The translations under genes were made by a program, and so were the position numbers. A DNA stretch of 64,000 nt from an uncultured virus (IMG/VR IMGVR_UViG_3300010158_000053) (taxonomy: Duplodnaviria > Heunggongvirae > Uroviricota > Caudoviricetes). Positions 1-64,000 of this stretch are shown here, in pieces. The stretch is from IMG/VR virus record IMGVR_UViG_3300010158_000053, positions 1 to 64,000 of that record. One strand, given 5' to 3'. How positions within the stretch are numbered: position 1 is the stretch's first letter; each line of letters begins with the position of its first letter. The notes below the pieces were generated by a model, which was given only the letters and a program-made list of their open reading frames with translations, had not been told where the DNA came from and did no database searches.

Positions 1-1718
1 ACACCTTGCTGACCTTGACTCATTCTGTGTAGAGTATTCAGTTCGTCCATTAATGCTTTGCCTGCTTGTTGAACATCACTAGTATGTTTCATAACTTCAT
101 ATGCAGTATCAACTGCGGCTAACATTTGTTCTTTGCTAGGACTCCAACCCTTACCTGTCTTGGCAAAATAGTTCATCATTGCCGGCAGGGTCTTTATTAA
201 ATGTGCTCGATAATCTTCTGGATCATCCTGTTGACCTTCCGCCACACCTTTCTTTGCCTTGACAGGTTTTTGTAAACCCTGTTTGATCAGTTCCATTAAA
301 TTCATAGCATCTTTCTCGCTTATAGTTCCTGGCAAACCTTGCATAAATGTTTGCAAGTCACCTGCTACCGCTGCGGCTCTCATTTTGGTTCCACTCATTC
401 CACTAACATCGTCCGAATCTGGATCACGCTCGCCTGCTGATACCACTCTAAGCATGGCGTACTGATATTCTTTACCGTTGTAATCATTTAACAATTTTTC
501 AAAATTTGCTACACGATCTGAACCAGCTACCATGATCAACTCTTGATACTTGCCATTCAAAACCTTAGCAGCTTCAATGGGAGTTCTAACAGTGGCATCA
601 CAGGCTACGAAATTAACACCAGGAAACATCTTGCGCAAATATGCAATTTTTTGTTCAACTGACAGGGGATTTGACTTGTGATCTTGTGTTTTTGACACAT
701 AAATTGCATGATCTGCGCCTTGTTGTTCTGCTATGTGCTTGACACTAGTGATCAACAATTCGTGCCCAATTGTAGGAGGTTGAAAACGTCCAAATGCAAA
801 TACAATTTTCTTGTTGCCGTTTTCCATTAGGCTTCTAAATATGGATCTATTTTCCTTAAATGTCTGTTGTATCTTGGCCAATGCTGCTTCTTTACCAGCA
901 CCTTTGGCGGTTCCTACTTCGCCACTCTTAACAGATATCATACTGGCAAATACACCCTTCATACGTTCACCGCTGCGGGGATTACGAATGTTGCGCTTGC
1001 ATTGTTGTAGTAAATCGTCAAAGCCAGCAGTTAAATCATACTGAAATAATAATTTTTGAACGTCATTAAAGTTTTTACTTGACCACAGTACTTCTCTATT
1101 GGCCTGTTTGAATGTACCTGGTTCATATGTTACCCTGCGCAGTTGTAATTCAACTCCACTTAGATTAAATTCGTATTCTTGATCTTGCGACAAAGGCTCT
1201 TTAATTTTAATACCCAACTTTTGAAACAATATGGCAGGGTCTGTTTCAATAGTGGCAATCTTGGTCAGTCCTAAAATCAATCCCTGTTCTTCAGCAGGCA
1301 TATCTAAAAAACTTTGTTTGAAACTTGCTTCTGCTGCATCTAATGCGACAATGTTATCAACCTGTGCGCTATACCCTAATGCATCATCGTGATAACGAAC
1401 GCTGACCAATTCACCTGCATTGTATGTTCTTTTACCTGCGTGTTTGGCACTGCTAAAAGGTACAATAACAGTTTCAGGCATCTTAGTAAAAAATGCCTGA
1501 AGTTCTTTTTTGATGGTCGCTTTGTCTTTGTCGCTTTGAATATGAACAACTAGGTCAATGTCACCAAAATCTTGTTTGTTAGGATTGCTATTATAACTTC
1601 CACTTGGAGTCATACTAACAAAGCCTGGAAACTTTGATAGTAGGTGTTGATACGATGCCAAGAATTGTTTAAAGTCTTGACGACTTTTTACTCTATCTGC
1701 TCCTGCTACGCCGCTCAT
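1..1718 (-). CDS. Fusion of Pol-beta-type nucleotidyltransferase domain and HIGH-type cytidyltransferase-like domain (3' end outside window)
   Basis: ATG at 1718 overlaps upstream TAA (TAATG); reading gives MSGVAGADRV...GSYNSNPNKQDFGDIDL, then in frame FAFGRFQPPTIGH...VAGSDRV...SAGERDPD...MSGTKMR; no stop before window edge. Confidence 0.7.
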   Translation of the reverse strand, partial: MSGVAGADRVKSRQDFKQFLASYQHLLSKFPGFVSMTPSGSYNSNPNKQDFGDIDLVVHIQSDKDKATIKKELQAFFTKMPETVIVPFSSAKHAGKRTYNAGELVSVRYHDDALGYSAQVDNIVALDAAEASFKQSFLDMPAEEQGLILGLTKIATIETDPAILFQKLGIKIKEPLSQDQEYEFNLSGVELQLRRVTYEPGTFKQANREVLWSSKNFNDVQKLLFQYDLTAGFDDLLQQCKRNIRNPRSGERMKGVFASMISVKSGEVGTAKGAGKEAALAKIQQTFKENRSIFRSLMENGNKKIVFAFGRFQPPTIGHELLITSVKHIAEQQGADHAIYVSKTQDHKSNPLSVEQKIAYLRKMFPGVNFVACDATVRTPIEAAKVLNGKYQELIMVAGSDRVANFEKLLNDYNGKEYQYAMLRVVSAGERDPDSDDVSGMSGTKMRAAAVAGDLQTFMQGLPGTISEKDAMNLMELIKQGLQKPVKAKKGVAEGQQDDPEDYRAHLIKTLPAMMNYFAKTGKGWSPSKEQMLAAVDTAYEVMKHTSDVQQAGKALMDELNTLHRMSQGQQG

Positions 1719-2692
1719 TATTGTCTCACCTTTAATGCTGAATTGTCTGGGAGGAACTTGCCCGTTAGTCCCAATGCATCTTTACGTTTGCGCCATTCAT
1801 CTTGCATATCGTCTGGAATGTCTGCGCGAGTGCTGTCTAGGATTTTGAAGTAAATGTTTAACAATGTGCTGTATTCTTCAGGCTTCATTTTGGCTTTAAA
1901 TAGATTATGTAGTTTGTAATAATCTTCTGCATCTGCTTGGGTAATCTTAAATCCTAGTCGCTGACCTAATACCGCTAATGCACTGTCTGGATCGTGTGCA
2001 ATGATTTCGCCAGTGGATTTATCCTTGACTCCATTAACGTGATTAAAAGATAGTCCTGCTACTTGAAATGCAGCCAACATTAATTGTGTTCTATGTAGGC
2101 CCTTGATATTTGATTCTTTTGGATATGCTGCGGAATGATAACTAAACTTTAACCAATCTAAATTACCAATCATCCAATCAATTTGTACGCCACTTCCGAC
2201 GTGTTGTCCCTTGGCATCAATTTGTGGAAACAGTCCAAAGATGTTGCCATCAGTAACTTTCTTTTCATCACAATATAAACTAGGTGCGTGACTGTTGATA
2301 TGCAATGTTAACAATTTTAAGAACGCTTTCATACGACTTTGTTCTGGTGTGCTGCTACGGGCACGTTTTTGTAATGCTTCTGCTTCTGCTGCAACACCTG
2401 CTGGATCGATTCCCCAGGCTGCAATACTCGCATCACTCATTTCTTTGTCTAGTAACTCACTAGCACTAACACCTAAGTCAATGTCTCCGCTAACATCTTT
2501 CTTACCTACTGACCCTAGTGGAATAAAATGTTGGCTGTTAAATATGCCAGCCTTCTTTGGAAATATATGTTTTAATTCTGTAAAGTATGCAGCCAGCGTG
2601 GGCTCAATATCTTCACGTTTGATACTAGTAGTCTTACCTGCAAATACATTTCCGCCTTCCGTGAGGTAACTTAATAGTTCTGTTATTCTCAT
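1718..2692 (-). CDS. Nucleotidyltransferase (Pol beta superfamily)-like protein
   Basis: 324 aa; GSVGKKDVSGDIDL motif and later QIDWM acidic residue. Confidence 0.6.
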   Translation of the reverse strand: MRITELLSYLTEGGNVFAGKTTSIKREDIEPTLAAYFTELKHIFPKKAGIFNSQHFIPLGSVGKKDVSGDIDLGVSASELLDKEMSDASIAAWGIDPAGVAAEAEALQKRARSSTPEQSRMKAFLKLLTLHINSHAPSLYCDEKKVTDGNIFGLFPQIDAKGQHVGSGVQIDWMIGNLDWLKFSYHSAAYPKESNIKGLHRTQLMLAAFQVAGLSFNHVNGVKDKSTGEIIAHDPDSALAVLGQRLGFKITQADAEDYYKLHNLFKAKMKPEEYSTLLNIYFKILDSTRADIPDDMQDEWRKRKDALGLTGKFLPDNSALKVRQ

Positions 2693-2693
2693 T

Positions 2694-3071
2694 TTATGCC
2701 CCTATCTTATAATGTTTGCCACTGGTGATATCTTCTCGATAGTGGTCGTATAATCGTTCACACATTTCTTTCATTAGTTCTTTGTCAAAGTTATTTTCAA
2801 AATGTCCAGGTAATTTTTTTTGATGATAAAATTCTTTGCAGCCTTTTTCAACCATTGGCATAAATTCTTTGGTCATTTCTTCTTTGTCCAAAGTTTTATT
2901 TTTATGTGATTTATGAATCTTTGTTGCAATTGGGTGGAAGAAATCCTTATGCAATTTATCGTGGTCAATAATAAACCAGAATAGGTCATTATTCATATTA
3001 TTGTCGTCCTTGTTTTTTGCCATCGTTTTGTTGATGTCAACACCCTTGCCAAAGAATTCTCTTAAAAACAT
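2694..3071 (-). CDS. Hypothetical phage protein
   Basis: 125 aa ORF, AAGGA RBS, TAAATA motif upstream. Confidence 0.7.
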   Translation of the reverse strand: MFLREFFGKGVDINKTMAKNKDDNNMNNDLFWFIIDHDKLHKDFFHPIATKIHKSHKNKTLDKEEMTKEFMPMVEKGCKEFYHQKKLPGHFENNFDKELMKEMCERLYDHYREDITSGKHYKIGA

Positions 3072-3153
3072 ACTGGTTCCTTATTTCAATCGCAACTATA
3101 TATTACGATAGATATCCTATCGTGTATTTATTCAACTTTAACCAAATAGTTAA

Positions 3154-3576
3154 TTAGTGATTATATAGAACGGATTGAACTGTACCGGCGTCTAATTCAA
3201 CGCGGCTTCTAACCCAGACAAAGTTGCCGTAGAAATTAAAAACGCTTACTGTAGAGGTATTTTGCTCCATTGCTTGGTAACTAGTCATACTAAAACTAGT
3301 GCCATCAACTGGGAACCAATCAGTATCTTGTGGAGCTGTGGCAAGAGTAGCTTGCATAGTGACCGTGCCAACAAATGTGTTATTGCAAGTATATTGTACG
3401 GTGTGTAAACCTACACTGGAACCATAGTATCCATCACCTTTTTCTTTTTGGCTAATGAATACTAGGGTATTTGTACCACTATTGGGGTATACAACAGCTA
3501 CGCTACTGGTACTGTTATATATGGGAAATTCTAAGCCGATACTGAGTGCTGACATACTTGTTCCTGATCTAGACAA
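3154..3576 (-). CDS. Hypothetical beta-rich protein (possible virion protein); start may be the Met at 3555
   Basis: 140 aa, Ser/Thr/Val-rich; TAAATA motif just upstream. Confidence 0.6.
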   Translation of the reverse strand: MSRSGTSMSALSIGLEFPIYNSTSSVAVVYPNSGTNTLVFISQKEKGDGYYGSSVGLHTVQYTCNNTFVGTVTMQATLATAPQDTDWFPVDGTSFSMTSYQAMEQNTSTVSVFNFYGNFVWVRSRVELDAGTVQSVLYNH

Positions 3577-4247
3577 GTATTTATGCTAGAACGCAGGATA
3601 AATTCCTCAACCTTGTGTACGTTATGACCCATGAATAATCCAATCATAGCCAGTGTGGACGAATCTTCCACTAGGATATATGGATTTTGCTGCCATCCCT
3701 GTATAAACCAATTAACCGTTGATCTAGGAATCTTAATTTTGTCACCGTAATTATGACTCCAAGATTCAAATTGAACTTTGGTATTTGCATTACATTCTGA
3801 TTTAAAGTAGACCTTATATCGATATTTCTGATGCGGTAAAGTATTTCGAATAACTTTTTTTGCACCGTTGTTAGTGATATAATCAAACTCCAAGTCACTT
3901 GCTGGTTCATATACTTCAGCTATATAAGGTGTCAGTTCTTTTATGATAGAATTGTAAAGTTCTTTATCTTTACAATATATACTAAAAATACTTTGCTCTG
4001 CTCTGATTTGTATTTCTTTGTCCAAGAATGGAATCAAGGACCTTGTGAATTTTAACAGGCGTGGTTTATCAACTTGTCTACGCTTGGCAGGCCACCCTAC
4101 AATACCGTTACTTTTATTGTGACAGAAGTTTAAAGTTTCCGCAACACTGGTCCGTTTGATTCTCCACGATCCTTCAACGTTGCACCTAATTTTATAAGGC
4201 CACTTGCCGTAAAACAATTTAGATGTTGCTTGCTTGTTGTATGTCAT
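3531..4247 (-). CDS. Hypothetical protein
   Basis: 238 aa ORF overlapping clpA end. Confidence 0.7.
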   Translation of the reverse strand: MTYNKQATSKLFYGKWPYKIRCNVEGSWRIKRTSVAETLNFCHNKSNGIVGWPAKRRQVDKPRLLKFTRSLIPFLDKEIQIRAEQSIFSIYCKDKELYNSIIKELTPYIAEVYEPASDLEFDYITNNGAKKVIRNTLPHQKYRYKVYFKSECNANTKVQFESWSHNYGDKIKIPRSTVNWFIQGWQQNPYILVEDSSTLAMIGLFMGHNVHKVEEFILRSSINTCLDQEQVCQHSVSA

Positions 4248-6489
4248 TTTTAACCTTTACTACTGGCAGGGGATCAATAAAGTTCAACTTTAATTTGTTA
4301 TCATCAAGTGTAATTTCAACTACCCCGCCATTAGTTAACTTACCAAATAAAATCTCTTTGCTTAATGGTTTCTTAATCATGTCATCAATAGTACGTTGTA
4401 ATGGACGTGCGCCCATTTTACTATCAAAGCCTTTATTAACTAGGTACTCTAATGCATCGTTAGTAGGTTTAACGTGAATGTTTTTATCCTTAACTAGTGC
4501 ATTGAGTTCACCGATAAACTTCTTAACAATAAGAATCATTGTGGTCTTGTCTAATTTGCCAAAGCGGATAACACCATCTAACCGATTGCGAAACTCTGGA
4601 GCAAAGAACTTGCTAACAGCATCTTTGGGATCACTGTCACGTTCCAAACTACCAAAACCCACTGCATTTTTTTCAGCATCAGCTGCACCCAAATTACTTG
4701 TCATAATGATAATAGCATTGCGACCATCTGCTTTCTTACCATTACTACCAGTTATAAATCCATTATCCATCAATTGCAACATAACAGTTAGCACATCTGG
4801 GTGAGCCTTTTCAACTTCGTCTAACAATAGAACACAGTTAGGATTCTCTTGCAAACTTGTAATCAGTTGTCCAGCATTGTCGTCAAAGCCAACATATCCT
4901 GGGGGAGCACCGATAAACTTGGCCACACTATGTTTCTCTTGGAACTCGCTCATATCAAAGCGAACAAGTTTTGTTCCCATATTAGATGCAAGTTGTTTAG
5001 CCGCTTCTGTTTTACCAACACCCGTGGGGCCAACAAATAGAAAACTACCAACTGGTTTGTTTAAAGATTTTAATCCAGACTGTGCAATAAACACCTTGTC
5101 CAACAAACTTTCAATAGCAGTTTCTTGGCCATATACTTTGGCCTTCATATTCTTTTCTAGGTTAGCTAAATTAGTATTGTCTTTATTGCTTAATTGTTCC
5201 AATGGAATGTTAGCAATCTTACTGATCTCAAACAAGATTTCAGCATGGTCAACTGTTCCACCTTCTTCGTCACGTACTTTAAAACGAGCACAGGCGCAGT
5301 CAATCAAATCAATTGCCTTGTCAGGTAACTTCTTATCAGTCATATATTTGACACTGTACTTAACTGAGTCAATGATTGCTTGATTAGTAATCTTAACACC
5401 GTGATGTTTTTCGTAATACTTTTTAAGACCTTTCATAATCTTAACAGCAGTTGCTTCATTGGGCTCGTCAATAGTGACACGTTGGAAACGGCGCATCAAT
5501 GCACGATCTTTTTCAAAGTGTTTACGATATTCTTCCCACGTTGTACTGGCAATAACTTTGATCTTGCCGCGGCCCAATGTTGATTTAAGCATATTAGCCA
5601 TATCATTGCTGCCGCCGCCACTAGTACCAGCACCATTCATCATATGTGCTTCGTCAATAAACAGAATACAGTTGCCTTTCTTTTCAAGGCCACCAATAAC
5701 TGCTTTCAATCGTTCTTCAAAATCACCACGATATTTACTGCCTGCCAACAATGCACTGATATCCAAACTATAAACAGTATGTTCTTGGATAAATTTAGGT
5801 ACAGTATTTTCTACAATTTTGCGAGCAAGGCCTTCTGCAATAGCAGTCTTACCAACACCTGGATCACCAATCAAAATTGCATTAGCTTTTGTACGGCGAG
5901 CCAATACCAATTCAATTTCTTCAATCTCTTTATCTCGACCAATAACTGGGTCAATTTTTTTACTCTTAGCTTTGGCAGTTAAATCAGTACAGAATTGAGT
6001 AATCATTCGAGCAATTTGGGGATTAACATTCTTTTCTTCTTCAACAACTTCTTCACGTGCCGATTCTTTGTTTAAGAATGTAATAAACTTATCTTTATCA
6101 ATGTTGGCTTTGTTAATAAAGAAGTTTGCGTGACTTTTCTTTTCACTAAACATACTGATAAAACAATCAACAGGTTCAATAATCTGACGTCCGCTGAATA
6201 GTACTTGGGTAAACGCACGATTCAACATACGATCCAGTATATCAGTTTTCTTAGGTTTTTCTACGTCAGGATTTACAATGTCACCTAATTCGTTTTCAAT
6301 ATATAATTCAACGTCTTGCTTTAGCTGAGTAATATCGGCACCAAAAGAAGTTAATATAGCTGTGAATGATTCATTGTTCAGCATACTATACAAAAAATGC
6401 TCCAGTGTAATGTACTCGTGGTTATTAACACCAGCTACATTAATTGCATTTTCAAAGATTTGTTCCAGATCTTTATTTGGTTCCAACAT
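4219..6489 (-). CDS. clpA: ATP-dependent Clp protease ATPase subunit ClpA
   Basis: Clp N domain (HEYITLEH), two Walker A motifs ([16 protein letters not shown]), GAPPGYVG pore loop, VGF ClpP-binding loop, no ClpB middle domain, 756 aa. Confidence 0.92.
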
Positions 6490-6989
6490 TATTTAAATTT
6501 CCTATTTTTAAGTTTCTTAACTGCCATAGCCCATTTTAAGGGGCTAATCCTATCTTTAAACACAATGCCTTCTAAATGATCCAATTCGTGAAGAAAGCAT
6601 TTACAATTATATCCGTCAAATTCTGATTCTTGCCATTCACCTTTACTATTTTGCCACCGAGCCTTAATTGCTGTGGGACGTTTAATATTAACATAGATAC
6701 CGGGAAAACTCAAACATCCTTCTTCCAAATCTTCGATAGTATCAGTTGTTGCTACTACGATTGGATTGAAAAATGCCTGTGCCAATTCAGGAGTTGCCTT
6801 GTGTCCCATAACAAAGACACGCAAAGGCAGTCCAACTTGTGTTGCTGCAAGTCCAATCCCATCATTAGCCAACATAGTTTCTATGAGCTCCTGTTCTAAT
6901 TTAACTGGATCTAAGACACAATTCTCAAAATCAAATTCTTCAGTTTTTTCTCGAAGCATATTATCAGGAAATTTTACAATGTTTAACAT
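6489..6989 (-). CDS. def: Peptide deformylase
   Basis: GIGLAATQVG, EGCLS, HELDHLEG motifs. Confidence 0.95.
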   Translation of the reverse strand: MLNIVKFPDNMLREKTEEFDFENCVLDPVKLEQELIETMLANDGIGLAATQVGLPLRVFVMGHKATPELAQAFFNPIVVATTDTIEDLEEGCLSFPGIYVNIKRPTAIKARWQNSKGEWQESEFDGYNCKCFLHELDHLEGIVFKDRISPLKWAMAVKKLKNRKFK

Positions 6990-6997
6990 AGTTTTAT

Positions 6998-7831
6998 TTA
7001 AATGGTTAGTTGTTTCAACAGTTCTTTTTGCGTATCTGTAAAGTTGGTTGGTATAGTGATATTAATGCTTAATAGCATACGACCTTTAAATCTATTATCA
7101 TTTACTTTGGGCATTCCATAACCAGCAGCCGCAAGTATTTGTCCGTGCTGTGTACCTGGCGGAATTTTGATATCTAATAGTGCACCGTTTATGGCGGATA
7201 TTTGAACAGTCTTGCCTAGTATTGCATCAATACAATTAACGTCTATTGTGCGAACTAAGTCATCGCCTTGTCTACCAAAGGTGTGATGTTGTTGTACTTG
7301 TACAGTTAGATGTATATCACCTCTAGGAGCATTGGGCACACTATCATCGCCCATACCTGCCAGTCGCAATGTCATCCCGTCACTAATGCCCGCAGGAATT
7401 TTAATTTCTAAAACTTGATCTCGGCCAGTTGGTAGTTGAAGATTGGCAATCATATCCTTACCGTTAAATGCTTCTTCCAAAGTAATAACAGTTTGGATAT
7501 TCAATATTCTATTTCTGGCCTGTTGCTGTGGCCTCTGCCCAAACATATTTCCAAAAGGATGCCCGCCACCGCCAAACATTTGTCCAAAGATATCTTCAAA
7601 GCCTGGGGGCATTCCGCCACCAAACCCGCCATTGAATTGTGGTTGAGGATTATCGTATTGTGCCCGCTTGTCCGGATCACTTAATGTGCGATATGCTTCC
7701 TCCACTTCTTGAAACTTTTTGGTATCCCCGCCTTTATCCGGATGATGCTGGCTAGCCAACTTACGATATGCACGTTTGATATCGTCTGGACTTGAATTTT
7801 TATTGACGCCTAAGGTATTGTAATGATCCAT
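6998..7831 (-). CDS. DnaJ-class (CbpA-like, no Zn finger) co-chaperone
   Basis: J domain with HPD, G/F-rich linker, DnaJ C-terminal domain. Confidence 0.9.
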   Translation of the reverse strand: MDHYNTLGVNKNSSPDDIKRAYRKLASQHHPDKGGDTKKFQEVEEAYRTLSDPDKRAQYDNPQPQFNGGFGGGMPPGFEDIFGQMFGGGGHPFGNMFGQRPQQQARNRILNIQTVITLEEAFNGKDMIANLQLPTGRDQVLEIKIPAGISDGMTLRLAGMGDDSVPNAPRGDIHLTVQVQQHHTFGRQGDDLVRTIDVNCIDAILGKTVQISAINGALLDIKIPPGTQHGQILAAAGYGMPKVNDNRFKGRMLLSINITIPTNFTDTQKELLKQLTI

Positions 7832-7852
7832 AATAGAAAAAAGGTATAGTAA

Positions 7853-7881
7853 ATTATACTATACCTTTTAACAGTAGTCAA
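7853..7881 (-). promoter_or_regulatory. sigma70-type promoter for dnaJ-def-clpA
   Basis: TTGACT-N17-TATAAT. Confidence 0.75.
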
Positions 7882-7887
7882 GTAAAA

Positions 7888-8094
7888 TTATTTCTTAACT
7901 GGAACTACATCGGAGCCTTCTAACTTTTTATGAACTTTGATTGTTTTGCAATCTTGTGCTGGTTTGCCAGTTTTTTTGTCCATCACAGGCTTGCCTGCTT
8001 TGTCCATTTTATCGTGGCATACTTGTTTTGTTTCTGCTTCAGCAAATGCGGTAGTTGCCAATGTAAATGCTAATAATGCTAATATTTTTTTCAT
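7888..8094 (-). CDS. Small secreted protein
   Basis: Signal peptide MKKILALLAFTLATTAFA, two Cys. Confidence 0.7.
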   Translation of the reverse strand: MKKILALLAFTLATTAFAEAETKQVCHDKMDKAGKPVMDKKTGKPAQDCKTIKVHKKLEGSDVVPVKK

Positions 8095-8095
8095 G

Positions 8096-8239
8096 TTATC
8101 TCCAAAAGAATAGTAATGTTTTTAATTTGTCAATATACTTTTGCAAGTATTTTTCTTGAAAAGTTTTTGCATAAATTGGCTGTGGAAAATTCCATCCAAT
8201 AAATGCGCCAACCATAATCCAAAATAGTGTTTCTAACAT
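8096..8239 (-). CDS. Small membrane protein (47 aa)
   Basis: MLETLFWIMVGAFIGWNFPQP...; AAGGA RBS; fills gap between genes. Confidence 0.6.
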   Translation of the reverse strand: MLETLFWIMVGAFIGWNFPQPIYAKTFQEKYLQKYIDKLKTLLFFWR

Positions 8240-8248
8240 AAGTGTTCC

Positions 8249-8884
8249 TTATAATACTGGATCTATTTGTGGAGCAGGAGCAGGTTTGCCCCCAAATCCT
8301 GTTACGACTGCTGGGGTTGTTGACGCCGCTGCAATTGGGGTCGTTCCCCAACTTGGTGCTGGTGCAACTGCTGCTCCGGTCGCTGGTGAACCAAAACCAC
8401 CGGAGTTGCCGAAGCCTCCTGCTGACGGAGTGCCAAATGCTGAAGTCCCGCCCCCAAATCCTGTTGTTGGTACCGTTGAGTTGCCATTGCCAAATCCTCC
8501 TGTACTCATGGTGTTACCGCCTAATGGCATACCACCGCTGCCAAAACCGCCACTCATAGCCCCGCTAGGTTGTGTAACAGTTTGAGTAGTCGCTGTTGGG
8601 TTAGCAGCAGTGCCTGCTAATTTTTCTTGTGTACGACCAAATGCACTGATACCTAATACTGCACCCATTGCAATGTGGAATAATCCAGCACCTTGAAGTG
8701 TTAACGGATTCCATTGTGTGATGGGCATATGCATTGTGGCCTGTAGCAGGCTCCATAAGACTGGAAATACTGCCATGTCTAATAGACAAATTAGCATATA
8801 CATCCACCCCATCATTGGACGCCATAGGTTTTGCATCCAATTAGGATCTTTTTTACTTTGTTCTTGTTCTTGTTCGTCTGCCAT
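8249..8884 (-). CDS. Putative holin-like membrane protein with Gly-rich tail
   Basis: WRPMMGWMY motif and two hydrophobic segments, resembling 3TM/GTA-type holins; near endolysin. Confidence 0.55.
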   Translation of the reverse strand: MADEQEQEQSKKDPNWMQNLWRPMMGWMYMLICLLDMAVFPVLWSLLQATMHMPITQWNPLTLQGAGLFHIAMGAVLGISAFGRTQEKLAGTAANPTATTQTVTQPSGAMSGGFGSGGMPLGGNTMSTGGFGNGNSTVPTTGFGGGTSAFGTPSAGGFGNSGGFGSPATGAAVAPAPSWGTTPIAAASTTPAVVTGFGGKPAPAPQIDPVL

Positions 8885-8897
8885 TTGTTGCTCCTAA

Positions 8898-9482
8898 TTA
8901 AAACCAAAGAAATAAACCGTTTAGGCTCAATACTAGGCCTAATCCTGCTACTACAAAACTACCCCAAAACAGCGGCATACTAACGGCAAGAATACTTGCG
9001 GATAGCAATACAATTGCCAACTGGTATGCTGTGCTGGCATATCCAATCCAAGGGCTGCGTGTTTTAGCATCTTCACGTTCTGCTTCTAATGTTTTTGCTT
9101 TGATTAATAAATCTTTCTTACCTTCTTTAGGTTCATTCTCATATTTGTCAATCTTAGCAGCCATTTCCGCAGCGCGGGCTTTGTCGCCATTGCGTTGTGC
9201 GTCATACAAGTTTTGTTCTGCTAGACTTTGTTTAATGCTTTTTGCTTGGTAGAAACTATAAGTGTCGTTGGCCTTAATAGTGTTATTAAGAACGGTGCTA
9301 CCCAACTTGCCACCATACCAAGAATTAATTGCTAGACATAGTGCAAAGATATTAATAACCATACCCGCTTTGTCTTTGATCTTTGCTTCACGTTCGCTAC
9401 GGCTACCTGCTGGTGGCTTTGGTGCGTCTGGGTCTTTTGGAGTTTTAGTGACCAACCCCAATACTGAATCTAATAATGCCAT
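8898..9482 (-). CDS. Membrane protein (DUF4337-like)
   Basis: Three TM segments and YSFYQAKSIK motif. Confidence 0.55.
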   Translation of the reverse strand: MALLDSVLGLVTKTPKDPDAPKPPAGSRSEREAKIKDKAGMVINIFALCLAINSWYGGKLGSTVLNNTIKANDTYSFYQAKSIKQSLAEQNLYDAQRNGDKARAAEMAAKIDKYENEPKEGKKDLLIKAKTLEAEREDAKTRSPWIGYASTAYQLAIVLLSASILAVSMPLFWGSFVVAGLGLVLSLNGLFLWF

Positions 9483-9485
9483 TTG

Positions 9486-10100
9486 TTATGCTCCTAAAAT
9501 GTATAATGCGTGTTGATAGTGTTTGATACGATCATCTAAACCAAGAGTACCACCGTTAATACGTTTGGTCATTGTTAAAATATCGCCCGAGTCTGCGTAT
9601 TGATTTAAATTGTTTGCTTCCCAGAACCAGCAAGCACTTTGTACACATCCTTCAAATGTTTTCAAATACTCACTGGCATCATCAATACTAATTTGTATGC
9701 TATCAGCAAACGCTTGATAGTTACTGCGTCCAGTTAATTGTATCAATCCACGACCACAGAATTTCCAGCCGTCGCCGCTTTCTTCTGGACCGTTACCCAT
9801 ACGCCCGCCGTATGCTCGATTGGCGATTGCTTCTTGATTGTGTGCATATTGTGCAGCATTTCCTGCATTAAAATATCTTGGCCAAACTTTGCAGAGACTT
9901 TCTGCTTTATAATTTAAGTTTTCTTTGATTGCTGTGAAACTGCCACTTTCGTGGGCACATTGAGCAAGAAATGCTGCAATACGTTGTGGTGTGTTAATTT
10001 CATAGTCTGGCAATGCTTGACTTAATGCATCAAACCAGTGATCCAGATAAGGATTTCCTGGTATAAGTTTTGATAGTTGTTCTTTTGTTAGTGTTGTCAT
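9486..10100 (-). CDS. Endolysin, glycoside hydrolase family 19
   Basis: AAFLAQCAHES, ENLNY, GRGLIQLTG, TKRINGG motifs. Confidence 0.88.
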   Translation of the reverse strand: MTTLTKEQLSKLIPGNPYLDHWFDALSQALPDYEINTPQRIAAFLAQCAHESGSFTAIKENLNYKAESLCKVWPRYFNAGNAAQYAHNQEAIANRAYGGRMGNGPEESGDGWKFCGRGLIQLTGRSNYQAFADSIQISIDDASEYLKTFEGCVQSACWFWEANNLNQYADSGDILTMTKRINGGTLGLDDRIKHYQHALYILGA

Positions 10101-10106
10101 AGTGTG

Positions 10107-10367
10107 TTATCCTGCTAAACTTGCTAAATTGATTAAACCATTTATAGCAGTATTTAACATTTCTAGGCGAGATAAATCGTTCATACTTTGGTTAATTCTT
10201 GCTTGGATAGCAAGATCTGCTATTGCTTGTTGATACTCATCTTTGCTAAGTTGTCCCTGCTTAAACATTTCTGTATATTGTTGGGCATTACTTGCTGCTT
10301 CTCGTATGGCAGGATCTGGACTTGCATATGCTTGTCCTAATAATTGTTGATTATGTTCTACAGTCAT
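10107..10367 (-). CDS. Hypothetical helical protein
   Basis: 86 aa, ATGA-coupled to upstream lipoprotein. Confidence 0.7.
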   Translation of the reverse strand: MTVEHNQQLLGQAYASPDPAIREAASNAQQYTEMFKQGQLSKDEYQQAIADLAIQARINQSMNDLSRLEMLNTAINGLINLASLAG

Positions 10368-10765
10368 CTTGGTCTACTCCCTATAACTTTTTGCATTTTA
10401 TCAGCACTAGATTCAACAGCAGTGAATTTAATTTTACAAAATCCCGGACTTACTCGGGCTTTGCTATATTGATCAGCCAGGCCTTGCGCTAATGTATGTA
10501 AATCTTTGCTTGCACTTATGACATCGTCATTTCGTGGAACGTGTTCGCTGTATAAAACAAATAACTGTGTATCATTTGCCAATTTAACAGCATTTAGTTT
10601 ACTTTGATCGGCATCGTCGCACTGTGCTTTGAATAATTGGGCTTCGGCCCTAACATCTGTGATTAATTTGTATTCATTAGGATCATAGTGCGTCATTAGG
10701 TACGCATCTAATACAGTACATCCTGATAATAATGTTGCTACTATAATTGCTAAAAACTTATTCAT
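10364..10765 (-). CDS. Lipoprotein
   Basis: Lipobox LLSGC after signal peptide. Confidence 0.7.
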   Translation of the reverse strand: MNKFLAIIVATLLSGCTVLDAYLMTHYDPNEYKLITDVRAEAQLFKAQCDDADQSKLNAVKLANDTQLFVLYSEHVPRNDDVISASKDLHTLAQGLADQYSKARVSPGFCKIKFTAVESSADKMQKVIGSRPR

Positions 10766-11040
10766 TTGCTAACTTTATCAAAAATAGGTTTTTGTGTTTT
10801 ATACCACTCAATCCAATTATCAACTTTGATCTTACATTCGTAATATGATCCATAATTACTTGATACAACTGACATAACATCAGTAAGTTTATCAGTAGCA
10901 GGATCTACTAATGCTAGATCTGGACACGCTTCCAACAATTCTTGTGGCACTTCTGGAAATTTAGCCATTATTGGTACTGCATCATCCTTGCACCCTGCAA
11001 GAATAAACAACGGAAACAATAATATGATTAACTTTTTCAT
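10762..11040 (-). CDS. Putative outer-membrane spanin (Rz1-like lipoprotein)
   Basis: Lipobox LAGC, Pro-rich FPEVP..CPDL, follows i-spanin candidate. Confidence 0.65.
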   Translation of the reverse strand: MKKLIILLFPLFILAGCKDDAVPIMAKFPEVPQELLEACPDLALVDPATDKLTDVMSVVSSNYGSYYECKIKVDNWIEWYKTQKPIFDKVSK

Positions 11041-11522
11041 TTATCGCCTTCTAGAGTTAATGGATTTTTTGCAGCCTTATTAAGTATTTTAGGCACAACT
11101 GGATCTAACTTGCATTCACTGTCAATTAGTTTTTCAACTTCTTTGATTTCCTGCTGTATAACAACTTGAGTATCGTGGATGATTTTCTTTTGTTTTACAA
11201 TTTTAGTCTTTATTACTACATTGGCTTCTTTTGATTGTGCTTCTGCTGCTACAACTTTTGCCTCGGCCTGTTTAACTTTTTCTTGCCATTTTATTTCAGT
11301 AGTATATCCACCATAACAGAACAATCCTGCAGATATCAAAACTACGCCACCAACTTCTGATAGTAAAGGATACTGTCCTAAAAATGGAATATATTTAAAT
11401 GGGAAACTTCTAAAGAATTTACTGCCGATATAACTGATTAGTCCGACATATATAAATGCGTAATAAATTTGAAGTAAAATACTATCCGGTATCAATCCAA
11501 TCACCCAATATATTTGATCCAT
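11037..11522 (-). CDS. Putative inner-membrane spanin (Rz-like)
   Basis: N-terminal TM segments then coiled coil with C-terminal Cys. Confidence 0.6.
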   Translation of the reverse strand: MDQIYWVIGLIPDSILLQIYYAFIYVGLISYIGSKFFRSFPFKYIPFLGQYPLLSEVGGVVLISAGLFCYGGYTTEIKWQEKVKQAEAKVVAAEAQSKEANVVIKTKIVKQKKIIHDTQVVIQQEIKEVEKLIDSECKLDPVVPKILNKAAKNPLTLEGDK

Positions 11523-11523
11523 A

Positions 11524-12282
11524 TTACCACCTATCTTTTTGGATAACAACTGCTCGATCACCGTTTCTAATTAGAAACTTATCGCCAATCTTATTAATAT
11601 CGTAATTTCCTAAATACTTGTGCAAAAACATTGTTTGACTTTGACTGCTTTCGTCTAAACTTAGCGCACCTGGTAGTGTTTGTTTTACATCTTCGTAATC
11701 ACCTATGCCAACAAACTTTGTTACAATGTCACCGCTATATGTTTTGCTGAATGTAAGTGTGTTGTCTGATTCTAAGGCAATGTCTACACTGCCTTGATCA
11801 AAGAATTCTTGTACATCAGTTGTTTTGATTTCTAGAATTTTGTTATCGTATTCTTCTGGAGTCATTGGAATATGTTCCAAAACAGATTTATCATCAAACT
11901 CGACACTATTGGGAGATTTTTGATATCTAAAACGCCAATCGTAATTGTCAGTTAACTGTCCAATGCCGTCTAGTAAATGTCTAAGGTTACGTGGAAGGTT
12001 TTTATTTCTTTCTAATTCAACAAACACTTGATATTGACCATCGTGTTCTTCGCCGGTACTCATATCAGCATCTAATACATATGTGTAACCTTTTTCAATA
12101 AACTCTACCAAGTCCATTGCTGGGTATTTTTCTTTGACACGAAAACCTAGTACAACAACATCACCGTCGTTGCCCATTTTACTCTTATACTGGTCTACAG
12201 TAAAAAGATCACTTACAAATTCTTTTAGATCACCGCTATGTAATCCTTCAGATAGATTACGCTTCTGGTATTGTTGTGTCAT
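11524..12282 (-). CDS. Hypothetical phage protein
   Basis: About 252 aa, probable start MTQQYQ. Confidence 0.7.
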   Translation of the reverse strand: MTQQYQKRNLSEGLHSGDLKEFVSDLFTVDQYKSKMGNDGDVVVLGFRVKEKYPAMDLVEFIEKGYTYVLDADMSTGEEHDGQYQVFVELERNKNLPRNLRHLLDGIGQLTDNYDWRFRYQKSPNSVEFDDKSVLEHIPMTPEEYDNKILEIKTTDVQEFFDQGSVDIALESDNTLTFSKTYSGDIVTKFVGIGDYEDVKQTLPGALSLDESSQSQTMFLHKYLGNYDINKIGDKFLIRNGDRAVVIQKDRW

Positions 12283-12793
12283 CTGTTTGTCCTGGTTCTT
12301 CTTGTGCAACTTCGCCTGTTTCACTAGTGCCGTCTTGTTTATACTTCATCAACTCGGCCATTTGATTATGTGTTTGATTTTCTTTGCCAACGTAAATGTC
12401 TTGCATTAATTTCTTTGGCATAGTAATATCCACTACCCAAACAGGGTGTGCATCAATCTTGCCCTTTTTAGTACCAGGACGAAAATCTCCAGGAGTTTTA
12501 ATCTTGCGTGGTACCATAATGTGTTCACGCTTGTAAACTACTTGGCATCCATAATCGTATAGACGTTTAGCGCCTTCTGGGTCTGGCATATCTTCACGGT
12601 CCCACATAAAACTACATTTAACGCTGTAACGGCCTACATCGGGGCCAACACATAGTTCGCCATCTTCCCAGTTTTTAAAAACATAGATATCTAGTTCGTC
12701 AATAACTCTTTCAAAATCTTTAATGATTTTAAAAGCATCGTTATTTTCGCTTAGACTTTGTATGTTTTTAATAGTATCTACAATATCGTGCAT
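12257..12793 (-). CDS. Hypothetical phage protein
   Basis: 178 aa; TATAAATA upstream. Confidence 0.7.
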   Translation of the reverse strand: MHDIVDTIKNIQSLSENNDAFKIIKDFERVIDELDIYVFKNWEDGELCVGPDVGRYSVKCSFMWDREDMPDPEGAKRLYDYGCQVVYKREHIMVPRKIKTPGDFRPGTKKGKIDAHPVWVVDITMPKKLMQDIYVGKENQTHNQMAELMKYKQDGTSETGEVAQEEPGQTDDTTIPEA

Positions 12794-12813
12794 AGTGGTT
12801 CTCTTTATTCAAT

Positions 12814-12821
12814 TATTTATA
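12814..12821 (-). promoter_or_regulatory. T4-late-like promoter TATAAATA
   Basis: Exact TATAAATA 20 nt before the operon containing lysis genes; TAAATA recurs upstream of structural genes. Confidence 0.55.
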
Positions 12822-12938
12822 TAGATTAAGATTTAAAATTGATCAAACTGTTGACAGCGTTTTGACCCCTTTTGGGCTGGTTTTTGAATAGGAGTGTAAA
12901 TATCTATGCAGGTCGATCTTCAATAATGGAGGCATAAT

Positions 12939-13703
12939 TTGTCCAGAGCAAACAAAAGACGAAGCGAAAAAGATCAGGTACATCGAGATCCGCGATTGTT
13001 ACCTGACGCAAATACTAACTTGATTCAGATCAAACCGTATTTGAAAAGAAATAAGCAGGTATCTATAGTTCCGCGCAATCTAGCGCAGGAACAATACTTA
13101 GAACTGCTAAAAAATCCCAAGAAATTCATTGTATTTGCCATCGGGCCAGCAGGCACGGGTAAAACAATGTTGGGTGTACAGATGGCTATTAAACTATACA
13201 AAGAGGGGGTGATTAATAAAATTATCATTACAAGGCCAGCTGTAAGTGTTGATGAGGATCACGGGTTCTTACCAGGGACGCTAAATGAAAAAATGGCACC
13301 GTGGACTAGGCCTATTATGGATGTGTTTGAGGAATACTACCATCCAAAAGAAATTGCAGAAATGCTAGATGACGGTGTGATTGAAATTAGTCCACTTGCA
13401 TATATGCGTGGACGCACTTTTAAAAATGCATTTGTCGTTGCAGATGAAATGCAGAATGCTACACCCAGTCAGATGAAAATGTTACTTACCCGTTTAGGCG
13501 ATGGAAGCCGTATGGTAGTAACTGGAGACTTAAACCAAGCTGATCGTCCTAGAGAGAATGGACTGCTAGAATTTTGTAATTTATACGGCCGAGGAGGTGA
13601 TTATCGTATGATTGCTATGGCACAGTTTGGAACGGAACACGTTGAACGTCATCCAGTTGTCAGAGAAATATTAAAAATCTATGAGGAAGATACAGACGAA
13701 TAA
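12939..13703 (+). CDS. phoH: PhoH family ATPase
   Basis: GPAGTGKT, GFLPG, LAYMRGRTF, DEMQN, TGDLNQ; GGAGG RBS, TTG start. Confidence 0.93.
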   Translation: MSRANKRRSEKDQVHRDPRLLPDANTNLIQIKPYLKRNKQVSIVPRNLAQEQYLELLKNPKKFIVFAIGPAGTGKTMLGVQMAIKLYKEGVINKIIITRPAVSVDEDHGFLPGTLNEKMAPWTRPIMDVFEEYYHPKEIAEMLDDGVIEISPLAYMRGRTFKNAFVVADEMQNATPSQMKMLLTRLGDGSRMVVTGDLNQADRPRENGLLEFCNLYGRGGDYRMIAMAQFGTEHVERHPVVREILKIYEEDTDE

Positions 13704-13730
13704 TATACCAACCTAATTTTTTACAATAGG

Positions 13731-13773
13731 AAACCGCGTAGTAAACGACCTGCATCGACTACGCGGTTTTGTT
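13731..13773. terminator. Bidirectional terminator between phoH and clamp loader
   Basis: 12-bp stem AAACCGCGTAGT/ACTACGCGGTTT with T-rich flank. Confidence 0.7.
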
Positions 13774-14697
13774 TTATTGTAAACGAGCCAATTTTACCAT
13801 AACTGCTGCAAGATTGATTTCACTATCAGCACAAATAGTATGATCAACCAAGCCCTGCTTGATAATCAATACAGCACTGTCTTTCTGTTCTTCAGTGGTA
13901 CCAAAGTATTCTAAATGGTCATACATCCAACGATAGATGTCTTCCATTTCTTCTGGCCTTGCAGATGCGCATACCAATTTACGTGCCTGTGCAATTTGGC
14001 CCTTCTTAAACAAATCTACCATTTCTAATTTATAGTCAGCCGTTGAATCAGACTCTTCGGGAATAGTCAACTTTCCACCCACGCTATTCATTTGCACATT
14101 GTTGATACACTTGCGCAAATCAGGGTAAGTGGCATTCACATATGTGTCTAATGTATCGAGATCGAAGTCAATGTTTTCATCGACCAAAATAGTTGCTACC
14201 CTTGTTGTAAATTCCGTCAAATCGGTACGCTCAATATGGAAACCTTGGCAACGACTATGCAATGCTGGAATAATACGATTCTTGTAATTACAAGTTAGGA
14301 TAAATCTCACACTATTGGAATATTCTTCCATAAGATTACGCAATGCTGGTTGTACTGATTGGGCATTCAAAAAGTCGGCTTCGTCAATAAGAACAATCTT
14401 AAATTCACCAAAGGGCATTGTTTGACAAAATCCAATTAGTTTGTCAACCCATTCAATTTTACGACCTTCCTTACTACCATTAGCGTACAGTACATCGCTA
14501 TCTTCGACACCCAGTTTATTGATAAGGATTTTAGCAAGGGTAGTTTTGCCAACTCCGGCAGTACCGCTAAACAATAAATGCGGAATCATTCCATCGGCAA
14601 TCCAAGATTCAATTTGCTTCTTTTGATTGCTATCTTTAAAAACGTATCCGTCGAAAGTATCAGGACGGTATTTTTCTACCCAAAGTTCTTTTGCCAT
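13774..14697 (-). CDS. Sliding-clamp loader subunit (RFC small/T4 gp44-like)
   Basis: LWVEKYRP, GTAGVGKT, DEAD, FILTCN, SRC motifs. Confidence 0.92.
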   Translation of the reverse strand: MAKELWVEKYRPDTFDGYVFKDSNQKKQIESWIADGMIPHLLFSGTAGVGKTTLAKILINKLGVEDSDVLYANGSKEGRKIEWVDKLIGFCQTMPFGEFKIVLIDEADFLNAQSVQPALRNLMEEYSNSVRFILTCNYKNRIIPALHSRCQGFHIERTDLTEFTTRVATILVDENIDFDLDTLDTYVNATYPDLRKCINNVQMNSVGGKLTIPEESDSTADYKLEMVDLFKKGQIAQARKLVCASARPEEMEDIYRWMYDHLEYFGTTEEQKDSAVLIIKQGLVDHTICADSEINLAAVMVKLARLQ

Positions 14698-14698
14698 T

Positions 14699-14911
14699 TT
14701 AAATTACCTTTCCTAATACTTTATAAATTAATTGATCCACTAGATCATCATAGTCTTGTCCATTACGTCGACGCAGCCAAATTGCCTCGACTATTTCTTT
14801 AGCATCACCCTCATACTCTACAGGCAATCCGCCTCGATGCTCTAATTCTTCAATTAGATCAGCAGTATCAAAATCTGCTAGATCTACTTCAACTTCTGTA
14901 GTAACATACAT
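14699..14911 (-). CDS. Hypothetical protein
   Basis: 70 aa, tightly packed. Confidence 0.65.
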   Translation of the reverse strand: MYVTTEVEVDLADFDTADLIEELEHRGGLPVEYEGDAKEIVEAIWLRRRNGQDYDDLVDQLIYKVLGKVI

Positions 14912-15102
14912 TATACAAAATCCTTATACATTAGTTTGGCGCCTTCTTCACCTAATTCATTTAGTAATATTTCGTGAGTGCGTTGCATCATAGCACAGGC
15001 CATCATTAGCAAATCTTGTCTGTCATCACACATTAAAATTTGCTGCTCTACTGGTGCCATCAGTTCTGACATTCGCTTTTTAGTTGCTTCTTTATCAATC
15101 AT
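14911..15102 (-). CDS. Hypothetical protein
   Basis: 63 aa, translationally coupled. Confidence 0.65.
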   Translation of the reverse strand: MIDKEATKKRMSELMAPVEQQILMCDDRQDLLMMACAMMQRTHEILLNELGEEGAKLMYKDFV

Positions 15103-15275
15103 ACCATTTCCTCAACAATTCCTAATACTTCTGCCATTATAAAACAAATACCTGCCATTAGCAAGTTTCCTGTAATCAAACAACCACCTGCTACAATACG
15201 TACAGCACTCTTTACAAGGCTAACATAAAAATGACCCTTGCTTGTATCTTTAGGTTGTATTTCAAAATTATCCAC
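15099..15275 (-). CDS. Small membrane protein (58 aa)
   Basis: GTG start with GGAG RBS; ...HFYVSLVKSAVRIVAGGCLI...; ATGA overlap with next gene. Confidence 0.55.
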   Translation of the reverse strand: MDNFEIQPKDTSKGHFYVSLVKSAVRIVAGGCLITGNLLMAGICFIMAEVLGIVEEMV

Positions 15276-15561
15276 GTAGGCTCTCCATTGTAATAATTTT
15301 TGCTAGACTGTGGCCAAGATCCTCATCGTGACTGACAATGTGCAGTTGATTTTGACTTCGATCCTTCTGACGATCATATGTACGAGTTTCGACAATAGTT
15401 CCACCGTTGGCACGATAGATACTTAGGCGAAGTGGTTCCGAACTTAGACTATCGCTATCTGATGCTATGGCAAGTCCTCTAGGATTTTTGCGATTTGAAG
15501 CCATAGATTCTATGTCATTGCTATTAAGCCAATTTTGAAGTCGTCTTTTCAACCAGTTCAT
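15268..15561 (-). CDS. Hypothetical protein
   Basis: 97 aa ORF. Confidence 0.7.
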   Translation of the reverse strand: MNWLKRRLQNWLNSNDIESMASNRKNPRGLAIASDSDSLSSEPLRLSIYRANGGTIVETRTYDRQKDRSQNQLHIVSHDEDLGHSLAKIITMESLRG

Positions 15562-16022
15562 TTCTTTTTTCCTTCTGCTTCTGCTACACGTTTGCGTAGG
15601 CTGCTACTACTAAAGGAATGATCTCGCCCGTTATAAACAATTTCAATCCCACGCTTGAGACAAATTTCACGTCCTGTAAACTCTTTGTCTTTATACTCTA
15701 CACCTAATATTCTAACGTCAACAGGCAAAATAAGCAAGAGATCTTCTAGATCTTTTTCTGTCTGATAGACTACTACTTCGTCCACATTACGATTTGTGCT
15801 GACCTGTATTTGTCGTTCTACAATACTTTGAATTGGCGGATTTTTACTATCAGGACGATCGATGGTTGGATCTGTTTGTAATGCTGCAATTAAATAATCG
15901 CAATGGTTCTTTGCTTCGGCCAACATAGCCACGTGCCCTGCGTGGAATAAGTCAAATGAGCTAAACACTACACCAACTTTCAATCCATCTTGTTTTAGTT
16001 GTTTTATTTTATTGAATATCAT
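15558..16022 (-). CDS. Cytidylyltransferase (TagD/glycerol-3-phosphate CTase-like)
   Basis: FDLFHAGH and RDHSFSSSSLR motifs. Confidence 0.85.
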   Translation of the reverse strand: MIFNKIKQLKQDGLKVGVVFSSFDLFHAGHVAMLAEAKNHCDYLIAALQTDPTIDRPDSKNPPIQSIVERQIQVSTNRNVDEVVVYQTEKDLEDLLLILPVDVRILGVEYKDKEFTGREICLKRGIEIVYNGRDHSFSSSSLRKRVAEAEGKKK

Positions 16023-16272
16023 TTTTGAGTATTTTAATTATTTTTCTCTGCTCTTGTTCTTTGAGCCATTCCAATTCAGTCGTGCCAAATTCTGGACAAC
16101 GACGAATAGCGTCATCTAGTATTTCTTTTATTTGATATAGGTCTTGTTTAGTGCACCAGCCGTTGAATCCGTCAGTATATGGGCTACTGACAGAATATAC
16201 TGCTGCATTTATTTGTTGGACGATGTTGGCAACATCTAATGATTTTTTAAATCCCATACTATAATATAGCAC
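16009..16272 (-). CDS. Hypothetical protein (probable start at MGFKK)
   Basis: ORF follows TTGACA-N17-TATATT promoter at 16263-16291. Confidence 0.65.
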   Translation of the reverse strand: MLYYSMGFKKSLDVANIVQQINAAVYSVSSPYTDGFNGWCTKQDLYQIKEILDDAIRRCPEFGTTELEWLKEQEQRKIIKILKNDIQ

Positions 16273-16294
16273 GGGATTTAAAATGTGTCAACAG

Positions 16295-16636
16295 TTATTT
16301 AGGAACGCCAGTAATTTCATTACCTGGTTTTTCATCCGATACCATCATAATAGCATCGTTGTCGGCCAATTGAATTTTTGTAATTGTGCCATCTTCGTTT
16401 TCATATTCGGCTGCACGACTCCAACGACCGTGTTCTAATAGAATCCATTCTCCTACTTTGACTTCTGTTTGTTCTGGACCCACTGCCCAAACTCGACCCC
16501 ACCGTGGTTTGATACCATCAGCTTTGCCATTATCACTTTTTAAGATAATTCCGCCTTTGGTAATTTCTTCACCAAACTCCATATCGGAGAATAATACGCG
16601 ATCGCGTAATGGTGTAAGTGTTCCTGTTACTTTCAT
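16295..16636 (-). CDS. groES: Co-chaperonin GroES-like
   Basis: PLRDRVL, TKGGIIL, VWAVGP, VKVGE motifs. Confidence 0.85.
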   Translation of the reverse strand: MKVTGTLTPLRDRVLFSDMEFGEEITKGGIILKSDNGKADGIKPRWGRVWAVGPEQTEVKVGEWILLEHGRWSRAAEYENEDGTITKIQLADNDAIMMVSDEKPGNEITGVPK

Positions 16637-16893
16637 AGTTCGCCTTGTGCTTTCTTTTTATCAACTTGTGGTTTAATTCCCACAGGCCCGCTTGCTGGGA
16701 CGGCACGTGCCTTTGTATTTGCTTCGTGATAAGTTGCAGCCATATCTTCACGGCGTTCGATGATTTGTCCGTTTGGACCAAGTTTATCACCTCGAGCATT
16801 GAACCTAGCATTACCCACAGCCTGCGTTGTTTCATTTTGACGCATCAACTTTTCCATGTCGATTTGCTTACCTCTCATTGACATATGAGCCAT
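16633..16893 (-). CDS. Hypothetical protein
   Basis: 86 aa, AAGGAG RBS. Confidence 0.7.
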   Translation of the reverse strand: MAHMSMRGKQIDMEKLMRQNETTQAVGNARFNARGDKLGPNGQIIERREDMAATYHEANTKARAVPASGPVGIKPQVDKKKAQGEL

Positions 16894-16903
16894 ATCATTC
16901 TCC

Positions 16904-17458
16904 TTATTTTAAAAATTCTGTTATATCTAAGTCGTATCGAAGACTATCAATTTTATGTATACCAATTAAGTATAGCACATAACTGGCAACACTACTACCT
17001 CTTCCAACACCCCAAAGGATTTTGTTCTCCCTCATTGTGTCAACTAAGTATTTACAATAGTACAAAACCTCTAACATATTATGTTGAATAAACAATTCTA
17101 ACTCTTGAGTTACCCTAGCAGTTTGCTCAGATGTAGTACATTTATCATACAGTTCGTTAATAAGATTGGGACAATATTGTTTGGGCATAAACCAACTAAG
17201 TTGATTCTCCTCATCAAACATTTCAACACTGTCAAATTTGCCGTATTTGAGAATATCTAATTGTGGTATGCGATCGGCATTGATCAATCTAGCATTATTA
17301 TACAATTCAACATTATTAACATATACGCCTTCGAGACTACTGATCTTACCTGTGTATAATGCTTCAAATGCTTCTTGTTCTGTTAATGTGATTTCACCGT
17401 ATTCATTTTTTATCACTGCGTCCGCCCTTAATAACTCGAGGTTCGAATTTAGGGCCAT
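16904..17458 (-). CDS. Stand-alone DNA polymerase III alpha (DnaE) fragment; probable GTG start near 17416
   Basis: RVTQELELF...LVDTMR...WGVGRGSSVASYVLYLIGI..IDSLRYDL...FL. Confidence 0.75.
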   Translation of the reverse strand: MALNSNLELLRADAVIKNEYGEITLTEQEAFEALYTGKISSLEGVYVNNVELYNNARLINADRIPQLDILKYGKFDSVEMFDEENQLSWFMPKQYCPNLINELYDKCTTSEQTARVTQELELFIQHNMLEVLYYCKYLVDTMRENKILWGVGRGSSVASYVLYLIGIHKIDSLRYDLDITEFLK

Positions 17459-17957
17459 CGCTTAGGTCTAGATCATCCCAGGTCAAATCAATGCCTGTAC
17501 CTGTATCTAAATTATCCATATTCCACCAATTGTGATCGCCTGCTAAATCTAATCCAGTTTCTTCTGGATCTCGTATACAGTATTGTACGTGATCACCTAT
17601 TGCACTGTCAATAGTAATGAAACCAATTTCAAAATATTTGTGAGTAATAATTTGAAATTTTCTCATTAACACACTGCCTACAAAGTAGTCATATGGTTCT
17701 GTAGGAAATTGTACCAAGTTGGTATCAACATTTTGCAATGAGTCGGATAAAAAATGAGTTTGGTTTAATACAATACTGTTGTTCAGACAAGTATCAACAA
17801 ACGTTCTCAATCTTCTAAATCCCAGTGCAAGTGTTGGCGGATCGGCAGGTTCAATTCCTATACTAATATTATAATGATTGGGAATTACAATGGTGTTGGT
17901 AATTAGTGTACATATAAAACTAGTGGGCCAAACATATGGTTCTAAATCAATCAACAT
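17403..17957 (-). CDS. Hypothetical protein
   Basis: 184 aa ORF. Confidence 0.7.
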   Translation of the reverse strand: MLIDLEPYVWPTSFICTLITNTIVIPNHYNISIGIEPADPPTLALGFRRLRTFVDTCLNNSIVLNQTHFLSDSLQNVDTNLVQFPTEPYDYFVGSVLMRKFQIITHKYFEIGFITIDSAIGDHVQYCIRDPEETGLDLAGDHNWWNMDNLDTGTGIDLTWDDLDLSDGPKFEPRVIKGGRSDKK

Positions 17958-18192
17958 TAATTAAATCGTCCAATCCACTGTCTTGATTATTTTTGTTTAG
18001 TGCTTTTAAAGAAGCCATTTGTCTTTGCTGTTGTTCAGTTTTGAATGCGTCTAAATTAAGAGCAATCTGTTGGGCAGCACTTCCTTGACCCAGACGCATT
18101 GCAATATAATATTTTTTTGTAAGTTCAAATATTTTATTCTCTAGGTCTTCAGTTTTTAATTTACTTAAATTTCCCAATAGAGGATTAAACAT
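17947..18192 (-). CDS. Hypothetical protein
   Basis: 81 aa ORF. Confidence 0.7.
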   Translation of the reverse strand: MFNPLLGNLSKLKTEDLENKIFELTKKYYIAMRLGQGSAAQQIALNLDAFKTEQQQRQMASLKALNKNNQDSGLDDLINVD

Positions 18193-19220
18193 TAGACAAC
18201 TTTCATAATGTATGCAAGTGCGTAGAATGGTGGCAAGTTGGCATATGTAGTATCAGTACCAGCATTTGCTATACTAATATTAGTATTAGCAATACCAGTT
18301 TCAAACCCCCCGGGCCCAGTTGCTATGAACTGTACTGATCCACCATTTGCTGTTGGGTTAGTAGTAGCATTGCCAGCAGCATTTAGTGAGTGATTGTGTC
18401 CATTATCATTTACTCCGTGTGTATGAATTGGTAATGAACTAGCAGCACTACCGCCAGTACTTAACGGGGTAGACGTTACATTAGATGTTGGAACCCCATT
18501 GTAATCAGCATTGGCGCCAATAACAAACATATTTGTTAAATTTGGAGTACCATTAGTGCCATCGCATAATGCCCATCCATTTGGAATAGTTGCAATTGTG
18601 CCATACCACAAGGTAATCATACCATATGGTAATGCAGTTTCGATTGCTGAAGCAACTTGTTTAGGGTTAACTGCTATATAGTCAGTTGGAAACAATGGGT
18701 TGGTAAAAAACCCCTCATAAATTCCCTGTGTAATATTTTGGTCGGCATATACAACAGAATTGACTGCGTCAACTTGTACAACATTAAATGTTAAAGTAGA
18801 TTGGGCGCCAGTTAATGTAAATGTGCCACCCACTTGAATATTTTGAACGTGCCCGTTAACTGTAAGTTTTTCACCAGTAGTATTAGCAATAACACTTGCA
18901 GTTAATACATTTGGAAATACCGCAATTTTTCCAGACATTCCATCGGCACTGACCAATAGTGTATTGTCGCTACCGGTTGTAATAACAGCAGTTCCACCAA
19001 TATTCAAAGATGTATTTGCAGTAATATAAGTACCAGTTACGTTTGGAGCGTTAACATCCAAAGTAACATCGGCTAAAGTTCCAATATAACTGTTCATTGC
19101 ACCCAATGCAACTTGAATGTTATTAAAATTATTTCTAAAACCCTGTGTGTTATTATCTACCCCAGGTACAGGGAAGTTTGGGTCTATGTTTGCAATAAAG
19201 GTGCTGGCTGTGCTTGACAC
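18192..19220 (-). CDS. Tail fibre/baseplate protein with tail-collar-like domain
   Basis: N-terminal FPVPGVDNNTQGFRNNF; C-terminal IPNGWALCDGTNGTPNL...NLPPFYALAYIMK. Confidence 0.75.
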   Translation of the reverse strand: MSSTASTFIANIDPNFPVPGVDNNTQGFRNNFNNIQVALGAMNSYIGTLADVTLDVNAPNVTGTYITANTSLNIGGTAVITTGSDNTLLVSADGMSGKIAVFPNVLTASVIANTTGEKLTVNGHVQNIQVGGTFTLTGAQSTLTFNVVQVDAVNSVVYADQNITQGIYEGFFTNPLFPTDYIAVNPKQVASAIETALPYGMITLWYGTIATIPNGWALCDGTNGTPNLTNMFVIGANADYNGVPTSNVTSTPLSTGGSAASSLPIHTHGVNDNGHNHSLNAAGNATTNPTANGGSVQFIATGPGGFETGIANTNISIANAGTDTTYANLPPFYALAYIMKVV

Positions 19221-19244
19221 TGATTAATCTCCAATTTGTATTAT

Positions 19245-22001
19245 TTATGGTTGTATATTTGAACCAATATTTTTCTTAATTTCGTCTACTTCAGCTTTTA
19301 ATTCTTTAATAGATTCAATCAATAGTCCTATCATATTACCGTAAGCAACAGTCAACGTTCCAGTTTCGTCATCAAGTTTAACAACAGCTTCTGGTAAAAC
19401 TTTTTCTACATCCTGCGCAATTACACCAGTTTGTCTTATTCCACTGTCTATTCTGGTATAAGTTACTCCTCGTAGTTCACAAAGTTTAGACAATGCGTCT
19501 GTAATAACCTGAATATTATCTTTTAATCTAGCATCAGAATACGCAGTGACATTACCAGAAGAAGTAATGTCCCCGCCGACGCTCAATCCAGCAGTATGTA
19601 ATATATAGGTGGAGCCATCATAGTACAAATATCTATCTTGAGCTGAATTAAGATAGATAACGCCCGTAGTTCCGCCACTGCGGTATGCGGTAATATCCCC
19701 TTGAACAGTTAAATTGCCATATAATGACATATTAGCACCGTCCGTAGAAGCAAATCCAGCAACACTACCGGCGGAATTATATAACACTTGTCCGTTTGTT
19801 CCACCAATTGGACCTGCACCGCCGCCAGCGCCCTGAAAGCCTTGACGACCCTGAGCACCTTGACGACCTTGAGCACCTTGGACACCTTGAGCACCTGCCG
19901 TTCCTTGTACACCTTGTGAGCCTACGCCGTTAACTCCTTGAATGCCTTGGTATCCTTGAGCACCCTGTGTTCCTTGAACACCTTGAGAACCTGCCGTTCC
20001 TTGTAATCCCTGAGCACCCACTGCTCCTTGATAGCCTTGAACACCAAGGGCGCCTTGATATCCTTGTGCTCCTTGAAGTCCCTGAGTACCAATTGCCCCT
20101 TGTATACCCTGTGTTCCTTGAACGCCTTGACTTCCTTGATATCCCTGACTTCCTTGATATCCTTGGTTTCCTTGGAAACCAACAGTTCCTTGACTACCAG
20201 TAAAACCTTGACTTCCTTGATATCCCTGACTTCCTTGATATCCTTGAGGTCCTTGGAATCCAATAGTTCCTTGACTACCAGTAAAACCTTGACTTCCTTG
20301 AGCACCCACCGTACCTTGGAATCCCTGTGCTCCTTGCACTCCCCTGGAACCCTGTGTCCCGTCTAACCCTTGATATCCCTGGGCACCTTGGGCACCTTGG
20401 AATCCTTGTGGTCCTTGAAACCCTTGAGCACCCTGACTTCCTTGATATCCAACTGATCCTTGAGCTCCCGTACTGCCCTGTTTTCCCTGTGCTCCTTGAG
20501 CACCTTGATAACCCTGACTTCCTTGATAACCCTGACTTCCTTGATATCCTTGAGGTCCTTGGAAACCAGCAGGTCCTTGCGGACCATTTTGATAAGGTCC
20601 TAACGGTCCTTGAAACCCTTGGGCACCCTGTATGCCTTGGGCACCCTGTATGCCTTGGTCGCCCTGAATACCTTGACTTCCTTGGATTCCTTGACTTCCT
20701 TGAAAACCTGCGCCGCCTTGGATACCTTGTGGTCCCTGTGCACCACGGGTGCCTTGAACACCCTGTGTTCCTTGAAAGCCTTGAGAACCTTGTGTTCCTT
20801 GAATACCTTGTGCTCCTTGGAATCCCCTAGAACCTTGTGTTCCTTGAACGCCTTGACTTCCCTGTGCTCCTTGTAATCCCTGTGCACCTTGTGCTCCTTG
20901 AAATCCCTGTGCTCCTTGTAATCCCTGTGCACCTTGTGCTCCTTGAAATCCCTGTGCACCTTGAGCGCCTGTTGAACCCTGTGTTCCTTGAAATCCCTGT
21001 GATCCTTGACGGCCGGCAGGACCTTGAGGGCCGCTTTGATAAGGCCCCAAAGGTCCTTGAGCGCCACTAACACCTTGTGCGCCTCGAGATCCCTGAATGC
21101 CCTGACTTCCTTGTGCGCCTATTACGCCCTGAAGTCCCTGAGCACCAATTGCTCCTTGTATACCTTGTGCCCCTTGAACGCCTTGATATCCTTGATATCC
21201 CTGGGCTCCTTGTATACCTTGGGCTCCTTGTGCTCCTTGAACACCGTCTGATCCTCGATATCCTTGAACACCTTGAATTCCTTGAACACCCTGCACACCT
21301 TGAGAACCACGTGCACCAGGAGATCCGGTGATAGCAAATACCCATAACCCGCCAACATCTGGATACGGCCCTCCATTGCCACCTATAATAGAAACATCTA
21401 ATATTAAAATATTTCCACTAAAAGATGTGATTATACCTTCTAAATAATTTGTTGGTACTGTACTATAAAATGCTCTTACATATTGCCCTACTGTAAATGC
21501 AGTATTTGATGAACTTAGGTTAGTTACAAATGTTTTTTGACTTAGACTAATTAAATTTGGAGTATTTGATGTTAATCCTGCATAACCTAAACCAAGAGAA
21601 CCTTGGGAACCTTGAACTCCGTGATCTCCCTGAACGCCCTGATTTCCAATAGCGCCCTGACGACCTTGACTTCCCTGTGATCCTGCACCTCCTTGAATAC
21701 CTTGACTTCCTTGTGCTCCTTGAACACCCTGATTTCCTTGTATACCTAGTGATCCTTGCGATCCTGGTGTTCCTTGAACGCCTTGATATCCCTGACTACC
21801 CTGGGTTCCCTGTACACCTTGATATCCTTGTGATCCTTGACTTCCTTGTGGACCAACTTGTGTGTATCCTAAAATTAATTCTTGTGCTTGAGGCACTGTA
21901 ATATAAAGATCGGTCCCTGAATCTTGTACAACAAAGTAAGTTGTGCCAGAATTAGCAAAGGTTAAATGCGGCAGGGATATAAGATTTGGGCGAGTGGTCA
22001 T
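19245..22001 (-). CDS. Collagen-like tail fibre with C-terminal intramolecular chaperone (S74-like)
   Basis: Long G-X-Q triplet arrays; C-terminal YSDARLKDNI...GVIAQDVEKVLPEAV...LIESIKELK. Confidence 0.85.
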   Translation of the reverse strand: MTTRPNLISLPHLTFANSGTTYFVVQDSGTDLYITVPQAQELILGYTQVGPQGSQGSQGYQGVQGTQGSQGYQGVQGTPGSQGSLGIQGNQGVQGAQGSQGIQGGAGSQGSQGRQGAIGNQGVQGDHGVQGSQGSLGLGYAGLTSNTPNLISLSQKTFVTNLSSSNTAFTVGQYVRAFYSTVPTNYLEGIITSFSGNILILDVSIIGGNGGPYPDVGGLWVFAITGSPGARGSQGVQGVQGIQGVQGYRGSDGVQGAQGAQGIQGAQGYQGYQGVQGAQGIQGAIGAQGLQGVIGAQGSQGIQGSRGAQGVSGAQGPLGPYQSGPQGPAGRQGSQGFQGTQGSTGAQGAQGFQGAQGAQGLQGAQGFQGAQGAQGLQGAQGSQGVQGTQGSRGFQGAQGIQGTQGSQGFQGTQGVQGTRGAQGPQGIQGGAGFQGSQGIQGSQGIQGDQGIQGAQGIQGAQGFQGPLGPYQNGPQGPAGFQGPQGYQGSQGYQGSQGYQGAQGAQGKQGSTGAQGSVGYQGSQGAQGFQGPQGFQGAQGAQGYQGLDGTQGSRGVQGAQGFQGTVGAQGSQGFTGSQGTIGFQGPQGYQGSQGYQGSQGFTGSQGTVGFQGNQGYQGSQGYQGSQGVQGTQGIQGAIGTQGLQGAQGYQGALGVQGYQGAVGAQGLQGTAGSQGVQGTQGAQGYQGIQGVNGVGSQGVQGTAGAQGVQGAQGRQGAQGRQGFQGAGGGAGPIGGTNGQVLYNSAGSVAGFASTDGANMSLYGNLTVQGDITAYRSGGTTGVIYLNSAQDRYLYYDGSTYILHTAGLSVGGDITSSGNVTAYSDARLKDNIQVITDALSKLCELRGVTYTRIDSGIRQTGVIAQDVEKVLPEAVVKLDDETGTLTVAYGNMIGLLIESIKELKAEVDEIKKNIGSNIQP
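19815..21852 (-). repeat. Degenerate 9-bp coding repeat (Gly-X-Gln)n, interrupted by a globular insert at about 21330-21590
   Basis: Periodic ccttg/ccctg every 9 nt; duplicated GPLGPYQxGPQGPAG unit. Confidence 0.9.
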
Positions 22002-22032
22002 AAATTGGGTAACCTAATTAATTTTGATATTG

Positions 22033-22038
22033 TATTTA
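22033..22038 (-). promoter_or_regulatory. Late-type TAAATA promoter motif
   Basis: About 32 nt upstream of collagen fibre ATG; similar motif at 26330-26335 before the S53 gene. Confidence 0.5.
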
Positions 22039-22057
22039 TTAAATTTTAAAAACTAGG

Positions 22058-25000
22058 TTAAATTGTTTTCCTTGGAAATATTAAGGATACTGGTTCTATA
22101 GTTTTGGTAGCTAATGTACTTTCTATCGTAATACGATCTATATAAAACTCAAAATGGTTAAAATCAAAAGTTTTAAGTTTATTAACAATCCTAAAACCTT
22201 TTCCAGGCAATGCATAACATAGTACCACAATATTTAACCATCCTAAGCCAAGGGCAGTTGCAGTTTTTACAAACAGTGGTGCAACTTCGGGGTTTACAGT
22301 AGCAACTGATTCCAAATTTTTCCTCATATTTTGAATACTACTAGGATATAATGATGGCTTAGGGGCGCTGGGGAACCACGGGCCAATATTGGCACCACCG
22401 CCGCCATCTGGAAAGGTAACCGTAACACCACTATTAGTTGACGTGGTAGCAACCAATGGCAGTGGTTTTATTTCAGAACTAATATTATCTAATGAATCCA
22501 CTATTTCAACATATACTAAATCATAAATTGGGTTTCCTGCATTGTCTAAGGTAGTAAGTGATTTAATATTTCCATAGTTAAATGATCTATTATAAAAATT
22601 ACGTTCTAATGCAGGTGCATAACTTGCAGCACTTATAAATTTTTGTATGCCATATTCTAAATACATTTTAAGATCTTTCTGCACCCCAAAATTGGGGTCA
22701 TTAGCTCGATACAATAACTTGGGTGGAAACATATCGGTATTTGTAATAAAATTATTGTATTCGTTTCGTTTTTCAATACTTAGTAATGGTTTTACATATA
22801 TGTTTGTATAGGGCGTAGCTGCGTCTATTACGGTTAGTTTGAATGTGCGCAGATTTAATTCAAAAGGAAAATTAATAGTATCAGGTTTAACTGAATTGAA
22901 CCCGTATGGTGCTGGACTAGCAATAATAGTAGCAGTATATACTCCGCTGGAAATAGGAGTACCAATTATATTTCCATCAGGGTATAGGGTTAATCCGTCG
23001 GGTAATTTACCAGAATCAATCCCATATTGTAATGGATATATATTTGAAGTTTGTGTACTTTCTACTTTTAATGTACTGGGCGTTCCATTTATAATTGTTC
23101 CCAAATCTTCGGGTGTGATCCAATTTATTTTATCAAAATCTTTATGTACTATTGTCAATGTAAATGTATTTTTGGCAATAGTGCTTACCCCAGTGCGTGA
23201 ATTTTTTTTGGTTGCAATTATACTTACGGGATAAGTTACCAAATAATCAGTTTGTGTGGAAACATATCCATACAAAAAACCTGTACTGGAATCTAAATTC
23301 AACCCAGATGGTAGGACAGTATTTGTACCAGTAGTATAAGTTATAGGACCAAGTATTGGGTATGGATCATATGCAGTTACTGGAATATATTGATTTTCTC
23401 GATCGCTAAAAACGCCTAAAAACGATGGATTTGCAAATATAGGAGTAATAATTTGATTTAAATTGCTATATACATTCTGCACTTGCATAATAAATGTTTG
23501 AGTACTGGAATAATTGTTGTTACTAGCTGTTACTGAAAATGTATATCTATCAAGTGTACCTGGGTTAGTGTCAGTTGACAAATATCCAGATAAAACGCCA
23601 TTTGATGATATAGTTAATCCTCTAGGTAACGTATTATAATTAGATGATAATTTATAAGTAATTGGATAATTTGTAGGGGCAATTGTAGGTGGGGTAGCAA
23701 TTAATGGAATATTAACATATTCTTGATCAATAAAAATATTATTGTCAACTGTTCTTAATTCAAATGGATTAGTCCCATATGACCAAATTGGGGCACTTAC
23801 AGCATTAACATCAATAATAAACGTACTATCTATTATTGTTTGTAAAATAGATGCTCTAACTACAAATTTATGTCTTTCTAAATTAATTACTGGTGTTGGC
23901 GTTCCAGAAATATATCCATTTGATTGAAATGTAAGACCTGGCGGCAATGTACCTGCTAATAATTTATATGTGGCATTGATGTCCGAGGCCTCCACTATAG
24001 TACTGGTGAATACCCCACTAGTTGCGGTAGTTAAGAGACCCGGATTTGTAAACCATTGAAATTTGTTGGTATGTGCAGATGCGTAAATTGATAGGGTATA
24101 ATTGTTGTATACTGTAAAATGATTGGGGGAATTACTGTCTGTAATTGCAATAGTAAACTGATATAAACCTGCCCTAGTTGGAATACCACTTATAACATTT
24201 GAATTTAATGTAATTCCTGGGGGTAACGATCCTTTGATTACTGCTGTACTGTATGGGGCCAACCCTCCAGATGCAGATAAGGTTATTGGCGGATATGATG
24301 TATTAACTACTCCCTTTGTTAATTCTCCTGAGCTTGGTAATGCAACAATTACAGGAACTGCAACATTTAAAAATACTGTAGAGCTGTTTGAATGTCCGGA
24401 AACATTTGATACATAATATTTAAAACTATCAAAACCTTGATATTGAGGATCTGGCACATAAGATATGTTTGTACCAAAAATATTTACTGTACCGTGTGAC
24501 GGGGAGACACTGATACCAATGTTTGTATAAATTCCATCTACAATTAAATTAATTGGAGTATTGAAGGAATTAAATGCAACAGTTTGACTTGAAATGGATG
24601 TAGTTGGAATTCCAGGAAGCACTGTTATTAATATTGTGCTAATATTTGAAGTTCCATAAGAATTAGATGCAGTAAATTGTAGATAGTCTGCCCCGTAATA
24701 ACTATACCGCGGTGTATATACTAATTCTTGGCCTAAAATTGTAGCAATGCCGTAGTTGGGCGCAGACACAATATTAAACGATGTTGGATTATTGATAGAT
24801 CTTAATTGTATAATATTGTTACTTGAATTTGATAATACCGTTACTTCTGAAGTTAATGTAACTGGGACTTCTGGTGTAGGGGATACTACACGTATTAATA
24901 TGTTACTAAAAGATGAATTTCCTGCTGGACTAACTGCCGAATAAGTAAAATTATCAAAACCTGAAAAATTTAAGTCTGGAGTATAGTAAAGATGTTTGCC

Positions 25001-26299
25001 TAATGAAACTGATATTGTACCGTTTGAAGGATTGGTTGTAGAAATAGATGTATATACACCAGTAATATTAGTAGTGATTAAATTATTAGTAGAGTTAATT
25101 AATACAGTTTGGTCTACGGGATAAGATATTGGTGGGGTTAAACTATCTAGTAAACTTGTACCAATGGGAGGACCTAACCCGGTGACGGCGTCCCAACCTG
25201 CTGTACCAGCATATCCACTAGTAATTTGATCGTTGTTTGTTCCTACAGTAATATCAAAGAACGATCCAGTACTAGCATAGAATATCGCATTATATTCAGC
25301 ACTGGATCGCTGTATTCCTGTTAATTTTTGCATACGGGCAAGTATACCTGCAACTGTGGGGCTTGCTAAACTAGTCCCCCCGTATCCTGTCACACTGCCA
25401 TTAAAATACAAAGAATATGCATTCATTGGTGCAGAAATATCTGGCACACCACGCATTGATAAAACGGTTGGATTGCCAGTTACGCCGTTAATAATAGGTG
25501 TATAATATAATCCAGCTTGCCAACTAGGTCGTGAAAATAATGCACTAACACCACCACCACCGCCCCAGCCGTTACCAAAACTGGGATCTCTATTATCATC
25601 TGTTTCATTTGCTCGAGTATTATCTGGATTCAAATATAAATGTGTGCCGCCAATGGATATTGCGTTAGGGCTTGAAGCTGGATACATCGTCTCTAATGTT
25701 GGATATCCATCAAGTGTTGATCCCCAATCGCCAGAAGCTACACATACTGCAATTTTATTTTCAGCCGCCGTGGCAAGTGTAGATTCTAAAAACGTAGCAT
25801 CAGTTGTACACCAGCTAATAGTAAGTATGTGATTTCCGTCGCTGATTGCACGGGCAACTACATTTCGCCACCCAATGTAGCTATTCTGTCCTATATAAAT
25901 TGTAATATCAGCAGCTGGCACCATGGTAGCCACGCAAAAGATATCTACGGTATTTTCTCCGCTGTAATTTATATTACTATAAAAATTTCCACTACTGCCA
26001 TCTACTAACACCTGTTTAATGGTTGGAGCAACAACTGTTGAATTAATAAGTCCAGCAGTTCGTAAATCTGCAAATGATTTATTAAGATCACTTTGTAGGA
26101 AGCCGCCCCCTAAGCTAATAATGGCAACTTTGATTCCTGCACCATCACTTGCAGGTATCCCATAGGCAGTAGCAATCTGTGGCGGGGTCACTGTTCCTGC
26201 AGATGGTATTGCTGTGGGCATCAATCCCGTTGCATTATCTACTAGGTCTATTTTTTTTAATGAAGACGGTACGGCCTTAGTTGTTTCTGAATTAGACAT
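22058..26299 (-). CDS. Sedolisin/kumamolisin (peptidase S53) domain fused to Ig-like repeats; probable virion protein
   Basis: ENTVD, ASGDWG, GGTSLASP, GWDAVTGLG motifs; YTP...G.D.F.Y and LPPG..L..G..SGTP repeats. Confidence 0.82.
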   Translation of the reverse strand: MSNSETTKAVPSSLKKIDLVDNATGLMPTAIPSAGTVTPPQIATAYGIPASDGAGIKVAIISLGGGFLQSDLNKSFADLRTAGLINSTVVAPTIKQVLVDGSSGNFYSNINYSGENTVDIFCVATMVPAADITIYIGQNSYIGWRNVVARAISDGNHILTISWCTTDATFLESTLATAAENKIAVCVASGDWGSTLDGYPTLETMYPASSPNAISIGGTHLYLNPDNTRANETDDNRDPSFGNGWGGGGGVSALFSRPSWQAGLYYTPIINGVTGNPTVLSMRGVPDISAPMNAYSLYFNGSVTGYGGTSLASPTVAGILARMQKLTGIQRSSAEYNAIFYASTGSFFDITVGTNNDQITSGYAGTAGWDAVTGLGPPIGTSLLDSLTPPISYPVDQTVLINSTNNLITTNITGVYTSISTTNPSNGTISVSLGKHLYYTPDLNFSGFDNFTYSAVSPAGNSSFSNILIRVVSPTPEVPVTLTSEVTVLSNSSNNIIQLRSINNPTSFNIVSAPNYGIATILGQELVYTPRYSYYGADYLQFTASNSYGTSNISTILITVLPGIPTTSISSQTVAFNSFNTPINLIVDGIYTNIGISVSPSHGTVNIFGTNISYVPDPQYQGFDSFKYYVSNVSGHSNSSTVFLNVAVPVIVALPSSGELTKGVVNTSYPPITLSASGGLAPYSTAVIKGSLPPGITLNSNVISGIPTRAGLYQFTIAITDSNSPNHFTVYNNYTLSIYASAHTNKFQWFTNPGLLTTATSGVFTSTIVEASDINATYKLLAGTLPPGLTFQSNGYISGTPTPVINLERHKFVVRASILQTIIDSTFIIDVNAVSAPIWSYGTNPFELRTVDNNIFIDQEYVNIPLIATPPTIAPTNYPITYKLSSNYNTLPRGLTISSNGVLSGYLSTDTNPGTLDRYTFSVTASNNNYSSTQTFIMQVQNVYSNLNQIITPIFANPSFLGVFSDRENQYIPVTAYDPYPILGPITYTTGTNTVLPSGLNLDSSTGFLYGYVSTQTDYLVTYPVSIIATKKNSRTGVSTIAKNTFTLTIVHKDFDKINWITPEDLGTIINGTPSTLKVESTQTSNIYPLQYGIDSGKLPDGLTLYPDGNIIGTPISSGVYTATIIASPAPYGFNSVKPDTINFPFELNLRTFKLTVIDAATPYTNIYVKPLLSIEKRNEYNNFITNTDMFPPKLLYRANDPNFGVQKDLKMYLEYGIQKFISAASYAPALERNFYNRSFNYGNIKSLTTLDNAGNPIYDLVYVEIVDSLDNISSEIKPLPLVATTSTNSGVTVTFPDGGGGANIGPWFPSAPKPSLYPSSIQNMRKNLESVATVNPEVAPLFVKTATALGLGWLNIVVLCYALPGKGFRIVNKLKTFDFNHFEFYIDRITIESTLATKTIEPVSLIFPRKTI

Positions 26300-26354
26300 T
26301 TTTCAAATGGTGTTCCATAGGTATAGATGTATTTACCTAAAGAACTTACTGAAT

Positions 26355-26579
26355 TTAATGTAGAGTTTTGTTTTCTAATTCATGTATATTATCTATGCCA
26401 AATATACTTAAAATCATTAATACTTCTTCTGGGGGGTCTTCCATCAAATGTTCGGGAATCATAAAACTTTTTAATTCCCCATCTGGTCCCAATACAAATC
26501 CAAAATCATCAGGACCGTAATCATTTTCCTCATCGTATTCTTCAATTGTTACGACGGCTTCGACATTGTTGTTGGACAT
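26355..26579 (-). CDS. Acidic hypothetical protein
   Basis: 74 aa, GGAGG RBS. Confidence 0.7.
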   Translation of the reverse strand: MSNNNVEAVVTIEEYDEENDYGPDDFGFVLGPDGELKSFMIPEHLMEDPPEEVLMILSIFGIDNIHELENKTLH

Positions 26580-26611
26580 ACATCCTCCATTTATGATGTT
26601 AATTTGTATCT

Positions 26612-27163
26612 TTAAACGCTTTCCATTTTTACGTTTATTCTATCCCAATCCATAATTTTCCAAATATTTTCCAAATATTTTTCCTTGTGGCTTTGATAAT
26701 CTAGTGCCCAGGCGTGTTCCCACCAATCTACTAATATCAGTATATCATTTTTGATTTCGTGATTAACAATAGTTTTGATTTTGCCATCTGTACTCAAATA
26801 AACCCATCCGCTGCCCTGTATTTTCATTGCAACATCTTTAAAATCATCTTTGAATTTATCCCAACTTTTGAAATTTTTATCGATAAATTCTAAAATTGTA
26901 CCTGTAGGTTTGTTATTTCCTTTAGGAGGTCTTAATTGTGGAAAATATATGCTGTGTAAAAAGGCACCTGCTTCGTTAAAATCTGCATCACCTTCGCCCG
27001 CATTAAATCTGTCTACATATCCTTTGTATAATTGACCAAAATGATATTCAATAGTTTGTTTACTTTGACTGCGACCTAAACCGCCTTTGGGATATGGCAA
27101 CGACACTTGTACCAATTTCTTTTTTGGAGTCGACTCGTTTAATAATTTGATAAAATTGTACAT
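26612..27163 (-). CDS. sod: Fe/Mn superoxide dismutase family
   Basis: LPY, H, FLH, QGSGW, DWWEHAW motifs. Confidence 0.85.
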   Translation of the reverse strand: MYNFIKLLNESTPKKKLVQVSLPYPKGGLGRSQSKQTIEYHFGQLYKGYVDRFNAGEGDADFNEAGAFLHSIYFPQLRPPKGNNKPTGTILEFIDKNFKSWDKFKDDFKDVAMKIQGSGWVYLSTDGKIKTIVNHEIKNDILILVDWWEHAWALDYQSHKEKYLENIWKIMDWDRINVKMESV

Positions 27164-27342
27164 ATAAATATTAGTGTCAAGTGGTTAACAGGGCATCCAA
27201 GGACCCCTAATTGCGAACTTTCCCTGTCTTTGCGCAATACAGCCAATGTGGTTTAAAGGTAAATTGGCACTTGACTTCAGTTTTTGCATATAGATATTTA
27301 TCGGTAGTTAAATATATGTACATTTTAAAAGGAATCCATATC

Positions 27343-27723
27343 ATGGAATTTATTGTTGGTCTTATTTTTATCGCGCTTGTAAGTTGGTATTTGGTATCTC
27401 GTAAGAAGACAGTTGTTGAACAAACACCTGCACCTTACAAAGTTCCTGAGCCTGCTCCAGTAGTTGTTGAAACACCTGAACCTGTAGTAGAAGCAACTCC
27501 AGTTGTTGAAATTGCACCAGTTGTTGAAGCAACTCCTGATCCAGTTGTTGAAGTGGCACCTGCCAAAAAACCACGTAAACCACGTGCCCCTAAAGCAGAA
27601 CCTGTTGCTAAACCAGTTAAGGCTGCTAAAGTTGTTAAGGCTTCGGCTGCTAAATCTACTAAAGTACCTGCGGCAACTAAAGCAACACCTGCTGCTAAAA
27701 AGCCACGTGCTAAAAAATCTTAA
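27343..27723 (+). CDS. Membrane-anchored Pro/Val/Glu- and Lys/Ala-rich protein
   Basis: AAGGA RBS, N-terminal TM, PVVE repeats, histone-like KA tail; terminator follows. Confidence 0.7.
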   Translation: MEFIVGLIFIALVSWYLVSRKKTVVEQTPAPYKVPEPAPVVVETPEPVVEATPVVEIAPVVEATPDPVVEVAPAKKPRKPRAPKAEPVAKPVKAAKVVKASAAKSTKVPAATKATPAAKKPRAKKS

Positions 27724-27734
27724 TTGATTACGCT

Positions 27735-27769
27735 CAAAACAAAGCCCCAGTTAATGGGGCTTTGTTTTG
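27735..27769. terminator. Bidirectional intrinsic terminator
   Basis: CAAAACAAAGCCCCA...TGGGGCTTTGTTTTG hairpin between convergent genes. Confidence 0.85.
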
Positions 27770-27770
27770 A

Positions 27771-29051
27771 TTAAATTTTTAACGATCCTGGAAATCTTTC
27801 TCCATCATCTTTAATTGCTACTAACCAAGCACTAGTTACACAGCTTTTCATATTCTCCATCCATTCGTTGGGAAAATAAGTTTCTCTTCGATATTCTTGG
27901 AATCTAATTGTGGTATTGTCAATAAAATTAGCCATATATGCATCTGTATAATATAAGAAGCAATTTTCATTCCAATAGCTAACGTGCGTGGGATCTTGGA
28001 ATGCTCCACGACCATCTGTACTAGGTACTTCAATGAATGCCCACCCGCCGTGTGCCAATACACGATGTATTTCACTCATAATTTTAGTTTTGTCGTACAA
28101 ATGTTCAATAATGTGACTAGCGTTCAGTACTCCAACTGAATTGTCAGGTAACGGAATCCCGTCATTCAAGTCTGCTTTCATATCCGCAGTATCTCGTAAA
28201 TCAATAGAGAAATATTCAGGATATGGATTTAACCCTCCTCCAATATCTACTTTCATTAGGCCCTTTAGATCTGCATCACGCTCGGCCAATTTGCGAGCGT
28301 ATTGATTAAACAGTTCTTTGGTTCTAACTTGGATTTCTGCGTTACGTTCTGTCATAGATGTATTAACACCTGTAACTCGATAAATGTACAATACCTTGGG
28401 AATATGGACAGTTTTAGTTATTAAGTATGTCCTAATACATAAGTCGTGATCTTCACAGACAAATGCGTTTTCATCATATCCGCCAGCTTCAAAATAGGCA
28501 GTTGTTCTCCAAGATCTAACGTGATCGGGGGCAAACCAAATATAACAAAAACTTTGACTTGTTGGTTTAAAACTATTCATAGAATATAATTCACGATCTC
28601 TAAAATTATATTTGGTGTAAGTCCATCCATTTTCTTTAATATATGGTATAAAATCTTTATTCATGTCTAGCGTGGCATTGTCACTATAGACGAACCCAAC
28701 TTCATCATCTTGGTACGCTATGTTTAATTCTGCCAAACAATCAGGTGTTAACATATCGTCGTGATCAACTTCAACTAAAACATCGCCAGTGGCCTCCAAA
28801 CAAGCCATTTTTTTAGCCATACCAATATTTTTAATTGGAATTCTAGTATCAACTACCTTAACTTTATTATTGCTGCGTATTGTTTCTGGAATATGTGCAG
28901 GGAGACATTTGTTATTAGTTAAAATAATCCATTCCCAGTTATTGTAAGTTTGTGCTAGTAGAGAATCATACAGTTCTATTAAAAACGGAATGTTTTCAGG
29001 ACTATGCTCGCCTGTGATAATGCTATATTTTAATTGTTTCATTTTAATCAA
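27771..29051 (-). CDS. GT2 glycosyltransferase fused to SAM methyltransferase
   Basis: QTYNNWEWII, VDHDD, EDHDL; DIGGG, SHIIEHL, QDPTH. Confidence 0.8.
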   Translation of the reverse strand: MIKMKQLKYSIITGEHSPENIPFLIELYDSLLAQTYNNWEWIILTNNKCLPAHIPETIRSNNKVKVVDTRIPIKNIGMAKKMACLEATGDVLVEVDHDDMLTPDCLAELNIAYQDDEVGFVYSDNATLDMNKDFIPYIKENGWTYTKYNFRDRELYSMNSFKPTSQSFCYIWFAPDHVRSWRTTAYFEAGGYDENAFVCEDHDLCIRTYLITKTVHIPKVLYIYRVTGVNTSMTERNAEIQVRTKELFNQYARKLAERDADLKGLMKVDIGGGLNPYPEYFSIDLRDTADMKADLNDGIPLPDNSVGVLNASHIIEHLYDKTKIMSEIHRVLAHGGWAFIEVPSTDGRGAFQDPTHVSYWNENCFLYYTDAYMANFIDNTTIRFQEYRRETYFPNEWMENMKSCVTSAWLVAIKDDGERFPGSLKI

Positions 29052-32000
29052 AGAAGAATAAGTGAGTTAGACGACCAGTGTCGTTGTTTTGTCCAAAGTA
29101 AGTTCCTGCTGAATGAATGTTTTGTGCATCCATTATAACAAGTCTATTATACAGGTTTCCTGCGTCCGCCACAACTTCAAATTTTGTAGCATCTAAAAAT
29201 CCCCCACTAAATGCATCATTGATATTTGGATCATTCATATGTGCGGCTTGATTGATTTTTGAACGCATTAATCTTGTTCCGCTTTCAATAGGAGCATTAG
29301 GTGTCAAATAAATCATAGCAGCCCACTTTTGTAAATCGTGATGATAAACTTGTGGGTCATTTGCTGTGGTTATTTGAAAACAACCGTTAGGCATAGATTG
29401 ATCAAATTTAACAATTTTTTGTCCTATAATATTTTCAAATGCTTCCACAATGCCTGGTGGATGGTAATGCTGCGTAGATCTCTTTCCCTTGTACCATTTA
29501 ATATCTTCCTTAAATTCTACATTCAAAGCAAATTCTCTAATCTGATCTGGATTTGAATAAAAGTTGTCTACTACAAACAATTTTTTATCTAATTGTGTAT
29601 TAATCATAAATGGATTTAATTTTTGTGGTAAGTTTGATTTTGCAATATCATGGAGTGATTGCACATAATTTCCAGTGTCAACATAAGCGTTAGAATTAAT
29701 CATTAGATGGTATGTAGGAAACGGATTCTTTCTATTTGGATCAACTAATCTAGTTGTAATTTCTAGCATCTTATCATATTGTTGTTGTTGATTATAAATC
29801 TCTGCCAACGCAACTAAATGATCATTGCGCTCAGGCGCAAATTGTTCGCTTAATATTAAATTTTCAATAGCACTATCAATATCGCCAATAAACTTTTGAT
29901 CAGAGCTTAAAAATATCAATGCCATATAGGCCATTTCGTGAATACCGTTAGCAGTTTTGGTATTACTAAAATCGTGAGTGGTGTTCAAATATTCAGTAAA
30001 ATAATAGATACAACGTCTAGAAAATTCTATCTGTTGTGAACTACCTAGAGGAAACGATCCTTGACGAGCATCATGATAACTCTTGCCAATATACCAAAAG
30101 TGATACAAGTCAGTTAATATAGAATTTTCCTTGATCATCTTTTCTTCAAGAATCAATGCATCGCTAATAAATTTAGTAGGGTTGCTCCAACTTTGTCCTT
30201 GTGGAAATCCAATTTGTCTAATTTTATTAGGTAAATCATATCTTTGAAAATTTTCGCCAATACCTTCAATAGGGCAATAGCTTGTTTCGTGACAGGGATC
30301 GTGGTTAAATCTCCAGGGCATATGTGCATTCCACATCCAAGCACGATAATAAATTGAGCTACCTGTAATAGCAGTAATATGGAAAGAATGGATTGACAAA
30401 TCTTCAAATGGTGTCCAATCCATGTCTTCGTCAACCTCTAATACTTCGTCACAGTCCATTTTTAAGATCCAATCACACCCATGATTGGTATTTTGTGTGT
30501 ACTGCATCAAATGATCTCGGTTCCATCCAAATCCTTGCCAACCCTCTTCAACATTGTATAATATACCAGGAATATTTTTATCAGCAAAGAATTCTCGAAC
30601 AATTTCGTCGGTACCGTCAGTTGAACCATTATTTTGTATTACATAATAGTCTATATATTTGTAGCAAGATTCGAGCATTCTTTTTATAACAGTTGCTTCG
30701 TTCCTAAACATTGTATTCATTACAATTTTAGGTTTTTTGCTCAATGTTTTTTTCTTAATAACTATTGCCAAATCATCAAATCGGCCTTTGAGGTGCCTAT
30801 AATCTTCTACAACATAATCGTAATTTTTAGGTATAGAGTTTATAATAAGTTGAAGATTTTCAGTACTTGTAATATCTTCAATAATTAAAACACCATTGTC
30901 AGTCAGCGTATCTAAATATAATTCAACACATTTTATTTGACTTTCCACTGTATGTGGCCCGTCATCAATAATAACATCAAATCCTTGGGGATATAAATCT
31001 TTAATTTGATTTTTTACTTCTATGTGATATGCATCAGTGATAATATATCTAGTTTTGGTAAAATCTAAATTTTGTCTATTTTTAATAGATAATTTATTTT
31101 CTATATCAACTAAACAAAAATCAAAATTAGGTAGTAAATTACTCCATAAAACTGAAGATCCACCACCCCAAACGCCAATCTCCAGTAGCGTGCCTTTCTT
31201 ATCTATATAATTGTTAAGATATTTCCCATATAGTTTATCATAAGAATGCCAGTCTGCTTTATCTGTGCCGTTTTCTAAATTATTTCCCCAACCATTAATT
31301 TGAAATTTATTAAGTATTTCTACAATTTTATCTTCACAGTTAGTTTGTATTGTTTGATTATCTGTCATTTCTTGTTTTATATAAAATTCTTTTGGGTAAT
31401 TAAAATTGTAATATTCTACGCAATTAAAATTAAATTGTGAATGAGCGCGGGGATTACCAGTCCCTATCCATTTCTCACTTTGCCACCGTGCTAGACCGTT
31501 AGTGTTGTCGTATAAAAAGTTTGTATCTAATGTAGAAATATACTGGCTATTTGCCCACCAAAAATTGCCTGCGTAAAATAATCCAGGTATTACAATATCG
31601 TTGTGGTAAGACGTATCCAGCAATTCTACACTTGTACAATCGTATTCATTGAGATATTGTACACTATCTTTCCAGTTTACTATATTAAAATATTCTAAAT
31701 ATTTTCTCCAAGCAATAACATTATCGTTAAAAGGAGAATTTATACCGTGTGTAACACCCTTGCTATGAAAAAACAAAATCTTATAATCACGATTTTCTTG
31801 GCTAAAATTCCACAAAGATTCTAAGGTGTTGGCTTCCAACACATGATCTGAATTATATTTAATTCTCGATTTATTAAAAACTTTTGGTAATGGTAAATTG
31901 CCATTGATGCCTATGTGAATAAATTCACAAGCATCATACAATCCGTTGGCAACGAGAAGATTCATATGCTCTAAATACAGTTCCTCCCAATTTCCCAATT

Positions 32001-32052
32001 GGCCCAAATGATAAAATATTGCTATTTTAGGCAAATTAATTTTTATATTCAT
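29044..32052 (-). CDS. Multidomain protein: glycosyltransferase-like + methyltransferase + GT2 + TPR-like + 2OG-Fe(II) oxygenase-like
   Basis: FHSKG/AGNFWW; LEIGVWGG/IIDDGPH; MFRNEA/MDCDE; VVDNFY...HHD...YLTP...NRLVI...HS...RLTHLFFF. Confidence 0.7.
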   Translation of the reverse strand: MNIKINLPKIAIFYHLGQLGNWEELYLEHMNLLVANGLYDACEFIHIGINGNLPLPKVFNKSRIKYNSDHVLEANTLESLWNFSQENRDYKILFFHSKGVTHGINSPFNDNVIAWRKYLEYFNIVNWKDSVQYLNEYDCTSVELLDTSYHNDIVIPGLFYAGNFWWANSQYISTLDTNFLYDNTNGLARWQSEKWIGTGNPRAHSQFNFNCVEYYNFNYPKEFYIKQEMTDNQTIQTNCEDKIVEILNKFQINGWGNNLENGTDKADWHSYDKLYGKYLNNYIDKKGTLLEIGVWGGGSSVLWSNLLPNFDFCLVDIENKLSIKNRQNLDFTKTRYIITDAYHIEVKNQIKDLYPQGFDVIIDDGPHTVESQIKCVELYLDTLTDNGVLIIEDITSTENLQLIINSIPKNYDYVVEDYRHLKGRFDDLAIVIKKKTLSKKPKIVMNTMFRNEATVIKRMLESCYKYIDYYVIQNNGSTDGTDEIVREFFADKNIPGILYNVEEGWQGFGWNRDHLMQYTQNTNHGCDWILKMDCDEVLEVDEDMDWTPFEDLSIHSFHITAITGSSIYYRAWMWNAHMPWRFNHDPCHETSYCPIEGIGENFQRYDLPNKIRQIGFPQGQSWSNPTKFISDALILEEKMIKENSILTDLYHFWYIGKSYHDARQGSFPLGSSQQIEFSRRCIYYFTEYLNTTHDFSNTKTANGIHEMAYMALIFLSSDQKFIGDIDSAIENLILSEQFAPERNDHLVALAEIYNQQQQYDKMLEITTRLVDPNRKNPFPTYHLMINSNAYVDTGNYVQSLHDIAKSNLPQKLNPFMINTQLDKKLFVVDNFYSNPDQIREFALNVEFKEDIKWYKGKRSTQHYHPPGIVEAFENIIGQKIVKFDQSMPNGCFQITTANDPQVYHHDLQKWAAMIYLTPNAPIESGTRLMRSKINQAAHMNDPNINDAFSGGFLDATKFEVVADAGNLYNRLVIMDAQNIHSAGTYFGQNNDTGRLTHLFFFD

Positions 32053-32657
32053 TGATTAATTTTTGGAAAAGAAACTCTAGTATCATTAACTAATTTGGTT
32101 AGCATTCTAGATGGGTGTAAATTTTCGTAGGCTTGATCTTTGATAAAAACAGAATTCCAATCAACCCAGCCTCCCTCGTTTACATTGGCATTATAGATAT
32201 ATGTTTCTAGCATTTTTACAGGAATTTTATTATATCGTCCCCAAGTTTCTAAACCTTGGCCTGCATCAGGATTAAATCTCCAACAATCAACGGGCCAAGC
32301 ATGGTATGGCCAAACTGATGGTGCGCTGCAATACATTATACCTGTTGGTTTTAAAATACGTAAACATTCCATAAATGTTAACCAAAACATTGAAGAATGT
32401 TCAAAACACGACGATGTTATTAACACATCAAATGTGTTATCTGCAAAAGGATATACAAACGGATCTGACAATACAACATCCACGCCGTTGCCTGCTGCAA
32501 AATCCACCCCAACATATTCAACAACATTTGGTGTAATATGATCTTTCAAAGAACCATTTACATTTTGTGATCCAATTTCAACTACTGAAATATTTCCTAA
32601 ACGGGCGCAGTATGTATCAAAAAAGAGTTTTGCTGCTTTGTATGCGGAATCGTGCAT
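32049..32657 (-). CDS. Class I SAM-dependent methyltransferase
   Basis: VEIGSQNVNG, FDVLITSSCFEH, LKPTG, HAWPVDCWRF. Confidence 0.82.
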   Translation of the reverse strand: MHDSAYKAAKLFFDTYCARLGNISVVEIGSQNVNGSLKDHITPNVVEYVGVDFAAGNGVDVVLSDPFVYPFADNTFDVLITSSCFEHSSMFWLTFMECLRILKPTGIMYCSAPSVWPYHAWPVDCWRFNPDAGQGLETWGRYNKIPVKMLETYIYNANVNEGGWVDWNSVFIKDQAYENLHPSRMLTKLVNDTRVSFPKINQ

Positions 32658-32702
32658 TCTGTTCTTTCCTAAATTTAAATATATTTTTATTAATATACTT
32701 GT

Positions 32703-33719
32703 TTATCTTTTTAACTGATCGGCCAATGCAAAACTGGCAATGTTTTTTCCTTTAGATTCGCACATAATATCAAACTTATCATTAAATGATAAAGCCCAAT
32801 CATTTACAGATTTATTCCAATAAAAATCACTGTGTGCCCTAAGTTTTTGTTTTTTGTAGCCTTGTGCAAGTAATGCAGAATGATCTGGCATTACAATAGT
32901 GTCATGACCCACGAGGTAATCTTCACGGCTAACAGAATAGTGCATAGTAGGCCGGATACCACGCCAAGACTGAATAACCCGATCGACACGAGCGTCCACG
33001 GGCGAAATGTAATCGCCTGTTTTGATCCAATTGTGATGCACATCCAAAACGATAGGCACCAAGTCACTAATAGAAAGACAATCATCTAATCCCCAAGCAT
33101 TTTCTTCATTTTCAATTGTGATGCAATTTCTTGCTTCATTACTAAGTCGGTCATATGCGGCACGAATACCATCTGGACCCAACTTGCCAGAAATGTGTAC
33201 ATTAATTTTAAAATCTTGAAACGTTTTACCGTAGCCCATCCACCGTGCCATACTAGCGTGGTATTCAAATTCTTCTATTGAACGTTGTACAATACCCGGA
33301 TTGACGCTTGCTAGAACAACAAACTGGCCTGGATGCATACTAAGCCTGACATCATTGGCACGAGCAATATCACCCACTACTGCAAAGTTACGCTCGAGAT
33401 AATCAATAACATCTGGACGTAACCAAAAATAACTCCAATTAGCGTGGGTATAAGCAGGTAGAATATCACTGCTTATACGCACCATACGCAAATGTGGGTC
33501 TAATGTGGAAACTCGTTCAACCAACTTACGAACAGATTCAATGTTTTGGACCATAAGATCCCAGAGTTTTTGTTCAGCAACATCTTTAGTTTGTCTGTCA
33601 AGCCAGGTGATTGTAGTGCCGCCTGTAGTATATTGTTTGGCATCGTCGTTAGCACCAACACCGTCAACTTGATCTGGACGATCAATCCACTTACACGCAA
33701 AACCAATACGTTTAATCAT
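32703..33719 (-). CDS. uvsE: UV-damage endonuclease UvsE/UVDE
   Basis: RIGFAC, RISSD, RLSMHPGQF, IENEE, LDVHH, RAHSD, ESKGK. Confidence 0.9.
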   Translation of the reverse strand: MIKRIGFACKWIDRPDQVDGVGANDDAKQYTTGGTTITWLDRQTKDVAEQKLWDLMVQNIESVRKLVERVSTLDPHLRMVRISSDILPAYTHANWSYFWLRPDVIDYLERNFAVVGDIARANDVRLSMHPGQFVVLASVNPGIVQRSIEEFEYHASMARWMGYGKTFQDFKINVHISGKLGPDGIRAAYDRLSNEARNCITIENEENAWGLDDCLSISDLVPIVLDVHHNWIKTGDYISPVDARVDRVIQSWRGIRPTMHYSVSREDYLVGHDTIVMPDHSALLAQGYKKQKLRAHSDFYWNKSVNDWALSFNDKFDIMCESKGKNIASFALADQLKR

Positions 33720-33882
33720 TAATAACTTTCTGAATAGACCATGAACCGTCTTTGTTGTCAACCCATTCCAATGTATCGGCTTCTTTCCAACCAACTTGAT
33801 CTAATAGTTCTTGAGGTAATGGCAGTACTAGATCACCGCTGCCATCATCTGCCTCTTCAACAGTTACCGTCCATTGGGTCAT
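33712..33882 (-). CDS. AbrB/MazE-like small protein (56 aa)
   Basis: MTQWTVTVEE..GDLVLPLPQELLDQVGWKEADTLEW. Confidence 0.6.
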   Translation of the reverse strand: MTQWTVTVEEADDGSGDLVLPLPQELLDQVGWKEADTLEWVDNKDGSWSIQKVIND

Positions 33883-34055
33883 TGTAGTCGAATGTCGTTA
33901 AGTTTTAAATTAATGAAAACAATGACTGCATCAAATGTAGCCCAAAAATAACTTCCATTAGTTAAGTTGTCAATACACGATAGAGACAACCAACCAATAA
34001 TAAACCAAGTAATTGCATCTTGATTTCGAACATACCAATTACGAAATTCGCTCAT
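33879..34055 (-). CDS. Small membrane protein (58 aa)
   Basis: AGGAG RBS; two hydrophobic segments. Confidence 0.6.
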   Translation of the reverse strand: MSEFRNWYVRNQDAITWFIIGWLSLSCIDNLTNGSYFWATFDAVIVFINLKLNDIRLQ

Positions 34056-34079
34056 AATAACTCCTTGTAAAACACTATT

Positions 34080-35006
34080 TTACACTATTTTACGGAAATA
34101 GTCAATCGTATCAACTAGACCATTTGCCAATATCACTGATGGTTCCCAATTCAATATCATCTTAGCCTTGGTAATATCAGGTTTCCGTTGTTTTGGATCA
34201 TCTTGTGGTAGTGGCAAGTAAATGATTTTACTGGCACTATTAGTCATCTCAATAACAGTTTCGGCCAGTTCTTTGATAGTAAATTCTCCAGGATTGCCAA
34301 TATTAATTGGACCGTGTTCATTACTGGCCATAAGTGACATCATACCATCCAAATTATCTTCAAAATAACAAAAACTACGAGTTTGACCACCATCGCCGTA
34401 AATTGTGATATCTTCCCCGCGTAGGGCTTGAACGATAAAATTACTAACTACTCGTCCATCGCCTATGGCCATTCTTGGACCGTAGGTATTGAAGATACGC
34501 ATAATCTTTACATCAACATTGTGTTTACGATGGTAATCCATAAACAGGGTTTCAGCAGCACGTTTGCCTTCATCGTAGCAACTACGAATGCCGATTGGAT
34601 TTACATTGCCCCAATATTCTTCTGGTTGCGGATGTACAGTAGGATCGCCGTAACATTCGCTGGTACTGGCCTGTAAAATCCTAGCACCAGTTCGTTTGGC
34701 CAGACCCAACATATTGAACGCACCGATGACACTAGTCTTCATTGTCTGTATTGGATCGTGCTGATAATGTTGTGGACTTGCGGGACAGGCTAAATTGTAA
34801 ATTTCATCTACTTCAACATATAGTGGGATACAAATATCTTGACGAATAATTTCAAAATTTTTGCAGTCAAGTAAATGTTCGATATTTTTTTTGCTGCCTG
34901 TAAAATAATTGTCCACACAAAGAACGTGATGACCTTGTGCAACTAATCTATCACACAGGTGGCTACCAAGAAATCCAGCACCACCAGTTACTAGGATTTT
35001 TTTCAT
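34080..35006 (-). CDS. UDP-glucuronate decarboxylase (UDP-xylose synthase)-like SDR
   Basis: [40 protein letters not shown]. Confidence 0.9.
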
Positions 35007-35782
35007 AGTTTGCTGATTGCTTCTTTCAAAGCATCTGCAATTGGACGAATTGGAAACACCGCCTGTAATTTATCCGTTGATAAAATACAGTTACTTCGCG
35101 GAGCAACAACTGCATTAACAAATTCATCTTCAGTGAAGAATTCTTTTTCAATGCCCATCATACTGACAATTTCTTGAGCATTACTAAATCCAGGATTACA
35201 TACATTGTAAATTCCTGTAGGTATAGTTTGATCAACTGCCATCTTTACTGCAACGGCAGCAACATCCGGCATATAACTCAAACTGTTATCGTAACTGATC
35301 AATTTGTTGTACTTCTTCATTTTGGTCAAGAAGTTTTTAGGATGTTCGTAATCACCAAATGGCATACGAATACGCAACAAATAACTCTTGTGCATAAATG
35401 GCTCAAGCATTTTCTGACCAAGTGATTTTGATCCGCTATAAAAACTTCCATTATCAAAATTGAAGTTAGGCTCGTCTAGTTCAGTAAAATGTTTATCATA
35501 CCCTGTATAAACACACCCACTGCTGATATGCACAATAGGAATATTAGGATTTGCCAATTCAAGTTGTACTGGCCAAATCACATTGCCACTAATTGTGTCT
35601 TGTTTGTAAATTTCACAAGCATCAACATTAGGTGCGCCAGTATATCCAGCAGCATTGATAATGACAGTTGTATCTTCAGGAAGTGCGTCCGTGTGACTAA
35701 TCCAATTATACGATCGTCGTTGATTGAAAAGTTCGTGGGAAATGTGATTGGCTACATAACCGTGTCCAATAAGAGTAATCAT
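35003..35782 (-). CDS. NDP-sugar epimerase/reductase (RmlD-like)
   Basis: [34 protein letters not shown]. Confidence 0.78.
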
Positions 35783-36267
35783 TCTGGTGCCTTTATAAGT
35801 TCAGGTGAGTGTTGTGGTAAGTCGGCTTCTTTATTGCTGCCTATTTTTTTAGCATTTTCAAGTCTTGCTGTTCTTTCACGAAGTTCGCTAGAACCATAAA
35901 TGTGATCGCGCTTGTGATAATGTAATTCAATACCATTGTTCATACACCATTGCTTGCCGGTAAAGTCTCTATTCAAATATTCATCACTTAAAAAACGAAT
36001 GTGAATAGTTTGTGTTTGCAATAGTTGTAGTAGATCAAATTCAGTTTCATAAACTAAAATTTCATCTACATACTTACAGGCTTGCAATTGTACATAACGT
36101 TCATATGAACTTTGTACTGGTTTATTTTTAACACCAGGTCGATCAATAGTTGGATCAATTTGTAATGCAACTATCAAATAGTCACAAAGTTGTTTTTCCA
36201 TTTTGAGCATAGTAACGTGCCCTGCGTGTAATAAATCAAAACTGCTACAGTTAAAACCAATTTTCAT
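35779..36267 (-). CDS. Second TagD-like cytidylyltransferase
   Basis: FDLLHAGH, RDHIYGSSELR. Confidence 0.85.
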   Translation of the reverse strand: MKIGFNCSSFDLLHAGHVTMLKMEKQLCDYLIVALQIDPTIDRPGVKNKPVQSSYERYVQLQACKYVDEILVYETEFDLLQLLQTQTIHIRFLSDEYLNRDFTGKQWCMNNGIELHYHKRDHIYGSSELRERTARLENAKKIGSNKEADLPQHSPELIKAPE

Positions 36268-36410
36268 TTGTTATCCTTTTTATTTTCTTCTATTCCGTAT
36301 TGGCGATACAACCAAGCAATAAAATTTTCAATGTCTAATTTTGGCCCCACTTCTGTACCATAAACTTTATATGCCAATGTTACTTTTTCTAACCATTCTT
36401 TATCTAACAT
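36264..36410 (-). CDS. Small hypothetical protein (48 aa)
   Basis: Fills gap, ATGA overlap. Confidence 0.55.
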   Translation of the reverse strand: MLDKEWLEKVTLAYKVYGTEVGPKLDIENFIAWLYRQYGIEENKKDNK

Positions 36411-36413
36411 AGA

Positions 36414-36896
36414 TCAATCCTGAAATTCATTGTCCTCGCGGTGTCCTTGACGACCGGCCATATTGCTATCAGTTTCACGAACTTCTACTTTACAGCACCA
36501 AACACGTTGGGCTTCTTCACTACCACAGTTGGGTAAAAAGATTGTGTTTACATATTCATACAAGAAGTCAGCAAGTCCTTCGCAGCCAGTCTTTTCAACT
36601 TCTGTAATTTTAGCAAGTTTCAAACGACCAAGTTCCAACAAGTGTTCACGCATTGGATCATCTTGTGCGACCAACAAAGTATGATCAAACCACTCTTCAA
36701 GATTTGCCTTAAGTGGTTTCAACCCGCCAAAGTCTGTACACCAGTTTCTAGCATCAAGTGTATCACACTCAAATTCAAAGTGGAAACTCATTGCGTAACC
36801 GTGAATTAGATTACAGTGACTTTGGGCACGCCATTGACGATATGCAACGGGGCCGATTTGCTTGTATGTTTTTGTACTGAAATATTTCTTTGCCAT
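36414..36896 (-). CDS. queD: QueD/6-pyruvoyl-tetrahydropterin synthase-like
   Basis: CNLIHGY, DFGGLK, FDHT, E, VRET motifs. Confidence 0.85.
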   Translation of the reverse strand: MAKKYFSTKTYKQIGPVAYRQWRAQSHCNLIHGYAMSFHFEFECDTLDARNWCTDFGGLKPLKANLEEWFDHTLLVAQDDPMREHLLELGRLKLAKITEVEKTGCEGLADFLYEYVNTIFLPNCGSEEAQRVWCCKVEVRETDSNMAGRQGHREDNEFQD

Positions 36897-36900
36897 TATG

Positions 36901-36968
36901 TTCTCCTATGTATAATTATAGCATAGGCGGCAGAGTTTGTATACCGGGATGAACGCCGAAGGCCGGTT
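36901..36968 (-). promoter_or_regulatory. Candidate preQ1-I-like riboswitch/pseudoknot with anti-SD hairpin
   Basis: ACCGG-CCUUCGGCGUUCAUC-CCGGU-AUACAAAC-UCUGCCG then CCUAUG..CAUAGG overlapping the AGGAG. Confidence 0.5.
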
Positions 36969-36972
36969 AACA

Positions 36973-37155
36973 CTATTTAAGTGTCTGTAATTCGTCTTTA
37001 ACTTTTTTGAGTTCTACGGAAATTTCTTCTATCATTGTTATTTCTATTCGATGACTGGAAATTACTTTTATCAGTGTATATATGAATAAAACCCAGCCTA
37101 CAAATCCTCCCAGGAATAGTAATGTTAGTATTAAATAATATTCCTGTATTGACAT
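36973..37155 (-). CDS. Small membrane protein
   Basis: 60 aa with TM segment. Confidence 0.6.
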   Translation of the reverse strand: MSIQEYYLILTLLFLGGFVGWVLFIYTLIKVISSHRIEITMIEEISVELKKVKDELQTLK

Positions 37156-37214
37156 AGTTATTTCCTAAAGTACATAATTATTTACTGTACTTTAGGATCA
37201 AGTTTAGTTATTGG

Positions 37215-37838
37215 TTAACGGCTTTGAACAACCTTATCGGCCAACCCGTATGCAACTGCTTCTTCAGCACTCAAGAATGTATCAAACTTCATAGTAGAAA
37301 ACATTTCTTCATAAGTTTTGCCAGCAGTATTGTGTTTGACATATAGTTCAGTTAAGCGTTTGTTAATACGTTGACTTTCTTCAAAACTACGTTTGGCATC
37401 TTCAAATTGCAGTTCTTGAACGTGTACACTGCCACTTGTACCACGTGTACCTGAACTAACACGATGTACCATTGTGCGTGATTCAGGCAATACAAATCGT
37501 TTACCGGCAGCACCTGCATTGGCAAGGAACGAGCCCATACTAGCGGCCTGTCCCATAACATAAGTACATACATCCGGTTTAACAAATTGCATTACATCAT
37601 AAACGCTAAGTCCAGCAGTAACTAATCCACCGGGGCTGTTAATGTACAAGTGAATGTCCTTTTCGCTGTCGGCACTTTCCAAATGTAGCAATTGTGCAAC
37701 TACAATGTTAGCACTATGATCATCAACTGGACCATTTAGGAAAACAATGCGCTCATTAAGCAAGCGACTAAAAATATCAAAAGCACGTTCGCCTTGACCG
37801 GTCTTCTCGACCACCATTGGGATTAGGTTATTATACAT
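37215..37838 (-). CDS. clpP: ATP-dependent Clp protease proteolytic subunit
   Basis: [28 protein letters not shown] (Ser), MVH (His), [10 protein letters not shown] (Asp). Confidence 0.93.
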
Positions 37839-37851
37839 TATTTTTCCTTTG

Positions 37852-38091
37852 TTAATCTGTTAGTTGATTTTTAAATACTTCAAGTTGATCGATAAGATTT
37901 TGACAGCCTGATTTGGTCATAGTAAGTGTACTATATCCCATTTTCAAAGTCATATGTGTACATTCAGCAGTCATACCAATACTGTAAATGGAATCTGGTG
38001 TATGCTCTTCTTTGGCAGGTTCAATATATGGCACTGGCGCCGGAAACTTAACCACGTTACTGTAGTCAGGCTTTTTAAACCAATCAAACAT
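37852..38091 (-). CDS. Hypothetical protein
   Basis: 79 aa. Confidence 0.65.
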
Positions 38092-38516
38092 TATTGATAT
38101 TCCTTATCCATCTTAATATTAGACAACCCAGCAACTACTTGGAAATTATCCCAAGCAATCTTTGCGGCTGGATTATGTTCCAACTCACTGTCGGGCAAGC
38201 AGGTCTCCAACCAATACTCACTTCGGCGTAACGGATGTGCTCCAAACTTGCGGGGCTGATGAAACTTGCCTTGTTCCCACAAGTCAATACTAACTTGTCG
38301 AAACTTTGCTTCATCTTCAGGATTGTAAAAATCGTAATCTCTCCATTCGGCCGCACTCATCCCACCTTGGCAATATCCCGCCCAGATCCCACTCCACTGT
38401 TCGTCATTGTTAGGATCAAAGTTTGTACGGGCAATAACAACCAATACATCTTGCATATCCACTCGACCTTCAACAATGTCACGGATACAACGGCTGTAAC
38501 TAAGTCCAATTTTCAT
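38091..38516 (-). CDS. Hypothetical protein
   Basis: 141 aa. Confidence 0.7.
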   Translation of the reverse strand: MKIGLSYSRCIRDIVEGRVDMQDVLVVIARTNFDPNNDEQWSGIWAGYCQGGMSAAEWRDYDFYNPEDEAKFRQVSIDLWEQGKFHQPRKFGAHPLRRSEYWLETCLPDSELEHNPAAKIAWDNFQVVAGLSNIKMDKEYQ

Positions 38517-39070
38517 TCTGCATCTTTCAATAAACGAGCCTTGACACCTTCTGGATCACGCTCAAATTCTACCAACATTTCGCGCAATGCGTTATTGATG
38601 TACTCGTTAAGAGTAATATTTTGGCGGTGTGCGTTCAATGCTGCCTCCAACAATAGATCATTAGGGAGATCCAAAGGCACACTAATACAAGTGTCATAGT
38701 CCTCACCTGCCATAATGGCTTGCGCCTTTTCAATAAAGTCTTCTACAACTTCCAAATCCACATAGTCAACATCGTCCCACGCTTGATTGGCTAGAACACT
38801 TTTATGTTCAGCTTCCTTACGATGCTTTTCACGCTTGGTTTCCGCAATCATACGATATGCACGATCATTGGTATAGTCGTGTACGCACACTTCATATACC
38901 TTTTGGGTCTTTGTGCTGAAAATAATATCAAAACTGTATCCACCTGCGCCGTGAACACCATTCCAACTGCTTAGAATATAAGCATTTGGGCCGTAGCAAG
39001 TCCAACCATAAACACTACCTTCAGTGATTTTATAGTCTACCAATTCCATCCATTCTTTCATTGTGAGCAT
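38513..39070 (-). CDS. Hypothetical protein with possible C-terminal ribbon-helix-helix
   Basis: 185 aa; ...AALNAHRQNITLNEYINNALR. Confidence 0.65.
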   Translation of the reverse strand: MLTMKEWMELVDYKITEGSVYGWTCYGPNAYILSSWNGVHGAGGYSFDIIFSTKTQKVYEVCVHDYTNDRAYRMIAETKREKHRKEAEHKSVLANQAWDDVDYVDLEVVEDFIEKAQAIMAGEDYDTCISVPLDLPNDLLLEAALNAHRQNITLNEYINNALREMLVEFERDPEGVKARLLKDAE

Positions 39071-39071
39071 T

Positions 39072-39323
39072 TTATTTTCCTTCAGGGTAAAAATGTTGTT
39101 TAATTAATTGTACAGCAGATTCCTTGGTGCAGTCAACCACACTCTTATCAAAAGTTGTAATTGAACAATGTTTACTGGATTGTTCAATTAGTTCAATGCA
39201 CTGTTGAATAATGATGTCGCCAAATTTAATAATTGCTTCTTGATCATACTTGTCCATTTTGTCCCAACAGCCACTGGCCGTTAGGCCAGCACTGTATAGT
39301 TGACTATCGAACTTGTCGTTCAT
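39072..39323 (-). CDS. Hypothetical protein (IKQHF family)
   Basis: 83 aa. Confidence 0.65.
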   Translation of the reverse strand: MNDKFDSQLYSAGLTASGCWDKMDKYDQEAIIKFGDIIIQQCIELIEQSSKHCSITTFDKSVVDCTKESAVQLIKQHFYPEGK

Positions 39324-40531
39324 TTGTACACCTTCAACAGTACAATGTCTTCAGACATACGACCATTCATAACAGTTTCCATTGCTTTGATCTTACCAAA
39401 CCAAGTGTCAACTCTGCGTTGAGTGTTCTGCTCTTTGAACTCTTTAATCTGTTCAGCAGGCTTACGCAAAGTCTTTTGCATACTCTTTTCGGTAAACTCT
39501 GTAATGGTAGTACCCTTAACACTCAATCCTGCGCTAGTTTTAGCAACATAAATGCCTAACTTACGAGTCTTAGTATTGAACACTACTGCACTTTGAGCAC
39601 CAATCAAACCCACTACTGGGACGCTAACAATGCCCAACTTGTCGTCAACTGTTTTAAACTTGACCTTAGCAACCAACTTGTCTGCTGGCACAATCTTCTT
39701 AGCACGTGGCTTCTTCATCACTTTGGCTTCTGCGGCAATCTGCTCGCAAGCCTGTGCAATGCTTTCGTAAAACTCAATCAATTTTTTAACGTTCTTACGA
39801 CTGACGTGCTTGTAGCCTTCACGCAATTGATCGTCAGCATTGCCACTAGCCAGTTCCTGCAACTCCGACAAACCACGAGCAAAGAAACTCTTGATATAGC
39901 GAGCCTGTGCAGCCTTGGCACCCTTGCCACGCAAAAGGCTAACAATTTTGATATCTTTAGGATCAAATGCTTCGGGATCTGTAATCCAACTGTCAATTGC
40001 CGCATCAAGTTCGTCGCTCATAGTAACTGCTTGATCACGGATGCGGTCTTGGATAGTAACAGTTGGAACAACTGCCTTAACAGTTTTGTCCACTACCACT
40101 TCTTCAATATCGTATTTGCCTTGTTCTACAGCCTTTGCAATTTCACCTTTAAGCCAATCTGCAGAATCAGCATTGTTGTTCCAACCTTGCTTAACAGTGG
40201 GCATACCTTTGAGCAAACAGGCAGCAATAGCACCCATTGTCAAATTACAACGCCAGTCTTTAGTTTTCTTAAATTCTTGGATTTGTTCGCGGCTGTAATC
40301 ATTACGGCCCATCCAGTCAATGACCTTAGGTTTAAGGTCCTTTGCGGAACTTTCCAATCTGTAATACTTCATTGCTTCACGAAAGTGAGCAGCAAATTCA
40401 GTTGGGCTCATATCAACAGCACCATCCCATTTGGGACTGTAATCACGTTTAGCATTTTCGCGAATGCTAACACTTGTAATCTTTTCTTTCTTTGCTTTGG
40501 GCTTAATCTTAATGCCTGCTACAACTGCCAT
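39320..40531 (-). CDS. Large Lys-rich hypothetical early protein
   Basis: 403 aa, AGGAG RBS, sigma70 promoter upstream. Confidence 0.8.
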   Translation of the reverse strand: MAVVAGIKIKPKAKKEKITSVSIRENAKRDYSPKWDGAVDMSPTEFAAHFREAMKYYRLESSAKDLKPKVIDWMGRNDYSREQIQEFKKTKDWRCNLTMGAIAACLLKGMPTVKQGWNNNADSADWLKGEIAKAVEQGKYDIEEVVVDKTVKAVVPTVTIQDRIRDQAVTMSDELDAAIDSWITDPEAFDPKDIKIVSLLRGKGAKAAQARYIKSFFARGLSELQELASGNADDQLREGYKHVSRKNVKKLIEFYESIAQACEQIAAEAKVMKKPRAKKIVPADKLVAKVKFKTVDDKLGIVSVPVVGLIGAQSAVVFNTKTRKLGIYVAKTSAGLSVKGTTITEFTEKSMQKTLRKPAEQIKEFKEQNTQRRVDTWFGKIKAMETVMNGRMSEDIVLLKVYK

Positions 40532-40560
40532 GGAAAACTCCTAATTTGTGCAATGTAGTT

Positions 40561-40589
40561 ATTATAATGTCTGACTAAAGGAAAGTCAA
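40561..40589 (-). promoter_or_regulatory. sigma70-type promoter
   Basis: TTGACT-N17-TATAAT. Confidence 0.75.
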
Positions 40590-40620
40590 GTGAAGTTTTG
40601 ATATTTCTATCAAAAATTGG

Positions 40621-40640
40621 TGTGGATAACCTGTGGATAA
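40621..40640 (-). promoter_or_regulatory. Two tandem perfect DnaA boxes
   Basis: TTATCCACA at 40621-40629 and 40632-40640. Confidence 0.6.
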
Positions 40641-40738
40641 CTTCTAGCCCCTATAAGCCCCTACAGCAGATATTGTAGTTATGTGGTGCTTTAACTAAAT
40701 TACGCCTGCTGTAGGGGCTATAAATGCCCCGTAGGGCA

Positions 40739-41311
40739 TTATTCTTCGTCCCACTCCACTGCAATCCAGCCTAGTTTTTTCAAATCTTCCCGGATTTCGT
40801 CAGTAACAAAACCTTCGCCCACAAACTTGTTTACCAATTCTTGGTGGGCAAGTTGTTCAGGAGTAAATGCCGCCAGTTCTTCTGGAGTGAGGTTTTCACC
40901 TCGAATGCCGCTACAGTACCAATTAATGTAGTCACCACATTCACGCATATCGGCAACAATACCGCCACTGCGACGCCAACTGCAACTCCAGCGTTGGTTC
41001 TTTAGAATTGGCATTGTATCCAATTTGATAAACTGCATATTGCACATTGCCGCATATAAGTTTTGGGCATAAGATTCTGATTCTTTTGCCTTATCACAAA
41101 TCCATTTGGTACTACGGAGATCATACTCCATATTATCTTTTTGCCATTTAGGATCTACAAGATTTTCTTCATCCTGTTCACGCCAAGTTTTATACATATT
41201 AACATAGTCGGGATTGGGTAATTTTCCTGCTTCCTCACAACGTTTTACATACCCCTCCATTTGAAAAGTATGACGCTCGGGACTGCTATTTATTTTGGAA
41301 TCGGTACTCAC
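40739..41311 (-). CDS. Hypothetical protein
   Basis: 190 aa; YAQNLYAAMCN...WSCSWR..GGIVA. Confidence 0.75.
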   Translation of the reverse strand: MSTDSKINSSPERHTFQMEGYVKRCEEAGKLPNPDYVNMYKTWREQDEENLVDPKWQKDNMEYDLRSTKWICDKAKESESYAQNLYAAMCNMQFIKLDTMPILKNQRWSCSWRRSGGIVADMRECGDYINWYCSGIRGENLTPEELAAFTPEQLAHQELVNKFVGEGFVTDEIREDLKKLGWIAVEWDEE

Positions 41312-41435
41312 GCTTTAACCACCATTTGTATTTTTGAAAATATTCGATAGAGTCATAGGTTAACTTTTGCCCATAACTTTCTAACTCATCAATATGCTCA
41401 TACCATTTAGACTGGCACCAAGATCTAAAAGTCAT
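41286..41435 (-). CDS. Small hypothetical protein (49 aa)
   Basis: MTFRSWCQSKWYEH...; ATGA overlap. Confidence 0.55.
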   Translation of the reverse strand: MTFRSWCQSKWYEHIDELESYGQKLTYDSIEYFQKYKWWLKREYRFQNK

Positions 41436-41671
41436 TGTAAATTTCTCGGTGTTTCAATATTGGAGAAAGATTTCATTATCTTTTGAGCAAGTTCTGGATC
41501 TTCTTCAATCAAATCATCGATGTCAACTGATCGTGATTGATTTAAAATTTCGCCAGATGCGACCATACGAGTAATCTCTTCCATTAGTTCATCAAGTTCT
41601 TCCTGGGTGCCATCAAAATCATCAAAGCAGCCGGGTGCAAATTCTAATTTAAGTTTCTTTTCTTCAGTCAT
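41432..41671 (-). CDS. Acidic hypothetical protein
   Basis: 79 aa. Confidence 0.7.
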   Translation of the reverse strand: MTEEKKLKLEFAPGCFDDFDGTQEELDELMEEITRMVASGEILNQSRSVDIDDLIEEDPELAQKIMKSFSNIETPRNLQ

Positions 41672-41684
41672 TTACTTCTTTCAA

Positions 41685-42530
41685 TTAAGTCCATAGTGCA
41701 TCGCGCACTTTAATCAAACGAATCATCATTTGCTCATCTTCTTTTTCGTAAGCCGCTTCAATCTTTCTTAGTTCCTTATGTGCCTGTGTTCCGGCCTTTT
41801 TAAGTGCAGGACTCTTATCGCCACTAAAATTTAATTTGCCACCATTTGCCAAGCGGCTAAGCTCACAGTAGGCAGTCCAACCACTAGCATCGTATGGGTC
41901 TGGGCGATTGCGGTAAGTTTCAGTCCACCATACATATAGTTCTTTAAGTTCTTTGGCACGTAATGCTTGACCAGTTGGGCGTCCGTAGTTTTTGTCACCT
42001 TCTTCTACACCCATATCGTTGCCAAGTGTAAGTGTCATTGCCCAGTCAAGATGATCTAATCCTGCTTGTGGACAACGCCAAGTGCGCCAACGCCACCAAC
42101 CCGTTGCCCAGAAGGGAGGGTTGTATTTGGCACGGTCTTCTTTGCTGCCCCAGGCAATATGACTCCACGCTGATTCTATTTCAATAAAATCAACCAACTC
42201 ATTGAATAAGCAAGGCAAAAAGCGGTTCCCCACGTCTTGCCACTGGCCAGGTTTAATATCCCGGGGATGAGCGGTAAGACTATGAGTACGGCTAACCCAA
42301 CGGTTGTTAATGTAATATTTTGCATCGTAAATCTTTCTAACAGGCCACGTTACAAAGTCTTGCAAATGGCTAAGCCCTTCTTCGGCCAACCAGTAGCGGA
42401 AGTTATGTTTCATTTGGGCAGTGGTAGTCCACTCGTCCCACTGCTCGCTGGTACCCATACTGAGTTTTTTAGTGCCGCGTACCCAGTCTGCAAAGGGAGT
42501 ACAACTCCAATAATTTGAATGATGTGCCAT
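41685..42530 (-). CDS. Trp-rich hypothetical protein
   Basis: 281 aa; promoter TTGACA-N17-TACAAT at 42558-42586. Confidence 0.75.
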   Translation of the reverse strand: MAHHSNYWSCTPFADWVRGTKKLSMGTSEQWDEWTTTAQMKHNFRYWLAEEGLSHLQDFVTWPVRKIYDAKYYINNRWVSRTHSLTAHPRDIKPGQWQDVGNRFLPCLFNELVDFIEIESAWSHIAWGSKEDRAKYNPPFWATGWWRWRTWRCPQAGLDHLDWAMTLTLGNDMGVEEGDKNYGRPTGQALRAKELKELYVWWTETYRNRPDPYDASGWTAYCELSRLANGGKLNFSGDKSPALKKAGTQAHKELRKIEAAYEKEDEQMMIRLIKVRDALWT

Positions 42531-42586
42531 AATGTAAAAATCCTGTTTATGTATTTAATTGTACGCTAAACAGGATTGTGTGTCAA

Positions 42587-42950
42587 TTACTTTTTAAGGA
42601 ATTGCGATAGTTCAGGCGGTTGCCAACCAAGAGGTTTCAAAACCTTCCCATCTTCCCGTTTACGAACTTTGCCAGTTTCTTTATCAATCTTGTCAAAGTT
42701 AGTACGCATTACTTCTTTCCAAGCACCTTCAGCATCAAAGCCTGCACTATGTATTGCTCCAATAGTAACAACCAAAATGTCGATGAGTGCGTCTAATACT
42801 TCAATATCATCGTTGTCCCAATGCTTGCTTCAGTTCTTTATGTTCTTCTTCAATAAGAGCACAGTACATATCAAACTGCGATCCTGGAGGACCGTCTACT
42901 GTTTGGTCGCAAGCCCGCATAAACTTTTCTTGATCTCTAAACGGATTCAT
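42587..42950 (-). pseudogene. MazG-like/PRA-PH nucleotide pyrophosphohydrolase split by a frameshift near 42818
   Basis: Frame A MNPFRDQEKF...LIEEEHKELKQAL; frame B DNDDIEVLDALIDILVVT...EVMRTNFDK...DGKVLKP; total length 3n+1. Confidence 0.7.
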
Positions 42951-42951
42951 A

Positions 42952-43137
42952 TTACTCTACTACCTTTAATTGTTTTTCGTTATAGATGTGCAATGCACCT
43001 GCAATTTCAGCAACAGTACATTCGACTACTACTCTGCGTTCGTTTGATAATGTATCAAACACTGATACAACAACACCTGGCCATTTGTATCCGCTAACTT
43101 TTTCTACCTTGTCGCCCACTTTTAATTGTGTTTCCAT
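42952..43137 (-). CDS. Small SH3/KOW-like protein
   Basis: LKVGDKVEKVSGYKWPGVVV. Confidence 0.6.
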   Translation of the reverse strand: METQLKVGDKVEKVSGYKWPGVVVSVFDTLSNERRVVVECTVAEIAGALHIYNEKQLKVVE

Positions 43138-43139
43138 TT

Positions 43140-43370
43140 TTATCTTCCTGTTGTTGATCTACTAATTGTTGGTCCTGTGGTATTGAAATCAATACCGGCC
43201 ATTTTTCCTTCGTATAGTTTACCATTCCAAATCATATTCAATTTAACTGATTTGTTCAAGACAACTATTAAGTTTTTCTTTTCTTTGAATTCCAGCACTT
43301 CAGCCTCCACTGACTTACTGCTGTTATCCTGCTTGACTACACACTTGTCACCGTAACGAACAACTTCCAT
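43140..43370 (-). CDS. Hypothetical protein
   Basis: 76 aa. Confidence 0.65.
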   Translation of the reverse strand: MEVVRYGDKCVVKQDNSSKSVEAEVLEFKEKKNLIVVLNKSVKLNMIWNGKLYEGKMAGIDFNTTGPTISRSTTGR

Positions 43371-43379
43371 TTGACACCT

Positions 43380-44348
43380 TTATTTTAAAAAGACATTGTT
43401 AAATTGCTGCATAACTATCTCGGGTTTGAATTGTTCTACCCGTTTAGTCCAATCCTCTGATTTAGCTAGTTCTTCAATACGAGTTAGTTTATTAAGTATT
43501 GTGTTTTCATTATACAGTAGTCCTGAATTTTCTAAAACTTTTGTATGATGCAAATCATTTCCGCCTTCCCAAGACAACACAGGTTTATTAAGACTCAGTG
43601 CTTCAACAACAGAAAGACCAAAACTTTCGCCATCTATTCGAGCGTGTATCATTGCATCCCAAGTATCGATTACATTAGCTTTATCTTGTAAATCTTGAAT
43701 CTCATTAAAGAATCTAACATTAGGATGGTCAATCCAAGGTTCAGTTCCAACAAATAAAAATACAAACTTATCAGTAGCATTTACTAGATCAGCAATGGCT
43801 TTTTTAACAAATGGTAAATCAAAAGTATTTTTTCCGCCATGCCTTCCAAAAATAAATTGGTCAGGTCTAATACCTAATTGTTCACGATAGTTGTCGTTTG
43901 GTTCTGGCAAGTCTACAATATGCGGTACCCAAGGCAGTGATGCAACGCCTGACCGTTGTGTCATGGTTTTGGCCAACCATTCGGATACATACGCATATTT
44001 GTCTCCGTGCGGTTCGTAATTTTGAAATACAGAGTGTACTCCAGTTTTACAATTATTAGGCAAAAACTCAATGTTTCCACTTCTTAAAAAATAAGAAAAA
44101 TCAACTGCTTCTTTTTCAATTATACGTTGCAAATCTTCAACACCCTGATGTCCAATAATTTGGAACTCTGATTCTAATCGCTCACGAACACCGAGATCAG
44201 TTCCTAAATATCCATCAGGACGTTGTGTAGCATCATAACAAATAATACTTTCATTTCCTAATATTTCTTGATTATATCGAGCGTATGCAACAGTTGCTAC
44301 TGTGGTGCCACGAGTATCAAGTTGGTTGTTATGAAATAAAACTTTCAT
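43380..44348 (-). CDS. GT-B (GT4-like) glycosyltransferase
   Basis: RGTTVA, GRHGG, GESFGLSVVEA motif. Confidence 0.75.
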   Translation of the reverse strand: MKVLFHNNQLDTRGTTVATVAYARYNQEILGNESIICYDATQRPDGYLGTDLGVRERLESEFQIIGHQGVEDLQRIIEKEAVDFSYFLRSGNIEFLPNNCKTGVHSVFQNYEPHGDKYAYVSEWLAKTMTQRSGVASLPWVPHIVDLPEPNDNYREQLGIRPDQFIFGRHGGKNTFDLPFVKKAIADLVNATDKFVFLFVGTEPWIDHPNVRFFNEIQDLQDKANVIDTWDAMIHARIDGESFGLSVVEALSLNKPVLSWEGGNDLHHTKVLENSGLLYNENTILNKLTRIEELAKSEDWTKRVEQFKPEIVMQQFNNVFLK

Positions 44349-44641
44349 TTAACTTGTCCCCATTTTAGATAAAACTCACTTAACTTTTTCTTTTCTAATT
44401 CTGCTACAATAGCATACTGATAACCGTATGTCAAATGATCCACGTTCCTATGCCATTCGGGTTTATCAATAGCGTGTTGCATGACAAACTGACCCTGTTC
44501 ACTCTTTTCCCATTTGTGCAAAGGTTCGGCAGCATACAGATCTGGATCTTCTACATCACTTAATCGAAAACGATGGACGACAACTTTATGAATTTCTTTC
44601 ACATTATGGTTGTCATCAACTGTATACCTTACTGATCCCAT
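44345..44641 (-). CDS. Hypothetical protein
   Basis: 98 aa; DVEDPDLYAAEP. Confidence 0.7.
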   Translation of the reverse strand: MGSVRYTVDDNHNVKEIHKVVVHRFRLSDVEDPDLYAAEPLHKWEKSEQGQFVMQHAIDKPEWHRNVDHLTYGYQYAIVAELEKKKLSEFYLKWGQVK

Positions 44642-44925
44642 GACAAATGAAACAATGTTATAAACTTTTCAGCATCTTTACTATGTTTAAAATCCCATAT
44701 ATCAAAACTCATTCGATTAACATCAGGCCAACTCTTTAATTTTTCAGCAGCCCACTCAACTATGTCATTAAGTTTAGTAGTAGTCCAAGTGGTATCATCA
44801 TCGGACTCTTCTACAAATTGTAAACGATAACCCGTGGCACGTTGGTGTAGTGTAGGTTTAATCACCGATTCCCTGTATGTCCAACTTCGAACTACTTTAT
44901 CTAAATCGTCAAAGGCTGCAATCAA
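44629..44925 (-). CDS. Hypothetical protein
   Basis: 98 aa. Confidence 0.65.
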   Translation of the reverse strand: MIAAFDDLDKVVRSWTYRESVIKPTLHQRATGYRLQFVEESDDDTTWTTTKLNDIVEWAAEKLKSWPDVNRMSFDIWDFKHSKDAEKFITLFHLSWDQ

Positions 44926-45374
44926 AGTTTCTTCTTCCGTGGATAATGTCTGCGCTTGGGTTTATCCATTACCAACGGAGTGTGTTCAGTACTTTGTTTT
45001 GATTTTTCAAGAGCGGCGTGAATGTCATCGTCACTAATTCCATCGTCTTCCGCATCTGTGTCAAGTACGGGATCGTCATCAAATACAAAACCCACAGTAC
45101 TAGCAAATTTGATAGTGGACTCAATGCTGCCAATATTTCTCAAAGAGCCAACTGGACCAAGTTCATCTTGACTAATATTATGCCAAGTTCTAATTTCCAA
45201 TAGAGGTTCGATATGCGAGGGAATTTCGATAACATAGTGATTGCCAACTGTATAACCAGCATCAGTTAAATCCACGACTTTGATTACGCGGCCTTTACTA
45301 GGTTTTAAATTGCTTCTATTGATACCGTATATCCAAACGTTATCGCCCACTTTGTAGGATTTTTTAACTGTCAT
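44922..45374 (-). CDS. Hypothetical protein
   Basis: 150 aa. Confidence 0.7.
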   Translation of the reverse strand: MTVKKSYKVGDNVWIYGINRSNLKPSKGRVIKVVDLTDAGYTVGNHYVIEIPSHIEPLLEIRTWHNISQDELGPVGSLRNIGSIESTIKFASTVGFVFDDDPVLDTDAEDDGISDDDIHAALEKSKQSTEHTPLVMDKPKRRHYPRKKKL

Positions 45375-45377
45375 ATT

Positions 45378-45551
45378 TTAATCGGCCTCTGATACAGAGA
45401 CCTTACCTTTGTTTTCAAGAAGGTCTTTGACAAATTTGATAGCTTTGCTATCTCGGTCATAGACATATTCTTGATCTTCGTCCTCGTCAGTTCGAAGAGT
45501 GACGATTACGCCATTCTTCACTTTACGAATCTCTATGCTTTCGAACAACAT
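45378..45551 (-). CDS. Small hypothetical protein
   Basis: Start MLFES with AAGGG RBS. Confidence 0.6.
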   Translation of the reverse strand: MLFESIEIRKVKNGVIVTLRTDEDEDQEYVYDRDSKAIKFVKDLLENKGKVSVSEAD

Positions 45552-45567
45552 TATGTGTCCCTTTCGT

Positions 45568-46290
45568 TTATTTTGGAACTGATAAATTGTAGTTAAAGTG
45601 GAAAATACCAATGTGTGCTACTTCTCTGCTCAGCTCTTGATCGCACCAAATTTCATATCCTGCCTTTTGTGCCTGTTGGCAGAAGAATATGTCCTCACCA
45701 ATTTCAAGATTAAGTGCTGGCACATATTCTTGTAGATAATGCGGTTGAGGAATCTTTTCGTAAACTTCACGTTTGCACATTACTAGTCCGTGGGGTAATA
45801 CATCAATCAGTTCCATTGCAGGACTGTTGTCAGTTGTTTGAAATTCTGTGAACTGACCACTTGATCCCATCATACCTGTAAAGTTAGGATTGGGGAAACG
45901 ACGACGACGATAGTTAGCACCAACGATTGGCTTGTTACGAGCCAACAAACGCATAGGCGCATCAATGGGGAATTTCATATCACTGTCTACCCAGAAAATA
46001 TGGTCAAAGTCACTCTTTAAAAAGATATCAACTAAGTTACGACGGGCAATGGTAATAACTGAGCCAATGTTAAATGCACAATTGATTTTAATACCATTAG
46101 CAACCATATTGGCTGCGGCCATTGCTAGATGTTGCGCAAATTCAGCATTGACCATTTCCATTGCTGGAACTGCAATCATAACACTTGGCGGTTTACCTCC
46201 TGGTTGTTTTGCAGTCATAGGCGTCAACGGTGAGGTGGTTTTTGGAACCATCGACGGCCGTTGGGGAATATTAAGTTTTGTTTTTTTCAT
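45568..46290 (-). CDS. GT-A (GT2-like) glycosyltransferase
   Basis: ARRNLV, WVDSDM (DxD), GEDIFFC, HIG. Confidence 0.72.
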   Translation of the reverse strand: MKKTKLNIPQRPSMVPKTTSPLTPMTAKQPGGKPPSVMIAVPAMEMVNAEFAQHLAMAAANMVANGIKINCAFNIGSVITIARRNLVDIFLKSDFDHIFWVDSDMKFPIDAPMRLLARNKPIVGANYRRRRFPNPNFTGMMGSSGQFTEFQTTDNSPAMELIDVLPHGLVMCKREVYEKIPQPHYLQEYVPALNLEIGEDIFFCQQAQKAGYEIWCDQELSREVAHIGIFHFNYNLSVPK

Positions 46291-46300
46291 GTTTTACCTT

Positions 46301-46495
46301 TTAATTGTCCAAATCCATTGCAAGTGCTTCTTTAATCACTGCAAATAGTTCTTCCTCAGTACTGCAAAGGACTTTACAGTTCTTCCAATCATTTTCACTA
46401 TCGCGGCCGCCGACTTCAATCATAAAGCCATTGTCGTAACGATTGACAGTAAATGATTCATTTACCTTAGTTAGTTTACCTAGTTGTTTTGCCAT
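46301..46495 (-). CDS. Hypothetical protein
   Basis: 64 aa. Confidence 0.7.
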   Translation of the reverse strand: MAKQLGKLTKVNESFTVNRYDNGFMIEVGGRDSENDWKNCKVLCSTEEELFAVIKEALAMDLDN

Positions 46496-46510
46496 TTTAA
46501 TTTCCTTGTG

Positions 46511-47230
46511 TTATCGTGGTGCAAACTCTTGTTGTAGTTTGATATTATCAAAAAACTCTTTTTTAGTGCCTTGGTCATTTTTAAATGCACCTTTGAGCAC
46601 TGTTGTCTGTGTTAAACTAGAATGTGCCATAATTCCTCTATTCTCACAGCAGCCATGAGTAGCCTGTATGTAGACTGCTACGTCTTCACTGTCAGTTGCT
46701 TGTGAGATTTCTTTAGCAATGTCATTACATAGTTCTTCTTGGAGGGTGCCTCTTCGGGCACACCATTGGGCGATTCTTGTGTATTTGGACAATCCAATGA
46801 GTTTCTGGGCGGCGAGTATTCCGATGTAGGCCACACCAGTAACAGGCTGATGATGGTGACTGCACATACTACGAAGCTCACTCCTAACCACCAACATACC
46901 TTCATAGCGATCTTCGCTGTCGTTAGGAAATGCTGTACAATCTGGTCCTGATTCATATCGTCCTGCCATTATTTCGTTATAGTACATTTTAGCAAGACGC
47001 TTCGCAGTACCACGCGAGTTAGGATCGTTTTCTCGATCAATTAACAATGTATCTAATACTTGTTCAAATGCTACTGTCGCTTCTTTGATCAGTTCATCTT
47101 TTTCAACATCGCTAACATATTCACTAATGTTATCACCTGCCCAGAAACGTTTATTATCACGTTTCATTCTTTCTCGGATAACCTGGGCAAGAGGTCTTCC
47201 GTCTTCTTTTCTATAATAGAGCTGGGTCAT
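46511..47230 (-). CDS. folE: GTP cyclohydrolase I
   Basis: SMCSHH, IGLSKY, LQEEL, HGCCENRG. Confidence 0.92.
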   Translation of the reverse strand: MTQLYYRKEDGRPLAQVIRERMKRDNKRFWAGDNISEYVSDVEKDELIKEATVAFEQVLDTLLIDRENDPNSRGTAKRLAKMYYNEIMAGRYESGPDCTAFPNDSEDRYEGMLVVRSELRSMCSHHHQPVTGVAYIGILAAQKLIGLSKYTRIAQWCARRGTLQEELCNDIAKEISQATDSEDVAVYIQATHGCCENRGIMAHSSLTQTTVLKGAFKNDQGTKKEFFDNIKLQQEFAPR

Positions 47231-47281
47231 ATATTATTCCTATAGTTTATAATATAGTATTATTTAGGTTTTGTCAAGCAA

Positions 47282-47518
47282 TTAAACATCATCTTTACTC
47301 AATCCCATAAACAGCAATTCACGTTCTGTAATATATGCAACTGGTTTTATCCAACCATGCCCAATGCATTCTTGTAATATATCTCGATAATTTTCTGGAC
47401 ATCGCTGACTTATTTCAAATCCTGCTCGGGGAGCAGTAATTAATCCGTCACTGATACGGAAATTCCTGTCACCTGGTTTAAGGCTTCGAATAGTGCTTCG
47501 TTTAGATATAAATGTCAT
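47282..47518 (-). CDS. Hypothetical protein
   Basis: 78 aa; promoter TTGACC-N17-TATAAT at 47525-47553. Confidence 0.65.
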   Translation of the reverse strand: MTFISKRSTIRSLKPGDRNFRISDGLITAPRAGFEISQRCPENYRDILQECIGHGWIKPVAYITERELLFMGLSKDDV

Positions 47519-47549
47519 AACACTATTATAGCATAGTGTTATTTAAAGG

Positions 47550-48266
47550 TCAATGACAGATCCAGTCGCGACTCTTGAAAGGCTTTCCCTCTATTGCTCG
47601 GGGAAGATAGCGTATTACTTTTTTCTTTACTCTTTTTATAATTTCGTGATTGTGGTCGTGCCCAAATGCTTTCAAATACATTTTCCAACTGCCGCCATTT
47701 TTTCTGCATTTGCTCAAATCCAAATCTAAATGTTTGATCACAAGTCTTTGATCACTTTTATACTTTTCCAAAAGTTCGCAAGCAATGTTAAATCCATATG
47801 CATCAATCTCATCCGTACAACCTAAATAGGCTTGTTCTTCACGCAGTTTAGTAGATGCCGCTGTACTAGCATAATTGGGCAAAGATTTAAATCCACGACG
47901 ACGATATTGTCTCATATGGATGATTTCGTGTAGTAGTGTGTCAGCAATGGTGCCACAAATACCTTTAAATCGTTTTTTGGTTATTTTGAAATCATCGTGA
48001 ATGGGATGATAGACAAATGTTATTTCTATACATTTCTTATCTTCTTCATCGTAGTCGCTATAATATGCGCCGCCCACAAATGTGATATGAGATTTAATTT
48101 TCTCATCCCAACTTATAGAAGTTTTAACGGGATATGTTCTTTTGAGATAGTTGGTAACTGTTTTGTGGAATTCGTAAGCCGAAATTGTCTTATCAGTAAT
48201 GCGTGGTGCAAGACTGTATAGCCCTTCTATAATTTTAGCACGTTCTAGGTTACTCCAATCAAACAT
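47550..48266 (-). CDS. Putative zincin-like metalloprotein
   Basis: TLLHEIIHMRQ and EIDAY. Confidence 0.55.
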   Translation of the reverse strand: MFDWSNLERAKIIEGLYSLAPRITDKTISAYEFHKTVTNYLKRTYPVKTSISWDEKIKSHITFVGGAYYSDYDEEDKKCIEITFVYHPIHDDFKITKKRFKGICGTIADTLLHEIIHMRQYRRRGFKSLPNYASTAASTKLREEQAYLGCTDEIDAYGFNIACELLEKYKSDQRLVIKHLDLDLSKCRKNGGSWKMYLKAFGHDHNHEIIKRVKKKVIRYLPRAIEGKPFKSRDWICH

Positions 48267-48333
48267 AGTCTCCCCTTTAACATTAGTATTTATTATAATA
48301 AACTATAAATGATTGTGATGTCAAATGGAGCGA

Positions 48334-48642
48334 CTAACTTTTCAATAGGAGTCTCTCAATTTCATCTGCTGCTTCTTCCAATAAATCAGCAATACGATCT
48401 GATTTTCCCTCTTCTACGCTTTTTCTGCCAGGAATTTGTCTACGAATTTCTGCCCGTTTTCTCAAACGAAACACTAGACTTTGTTCACTTACGGGCAAAT
48501 GACTTTCATCTTTAACCATAAGTTCCTCAAAACGATCAAATTCTTCGTGAAGTTCGGGTGTCTTTATCTTTACTGGACCGCACACGTGAGCCCAGTCGCC
48601 AGTGCCATTATCACTGTATCCACATTTTTCACACTTAATCAT
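48334..48642 (-). CDS. Hypothetical protein
   Basis: 102 aa; RLRKRAEIRRQI..ADLLEEAADEI. Confidence 0.65.
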   Translation of the reverse strand: MIKCEKCGYSDNGTGDWAHVCGPVKIKTPELHEEFDRFEELMVKDESHLPVSEQSLVFRLRKRAEIRRQIPGRKSVEEGKSDRIADLLEEAADEIERLLLKS

Positions 48643-48833
48643 TTCGTTTTCTCATCATAACAGGCGAAACACACTGCATCATACTTTGGTCCCATACAGG
48701 GATAGATAGCACCACGGCAATACTTACAAAGTATAAATGCTTGTGTAACTATATACCCTCGTGGTGGAGCATACAAGGGTTCAAATACTTGTTCACGCTC
48801 TGTATAGCCAATTAGTTCCGGTTCTTCACTCAT
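48639..48833 (-). CDS. Small Cys-rich protein
   Basis: CKYC...CFAC. Confidence 0.55.
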   Translation of the reverse strand: MSEEPELIGYTEREQVFEPLYAPPRGYIVTQAFILCKYCRGAIYPCMGPKYDAVCFACYDEKTK

Positions 48834-49140
48834 CCCGTTTCTCCGCTTGTTGTTGCTCACACCAAGCAATCGTTCTGTCCAACATCTCTATTGTAATCTT
48901 GTCTGGATCAATTCCAAAATGTTGTTTAATCTTGGCCTCGTTGCGTTTAACTTCTTCAAATGCCAAATCACTTGTGCGGCATTCTTCAGTCCACAATGCC
49001 GCACAGCATTCACTAATCAACAACTCGGCGAATATTTCTAGTCTAGATCGCTCTACTTTGCCGGTATCTTCATCCGTCAAGTCACCTAGTAAAATACTTA
49101 CGCCTGCCTGTTCAGCAAGTTTTTTAATTCGTTCGTTCAT
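48826..49140 (-). CDS. Hypothetical protein (MNERI/IKQHFG family)
   Basis: 104 aa. Confidence 0.7.
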   Translation of the reverse strand: MNERIKKLAEQAGVSILLGDLTDEDTGKVERSRLEIFAELLISECCAALWTEECRTSDLAFEEVKRNEAKIKQHFGIDPDKITIEMLDRTIAWCEQQQAEKRDE

Positions 49141-50048
49141 ACCATCTCCAAATAGTTACGCACCCAGGCTAGGCGTGCTTGTTCATCCATTGCAGTATAT
49201 TCTACTATATTAGCACGTATCGCGTCAACTAGTGGATAGTATTCTTCATCGAGGTTTTTCTTGATGTCGGCTTCCATATTCACTAACTTGTCAGTGCGAG
49301 GATTACGAGCAACCCACTTGCTGGTCAAGTAGTATGGACTCTTGATCTTAAACGCTTGACCGTTCACAGTATAGGCCACAAATCCTTCGTGGCGAACCTT
49401 TTTAGACTCTGCTACCAACTCACCCACAGTCATGTGATAAGATTCTACTGCATAACACTTTAACGTATCTTCAGCAAATATCCGCCACACCTCATCACAA
49501 CCAAAGCCGTGAACTCGAGAGTTCCAGGCATTTTCACGCCAGCCTAAGAAATACATCCCAGTCTTTTCTACAATGATATGTGGGTCGCTTGGATGCACAC
49601 ATTCAAACATCAAAGTATGACCTCGAGCACCCAGCACTGCCATTTGCCAGTCAGCCCAGCAGGAGTGCTTCAGCATCATTTCTTTAGCATAGTCAACATA
49701 GTCGTTAGCAGTGGAACCAGTGGTGCTCACTAGGATATCGTTGTTATGCCAAGTCATTGCCACCATAAATCCGTTGACCTTACGATAAGCAGTTACAGGA
49801 GTATCATCAGTCAACACAGGAGCATTGGCTTCTACGCGGAAATTATAGATCTTTGTAAATGGCCGTGATACTACATTGAAGTCAGCATCCACAATTGTGC
49901 CGCGACATTCTTCAAGAAAGTCATTCCACAAGTCATCGTAGAAGACTCGCTTGGAATACTTTAGCACATAGATACCATCGCCAGCAGGCTTCATACTGAC
50001 CAACCGTGGGTTAGCCAATACAAACTCTTTCAATTCATCTTTGTTCAT
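49137..50048 (-). CDS. RNA ligase, T4 Rnl1-like
   Basis: ECRG, PFTKIYN, KVNGF (motif I), FE, EGFV, KIKS. Confidence 0.8.
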   Translation of the reverse strand: MNKDELKEFVLANPRLVSMKPAGDGIYVLKYSKRVFYDDLWNDFLEECRGTIVDADFNVVSRPFTKIYNFRVEANAPVLTDDTPVTAYRKVNGFMVAMTWHNNDILVSTTGSTANDYVDYAKEMMLKHSCWADWQMAVLGARGHTLMFECVHPSDPHIIVEKTGMYFLGWRENAWNSRVHGFGCDEVWRIFAEDTLKCYAVESYHMTVGELVAESKKVRHEGFVAYTVNGQAFKIKSPYYLTSKWVARNPRTDKLVNMEADIKKNLDEEYYPLVDAIRANIVEYTAMDEQARLAWVRNYLEMV

Positions 50049-50049
50049 T

Positions 50050-50337
50050 TTAAATCCTTACTGGCTTCACGCCATCAAAACCCCATTCACTGTCTGCGTC
50101 ATCGTATGCGATATTGTAATCTGCATATCCTGGATGAGCACTGTCGTTTTTGTAATACTCGTGCTCATAGTTACCAGCACGATCCTTATCGTCTTTATTG
50201 TAACCGTAACTGTCGTAACCTTCAGGATCATACTGGACATATTCTTCAGATGGTTTGTCTGATCCTGAATATTTTGTCCACCATTCCTGATCATTCATGT
50301 ACGCACGGTTTACGGTTGGGCTGTATTTTCCACGCAT
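50050..50337 (-). CDS. Hypothetical protein
   Basis: 95 aa with GYD/GYN repeats. Confidence 0.65.
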   Translation of the reverse strand: MRGKYSPTVNRAYMNDQEWWTKYSGSDKPSEEYVQYDPEGYDSYGYNKDDKDRAGNYEHEYYKNDSAHPGYADYNIAYDDADSEWGFDGVKPVRI

Positions 50338-50338
50338 A

Positions 50339-50536
50339 TTATTCTCCTACAAATTCGCGAACCCACTCAAAACGAGTTTTGCTGGCCTTGACCCATTTAA
50401 ATTGTTCACGACGACGGTTGATCTTGTCAAAGTCAAAGCAGATAAAGATCCAGCCCTTGTCCTCGGAGAACATAACTGATTCTTGTACCTTGACAATTTG
50501 TACAATCTTATCTTTGAATTTTGCTACAATCATCAT
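50339..50536 (-). CDS. Hypothetical protein
   Basis: 65 aa, GGAG RBS. Confidence 0.65.
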   Translation of the reverse strand: MMIVAKFKDKIVQIVKVQESVMFSEDKGWIFICFDFDKINRRREQFKWVKASKTRFEWVREFVGE

Positions 50537-50569
50537 ATACTACTCCAATTAGTTACTTGCTATGAGTGT

Positions 50570-50598
50570 ATTATAGCAGAGTTTTAATGGAGTGTCAA
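50570..50598 (-). promoter_or_regulatory. sigma70-type promoter
   Basis: TTGACA-N17-TATAAT. Confidence 0.8.
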
Positions 50599-50831
50599 CC
50601 TTGTTTTAGCATCCAAACCAATACTTGATTTTGGTCCAAAAGAGCTACATCTTTGGAATGTTTTTCAACTGGGCGACTGGTAGCACCGCCATTCCAAATC
50701 TTTATCTTAATTCGACCTCGTCCGGAATTGGCGGGATACTCTTTTCCCAAACTTTTGACACGGTAGATGTTGCTGTAAAATACAACAAAGTCATCTACCT
50801 TGATCTCACGGTCGATCATATCAGTGATCAT
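50595..50831 (-). CDS. Hypothetical protein
   Basis: 78 aa. Confidence 0.65.
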   Translation of the reverse strand: MITDMIDREIKVDDFVVFYSNIYRVKSLGKEYPANSGRGRIKIKIWNGGATSRPVEKHSKDVALLDQNQVLVWMLKQG

Positions 50832-50832
50832 A

Positions 50833-51378
50833 TTAGTGATGCCCTTTGATTTGGCCTTTTAGGGCCTGTGCAACAGCATCATCCATCGAGATCGCAATCA
50901 TACCAGTTGCATCCATACCTACATCAAGGACTCTGTAGTGCTCGATTCCACTAACACCTCCATGAAGATGACCGTGTAAGTGAACAGAGCCACGATGTTG
51001 TTGATCAAATTCCTGAATTGGATAATGAAACATACATACAACAGTGCCATCATAGACCAATCGCAGGTATTGGTGTACTTCCTTAAAACACTTGCGGAAT
51101 GTGGGATCGTTCAGTGTCTTACGGTCGTGATTACCTTCAACTAAGATCTTAGTGCCGTTACAGCGGTTCATAAATTCTGCTGCCTTTTGAGCAGGCAAGA
51201 ATGCCACATCACCCAATATGTACACTGTATCTTCAGGAGCAATCAGGTCGTTCCATTCCTTGACCATTTGCTCGTTCATATAGTCTACGTCATTACGAAA
51301 CCTTGCCCGCGATACAGGACAAAAGGACATAATGTTCTTATGTCCAAAATGTAAATCACTTGTTACCCAAGTATTCAT
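50833..51378 (-). CDS. Calcineurin-like metallophosphoesterase
   Basis: SDLHFGH, LGD, GNHD, HYP, HGHLH, DVGMD. Confidence 0.88.
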   Translation of the reverse strand: MNTWVTSDLHFGHKNIMSFCPVSRARFRNDVDYMNEQMVKEWNDLIAPEDTVYILGDVAFLPAQKAAEFMNRCNGTKILVEGNHDRKTLNDPTFRKCFKEVHQYLRLVYDGTVVCMFHYPIQEFDQQHRGSVHLHGHLHGGVSGIEHYRVLDVGMDATGMIAISMDDAVAQALKGQIKGHH

Positions 51379-52397
51379 TATTCACCACTCTTTAATAAAA
51401 ATTTGTTAGAAATTGCCTTGAAGCTCACAGACTTTTCGTTACACTTGAACACCAGTCCTTCACGCTCTTGCTTGGGATTCAATTCTGAATTACCTTCAGC
51501 GTACTTCAACAGATTTTCAATAGTTTCGCCGCCGCCCAAACGATCATTAGAGATCAAAATAGGGCAGTGATTCAACTTGTGTTCAGTTACAAACGCCACT
51601 CGTTCAGCAGGAGTGTAGTAACGACCTGCATCAATGTCATAAATGTCGTAAACATAAAAGTCTTGATCACGCATTTGGTACTTGTTACCTTGAATGCCGT
51701 TTCCAATCAGTTCACCTTGGACTGCAATGTTACCACCTGCAATCTTCAACTTTTCTTCTAAGTCGTGCCGGATAGCGGCACGCCACAATGAATTATCAAC
51801 ATTACGCTTGAGGTCAAGGTTGCGTGAGCAAACACCAACTTCACCATCAATAACATAAACAGTCATTGAAGACCCATCGAGTTTCTCTGTAATTTCCCAA
51901 GATAGATTTTCAGTCTTCCACTCCGCCAACTCTGCTGACAAGTTTTGAATACGCTCTTGGTCAGTCTTCGGAATCACTGAAGGGAACATACCTTTGACTT
52001 CACCTGCAAGTTCTGCGGGGATGGGTGCTTCATACTTGGTGATGCCAAGCAGTTCAGAAACATCCATACCTTCGTAAATCTCACCAACCTTGTCTAGAAC
52101 AGTGTATCGGTCCAATAGAAGGCCCTGTGACAGTTGACCACGCAACTTTACAGTACGCAGACGTTCACCCTTGACTTCATTGAAAACACGTGGAAAGTTT
52201 CCTTTTGATAGAAATGGTGCAATGTTATGTGGAATCCAAGAATCAATTTCGCAGTACACAGCCAGATCACCAGCAGTGTATTCACCCTTCTTTACCACGC
52301 AGGTCCATCCACCTACGATAGCGCATTCAATTGCATCAGCGCCTTCAATAGGACGCAGTGCATCAATCTTACGGATAGTTGCCATTTTACGAGTCAT
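51378..52397 (-). CDS. RNA ligase, DRB0094/Rnl2-superfamily with N-terminal OB domain
   Basis: PIEGADAIE, RGQLSQGL, KTDQERIQN, EKLDGSS, QGEL, EGLVFK, FKAISN. Confidence 0.85.
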   Translation of the reverse strand: MTRKMATIRKIDALRPIEGADAIECAIVGGWTCVVKKGEYTAGDLAVYCEIDSWIPHNIAPFLSKGNFPRVFNEVKGERLRTVKLRGQLSQGLLLDRYTVLDKVGEIYEGMDVSELLGITKYEAPIPAELAGEVKGMFPSVIPKTDQERIQNLSAELAEWKTENLSWEITEKLDGSSMTVYVIDGEVGVCSRNLDLKRNVDNSLWRAAIRHDLEEKLKIAGGNIAVQGELIGNGIQGNKYQMRDQDFYVYDIYDIDAGRYYTPAERVAFVTEHKLNHCPILISNDRLGGGETIENLLKYAEGNSELNPKQEREGLVFKCNEKSVSFKAISNKFLLKSGE

Positions 52398-52409
52398 TTT
52401 AAACTCCTT

Positions 52410-53084
52410 TTACCAAAGTAAATCAAAATTACCAGCCAATACCTTTTTAACACTGGCTGTACGATCTGTTAAGTGATCCTTGACAACATCATCTTGGAAA
52501 CGGTAAGTACGAATTTTATCACCACGCATACCCGACCCAACCTGTTGCCGCCTATCACTTGCTATGTGTGTATTATAACTGGTTTTAGTCAGTTTGTCAA
52601 CTCTTTGCTGTATATCTGTCCTAGCTTGATCCAAACTGTTTTGACGACTACGGCACTGTGCAGTGGCCACTTCTCCAGTGGGAATATGAGTTATTCGGCA
52701 GGAATTTTGGTGCTTGTTACGGTGCTGACCTCCAGCACCAGTGCCGCTGTACCACTCGATTTTTAAATCAGTTTCTGGTATAGCCACAACTCTTGGACGA
52801 TCAGTGTCATCTATGATGGCCACGGTCACTGTGCTGGTATGAACACGTCCTTTCCTTTCGGTGGGTGGAACACGCTGTATGCGATGTCCTCCAGGTTCAT
52901 TCTTTAAGCCGGATAGGTCAGTGCCCTGTACTTCTAAATGAAGTTCGCCTTGGTACTCACCTATCAGGCGGGTAGTTCAGCCCCGGCTTTGTGCAAACTT
53001 GATATAGGCTTGTGCCAGATCTCGTACAAACAGTTTACTATCTTCGCCACCTTCGGCAGCTCTAATCTCAATAATCTTCTTCAT
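52410..53084 (-). CDS. Class I peptide chain release factor, RF1-type, lacking domain 1, with in-frame UGA at codon 36
   Basis: MKKIIEIRAAEGGEDSKLF...AQSRG*TTR...EPGGHRIQRVPPTERKGRVHTSTVTVA...GAGGQHRNK...RSRQNS...KIRTY; TGA at 52977-52979. Confidence 0.85.
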
Positions 53085-53319
53085 TTTCAATTACCCTTTC
53101 ATTTCTTTTTGATGCGCCTATTCGGCTGGTTTTGTTCCAATCGTATTTAACACCATCTGGACAAACACCATCACGAATACTGTCTACACCAAACATACCT
53201 ACAATTTCAAAGTCTTGACCTTTGATAGTCACAAACTCATTCATGTGCTTGGCAAGATTCATCGCCTCAGTCAGTGTTAAAACTTTGAATGTTTCTTCTT
53301 TACCAATCACTTCAAACAT
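53068..53319 (-). CDS. Hypothetical protein
   Basis: 83 aa overlapping the RF start. Confidence 0.7.
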   Translation of the reverse strand: MFEVIGKEETFKVLTLTEAMNLAKHMNEFVTIKGQDFEIVGMFGVDSIRDGVCPDGVKYDWNKTSRIGASKRNERVIENEEDY

Positions 53320-53328
53320 TTATTACTT

Positions 53329-54213
53329 TCATCTTGAATAATTATTATTCCTAATATTTTGATCTATTTCATTTAATACGTGATCTAAATGTGCCAACGC
53401 TTGGTGATAGTTTTGGATCCAACACATTGCCGCAAATCTGCGTGTCATATAATGACCACGTTTGAGATTTTCTTTTTGTAAATTCTCAATATACCAAATA
53501 CATTCTTCTTCTGTAAAAAACAAGGGTATGTTTTCCCAACCGTGAAATCCAAAACTAAAGTTCAATCCTGTAAGTAATTCAGTACTAAACTTCAATGACA
53601 GATCAAGCGGGGCAAATTTAATACCGTGTGCTTTTTCCAAATACTCCCTGTATCGAACAGAGATACTCCAATCTTCACAACGTTGATAATTCTTATCTGA
53701 AATGAATACACTGATCTCAGGATCCTGTAGTGCAGTAATAAGTTTCTTACTACGCAGACTACAGCCACCACCACCATTGTACCATCCATTGGGCGAACTA
53801 TCATAGACTTCGTGTTGTATCAAACTATTGGCCAATGGATACCACTTTTTATGAGTAGGAGATCCAATGTAGTCATAATCCAAGAACTCGTCAGTCCATT
53901 CATCTTGATTGACGCAAAACCCATCATACTGAATACTGATCACGTGTTCAGTGTTGATATATGGGCCCATATGCTTAAACAAGAAGTCACAGTATATATC
54001 CAATGTTAGCGGTACTGGCTTCATCGTAGTCGTATCATACGGTGCGATGGAAGTTGCAATATCGTGATAGGTGTGTTGATACTTCAAATTGGGCAGGACC
54101 CGATCTGAAAATACCAACACTTCATCAAACTTCTTTGCCTCACAGCTTTTATTGATAGAAAACTCTGTAAGCTCGTGATTGATATTGCTAACACTCATCA
54201 ATGAGATACTCAT
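53329..54213 (-). CDS. Glycosyltransferase-like protein (DUF5672-like)
   Basis: IQYDGF, FLDYDYIG, NGGGGCSLRSKKL, ED, FGFHG. Confidence 0.65.
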   Translation of the reverse strand: MSISLMSVSNINHELTEFSINKSCEAKKFDEVLVFSDRVLPNLKYQHTYHDIATSIAPYDTTTMKPVPLTLDIYCDFLFKHMGPYINTEHVISIQYDGFCVNQDEWTDEFLDYDYIGSPTHKKWYPLANSLIQHEVYDSSPNGWYNGGGGCSLRSKKLITALQDPEISVFISDKNYQRCEDWSISVRYREYLEKAHGIKFAPLDLSLKFSTELLTGLNFSFGFHGWENIPLFFTEEECIWYIENLQKENLKRGHYMTRRFAAMCWIQNYHQALAHLDHVLNEIDQNIRNNNYSR

Positions 54214-54773
54214 TAGATATCGCCTTCTCGTTCTCTACGAGCTTTTCTTTCTTTGGCCAATGTGAAAACTTTTTCATTATCATTGGCCCAGTCGATTTCC
54301 TTAGGGAGAATGATCCCAAACTCAGTTGTTACACCGTTGATAGTGTGGGGCTCATTCTCATCATAGGTCCAACCCAAGTGCTTCATCATACGATGTTTGA
54401 CACACAGGTTAGGGCTACGGAAAACTTCAGTGTCATCAAAGCCCATCATAACACCAACTTCACAAACTGCACCACTACGACAAACACCTGCGTGGCAATG
54501 AACGATAACGTTCATATGGTTAGCCAATGCGTGTTGCAACAGTTGAGCCAACTCAGCAGCCTGTTTGTGACTGCATCGCATTGACTCATCCAAGCATTTG
54601 TCATTTTCTTCAATGTCCAAAAATTTAAATTGATGGACTTCCTTAAAGGTATACAAGGGGGCGGGATATTCCATATCTGGATCGCATATCTGGATCAACA
54701 TAGAGTTCTCACCTGGGTTAATATGTAACCCTCGTTTAATGTCGCTCAGTGCAACATTTTGTATCCACGGCAT
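54213..54773 (-). CDS. Cys-dependent (CX5R) phosphatase-like protein
   Basis: IVHCHAGVCRS. Confidence 0.78.
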   Translation of the reverse strand: MPWIQNVALSDIKRGLHINPGENSMLIQICDPDMEYPAPLYTFKEVHQFKFLDIEENDKCLDESMRCSHKQAAELAQLLQHALANHMNVIVHCHAGVCRSGAVCEVGVMMGFDDTEVFRSPNLCVKHRMMKHLGWTYDENEPHTINGVTTEFGIILPKEIDWANDNEKVFTLAKERKARREREGDI

Positions 54774-55087
54774 TACTGCAAATCCCAAATCTTTCCACCA
54801 GCATCACGGTAATAGTCGTCGTTAGCATCCACGGCGGTTTCTTCTTTGTCCACTGGATCAATTACATACCATTGTGCACTACCCGACTTTTGATAAGAAT
54901 TAATAACACCAACTGTGGCAACCAACGGAGCAGGTTGCTCAGTAGTTGTGGTAGTAGTTGTAACGGTAGTATGCGTTACTTCTTCATCGTCAAAATCATT
55001 ATACATCACAGGCTCACTCCTTCGAATAACGGCCACAATAATAGCCACAAAAAACAATAAGAAAAACAAAACAATAAGAAAACTCAT
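54773..55087 (-). CDS. Membrane-anchored protein
   Basis: N-terminal TM, Thr run. Confidence 0.7.
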   Translation of the reverse strand: MSFLIVLFFLLFFVAIIVAVIRRSEPVMYNDFDDEEVTHTTVTTTTTTTEQPAPLVATVGVINSYQKSGSAQWYVIDPVDKEETAVDANDDYYRDAGGKIWDLQ

Positions 55088-55789
55088 TTATAGAACTCCA
55101 ATAATAAAAATAAACAGCAAAACACAACCAATACCAAGGAAAATCATAAGCACGATTTCGCCAACACTAGGACCAGGTTTTTCAACATAGACAACTTGTT
55201 GAGCGGGTTGTGAACTTTGATACTGCAAAGCATCTGCAGGAGCAGCCTGTGCTACCATAGCACCATTTTGCATAGGAACAAATTGTCCATTTTGGTATGT
55301 GCCAACTTGATAACCTTGCTGGTTAACTACTCGACCATCTGGGTAAAGCAATGCATTACCATTATAACCACCACCTGAATAAACAACAGTGTTATGAGGA
55401 TGCATCATATTACCAATAATCAAACCAGTCAATAGTCCGTTACTGTAGCCAAACCCCATACCCATACCGCCGTACATCATAGGTGCACCTGCATAACCAC
55501 CGCCAGTAGTCCTACGTGTCATTGTGGTAGTTGATGTAGTTGTAGTAGTCTGCCTTGGAGCAGCGGCAGGGGGCGCACTAAAACTGCCTTTATTGGCAGT
55601 AGGTGGCGCAACTGGCCGGGGCGCGGCTGAAGGAGCACTGAAACTACCTTTAGATCCGCCTGAACTAACTGAACTATGTCCACCGCCTGAACTAGCGTGG
55701 CCACCTCCTCCACCTCCTCCACCTGGCTTGGCATCGACTGCACAGGCAAAAGCCAAACTAATTGCCAATACTGCAAGAAACTTTTTCAT
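55088..55789 (-). CDS. Exported Gly/Ser-rich protein with C-terminal TM
   Basis: Signal peptide, poly-Gly, C-terminal hydrophobic anchor. Confidence 0.72.
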   Translation of the reverse strand: MKKFLAVLAISLAFACAVDAKPGGGGGGGGHASSGGGHSSVSSGGSKGSFSAPSAAPRPVAPPTANKGSFSAPPAAAPRQTTTTTSTTTMTRRTTGGGYAGAPMMYGGMGMGFGYSNGLLTGLIIGNMMHPHNTVVYSGGGYNGNALLYPDGRVVNQQGYQVGTYQNGQFVPMQNGAMVAQAAPADALQYQSSQPAQQVVYVEKPGPSVGEIVLMIFLGIGCVLLFIFIIGVL

Positions 55790-55817
55790 AAAAACCTCAT
55801 TAAGTTAAGATAAACTA

Positions 55818-55846
55818 ATTATACAGTAATCTTGAACAAATGTCAA
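55818..55846 (-). promoter_or_regulatory. sigma70-type promoter
   Basis: TTGACA-N17-TATAAT. Confidence 0.8.
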
Positions 55847-56112
55847 GACTTCATATTCATTTTAAGCAAGTAAAGAGTTACTTCAGGACCTTCTACAATG
55901 ACCACATCTTGTGGATATTTGTTGGCACCAGTATACCATTTACTGTGAGCACCAACTTCCCAAACTTTAACCATTTTGTTATTAAGTTTTTTAATGGTAC
56001 CAAACTCCAAATTATTGTGGTAAGGATAGCAAACAGCATCACCAACCTTGATAATACGGCCCAATTTGTCCTTATGTTCAATTGGTGCTTTTACAGTTTT
56101 AGCAGTGCTCAT
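55843..56112 (-). CDS. Hypothetical protein
   Basis: 89 aa; DKLGRIIKVGD. Confidence 0.7.
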   Translation of the reverse strand: MSTAKTVKAPIEHKDKLGRIIKVGDAVCYPYHNNLEFGTIKKLNNKMVKVWEVGAHSKWYTGANKYPQDVVIVEGPEVTLYLLKMNMKS

Positions 56113-56258
56113 ACAGCAGTTTCCCTTGAGTCAGTTTCAAACTTTACTTCTACAATATGATATTTTGAATATGGATATTGTACCACCAACCATTCCAACA
56201 AGCCTGGTTCGTAGGGAAGATTTACTGATTCATCATAATTGGTAATATACCGAATCAT
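56109..56258 (-). CDS. Small hypothetical protein (49 aa)
   Basis: ATGA overlaps at both ends. Confidence 0.55.
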   Translation of the reverse strand: MIRYITNYDESVNLPYEPGLLEWLVVQYPYSKYHIVEVKFETDSRETAV

Positions 56259-56719
56259 GATGCATACCAAATTTCTTTGAAGCCTTCATCTAATTCAGGT
56301 TCGTCCCAACCTGCAATCATTGATTGCATAACGTGCTTGGGGATATTCTTACCCGGGCGGCTTGCCAAACGACGATTCAATTCTTCTTCATCAGGTGTTT
56401 TAAACACCACTGCAATATGTTCATAGTCAGGCAACATATTAAACTTGCGAGTACGACTAGCAATGCTAGTGCTAGTTTGGTCCCAGATGATATCCTTGCC
56501 TGCTTCACGGGCCTTGACAACATCGTCTGCCATCAACTTTACAGCAATGGGCATAAAGTCTTTGAACACTTCGTTATAGGTCTTACCTTCAAGTTCAGCT
56601 TGTCGTTCCACGTGATGGTCAGTAGAAATGTATGCACAATCTTTAGCCCATTCTTGATTAGCAACCCAAGTGCTTTTACCTGCACCTGGCACACCAATCA
56701 ATTGATAACACTTAGGCAT
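56255..56719 (-). CDS. P-loop kinase (AAA_33/polynucleotide kinase-like)
   Basis: GVPGAGKSTW, STD, DQT, RLASR. Confidence 0.78.
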   Translation of the reverse strand: MPKCYQLIGVPGAGKSTWVANQEWAKDCAYISTDHHVERQAELEGKTYNEVFKDFMPIAVKLMADDVVKAREAGKDIIWDQTSTSIASRTRKFNMLPDYEHIAVVFKTPDEEELNRRLASRPGKNIPKHVMQSMIAGWDEPELDEGFKEIWYAS

Positions 56720-56740
56720 TTTCTAAATCCTTAATTTGTT

Positions 56741-56902
56741 TCATTCTTCAACTCCAAAATGTTCTTTAATTCTACGGTTAATCTCTGTTAATACTTCTTC
56801 AGTAACATCTTTAACCTCGCCTGTTAGAACACAATGTTCGTGTTCCCAAGTGCAGATTGTTTTACTTTTTCCATCTTGCTCAACCACAACCGATAGTTTC
56901 AT
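56741..56902 (-). CDS. Small hypothetical protein (53 aa, IKEHFG tail)
   Basis: TAATG coupling to upstream gene. Confidence 0.55.
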   Translation of the reverse strand: MKLSVVVEQDGKSKTICTWEHEHCVLTGEVKDVTEEVLTEINRRIKEHFGVEE

Positions 56903-57141
56903 TACTGTACTCCAAAATGTTGTTTCACTGCTTCTGCGAATCGTTCACTGGGTTTGTAGTTAAGATTGGCAGGATCACGCTGAGATAAACATACACGGGC
57001 ACATTCCCTGACAATCAACTCGGCGAACTTTGCCAACTTATCTTTTTCTGTTACAACACCCGGACCATTTTGACCTTCAACTAAATTATTAGGCGGGTTG
57101 AATCCAGCCTGTAGAGCAAGTTGTCGAATTCGTTCGTTCAT
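56902..57141 (-). CDS. Hypothetical protein (MNERI/KQHFG family)
   Basis: 79 aa. Confidence 0.7.
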   Translation of the reverse strand: MNERIRQLALQAGFNPPNNLVEGQNGPGVVTEKDKLAKFAELIVRECARVCLSQRDPANLNYKPSERFAEAVKQHFGVQ

Positions 57142-57398
57142 AGTTCAATCTCACCAGATGCAACTAATTCATTTACGGCATCATTGAATTCACTTTCAAT
57201 ATCCCAATATGCTTCTGCACGTTCGATATCCTTCTTGCGTTTACGAACAGCAGTACCTTGTTGATAAACAAGCCAAACGTGTTCTTCACAATAACTACGA
57301 CCTTCAACTGTTGGCTTGCAACAGGCCGAGGCCATTTTAGTACTATTGCCAAGCCAAGTGCATTGGGTAATTTCAGTATCATTCATTTTCGGTATCAT
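57138..57398 (-). CDS. Small protein with GcrA-C-terminal-like Cys/His motif
   Basis: CTWLG...CCKP..GRSYCEEH. Confidence 0.5.
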   Translation of the reverse strand: MIPKMNDTEITQCTWLGNSTKMASACCKPTVEGRSYCEEHVWLVYQQGTAVRKRKKDIERAEAYWDIESEFNDAVNELVASGEIEL

Positions 57399-57687
57399 CT
57401 TTCTTTAAAATTTTATTAAGTTCATCGATAGAATGAACATTGCCTGCACCCACGGAATCCATAAAGTCTTTAAGACTTATCAATTTATCACGTGACATAC
57501 TGAGCATATTGTTAGTACCACGCATTTCGCCTTCCACACCTGAAATGTATTCAAATACTAACAGTAGTACAAATACTGCCCACCAGCGAGTATCGTCCCA
57601 ATGCAAATCTAAGGTAGTCAATATCCAAAAGATAGTGGAAAGTACCACCAGTCTTTGCATTGTTCGACCAGTTAGTAAGTCCCACAT
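57379..57687 (-). CDS. Membrane protein
   Basis: Two TM segments. Confidence 0.65.
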   Translation of the reverse strand: MWDLLTGRTMQRLVVLSTIFWILTTLDLHWDDTRWWAVFVLLLVFEYISGVEGEMRGTNNMLSMSRDKLISLKDFMDSVGAGNVHSIDELNKILKKDDTENE

Positions 57688-57688
57688 A

Positions 57689-58561
57689 TTAGCCTCGTTT
57701 CATACAAGTTGTACGGGCCATTGCCTGCCAATTGCTGGGAAAGCTCTTACGCAAATCTGCCAACTTAAGAACCATACGCAAACTAAGTTCACGCAATTTA
57801 GTTTGGTTAGTTACAATGAAATCAACCAGTTCATCACGCACAATGTCGATGTTATCAAAATCATATTTTTCCAACATACCATCGGAGATAATTTGTTTGA
57901 TACGCAGGATCTTTTCACGGGTAGTATCCATCTGCAAATCAATGTAGTGGCAACGTGACTCAAGTGCGTCCAAGTGGTCACGTAGTTTCTTGGAGCGAAC
58001 GTGTTCAAACTTAATGTTGGTAATGAAAATTGCCGCACCTTTAAACTCAAAGCGATCTGGAATACCTTCGCTACGCAAAATACGGCTGTCAGTATTCCAA
58101 CTAATAAAGCGACGTGAACTAGAGTCCAATGCACCTTTCAAAATATTCAAACTAAGGTCTTCTTGCAAAATGCTGTCACAGTCATCAAACACGACCACGT
58201 TACCGTGTGCGCTGAATTCGTACAGTTTAGCATACAGACCAATTGCACTCATTGCACCTTTAACAACTTCGTACTTGGGTTTCTTTTCAGCCAACTTATT
58301 AAACAAGTCTGCTTTTTCCAGCACAGTTTCAACACCAAACGACTTACCAACGCCTGGAGGGCCACTAACAATCATAGCACGAACATTGCCTTCTTTCACG
58401 GCACGTGTCATACTGTCCAAGATCTCAAACCGTTCACGCAGACGATCCATAATTTGTTCATCTGTTTCCTGTGCAACTTCTGCTTCACGAGCTTTGATAG
58501 CTTCTGTATCAAACTCGAGAATGTTAGAAACTGCTGACGGTTTAGTGTTTGCTTTTGCCAT
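57689..58561 (-). CDS. AAA+-like ATPase
   Basis: GPPGVGKS, VFDDCD, FITN, SRC. Confidence 0.8.
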   Translation of the reverse strand: MAKANTKPSAVSNILEFDTEAIKAREAEVAQETDEQIMDRLRERFEILDSMTRAVKEGNVRAMIVSGPPGVGKSFGVETVLEKADLFNKLAEKKPKYEVVKGAMSAIGLYAKLYEFSAHGNVVVFDDCDSILQEDLSLNILKGALDSSSRRFISWNTDSRILRSEGIPDRFEFKGAAIFITNIKFEHVRSKKLRDHLDALESRCHYIDLQMDTTREKILRIKQIISDGMLEKYDFDNIDIVRDELVDFIVTNQTKLRELSLRMVLKLADLRKSFPSNWQAMARTTCMKRG

Positions 58562-58593
58562 TTAAAAACTCCTAAGTTGTTTAGTATGTGTGT

Positions 58594-58622
58594 ATTATAA
58601 CAAGAAATAAAACTGTTGTCAA
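58594..58622 (-). promoter_or_regulatory. sigma70-type promoter
   Basis: TTGACA-N17-TATAAT. Confidence 0.8.
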
Positions 58623-58900
58623 CGGTTGACCTTATAATTTCCGCTCAAAAGAATCATTGAAATATCCGCTTCATTCTTGAGGTTGATCCAATATGGTCGT
58701 ACAGTTTCACCACGTGGTGGAGATCCAAAATTTGAACTCCACTGGCCTCGCTCTCGTTGCCATGAATATTGATGCCCGTAACGTTTTGTTAAAAACTGTT
58801 CAATTTCACCAGCACTTTTGCCCCAGGTAGTGAAACGTAAGGCGTGGGTAAAACCACTCTTGTATGCTGTGTATCTGCGATTAAGTTTAACAATTTTCAT
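58619..58900 (-). CDS. Hypothetical protein
   Basis: 93 aa; promoter TTGACT-N17-TATAAT at 58907-58935 places the ATG near the TSS (possibly leaderless). Confidence 0.7.
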   Translation of the reverse strand: MKIVKLNRRYTAYKSGFTHALRFTTWGKSAGEIEQFLTKRYGHQYSWQRERGQWSSNFGSPPRGETVRPYWINLKNEADISMILLSGNYKVNR

Positions 58901-59063
58901 AAGTGTATTATAACAAAAATTGCCTCTCCAGTCAAGAGATATTTTAATCTACGCTCCGTCTGTTCCGGAGTGTCACCACTAAGAGTTGTACTATTACTTG
59001 CCCAAGGATTTACCGCGGTACCTTGCGACTCATACTGAGATTTGTGGGTTGCTCGCTGTTCTA

Positions 59064-60143
59064 TTAAAAAGCATCCATATAGTAGTGATGTTTTTCTTGC
59101 ACCTTAACCAATGTCAACGCTTCACCATCTTTGTTCATAAAGATGAATGTACCTTTTTGTGGATCAATCTTTTGCAGATCACTGGGCTTGAACTCAGCCT
59201 GTTCCCACTCGTAGTAATCATCCTCATCTGGGCTCACTGCTGGAGTGATCACTTTGAAAGTGATATCAACATCGGCCTGTAGTGGATTGCCTTTCCATTG
59301 TTTGTTATCAATGTTGTCGTTCTCTACCAGCACACCTTTGACAGTCAGCGAAACATCGTACTTGTTACCACTGTCAAACTCTGGCTTGACGTTAAGCATA
59401 CGCAGGGCCGCTTCTGGAGGCTCATTGTAGCGATTCATTTCTTCAACCAAGGCCTTCAACATATCAAAGTTGAATTGACTGAACAGACTTGTGATAGAAC
59501 AGATGCGCTGAATGTGGCTCTTGTCATTCAAGTTATCTTCGCAGTATTCAATGATAAAGTCCTGTGTCAGACCTTTGTAGTCCAACATATAGAAGATGCG
59601 ACCTGGACGATTACGCATATGGCTATCAACACGCCATTTGTCGTTACAGGTAATAACAAACAATTTCTTGCTGGGGAATACGCCATCCAGCAGGGTCAGC
59701 ATTGCTTCTTGATCATTGGTGTCATAGACTTTTTCAAACTCATCAAACAATACCATACAAGGTTGTTCGATGTTTTGAATAAGTTGATTGAACTTGTCAC
59801 CAGTCCAAGGCTGATTGATAACAATGGTTGGAATACCTTGTGTAGCAGTTTGAATACTCAATGCCTTGGCCAGTAGGCTCTTACCAGAACCTTTCTCGCC
59901 AGTAAGCATCACGCCAGTACTTGCACTACGGCTCATAAAAGTATTGATGATGCGGTCACAGTTACTATTCAAGTCGCCGTAACGCTTGCCTTTGATTTCA
60001 AAAGAATCAATAGTTTCAAGGAACAAATTTCCCTGCATATCTGCTTTGATGGTATAGTTACCAGCAGGTAGTTGATCATGAAGATCCAACGCTTCTTTCG
60101 AAGATACTCGGAATGTATTACCGCTTTTTAGAAAATATGGCAT
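59064..60143 (-). CDS. AAA+ ATPase
   Basis: GEKGSGKS, LFDEFEK, ITCN, NRPGRI; promoter TAGACA-N17-TATAAT at 60178-60206. Confidence 0.82.
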   Translation of the reverse strand: MPYFLKSGNTFRVSSKEALDLHDQLPAGNYTIKADMQGNLFLETIDSFEIKGKRYGDLNSNCDRIINTFMSRSASTGVMLTGEKGSGKSLLAKALSIQTATQGIPTIVINQPWTGDKFNQLIQNIEQPCMVLFDEFEKVYDTNDQEAMLTLLDGVFPSKKLFVITCNDKWRVDSHMRNRPGRIFYMLDYKGLTQDFIIEYCEDNLNDKSHIQRICSITSLFSQFNFDMLKALVEEMNRYNEPPEAALRMLNVKPEFDSGNKYDVSLTVKGVLVENDNIDNKQWKGNPLQADVDITFKVITPAVSPDEDDYYEWEQAEFKPSDLQKIDPQKGTFIFMNKDGEALTLVKVQEKHHYYMDAF

Positions 60144-60220
60144 CTGTGACTTTCTATGTGTGTTGTTGATATATAAAATTATACGTTAAAAACAAGGGAC
60201 TGTCTAGTCCCTTGTATAGT

Positions 60221-61615
60221 TTACTTCATACTATTTGCTCGAACTTCGTCAAAGGTAATTTCTTTGATCAGTCGACCATCACGGTAAACTTCTCCCAATG
60301 CTTCAGTCCATACAGTGCCCCGATCTGTCCAACCTTTTGGTTGTTCAACACTGGTTTGGAATTCACCACCGCTGGTCCACAAAGTTACACGACCTTTCTT
60401 GGACGCTTTGACCTTGTCAGTAACGGGGTCTTTGAACACATCAACCCATTCACCTTTAATCAGTGCCGCGCTACATTTCATCGCAAACTTTTGTGTATCA
60501 CGATCCAATTGCTGTAGCAATGCACCACCCATACCAAAAGCAATGTTGTCTGCACTCCAGCCACCAAAGTCAACAATCTTTGTAAGAATACTGCGAATGC
60601 TCAACTGGTTGATACCGTCACCCCAAAGTACACGAACATTGTTCAGTACTTTGTAGCCTTTGGCGTTTGTGGTATATCCAAATGTTTCGCCTAGGATTTG
60701 AAACATCTTTGGCAGTACTTCAACAGGATCGCCACTGTCAGGACGAATAACGACAGTAGCACCGCTGTCAATTACCTGTTGTTTCAACTCAGTGCCCCAC
60801 AAGCGGCAGGCTTGGTAAATGTCGTAACTGTCCGACACCACTGCCAACAATGCACCAGGCTTGCCAAATTGTTGAACCATATTGCTATAGGCTTTTACTT
60901 CGTCTGGACGACCCCAACTTGTGACAGTGCTGTGCTCTGCGGCAGGGATACTAAATCCAGCGATTTCAGCGCCGTAATACTCACGAGCATACAAAATGCC
61001 AGTGATAGTATCAGTGCCCATGAAGTTGACAAGGTGGGCGGCTCCGCCGATGCCAGCGGATTCCATGCTGCTAACGCCACGAGCACCAAAATCATGGAGC
61101 TTAAAACTAATAGATGTAGGATCACCAGATTTCTCCAAATAGTCTGTAATAATGTTTTTGATGTACTTACTTTGCGTTGACACAGTAGTACCGTACCAAA
61201 TAGCACGAAGCAAAGCAGTTTCCAACCAAGTAGTCAACCAGAAACATTTAGGATCGGTGTTTTCAATTGTCGCAAGTACGTTTGAGACTGGAACAACAGT
61301 GCCTTCGGGTACCGCTCTGATAACAACTGGCAAATATCCGTTGTGAGCGGTAAGAATGTACTCCCATCCTTCCCTGTTAAAGGGCTCGCCGTGAGCGGTG
61401 AGGATTTCGTCAGCGATGTCGATGTCAGCCTGGGTAATTGGGCTGAGTAGGTATTCCTTGATAAAAGCCTGTAGTCCGAAGAATACAGTTCTATCATAAC
61501 GGCCGCCTCGTGACTCAATGTACGAATATACATTGGTGGTTCCTAGTGGGTATTGTTTGAACATTGACACTTTATAACTGTCTGTGTTCAGGATAAGATT
61601 TTTAGATAATTTCAT
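60221..61615 (-). CDS. nadV: Nicotinamide phosphoribosyltransferase
   Basis: TDSYK, LHDFGARG, PAAEHS, VSDSYD, IRPDSGDP, FGMGGALLQ. Confidence 0.92.
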   Translation of the reverse strand: MKLSKNLILNTDSYKVSMFKQYPLGTTNVYSYIESRGGRYDRTVFFGLQAFIKEYLLSPITQADIDIADEILTAHGEPFNREGWEYILTAHNGYLPVVIRAVPEGTVVPVSNVLATIENTDPKCFWLTTWLETALLRAIWYGTTVSTQSKYIKNIITDYLEKSGDPTSISFKLHDFGARGVSSMESAGIGGAAHLVNFMGTDTITGILYAREYYGAEIAGFSIPAAEHSTVTSWGRPDEVKAYSNMVQQFGKPGALLAVVSDSYDIYQACRLWGTELKQQVIDSGATVVIRPDSGDPVEVLPKMFQILGETFGYTTNAKGYKVLNNVRVLWGDGINQLSIRSILTKIVDFGGWSADNIAFGMGGALLQQLDRDTQKFAMKCSAALIKGEWVDVFKDPVTDKVKASKKGRVTLWTSGGEFQTSVEQPKGWTDRGTVWTEALGEVYRDGRLIKEITFDEVRANSMK

Positions 61616-61656
61616 TTTAAAGTTCCTTTAAAGTTAAAAGCATTCGCGTCTATCGC

Positions 61657-62676
61657 TTATGCACCTACAAAATGCTGTAGGATTTCGTAATGGTCTTCAA
61701 AGCATTGATCCGACCGGACCTCTGCAATAGGCACCCATCTAGCCTTTTCTGCATCATCACTACCTTTGACTTTTGGAAGTTCGCCATCAGGTAGAACAAT
61801 GTGGAAAGCGTGTGTAATTATACGACCTCGTGGACTACGGTCAATTGCATCAAATACTCTGCTACGAACAATACTACCTTTAAGTACTGGAGCAGGAACC
61901 TTGATCTGTGTTTCTTCACGTAGTTCACGCAACATAGCGGCCTCAACACTTTTGTCTGTATTAGCATTGACATAACCGCCAGGCAGTGCCCAAAGGCCGC
62001 GACCTGGTTCAGCACGGCGTTTGATCATTAGTACGTGACCACTGCAAATGACCACAGCGTCGGCAGTACTAAAGATTGGAGGATACTTCAATCCAGCATA
62101 TTGCTTTTTGTGTTCAATAATGAATTCACGTTCACGGATCACTTGTTCGTACTCTGCGGTAAGTGAAAACGCCATTAAGAAATCAAAAGTACTCGGCGGT
62201 ACAACATTCTTAATAAAGTTCATATTGACATCACGTTTGAAATACAACTCGCGAATGTCAGTAGCATCAAGTGGTTCAAGCAGTTCTACTTCTTCAAAAC
62301 CCCATTGCGGGAACATATCTAAGTAAAACGAACTTGGATCTTTCTTGTGCCCAATAATACCAATGTTATCACCCGGTTTGGTATGTTTAGCAACCAATGC
62401 TTGAACACGAACTGCCCACGCTTGGTCATTGTAAATTGTATCTGGATTGGGTTCAACTTGAACCTGCAAGTCAAGTCCACTAGTTGCGTACTTGATCATT
62501 ACGCTACGTTCGTGAAAGGTAAAGGGATTCTTGTAAGTGCGTGGCTGATTAGCGCTGCCGCAAATAAAGATCAATTGTTTACATTTAGCAGTGGCTCTAT
62601 GTGCCAGCATCAAATGTGCTGTGTGAAACGGTTGAAAACGTCCGATTAGGACAAGGGTATCATATTGTTTAGACAT
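61657..62676 (-). CDS. nadM: Bifunctional NMN adenylyltransferase/Nudix hydrolase (NadM-Nudix)
   Basis: GRFQPFHTAH, KNPFT, ATDIR; Nudix box PGG...AMLRELREET. Confidence 0.92.
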   Translation of the reverse strand: MSKQYDTLVLIGRFQPFHTAHLMLAHRATAKCKQLIFICGSANQPRTYKNPFTFHERSVMIKYATSGLDLQVQVEPNPDTIYNDQAWAVRVQALVAKHTKPGDNIGIIGHKKDPSSFYLDMFPQWGFEEVELLEPLDATDIRELYFKRDVNMNFIKNVVPPSTFDFLMAFSLTAEYEQVIREREFIIEHKKQYAGLKYPPIFSTADAVVICSGHVLMIKRRAEPGRGLWALPGGYVNANTDKSVEAAMLRELREETQIKVPAPVLKGSIVRSRVFDAIDRSPRGRIITHAFHIVLPDGELPKVKGSDDAEKARWVPIAEVRSDQCFEDHYEILQHFVGA

Positions 62677-62731
62677 TCAAAAATCCTTTGAATAATGTCG
62701 CTCGGAGTCTATCTCTTTGCTGTATGTATTT

Positions 62732-62760
62732 ATTATACAGGAGAAATTATCTCCTGTAAA
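62732..62760 (-). promoter_or_regulatory. sigma70-type promoter for NAD operon, embedded in inverted repeat
   Basis: TTTACA-N17-TATAAT; TACAGGAGA...TCTCCTGTA. Confidence 0.65.
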
Positions 62761-62775
62761 GTGATTTGGTTATTT

Positions 62776-62910
62776 TTATACTACTATATCTTCGTAGTCT
62801 TCTTTACCTACACCACACTCTGGGCAGGTAAAATCATCTGGAAGTGTATCCCAAACGCCTTCAGTTTCCTCATCGTGAATGTGACCACAGACAATGCAAA
62901 CGTGTTCCAT
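62776..62910 (-). CDS. Rubredoxin (44 aa)
   Basis: MEHVCIVCGHIHDE...LPDDFTCPECGVGKEDY; TAATG-coupled to rubrerythrin. Confidence 0.88.
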   Translation of the reverse strand: MEHVCIVCGHIHDEETEGVWDTLPDDFTCPECGVGKEDYEDIVV

Positions 62911-63359
62911 TATAGTTTCTCCAATACAGATTGATATGCGGCGGCGTGACGTTGCTCAACTTTTTGCAATGCTGCAAAGCGTTTTTCAGCTTTGGCCAAT
63001 ACAGCAGCAAATTGTTCAGCGTGTTCTTTACTTTCTTCAATTTGGTGATTGGCTTCAAAAGCGGCTTTGGTATTGCCTTCAAGTTCTGCTGCACGTTTGA
63101 AGTCTGGATACATTGTAGTAAACTCATATGTTTCACCTTCAATGGCTTTTTCCAAACATTCTCGAGTATTTGGTTTACCAATTAGTAATTCCAAATGACC
63201 CCAAGCGTGTAGCAACTCTTGGTCAGCAGTATGCTCAAAATGTCGTGCAACATCTTCGTAACCTTCTTCCCTTGCAATCTTTGCAAAGTAACGATACTTG
63301 ATGTGTGCTTGACTCTCACCCGCCAATGCGCTTTCAAGATTTTTAATTGTAATAGACAT
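62910..63359 (-). CDS. Rubrerythrin (short chain)
   Basis: AGESQA, QELLHA, GETYE, EESKEHA diiron ligands. Confidence 0.9.
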   Translation of the reverse strand: MSITIKNLESALAGESQAHIKYRYFAKIAREEGYEDVARHFEHTADQELLHAWGHLELLIGKPNTRECLEKAIEGETYEFTTMYPDFKRAAELEGNTKAAFEANHQIEESKEHAEQFAAVLAKAEKRFAALQKVEQRHAAAYQSVLEKL

Positions 63360-63461
63360 ACAGTCTCCTTGTAAAATAATATTGTACTTTTATTTACTAT
63401 AGGAATCAACCTAAAAATAGCATTTTTCAATTGAAAATTCCTATGACTTCTATAGTCATAA

Positions 63462-63486
63462 AAATAGGCTCCGGAGAGCCTACTTT
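63462..63486 (-). terminator. Intrinsic terminator ending the tmRNA coding piece
   Basis: AGTAGGCTC-TCCG-GAGCCTATTTTT. Confidence 0.8.
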
Positions 63487-63666
63487 GAGTTTCTGTTGCG
63501 AGGTATGTCTTACCCCAGGCTGCGTTTAGGCGGCCAATGCGTAAACTGAATCGTTTGCATTTATAGGTTTTGTGTCTTCGGCCGGGAAACCCCAACCCTA
63601 ACGGCTTCTACATTGCCGGACTGTCCATTTCATTACTCTTGACCCTGTCGAAACCATGGCAGGCCC
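63487..63666 (-). ncRNA. ssrA: tmRNA coding piece (5' acceptor strand, D-loop, tag ORF ANDSVYALAA at 63526-63558)
   Basis: Begins GGGCCTGCCATGGTTTCGAC; ATAAAT-GCA resume context; tag ends YALAA-TAA. Confidence 0.9.
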
Positions 63667-63679
63667 ATCATAAGAAAAC

Positions 63680-63877
63680 TTACTTTATAAAACGAGGAAT
63701 ACGAATTTCTGTACCAGCATATTGAAATGAATCTAACATTGGAACTAATGATTCAATATCACTAGCATTGTGTCGTTCCATCATCGTATGCTCACCATCT
63801 ATCAACATAAAGTACAACTTGGTTGTACCTTCGTCAACTTGCGGCTTGAAAATATATTCTAAATCTTGTAAAATCAT
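63680..63877 (-). CDS. 65-aa hypothetical protein inside the tmRNA intervening segment
   Basis: AAGGAAG RBS directly after the CCA; ORF fills the 223-nt spacer. Confidence 0.6.
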   Translation of the reverse strand: MILQDLEYIFKPQVDEGTTKLYFMLIDGEHTMMERHNASDIESLVPMLDSFQYAGTEIRIPRFIK

Positions 63878-63889
63878 CAAACTTCCTTA

Positions 63890-63954
63890 TGGTGGACCTG
63901 GCGGGAGTCGAACCCGCGTCCAGAATCCTTTTCAATCGACTTCATACAGTCTTA
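63890..63954 (-). ncRNA. ssrA: tmRNA acceptor piece (T arm, 3' acceptor strand, CCA)
   Basis: GGACGCGGGTTCGACTCCCGCCAGGTCCACCA; CAGGTCC pairs with GGGCCTG giving G3.U70. Confidence 0.9.
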
Positions 63955-63960
63955 ACTTAC

Positions 63961-63989
63961 AGTATATATTTATTTAATATCTATGTCAA
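63961..63989 (-). promoter_or_regulatory. sigma70-type promoter of permuted tmRNA
   Basis: TTGACA-N17-TATACT, with TAAATA in the spacer. Confidence 0.8.
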
Positions 63990-64000
63990 TCAAATTGGTA

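Follow-up and report, generated by a model that had tools for sequence, protein, structure and literature searches.

A UGA codon conserved within an RF1-type release factor gene of large phages points to expression by readthrough

Introduction

The bacterial gene prfB, which encodes release factor RF2, is autoregulated by a programmed +1 frameshift that involves an SD-like element and the sequence CUU UGA C. The UGA codon is read only by RF2. The reading motif of RF1-type factors consists of PxT with a preceding Gln, where RF2 has SPF and Val, and the residues of the RF1-type motif exclude G at the second position of the stop codon. A leaky UGA is also present in the coat gene of phage Q-beta, where it is read as Trp by the normal tRNA-Trp to give the A1 protein.

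Recoding control has been shown for prfB, not for prfA, and the available part of a 2025 survey of 12,753 genomes contains no convincing prfA case (PMC12421855). In the giant viruses, the class-I release factor gene (R726 in Mimivirus, mg280 in Megavirus) needs both UGA readthrough and a frameshift, according to the accessible text of Jeudy et al. (2012, PMC3521657), where insertion of Trp by a viral tRNA-Trp with a Hirsh-like D-arm was proposed for this gene. The RF1 genes of the TGA-recoded "Jade" phages are written in the standard code and located inside the code-change module, as described in the available portion of the preprint (10.1101/2021.08.26.457843). Release factor genes have also been reported in huge phages, and internal stops are not mentioned in the accessible part of that study (Al-Shayeb 2020, PMC7162821). 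Our search of the main texts of open-access papers and bioRxiv preprints retrieved no account of a phage RF1 gene with such an interruption.

Here, we analyze a release factor (RF) gene in a stretch of 64,000 nucleotides (the window) that belongs to a viral record of 76.7 kb, estimated by CheckV to be 19% complete. The window is derived from a jumbo phage; relatives of the RF gene are located on contigs of 320–364 kb, two of which have terminal repeats. The DNA runs that hold the phage are labelled as freshwater metagenomes. The 76.7-kb record contains a permuted tmRNA (Rfam, 119 bits) and 22 tRNA genes, in addition to tail-fibre genes, phage RNA ligases, NAMPT and a Lon-like protease. An initial annotation of the window had proposed that the gene encodes an RF1-type factor gated by readthrough of an in-frame UGA.

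Results

Layout of the interrupted gene

The features of the RF gene and its surroundings are as follows.

52410..53084, minus strand: putatively recoded RF gene, 224 codons including the internal TGA, plus the terminal TAA
52980..53084, minus strand: ORF part 1, 35 codons from the ATG at 53084
52977..52979, minus strand: in-frame TGA, codon 36, in the context GGC TGA A, at a conserved Trp position
52413..52976, minus strand: ORF part 2, 188 codons, covering the rest of domain 2, domain 3 and domain 4
52860-52868, minus strand: PPT, codons 73-75, in the domain 2 part of ORF part 2
52725-52733, minus strand: GGQ, codons 118-120, in domain 3
52410-52412, minus strand: terminal TAA, in the same frame as the ATG at 53084 and the TGA at codon 36
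53094-53098, minus strand: AAGGG, likely ribosome-binding site as read from the sequence, 9 nt before the ATG
52956..52976, minus strand: constrained stretch of approximately 21 nt immediately following the TGA, a candidate readthrough context
52954..52974, minus strand: small hairpin, foldable in the window sequence, not conserved
53068..53319, minus strand: 83-codon ORF of a family without assignment, conserved upstream neighbor, overlapping the RF start by 17 nt

The start codon at 53084 with its AAGGG element, the TGA at codon 36 and the resumption of the same frame through GGQ and KIRTY, all of which had been described in the initial annotation, were confirmed on the minus strand. The translation of ORF part 1 is MKKIIEIRAAEGGEDSKLF...AQSRG, followed by the TGA, and the read-through product contains the KIRTY motif in addition to PPT and GGQ. 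The 83-codon ORF upstream had a tblastn match in 63 of the 80 loci first listed as relatives, and searches of its product against Pfam, PHROG and RF profiles gave no match.

As in prfB, the gene is interrupted early by a stop codon, and its yield would depend on the efficiency of termination. However, the two parts of the window gene share one frame and the stop is preceded by GGC, suggesting readthrough rather than a +1 frameshift. Furthermore, the stop is located in domain 2 at a Trp codon, whereas that of prfB is in domain 1, and the encoded factor is of the RF1 type, which makes it probable that a different factor reads the UGA.

The two parts might instead be translated as separate polypeptides, and gene callers do split the gene, as evident from truncated representatives in the databases. 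However, the first in-frame start codon after the TGA is located 49 codons further on, inside domain 2, which speaks against a separately started second product.

The product resembles RF1 and lacks domain 1

The 224-residue product matched the Pfam families PCRF (86 bits, profile positions 103–194 of 194) and RF-1 (69 bits). Among the NCBIfam models, the score was 199 bits for RF1 as compared to 122 bits for RF2. In a separate comparison with solved structures, the E-values were 2.5e-42 for RF1 and 9.4e-27 for RF2. The RF1 models were matched only from position 107 of 347 or 115 of 361, and the ORF begins 3 residues earlier. Thus, the product is without domain 1, which comprises approximately 105 residues, and its RF1 score does not reach the full-length RF1 cut-offs of 400 and 423 bits. 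In alignment A1, the Gln typical of RF1 (Q70) does not vary, and T75 varies hardly at all. The tripeptide PPT, which stands in the context RIQRVPPTE in the window, was found in 127 of 128 distinct viral relatives, and GGQ in all of them.

An AlphaFold2 model based on 36 sequences had a mean pLDDT of 91.8, and its best Foldseek match was the ribosome-bound RF1 (TMq 0.91, rmsd 2.1 Å). ORF part 1 forms the first beta-strand (residues 2–9) and the long helix (residues 14–33) of domain 2 in the model, and the tip of this helix presumably reads U1 of the stop codon. The TGA is positioned between the helix and the strand that follows, and it aligns with a Trp in the solved structure of T. maritima RF1 and in four of four full-length RF1 representatives, as the initial annotation had stated for bacterial RF1. 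In a wider alignment, Trp occupies the position in 78 of 86 long representatives. Pfam, NCBIfam and the comparison of the model fold agree with the earlier assignment to an RF1-type factor without domain 1, and we conclude that the gene encodes an RF1-like release factor that keeps domains 2–4. Each of five near-complete genomes contained one RF-domain gene.

The absence of domain 1 is a feature shared with the release factor homologue PrfH, and RNA ligase genes adjoin the window gene. However, the score on the PrfH model was 41 bits, well below the 166.65 bits of its cut-off, the match to PrfH in PDB entry 9mor had an E-value of 3.2e-6, and PrfH ranked 50th in the Foldseek list with a TM score of 0.67 versus 0.91 for RF1. 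Moreover, the window factor keeps the stop-codon-reading motifs. No RtcB was found among the neighbor genes scanned. We also considered a link to RNA ligases, as in a PrfH-RtcB-like repair pair, and rejected it; an adjacent ligase of the DRB0094 type was present in only 4 of the 80 relatives listed.

The in-frame TGA is conserved under purifying selection

The TGA at codon 36 was present in all 80 relatives listed first, which showed 67–100% identity. The scans counted 377–510 relatives, and the loci examined were the matches listed. Three more scans brought the number of viral loci examined to 239, of which 232 matched the N-terminal motif and represented 128 distinct nucleotide sequences. 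TGA was found at codon 36 in all 128 sequences, with pairwise identities down to 45%. Another six of the seven loci missed by the motif also show the TGA, and in the seventh (L205) the N-terminal part is in another frame, after AAC AAC TGA. TGA rather than TGG is thus kept at this codon, as expected in the initial annotation if the stop is functional, and the low dN/dS expected on both sides of it was likewise observed. The ratio was 0.14 before the TGA (31 codons from the IEIR motif) and 0.13 after it, as calculated from 254 unsaturated pairs of 1,500 sampled, because dS was saturated in most pairs.

The sequence was reproduced in an independent DNA run from another sample (X2), in which a contig piece covers positions 52953–53124 with 0 differences. 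RNA contigs from three metatranscriptome runs span positions 53016–53162, which corresponds to the start region with the TGA outside, and DNA carry-over is possible for these contigs. Scans with single proteins yielded two viral loci for P0003 and none for P0012, and a tblastn search for close cultured relatives among 50,697 phage records found no match exceeding 41% identity. A pseudogene or a sequencing error is contradicted by the presence of TGA in 128 of 128 sequences, by the purifying selection and by the independent reads, and we conclude that the interrupted gene is neither.

The TGA is otherwise used as a normal stop codon

RF1 genes occur in TGA-recoded phages, according to the available part of the Borges preprint (10.1101/2021.08.26.457843), and recoding of TGA to Trp in the style of code 4 was therefore weighed as an explanation. 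However, TGA terminates 39 of 113 greedy ORFs of at least 60 aa, many of them in ATGA overlaps, which upholds the earlier statement that other genes use it as a normal stop; UAA terminates 67. The coding density under code 11 was 0.88–0.92 in the 76.7-kb record (G000) and in four complete relatives (G001–G004), and treating TGA as a sense codon added only the lengthening that the removal of any stop codon gives.

A single TGA connects two long segments in 7 cases in G000 and 21 cases in G002. The RF gene has the longest gap between the TGA and a start codon, 49 codons in G000 and 44 codons in G002. Each of the other merges either falls on the non-coding strand or in an alternative frame of a long ORF, or has a start codon close behind, and the RF gene is the sole convincing in-frame TGA merge in these two genomes. 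A cross-genome search for conserved in-frame TGA or TAG codons was noisy, since non-coding frames of conserved genes match too; on the coding strand of G000, compared with the ORF table, it points to the RF gene. The incipient UGA recoding switch suggested in the initial annotation was not borne out, as these searches identified no other gene with a conserved in-frame TGA. Neither the many in-frame TGAs nor the gain in density of a stop-codon-recoded (code 4) phage was found. The window genome thereby differs from the "Jade" phages, which have many in-frame TGAs per genome and an RF1 gene for which the available part of the preprint mentions no internal stop.

TGA can also encode selenocysteine. 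However, selenoprotein features were not recovered: no conserved hairpin follows the UGA, and the only tRNA(UCA) genes, those of G004, have a normal size (77 nt) and layout. Recoding of TGA to Trp, selenocysteine, a pseudogene or sequencing error, and two separate polypeptides are, even when taken together, very improbable explanations of the interrupted gene.

Candidate decoders among the phage tRNAs

Codon 36 might be decoded by an opal suppressor tRNA(UCA) of the phage, the expression of which would then serve as a timing switch. All four complete relatives encode a suppressor tRNA near the tmRNA, and G004 has two such tRNA(UCA) genes with an ordinary arrangement of arms (77 nt), located approximately 550 nt downstream of the tmRNA. 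However, the suppressor is tRNA(CUA) in G001–G003, in which ARAGORN detected no tRNA(UCA), and these genomes have the same TGA. There is no suppressor among the 22 tRNAs of the 76.7-kb record, which is a fragment (approximately 19% complete) and in this respect leaves room for the explanation, and no tRNA is found downstream of the tmRNA in the window. The suppressor tRNAs have A73, whereas the tRNA-Trp(CCA) of all four complete relatives has G73, suggesting that the suppressors are not obviously Trp acceptors. Since the TGA is kept in all four complete relatives and tRNA(UCA) is present only in G004, a phage opal suppressor cannot be the general decoder. The suppressor route raised in the initial annotation is thus real in G004, where it may contribute to decoding in phages of this kind, and found no counterpart in the other three complete relatives or in the fragment. 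As an explanation of the interrupted gene it appears quite unlikely.

The simplest decoder of the UGA at codon 36 is a near-cognate tRNA-Trp, and extra tRNA-Trp(CCA) raises UGA readthrough in E. coli, as stated in the accessible part of one report (PMC13092985). Both copies of tRNA-Trp in G001 have the pair U11:A24, which G002 and G003 do not, and a Hirsh-like decoder is thus a lead only. The pair in G001 and a virus-encoded termination factor that would need UGA readthrough are points of likeness to Mimivirus R726, as far as described in the available text (PMC3521657). However, R726 is an eRF1-type (eukaryotic/archaeal) gene of an amoeba virus with both recoding events in one gene, whereas the phage family is of the bacterial RF1 type with one event per gene, the kind of which differs by clade. 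A tRNA-Trp with a 4-bp anticodon stem was considered separately and rejected, the stems being drawn with 5 bp (four genes) or 6 bp (G004).

Sequence context of the stop codon

The window sequence 3' of the TGA is ACT ACC CGC CTG ATA GGT GAG, and the primary sequence GGC TGA ACT ACC CGC CTG ATA is conserved around the stop. Among 72 distinct sequences, the ratio of observed to expected synonymous differences was 0.33–0.43 in 5-codon windows starting at codons 35–39 and 0.40–0.62 in those starting at codons 40–42. The codons just after the TGA have the lowest synonymous variation in the RF gene. A Gly codon precedes the TGA in 125 of 128 sequences. The base after the TGA is A in 95, G in 28, C in 5 and U in none of the 128, which are related sequences, so that the counts are not independent. 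U follows 224 of 732 ordinary TGA stops in these genomes, and 13 different codons occur after the TGA in more distant members, none of which starts with U. A U at this position (+4U) is reported to lower readthrough in the part of the literature source available to us (PMC5289835).

The initial annotation had drawn attention to a hairpin at 52954–52974. This hairpin is not maintained: the two pairs at its apex could not form in 40 and 35, respectively, of the 62 distinct rows, and the covariation score was 0.104 as compared to a shuffled mean of 0.117. The CGCC/GGCG pairing near the TGA was intact in 92.7%, with zero covariation, and RNAalifold returned -0.5 kcal/mol or nothing in the region near the TGA. 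No conserved RNA structure that could act as a stimulatory element was found. We suggest that the leak may be tuned by the nucleotides immediately downstream of the UGA and by the exclusion of U from the first of these positions.

Frameshift cassettes and a second site in the wider family

A HMMER search over 1.84 billion representatives gave many proteins of approximately 180–187 residues that start just after the TGA site and look like truncated gene calls, and also short full-length forms. Four proteins (P0001, P0005, P0006 and P0011) have Trp at the site and are nested in the TGA clade, where each has a truncated form as its neighbor. We rejected them as true TGG relatives; all four come only from short Logan/ENA contigs, and they are probable table-4 gene calls. 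One JGI-sourced uninterrupted member, P0004, has Ala at the site and is known as a protein only.

A scan of metagenomes listed 80 more distant loci, of which 70 were resolved and 10 did not fit the motif rules. The resolved loci were of the following types.

N-part in the -1 frame, junction CTT TGA: 40 of 70 loci
N-part in the -1 frame, junction CTT TAG: 7 of 70 loci
N-part in the -1 frame, junction CTT TAA: 1 of 70 loci
One in-frame TGA: 14 of 70 loci
Two in-frame TGAs: 2 of 70 loci
Uninterrupted: 6 of 70 loci

The 48 frameshift-type loci of these sister lineages share the elements of prfB. The last sense codon is CTT in all 48, the stop is directly followed by C in 39, and 34 have a GGAGG-like (SD-like) element no more than 12 nt upstream, most often separated from the CTT by 3 nt. 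The +1 frame goes on as normal RF sequence. The CTT is located at the Trp position or the next codon in 41 loci, with an N-part of 32 codons in 38 and 33 codons in three. In six loci it is at a second site approximately 10 codons downstream (42 codons in five, 44 codons in one), and the N-part of one locus has 37 codons. Judged by these features, the sister-clade element is a predicted prfB cassette placed in another release factor family and at another position in the protein.

Most in-frame TGAs of the metagenome set are also at the second site (G-TGA-L/I). The one uninterrupted member of the sister lineage that uses this site, L359, has TGG where its neighbors have TGA, which supports Trp as the inserted residue. 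On viral contigs of up to 389 kb, 32 loci comprised 16 of the frameshift type, 7 with an in-frame stop (one of them TAG), 2 uninterrupted and 7 that did not fit the motif rules. The flanks of ten metagenome loci contained mostly orphan genes and typical large-phage functions, and the metagenome loci are likely of viral origin.

A tree of 136 C-terminal parts, inferred with FastTree only and rooted with full-length RF1, placed the 60 sequences with readthrough at the first site in one clade (support 100). Its sister is a frameshift clade of 66 leaves with a nested group that uses the second site, and approximately 11 changes of type are needed on this tree. The presence of frameshift cassettes at the same codon in the sister clade suggests that the interruption by a stop codon is selected and represents a regulatory device.

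These results bear on two other explanations of the window gene. One is self-regulation as in prfB, in which the short factor would read UGA in spite of its PxT-type motif and terminate at its own codon 36. This is the classic design for a release factor gene, and the complete prfB cassette is present in the sister lineages, 40 of 48 cassettes having UGA as the stop. Members of the frameshift clade differ in the tripeptide (PPN, PPS, PAN and SPT), which makes an RF1-type codon specificity less certain for the family as a whole, and the gene is the sole RF-domain gene in the five near-complete genomes. However, the near-invariant PPT of the window's clade, the invariant Q70 and the overall similarity to RF1 rather than RF2 described above all speak against it, and we regard self-regulation of the window gene as unlikely.

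The other is a fixed attenuator, by which a leaky stop would set a constant low yield, or a fixed ratio of peptide to factor, without sensing. Overproduced release factors are harmful in bacteria, as noted in the available part of the 2025 survey (PMC12421855), and a fixed low leak would explain the conservation of the TGA equally well. However, a constant low yield could also be had from a weak start site, and two stop-based mechanisms have been kept at the same codon and at the second site through the changes of type on the tree. The persistence of two stop-based devices across the family argues that the stop codon itself matters, and a fixed attenuator is in our view rather improbable.

Discussion

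The core reading of the initial annotation, an RF1-type factor gated by readthrough, is supported by the sequence comparisons. With moderate confidence, we infer that the window gene is expressed by programmed UGA readthrough, probably with insertion of Trp, and that this ties the supply of the factor to the efficiency of UGA termination, and thereby to RF2.

According to this model, the UGA-reading factor (host RF2) would usually terminate at codon 36, resulting in a 35-residue peptide that would hold only the first strand and the helix of domain 2. Since the peptide would be without the rest of domain 2 and everything that follows, a working factor would need recoding. In a fraction of the passes, a near-cognate Trp-tRNA(CCA) of the host or the phage would read the UGA as Trp to give the 224-residue factor, and the inserted Trp would restore the ancestral RF1 residue. 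As RF2 alone reads UGA, the proportion of ribosomes passing codon 36 should depend on RF2 activity, and the output of factor would go up when UGA termination is slow and down when it is efficient. The RF1-type motifs predict a factor for UAA and UAG, which suggests cross-regulation by RF2 capacity rather than self-regulation. The internal stop is nevertheless UGA in every readthrough case of the window's clade and in 40 of the 48 frameshift cassettes. As UAA is the main stop codon of the phage, the factor could sustain UAA termination when RF2 fails.

The low-level reading of UGA as Trp in a phage gene, as inferred here, resembles that in the Q-beta coat gene. However, the readthrough in Q-beta extends a complete protein, whereas the window gene is expected to yield nothing functional without readthrough.

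The RF1-type family of large phages appears to be recoded in nearly all cases, with two different mechanisms used at one codon, and the putative prfB-like +1 cassette at this codon in the sister clade of the window's RF family is new here. The family thereby runs against the current view, as expressed in the available part of the 2025 survey, that RF1-type genes are without recoding control (PMC12421855). The loci provide natural pairs of readthrough and frameshift cassettes for studies of leaky or shifty stop codons in bacteria. They also show that gene callers systematically truncate such RF genes or silently go to table 4.

If the factor does not read UGA, the gene would be the first case of a cross-wired feedback between RF1 and RF2, and such cross-wiring, if true, would mean that the phage takes over UAA and UAG termination when host RF2 fails, as in host shut-off or a defence response. 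If the factor instead reads UGA or all three stop codons, it would be the first RF1-lineage factor so specified and the first self-regulated one. We tentatively suggest, as a possibility that may well prove incorrect, that large phages have a dedicated factor without domain 1, that its gene senses stop-codon decoding, and that the leaky UGA and the prfB-like cassette have been swapped several times at the same codon. The questions of why huge phages carry termination factors, and whether they monitor host RF2, are thereby made testable.

Genomic neighbourhood of the release factor gene

The short RF1-type release factor gene (window 52410-53084, minus strand), which is interrupted by an in-frame TGA at codon 36, is flanked on both sides by RNA-end-processing genes (window 49137-52397 and 54213-54788, minus strand). 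The genes in these two flanking segments, all on the minus strand, include:

T4 RnlA-like ligase
phosphoesterase (phrog_547)
DRB0094-type RNA ligase with an OB domain
dual-specificity phosphatase

The phosphatase (69 of 80 relatives) and the phosphoesterase (47 of 80) are usual neighbours of the gene, while the DRB0094 ligase lies beside it in only 4 of the 80. The neighbourhood also contains:

Window 53329-54213, minus strand: DUF5672 gene

This gene was found in 1 of the 80 relatives, and a contig from the independent DNA sequencing run X2 skips the segment, position 53320 being joined to 54217 with no DUF5672 gene between them. This pattern suggests that the gene was inserted here recently.

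Variants of the interrupted gene

A second recoding site, used by a sister lineage, lies about 10 codons 3' of the codon-36 position, and at this site the viral-contig locus L447 displays an in-frame TAG rather than TGA. The metagenome loci L344 and L349 each contain two in-frame TGAs that have to be read past. In another viral-contig locus, L205 (about 1290-1440), the N-terminal part ends in AAC AAC TGA and the remainder is in the +1 frame, without CTT; this junction reflects either misassembly or an alternative shift site.

Analysis of synonymous variation (observed/expected synonymous differences in 5-codon windows, 72 distinct sequences of the gene) revealed additional dips at codons 52-56 (0.47-0.62; window 52917-52931, minus strand) and near codons 160 and 170 (0.47-0.48; window about 52590-52606 and about 52560-52576, minus strand).

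tmRNA, suppressor tRNAs and other tRNA genes

The window encodes a tmRNA with the tag peptide ANDSVYALAA, as predicted by ARAGORN:

Window 63526-63951, minus strand: permuted (two-piece) tmRNA gene (Rfam tmRNA_permuted, 119 bits)

A tmRNA is also present in all four complete genomes of large phages with a related release factor gene (G001-G004), and each of these genomes, despite its use of the standard code, has a suppressor tRNA close to it:

G001 174391-174465: anticodon CUA
G002 363408-363482: anticodon CUA
G003 258611-258769: anticodon CUA, two copies
G004 199793-200005: anticodon UCA, two copies

ARAGORN also identified two tRNA-like genes within tRNA arrays, as well as the tRNA-Trp(CCA) genes of G001:

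G000 (whole 76.7-kb record) 69435-69511, outside the window: tRNA-like gene, 2-base "anticodon"
G002 227532-227606: tRNA-like gene, 4-base "anticodon"
G001 287208-287284 and 300784-300860: tRNA-Trp(CCA), two copies

The tRNA-like genes may represent odd loops, introns or frameshift-suppressor-like tRNAs. For tRNA-Trp(CCA), the D-stem pair corresponding to 11:24 is U:G in G002 and C:G in G003. Both copies in G001 carry U11:A24; in E. coli, the Hirsh UGA-suppressor mutation gives rise to this pair.

Follow-up and report, generated by a model that had tools for sequence, protein, structure and literature searches.

The window analysed here, a stretch of 64,000 nt, comprises bases 1-64000 of a 76,710-bp IMG/VR virus record. 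CheckV rates the completeness of this record at 19%, and the record is therefore a fragment of a large phage. Toward the end of the window, a permuted tmRNA gene stands at the end of a 23-tRNA array. The neighbouring genes, all on the minus strand, encode a rubrerythrin (62910-63359), an NMNAT-Nudix fusion, a nicotinamide phosphoribosyltransferase, AAA ATPases and an RNA ligase. SmpB was not found in the 76.7-kb record, an absence that says little for a record only ~19% complete.

ARAGORN called the permuted tmRNA at 63982..63435 (-), with the tag ANDSVYALAA. The Rfam model RF04321 (tmRNA_permuted) matches 63951..63526 (-) across its entire length (positions 1-213 of 213), scoring 119.4 bits against a gathering score of 47 (E 1e-22). 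On the minus strand, an acceptor piece with an encoded CCA is followed by an intervening segment (IVS) and then by a coding piece starting at G1 (63666). The acceptor piece (63890..63951, -; RF04321 positions 1-63 and ARAGORN) comprises the 5' pairing strand, the T-arm and the 3' acceptor strand, with the CCA at 63892-63890. The coding piece (63526..63666, -; ARAGORN and Rfam) begins with the 5' acceptor strand GGGCCUG and contains the tag frame ANDSVYALAA* (63558-63526, -). Pairing of GGGCCUG with CAGGUCC forms the acceptor stem and puts a G.U at the third pair (G3.U70); the U.G identity pair is seen in 107/107 aligned relatives. The covariance score, the gene order, the G3.U70 alanine identity pair and an ALAA-type tag followed by a stop together identify the gene as a permuted two-piece tmRNA. 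Among gathering-level Rfam matches of the window, only two tmRNA models appear and there is no group I intron; the T-arm is uninterrupted.

A sigma-70-type promoter (TTGACA-17 nt-TATACT, 63961..63989, -; 11/12 matches) lies directly upstream, ending at 63961, ~10 nt before the acceptor piece. On the 3' side of the coding piece, the sequence reads as a terminator-like hairpin (UAGGCUC-UCCG-GAGCCUA, then UUUUU; 63460..63482, -), which is present in the minimum free energy (MFE) fold. A hairpin and T run likewise lie 3' of the tmRNA in the related loci L002, L004, L011 and L012. The scan used here lists the palindrome at 63460..63482 on the plus strand only.

The IVS (63667..63889, -) is an insert of 223 nt between RF04321 model positions 86 and 87, and is predicted to be absent from the mature two-piece tmRNA. 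It ends in a UGAU leader (63667..63670, -), directly before the mature 5' end and facing ACCA; this TGAT/TAAT leader is nearly invariant in 107 aligned relatives (alignment columns 160-163). Of the 223 nt, 198 are occupied by an open reading frame of 65 codons, ORF65 (MILQDLEY...IRIPRFIK; 63680..63877, -), which runs from an ATG at 63877 to a TAA stop at 63682-63680 and is preceded by UAAGGAAG. The sequence-only reading of this DNA had described a 223-nt spacer between the CCA and the mature 5' G, almost filled by a 65-aa ORF, and both statements are exact (63889-63667 and 63877-63680). It had also placed an AAGGAAG ribosome-binding site right after the CCA. The Shine-Dalgarno (SD) motif is there, at 63888-63882 (-), but one U (63889) intervenes between it and the CCA.

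The nested gene and its free-standing relatives

ORF65 belongs to a sizeable family of small proteins. In a search of 5.8 billion proteins, 194/194 candidate homologues score E<=1, and the best 120 of these 194 have E<=6.5e-16 and 55-90% identity, mostly over 65-66 aa. Nearly all homologues are 64-66 aa long. A profile search of 1.84 billion cluster representatives yielded 95 ORF65 clusters at 50% identity, nearly all of them stand-alone proteins of 64-75 aa. When 61 members are aligned, 11 columns are invariant and 16 nearly so. We calculated dN/dS against the window-type copy, a comparison the sequence-only reading had proposed, and found purifying selection: values range from 0.06 to 0.28 for the nine closest comparisons with unsaturated dS, and dN/dS between two nested ORF65 copies is 0.13. 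AlphaFold2 models the protein with a pLDDT of 94.8, as a helix, two strands, a helix and two strands. The homologues, the dN/dS values and the AlphaFold confidence show ORF65 to be a real gene.

What the protein resembles is less apparent. ORF65 has no match in Pfam, PHROGs or NCBIfam. A Foldseek comparison with the PDB gave 0 matches at E<=0.001, the best being BofC (E 0.07), and the best Z in the wide VIA-align search is 3.8, with BofC and ubiquitin-like beta-grasp proteins among the rows. The top BFVD matches are uncharacterised phage proteins with a TM of about 0.7. Neither SmpB nor SspB is among the Foldseek and VIA-align matches listed for ORF65, though absence from that list does not exclude such a fold. 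An Atlas feature search gave DUF7294 (PF23966) a score of 0.76, which we treat as a lead; 0/61 family members match at E<=10 in the Pfam copy scanned, which may not include that model. By its model, then, ORF65 is a small alpha/beta phage protein matching no known family or fold.

Most homologues are found away from any tmRNA. We examined the best 80 of 92 viral loci with an ORF65 homologue, searching for tmRNA within 1.5 kb using nhmmer profiles of both tmRNA pieces; ARAGORN alone found four of the tmRNA-adjacent loci and missed L011/L026, hence the profiles. Of these 80 loci, 75 have no tmRNA at <=1.5 kb and five do, three with the ORF65 homologue nested and two with it directly upstream. 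The nested loci (L016, L017 and L018) are the same places as L002, L003 and L004, of which L003 represents the phage of the window itself or one nearly identical to it. In the other two (L011/L026 and L012/L027), the homologue sits directly upstream of the whole tmRNA. A TTGACA-17-TATAAT promoter separates it from the tmRNA in L012, and in L011 the ORF with its leader of ~130 nt forms an insertion of ~330 nt relative to L183, in which the same upstream gene abuts the same tmRNA. Free-standing copies belong to tight operons in which stop and start codons overlap as ATGA. Of the 152 ORFs flanking them, 43 come from a single family of small unknown genes, and none of these 152 neighbours gave a hint of function.

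In a tree of 58 distinct ORF65 proteins, the copies nested in a tmRNA and the two directly upstream of one are scattered among free-standing copies, in three different clades that are each well supported: nested L016 with L018 (support 99/91), L027 with free-standing L020, L023 and L024 (99/95), and L026 with free-standing L028, L034, L037, L038 and L044 (98/89). This pattern represents repeated juxtaposition, either through a hotspot or through selection. Adjacency in three clades could mean a functional tie rather than pure cargo. On the other side, the tRNA array is a gene-shuffling region that could explain the repeated adjacency of ORF65 and tmRNA.

Is the tmRNA itself a phage gene? In isolated phages, blastn with the locus matched only the tRNA-like part of ~70 nt (23 records, coverage <=12%), and tblastn with ORF65 yielded a single match, at E=5. 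Of ~185,000 species genomes, two carry the lineage motif, in each case on a MAG contig. This tmRNA lineage is virus-borne and does not represent a host tmRNA.

Swapped cargo in the intervening segments of related tmRNAs

Two motif scans of IMG/VR recovered at least 240 loci of this tmRNA lineage. Both piece profiles matched 209 of them, and 204 could be assigned an IVS, giving at least 158 unique IVSs of 4-382 nt. We scored an IVS as ORF-filled when an ATG-initiated ORF starts in its first 30 nt and covers >=75% of its length, and used shuffled IVSs as the control. Among the relatives listed, ORF-filled cases rise steeply with length: 0/14 unique IVSs under 50 nt, 6/57 at 50-79 nt, 23/53 at 80-109 nt, 10/14 at 110-159 nt and 17/18 at 160-400 nt, compared to shuffled fractions of 0.11, 0.11, 0.086, 0.046 and 0.005, respectively. 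The contrast of 17/18 with 0.5% in shuffles argues that a nested ORF in the IVS is more than chance.

The ORFs are also placed in a regular way. Of the 56 ORF-bearing IVSs among these relatives, 48 have their ATG 10-14 nt downstream of the CCA. In 30/56, the UGA of the UGAU leader serves as the stop codon, which then ends 1 nt short of G1; in 11/56, as in the window, the stop codon ends 12-14 nt short of G1. The first 12 nt contain an SD-like motif in 41/56 ORF-bearing IVSs, compared to 8/86 of the others. Many IVSs of 82-96 nt in this set encode hydrophobic peptides of 22-26 aa.

A metagenome scan with the CCA/SD junction motif added at least 64 loci with a downstream coding piece, encoding at least 44 distinct ORF proteins; ORF65 was found at three of these loci (L345, L378 and a second locus identical to L378). 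Pooled nested ORFs of >=30 codons amount to at least 76 distinct proteins in at least 42 unrelated families. One cargo protein, that of L288, is a bona fide thioredoxin (PF00085, 75.4 bits vs a cut-off of 23.5). The L133 cargo matches DUF6356 and the L332 cargo matches phrog_13558. Of 20 cargo proteins scanned, 13 have no match at E<=0.01 in Pfam or PHROGs, and a further set has no NCBIfam match.

We then computed pN/pS among nested copies. Values are 0.18 for a 122-aa family (10 pairs), 0.23 for a 64-aa family, 0.23 for ORF65, and 0.32 and 0.46 for others. Some tiny nested frames, or frames that run through G1 into the tmRNA, show pN/pS of 0.6-0.9. Because of these values, and because some frames run past G1, some nested frames may not be genes. 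Of the 16 loci of the 122-aa family, 15 are nested.

Comparison of individual loci points to exchange of the cargo. L002 and L003 are 100% identical over roughly 2971-3210, a stretch that covers the ORF and both junctions and reaches from the end of the T-arm through the ORF into the start of the coding piece. The outer tmRNA parts are 70-83% identical; farther out, where the flanking genes are unrelated, the figure drops to ~40%. In L004, the junctions are identical to those of L002 and L003 and the protein is 92% identical, with a much changed coding piece. The reverse arrangement also occurs. The coding pieces of L102 (342-nt IVS, 101-aa ORF) and L108 (76-nt IVS, no long ORF) are 98.1% identical over 158 nt, and pairs such as L102/L108, L227/L293 and L124/L167 have coding pieces 95-99% identical over 127-171 nt with different IVSs. 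Among the loci listed, no backbone pair >=97% identical over >=165 nt was found to carry different cargo. The 122-aa cargo is found in backbones with at least three different T-arms and at least four different coding-piece starts. Near-identical cargo in diverged backbones, together with the reverse, indicates cassette exchange. From the identity and mosaic patterns in relatives, the exchanged unit appears to be bounded by the invariant GGTCCACCA plus the 5' SD arm on one side, and by the 3' arm plus UGAU-GGGCCUG on the other.

Of the roles offered for ORF65 on first inspection, cargo inserted at the CCA end fits these results, with unrelated ORFs swapped into the same slot in related permuted phage tmRNAs and an ORF65 family that is mostly free-standing. 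The other suggestion, a trans-translation accessory, gains little from them: ORF65 goes unmatched in Pfam, NCBIfam and PHROGs, and nothing that resembles SmpB or SspB is among its listed fold matches. Given the 75/80 loci without a nearby tmRNA and the unrelated ORFs in the same slot, the sequence comparisons support ORF65 as cargo and not as a dedicated tmRNA partner. More generally, the IVS of this phage tmRNA lineage seems to act as a swappable expression site.

A closing helix that contains the ribosome-binding site

Across the relatives listed, the first 10-12 nt of every IVS are complementary to the last 10-12 nt before the UGAU/UAAU leader. In the window, the 5' arm of this closing helix, UAAGGAAGUUUG (63878..63889, -), contains the SD and is paired in both the MFE and the centroid folds, while the first three bases of the 3' arm, UAAGUUUUCUUA (63671..63682, -), are the ORF65 stop codon. 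The arms (63889-63878 and 63682-63671) form 12 pairs, four of them G.U. ACCA and UGAU are able to pair at 3/4 positions, so that acceptor stem, ACCA/UGAU and closing helix are modelled as one helix of ~23 bp. In other loci, the cargo ORF often ends within the 3' arm, which then supplies its final residues (...VSL*) and its stop codon.

Pairing of the two arms is maintained as their sequences change. For 142 unique IVSs of >=50 nt among the relatives listed, the closing helix has a mean of 11.07/12 pairs, compared to 8.98 for mismatched partners, and there are 90 distinct 5' arms; ORF-bearing IVSs (11.14) and others (11.02) have similar means. We also aligned 107 IVSs of 53-101 nt with MAFFT. 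In this sample, 93.8% of the cells at paired columns can pair, compared to 83.3% in shuffled alignments (0/500 reach the observed value) and 31-48% when the arms are slid, and 10/17 pairs show changes on both sides.

The 506-nt precursor is predicted to fold at -152.3 kcal/mol (z = -4.33), with 0/100 shuffles as stable, and its MFE and centroid folds both form the acceptor stem and the SD helix. AAGGAAG is predicted to be unpaired with a probability of 0.03 in the precursor and of 0.06 once the IVS is excised; the value for the AUG is 0.96. One caveat here is that the 12-bp closing arm alone is weak (-4.7 kcal/mol), and hence masking of the SD by this helix may matter little.

The case for one precursor RNA that includes the ORF and both tmRNA pieces, with a sequestered SD, rests most strongly on this covariation of the IVS ends as a helix spanning the ORF. 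The idea that ORF expression is coupled to tmRNA maturation is plausible, and is strengthened by the location of the SD in a covarying closing helix. Taken jointly, the observations favor a reading in which the IVS of a phage two-piece tmRNA is used as an expression slot for an exchanged passenger gene, all on one precursor RNA. We assign this reading a probability of roughly 0.7.

In tRNA and tmRNA maturation, RNase P cuts 5' of G1 and the 3' end is trimmed to the encoded CCA; a long helix could also be an RNase III site. On the one-precursor reading, a single promoter would give a transcript containing, in order, the acceptor piece, CCA, SD, ORF65, stop codon, UGAU, coding piece and terminator. 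The first 12 nt of the IVS, with the SD, would pair with the last 12 nt before UGAU, with the stop codon, and the resulting helix would stack on the acceptor stem, joining the two tmRNA halves and masking the SD. Processing of the tRNA type (RNase P at G1, 3' trimming to CCA and possibly a double-strand cut in the long helix) would free the two tmRNA pieces and an ORF-bearing IVS whose ends would stay paired. ORF65 could then be translated from the precursor, the released IVS or both. During initiation at 63877 or termination at 63680, the ribosome would sit over the acceptor strands, and hence folding of the tRNA-like domain and translation should be mutually exclusive on one molecule. Recombination in the conserved arms would exchange cargo between tmRNA alleles.

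RNA data prove neither transcription of the locus nor any RNA end or expression level. The 24 RNA runs listed consist of assembled Logan contigs, all with query shares <=0.15, and RNA libraries can hold DNA. The best contig (X4 record 21; 250 nt, 90% identical) covers the ORF and only 14 and 12 nt of the tmRNA pieces, less than the 31 nt that the mapping tool itself requires for bridging. A 175-nt contig (X1) covers the ORF with short overhangs. Four runs contain the tRNA-like parts of many relatives, in which joints that skip 192-262 nt fit relatives with shorter IVSs.

It could be argued that the phage tmRNA has in ORF65 a dedicated partner, for instance a trans-translation or tag-handling accessory, nested for joint production. 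Contact with this tmRNA lineage in three arrangements and three well-supported clades speaks for such a partnership, but has to be set against the 75/80 homologue loci (best 80 of 92) with no tmRNA at <=1.5 kb, the at least 42 unrelated ORF families in the same slot, and a position at the end of a 23-tRNA array where shuffling could produce repeated adjacency. Nor does the protein itself speak for it: ORF65 matches nothing in Pfam, PHROGs or NCBIfam, no SmpB or SspB chain is among the listed fold matches, and the best PDB match reaches only Z 3.8. We consider a dedicated partner unlikely. It is also rather improbable, in our estimation, that the conserved frame is not translated in place and that the IVS serves as a silent landing pad or graveyard for captured genes, comparable to the ORF in the 23S rRNA IVS of Coxiella. 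The 122-aa family keeps its intact frame in the nested position (15/16 loci nested), and nested copies are under purifying selection (0.13 and 0.23 for ORF65, 0.18 over 10 pairs for the 122-aa family, 0.23 for the 64-aa family). SD-like arms are enriched in ORF-bearing IVSs (41/56 vs 8/86), 48/56 of which have the ATG 10-14 nt from the CCA. These patterns outweigh the predicted pairing of the SD (P(unpaired) 0.03) and the several small nested families at pN/pS 0.6-0.9, which would suit a silent pad, as would the S23p protein encoded in the Coxiella IVS, which is apparently not made (PMC4990558).

Separate transcription of the two tmRNA pieces, with the ORF an ordinary gene between two RNA genes and no shared precursor, appears very unlikely. 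Covariation of the IVS ends (in the 107 and the 142 IVSs) is sensible only within one RNA; there is no terminator after the CCA; and the SD starts 2 nt after the CCA, the stop/3' arm ending 4 nt before G1. A two-piece tmRNA does not, in principle, need a single precursor. A promoter of >=10/12 lies <=60 nt upstream of the acceptor piece in only 53/158 unique relatives among the loci listed, with the -10 hexamer ending 10 nt before the start of the acceptor profile in 32 of those 53. A 10/12 promoter-like site occurs in 4/29 unique IVSs of >=110 nt from listed relatives, but sites of >=11/12 in none of these 29. The best such site inside the window's IVS (63880-63851, at the start of ORF65) scores 9/12, compared to 11/12 upstream of the acceptor piece. 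There is thus no support for a separate promoter of the coding piece, a feature that on the sequence-only reading would have left the ORF merely intergenic.

Beyond the one-precursor reading lies a broader and more tentative proposal, to which we give somewhat less than an even chance: a widespread virus-borne lineage of two-piece tmRNAs whose IVS is an integron-like expression slot without an integrase, with maturation and cargo translation gating each other. Unrelated small genes would be swapped by recombination in the conserved tRNA-like arms, with one SD serving as part of the closing helix, and maturation would involve RNase P, 3' trimming and perhaps RNase III acting on the ~23-bp helix. 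In the common form, a single base separates the UGA stop of the cargo from the RNase P site. An mRNA released there would have its stop codon at its 3' end and could itself become a substrate of the tmRNA from which it was cut.

These results turn the single case of the sequence-only reading into one instance of a widespread cargo slot, with the IVS a recurrent home for protein genes of at least 42 families. A ribosome-binding site built into an RNA-processing helix would provide a natural system for studying stable-RNA maturation versus translation on one transcript, and invariant tRNA-like ends acting as recombination arms would be a new route of phage gene shuffling. The slot also points to a set of small phage proteins, predicted to be highly expressed, which includes many membrane peptides of 22-26 aa. 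Annotation pipelines that call the tmRNA will hide nested genes or split the tmRNA.

Comparison with known systems

Passengers expressed from a neighbour's promoter are familiar from tRNA-mRNA co-transcripts and from phage 'morons', and integron-like cassette sites collect unrelated cassettes at one conserved site. In tRNA-mRNA co-transcripts, the passenger is separated from the stable RNA by tRNA-processing enzymes. The locus described here differs from all of these in that a single RNA machine supplies both flanks, which have to pair across the gene, with the SD and the stop region closing the slot. It differs further from integron-like sites in having no integrase or attC-like site.

In two-piece tmRNAs, the IVS has been regarded as a short, non-coding remnant that is removed. 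Permuted tmRNAs of Alpha- and Betaproteobacteria, Cyanobacteria and aquatic phages (RF04321, RF01849-51) share with the window the gene order, the G3.U70 pair and an ALAA-ending tag. Two-piece tmRNAs were already known in aquatic phages, ARAGORN having suggested a two-piece form for 53/133 unique phage tmRNA structures, according to the portion of that paper we consulted (PMC9004378). In the sections consulted of the 2025 tmRNA database paper, the only IVS contents mentioned are a tRNA-Ala in a single IVS, described as unique, and, for the longest gene, a repetitive element (PMC11915505). Searches of the full-text literature turned up no published description of a protein gene in a permuted-tmRNA IVS.

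Group I introns in the T-loop of tmRNA genes resemble our case in that a protein gene lies inside a removed part of the tmRNA gene; in the sections consulted, homing-endonuclease genes are noted for these group I intron forms only (PMC11915505). Here, by contrast, Rfam finds no intron, and ORF65, which has no match to an endonuclease family, is situated between the two halves of the permuted gene and not in the T-loop.

The IVSs of 23S rRNA are excised by RNase III at a closing stem. Judging from the part of the report consulted, the nearest analogue is the ORF-bearing 23S rRNA IVS of Coxiella burnetii, which carries an ORF for S23p and is described as a selfish element, with results suggesting that S23p is not made (PMC4990558). 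There too, a removed segment in a structural RNA gene carries an ORF and the mature pieces are held by base pairing. An IVS protein of the S23p type is not what we find here: the host RNA is a tmRNA and ORF65 has no Pfam match. Whereas the Coxiella IVS involves one ORF family, the slot described here holds at least 42, with a shared SD and purifying selection on the larger ones. Compared to known permuted tmRNAs, the window's IVS is 223 nt long and protein-coding, and those of its lineage hold swapped cargo genes.

Genomic setting of the tmRNA gene

The stretch of the viral record that adjoins the window (G000:C1:64001-76710, handled here as L456, positions 1-12710) contains 23 tRNA genes called by ARAGORN within 12.7 kb, every one of them on the minus strand, which places the tmRNA at the end of a large array of phage tRNAs. 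One of the 23 has an odd anticodon loop. Just outside the window, ∼1.9 kb upstream of the tmRNA, lies a GOLLD RNA (RF02032; G000:C1:65824-66288, L456 1824-2288, minus strand; 201.8 bits versus a gathering score of 150), within which a tRNA-Lys gene is nested (L456 2153-2225). Between tRNA-Met and the tmRNA promoter is a minus-strand gene for a 251-aa SAM-dependent methyltransferase (G000 64008-64763; 2109-2864 of the tmRNA locus L001), which exceeds the cut-offs of several methyltransferase models in Pfam. The immediate downstream neighbourhood of the tmRNA consists of NAD salvage genes, namely NAMPT and an NMNAT-Nudix fusion (window 60221-62676, minus strand), and a rubrerythrin gene (62910-63359, minus strand). 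An RNA ligase is encoded at window 51378-52397.

Additional tmRNA calls

ARAGORN made a second call in one of the compared loci (L002 2528-2988), a 'standard' tmRNA with the tag VDTAPGSHHWLLAA, whose acceptor 3' end is shared with the first call. Because this call has no separate Rfam match, it is probably false. The phage tmRNA motif was also present in two MAGs (L457 and L458), assigned to Brocadiaceae (contig of 2.5 kb) and Haliscomenobacter (contig of 183 kb); both contigs probably belong to phages and were binned with bacteria.

Variation within the intervening segments of relatives

Mini-ORFs of 22-26 aa, each with one hydrophobic stretch (e.g. MDNEYSALVGFIVVIVVFALVLL), lie behind the Shine-Dalgarno arm in intervening segments (IVSs) of 82-96 nt (L130, L227, L244, L252, L258, L275, L280, L283 and others), and may encode small membrane peptides. 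Elsewhere, some nested ORFs are not in frame to stop at the leader UGA and continue past G1 into the tRNA-like domain (L104, L162, L217, L232, L239, L241 and L318, all with an IVS of 101 nt; also L145 and L182). The pN/pS of these read-through ORFs is 0.6-0.7, and one family of them has a CxxC...HKC pattern.

Among the matches listed, 142 unique IVSs are 50 nt or longer, and 10 of them contain a T-arm-like hairpin (stem-GGTTCGAnTCC-stem; L097, L108, L128, L156, L159, L261, L277, L292, L294, L297); ARAGORN called no whole tRNA within any IVS. A single 19,282-bp phage contig carries two ORF65-family genes (L065 and L084) that have diverged from each other and lie ∼3.6 kb apart.

Cargo proteins that are otherwise unrelated have a common N-terminal start, MRI(N/K)E(I/L) or MKISEL (L102, L117, L148, L165, L362, L440), which is also seen in L153, in an ORF of 199 aa that lies upstream of the tmRNA. 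Many of the cargo proteins with shared starts also have a C-terminal VSL, encoded by the 3' arm. These common protein ends may mark recombination joints.
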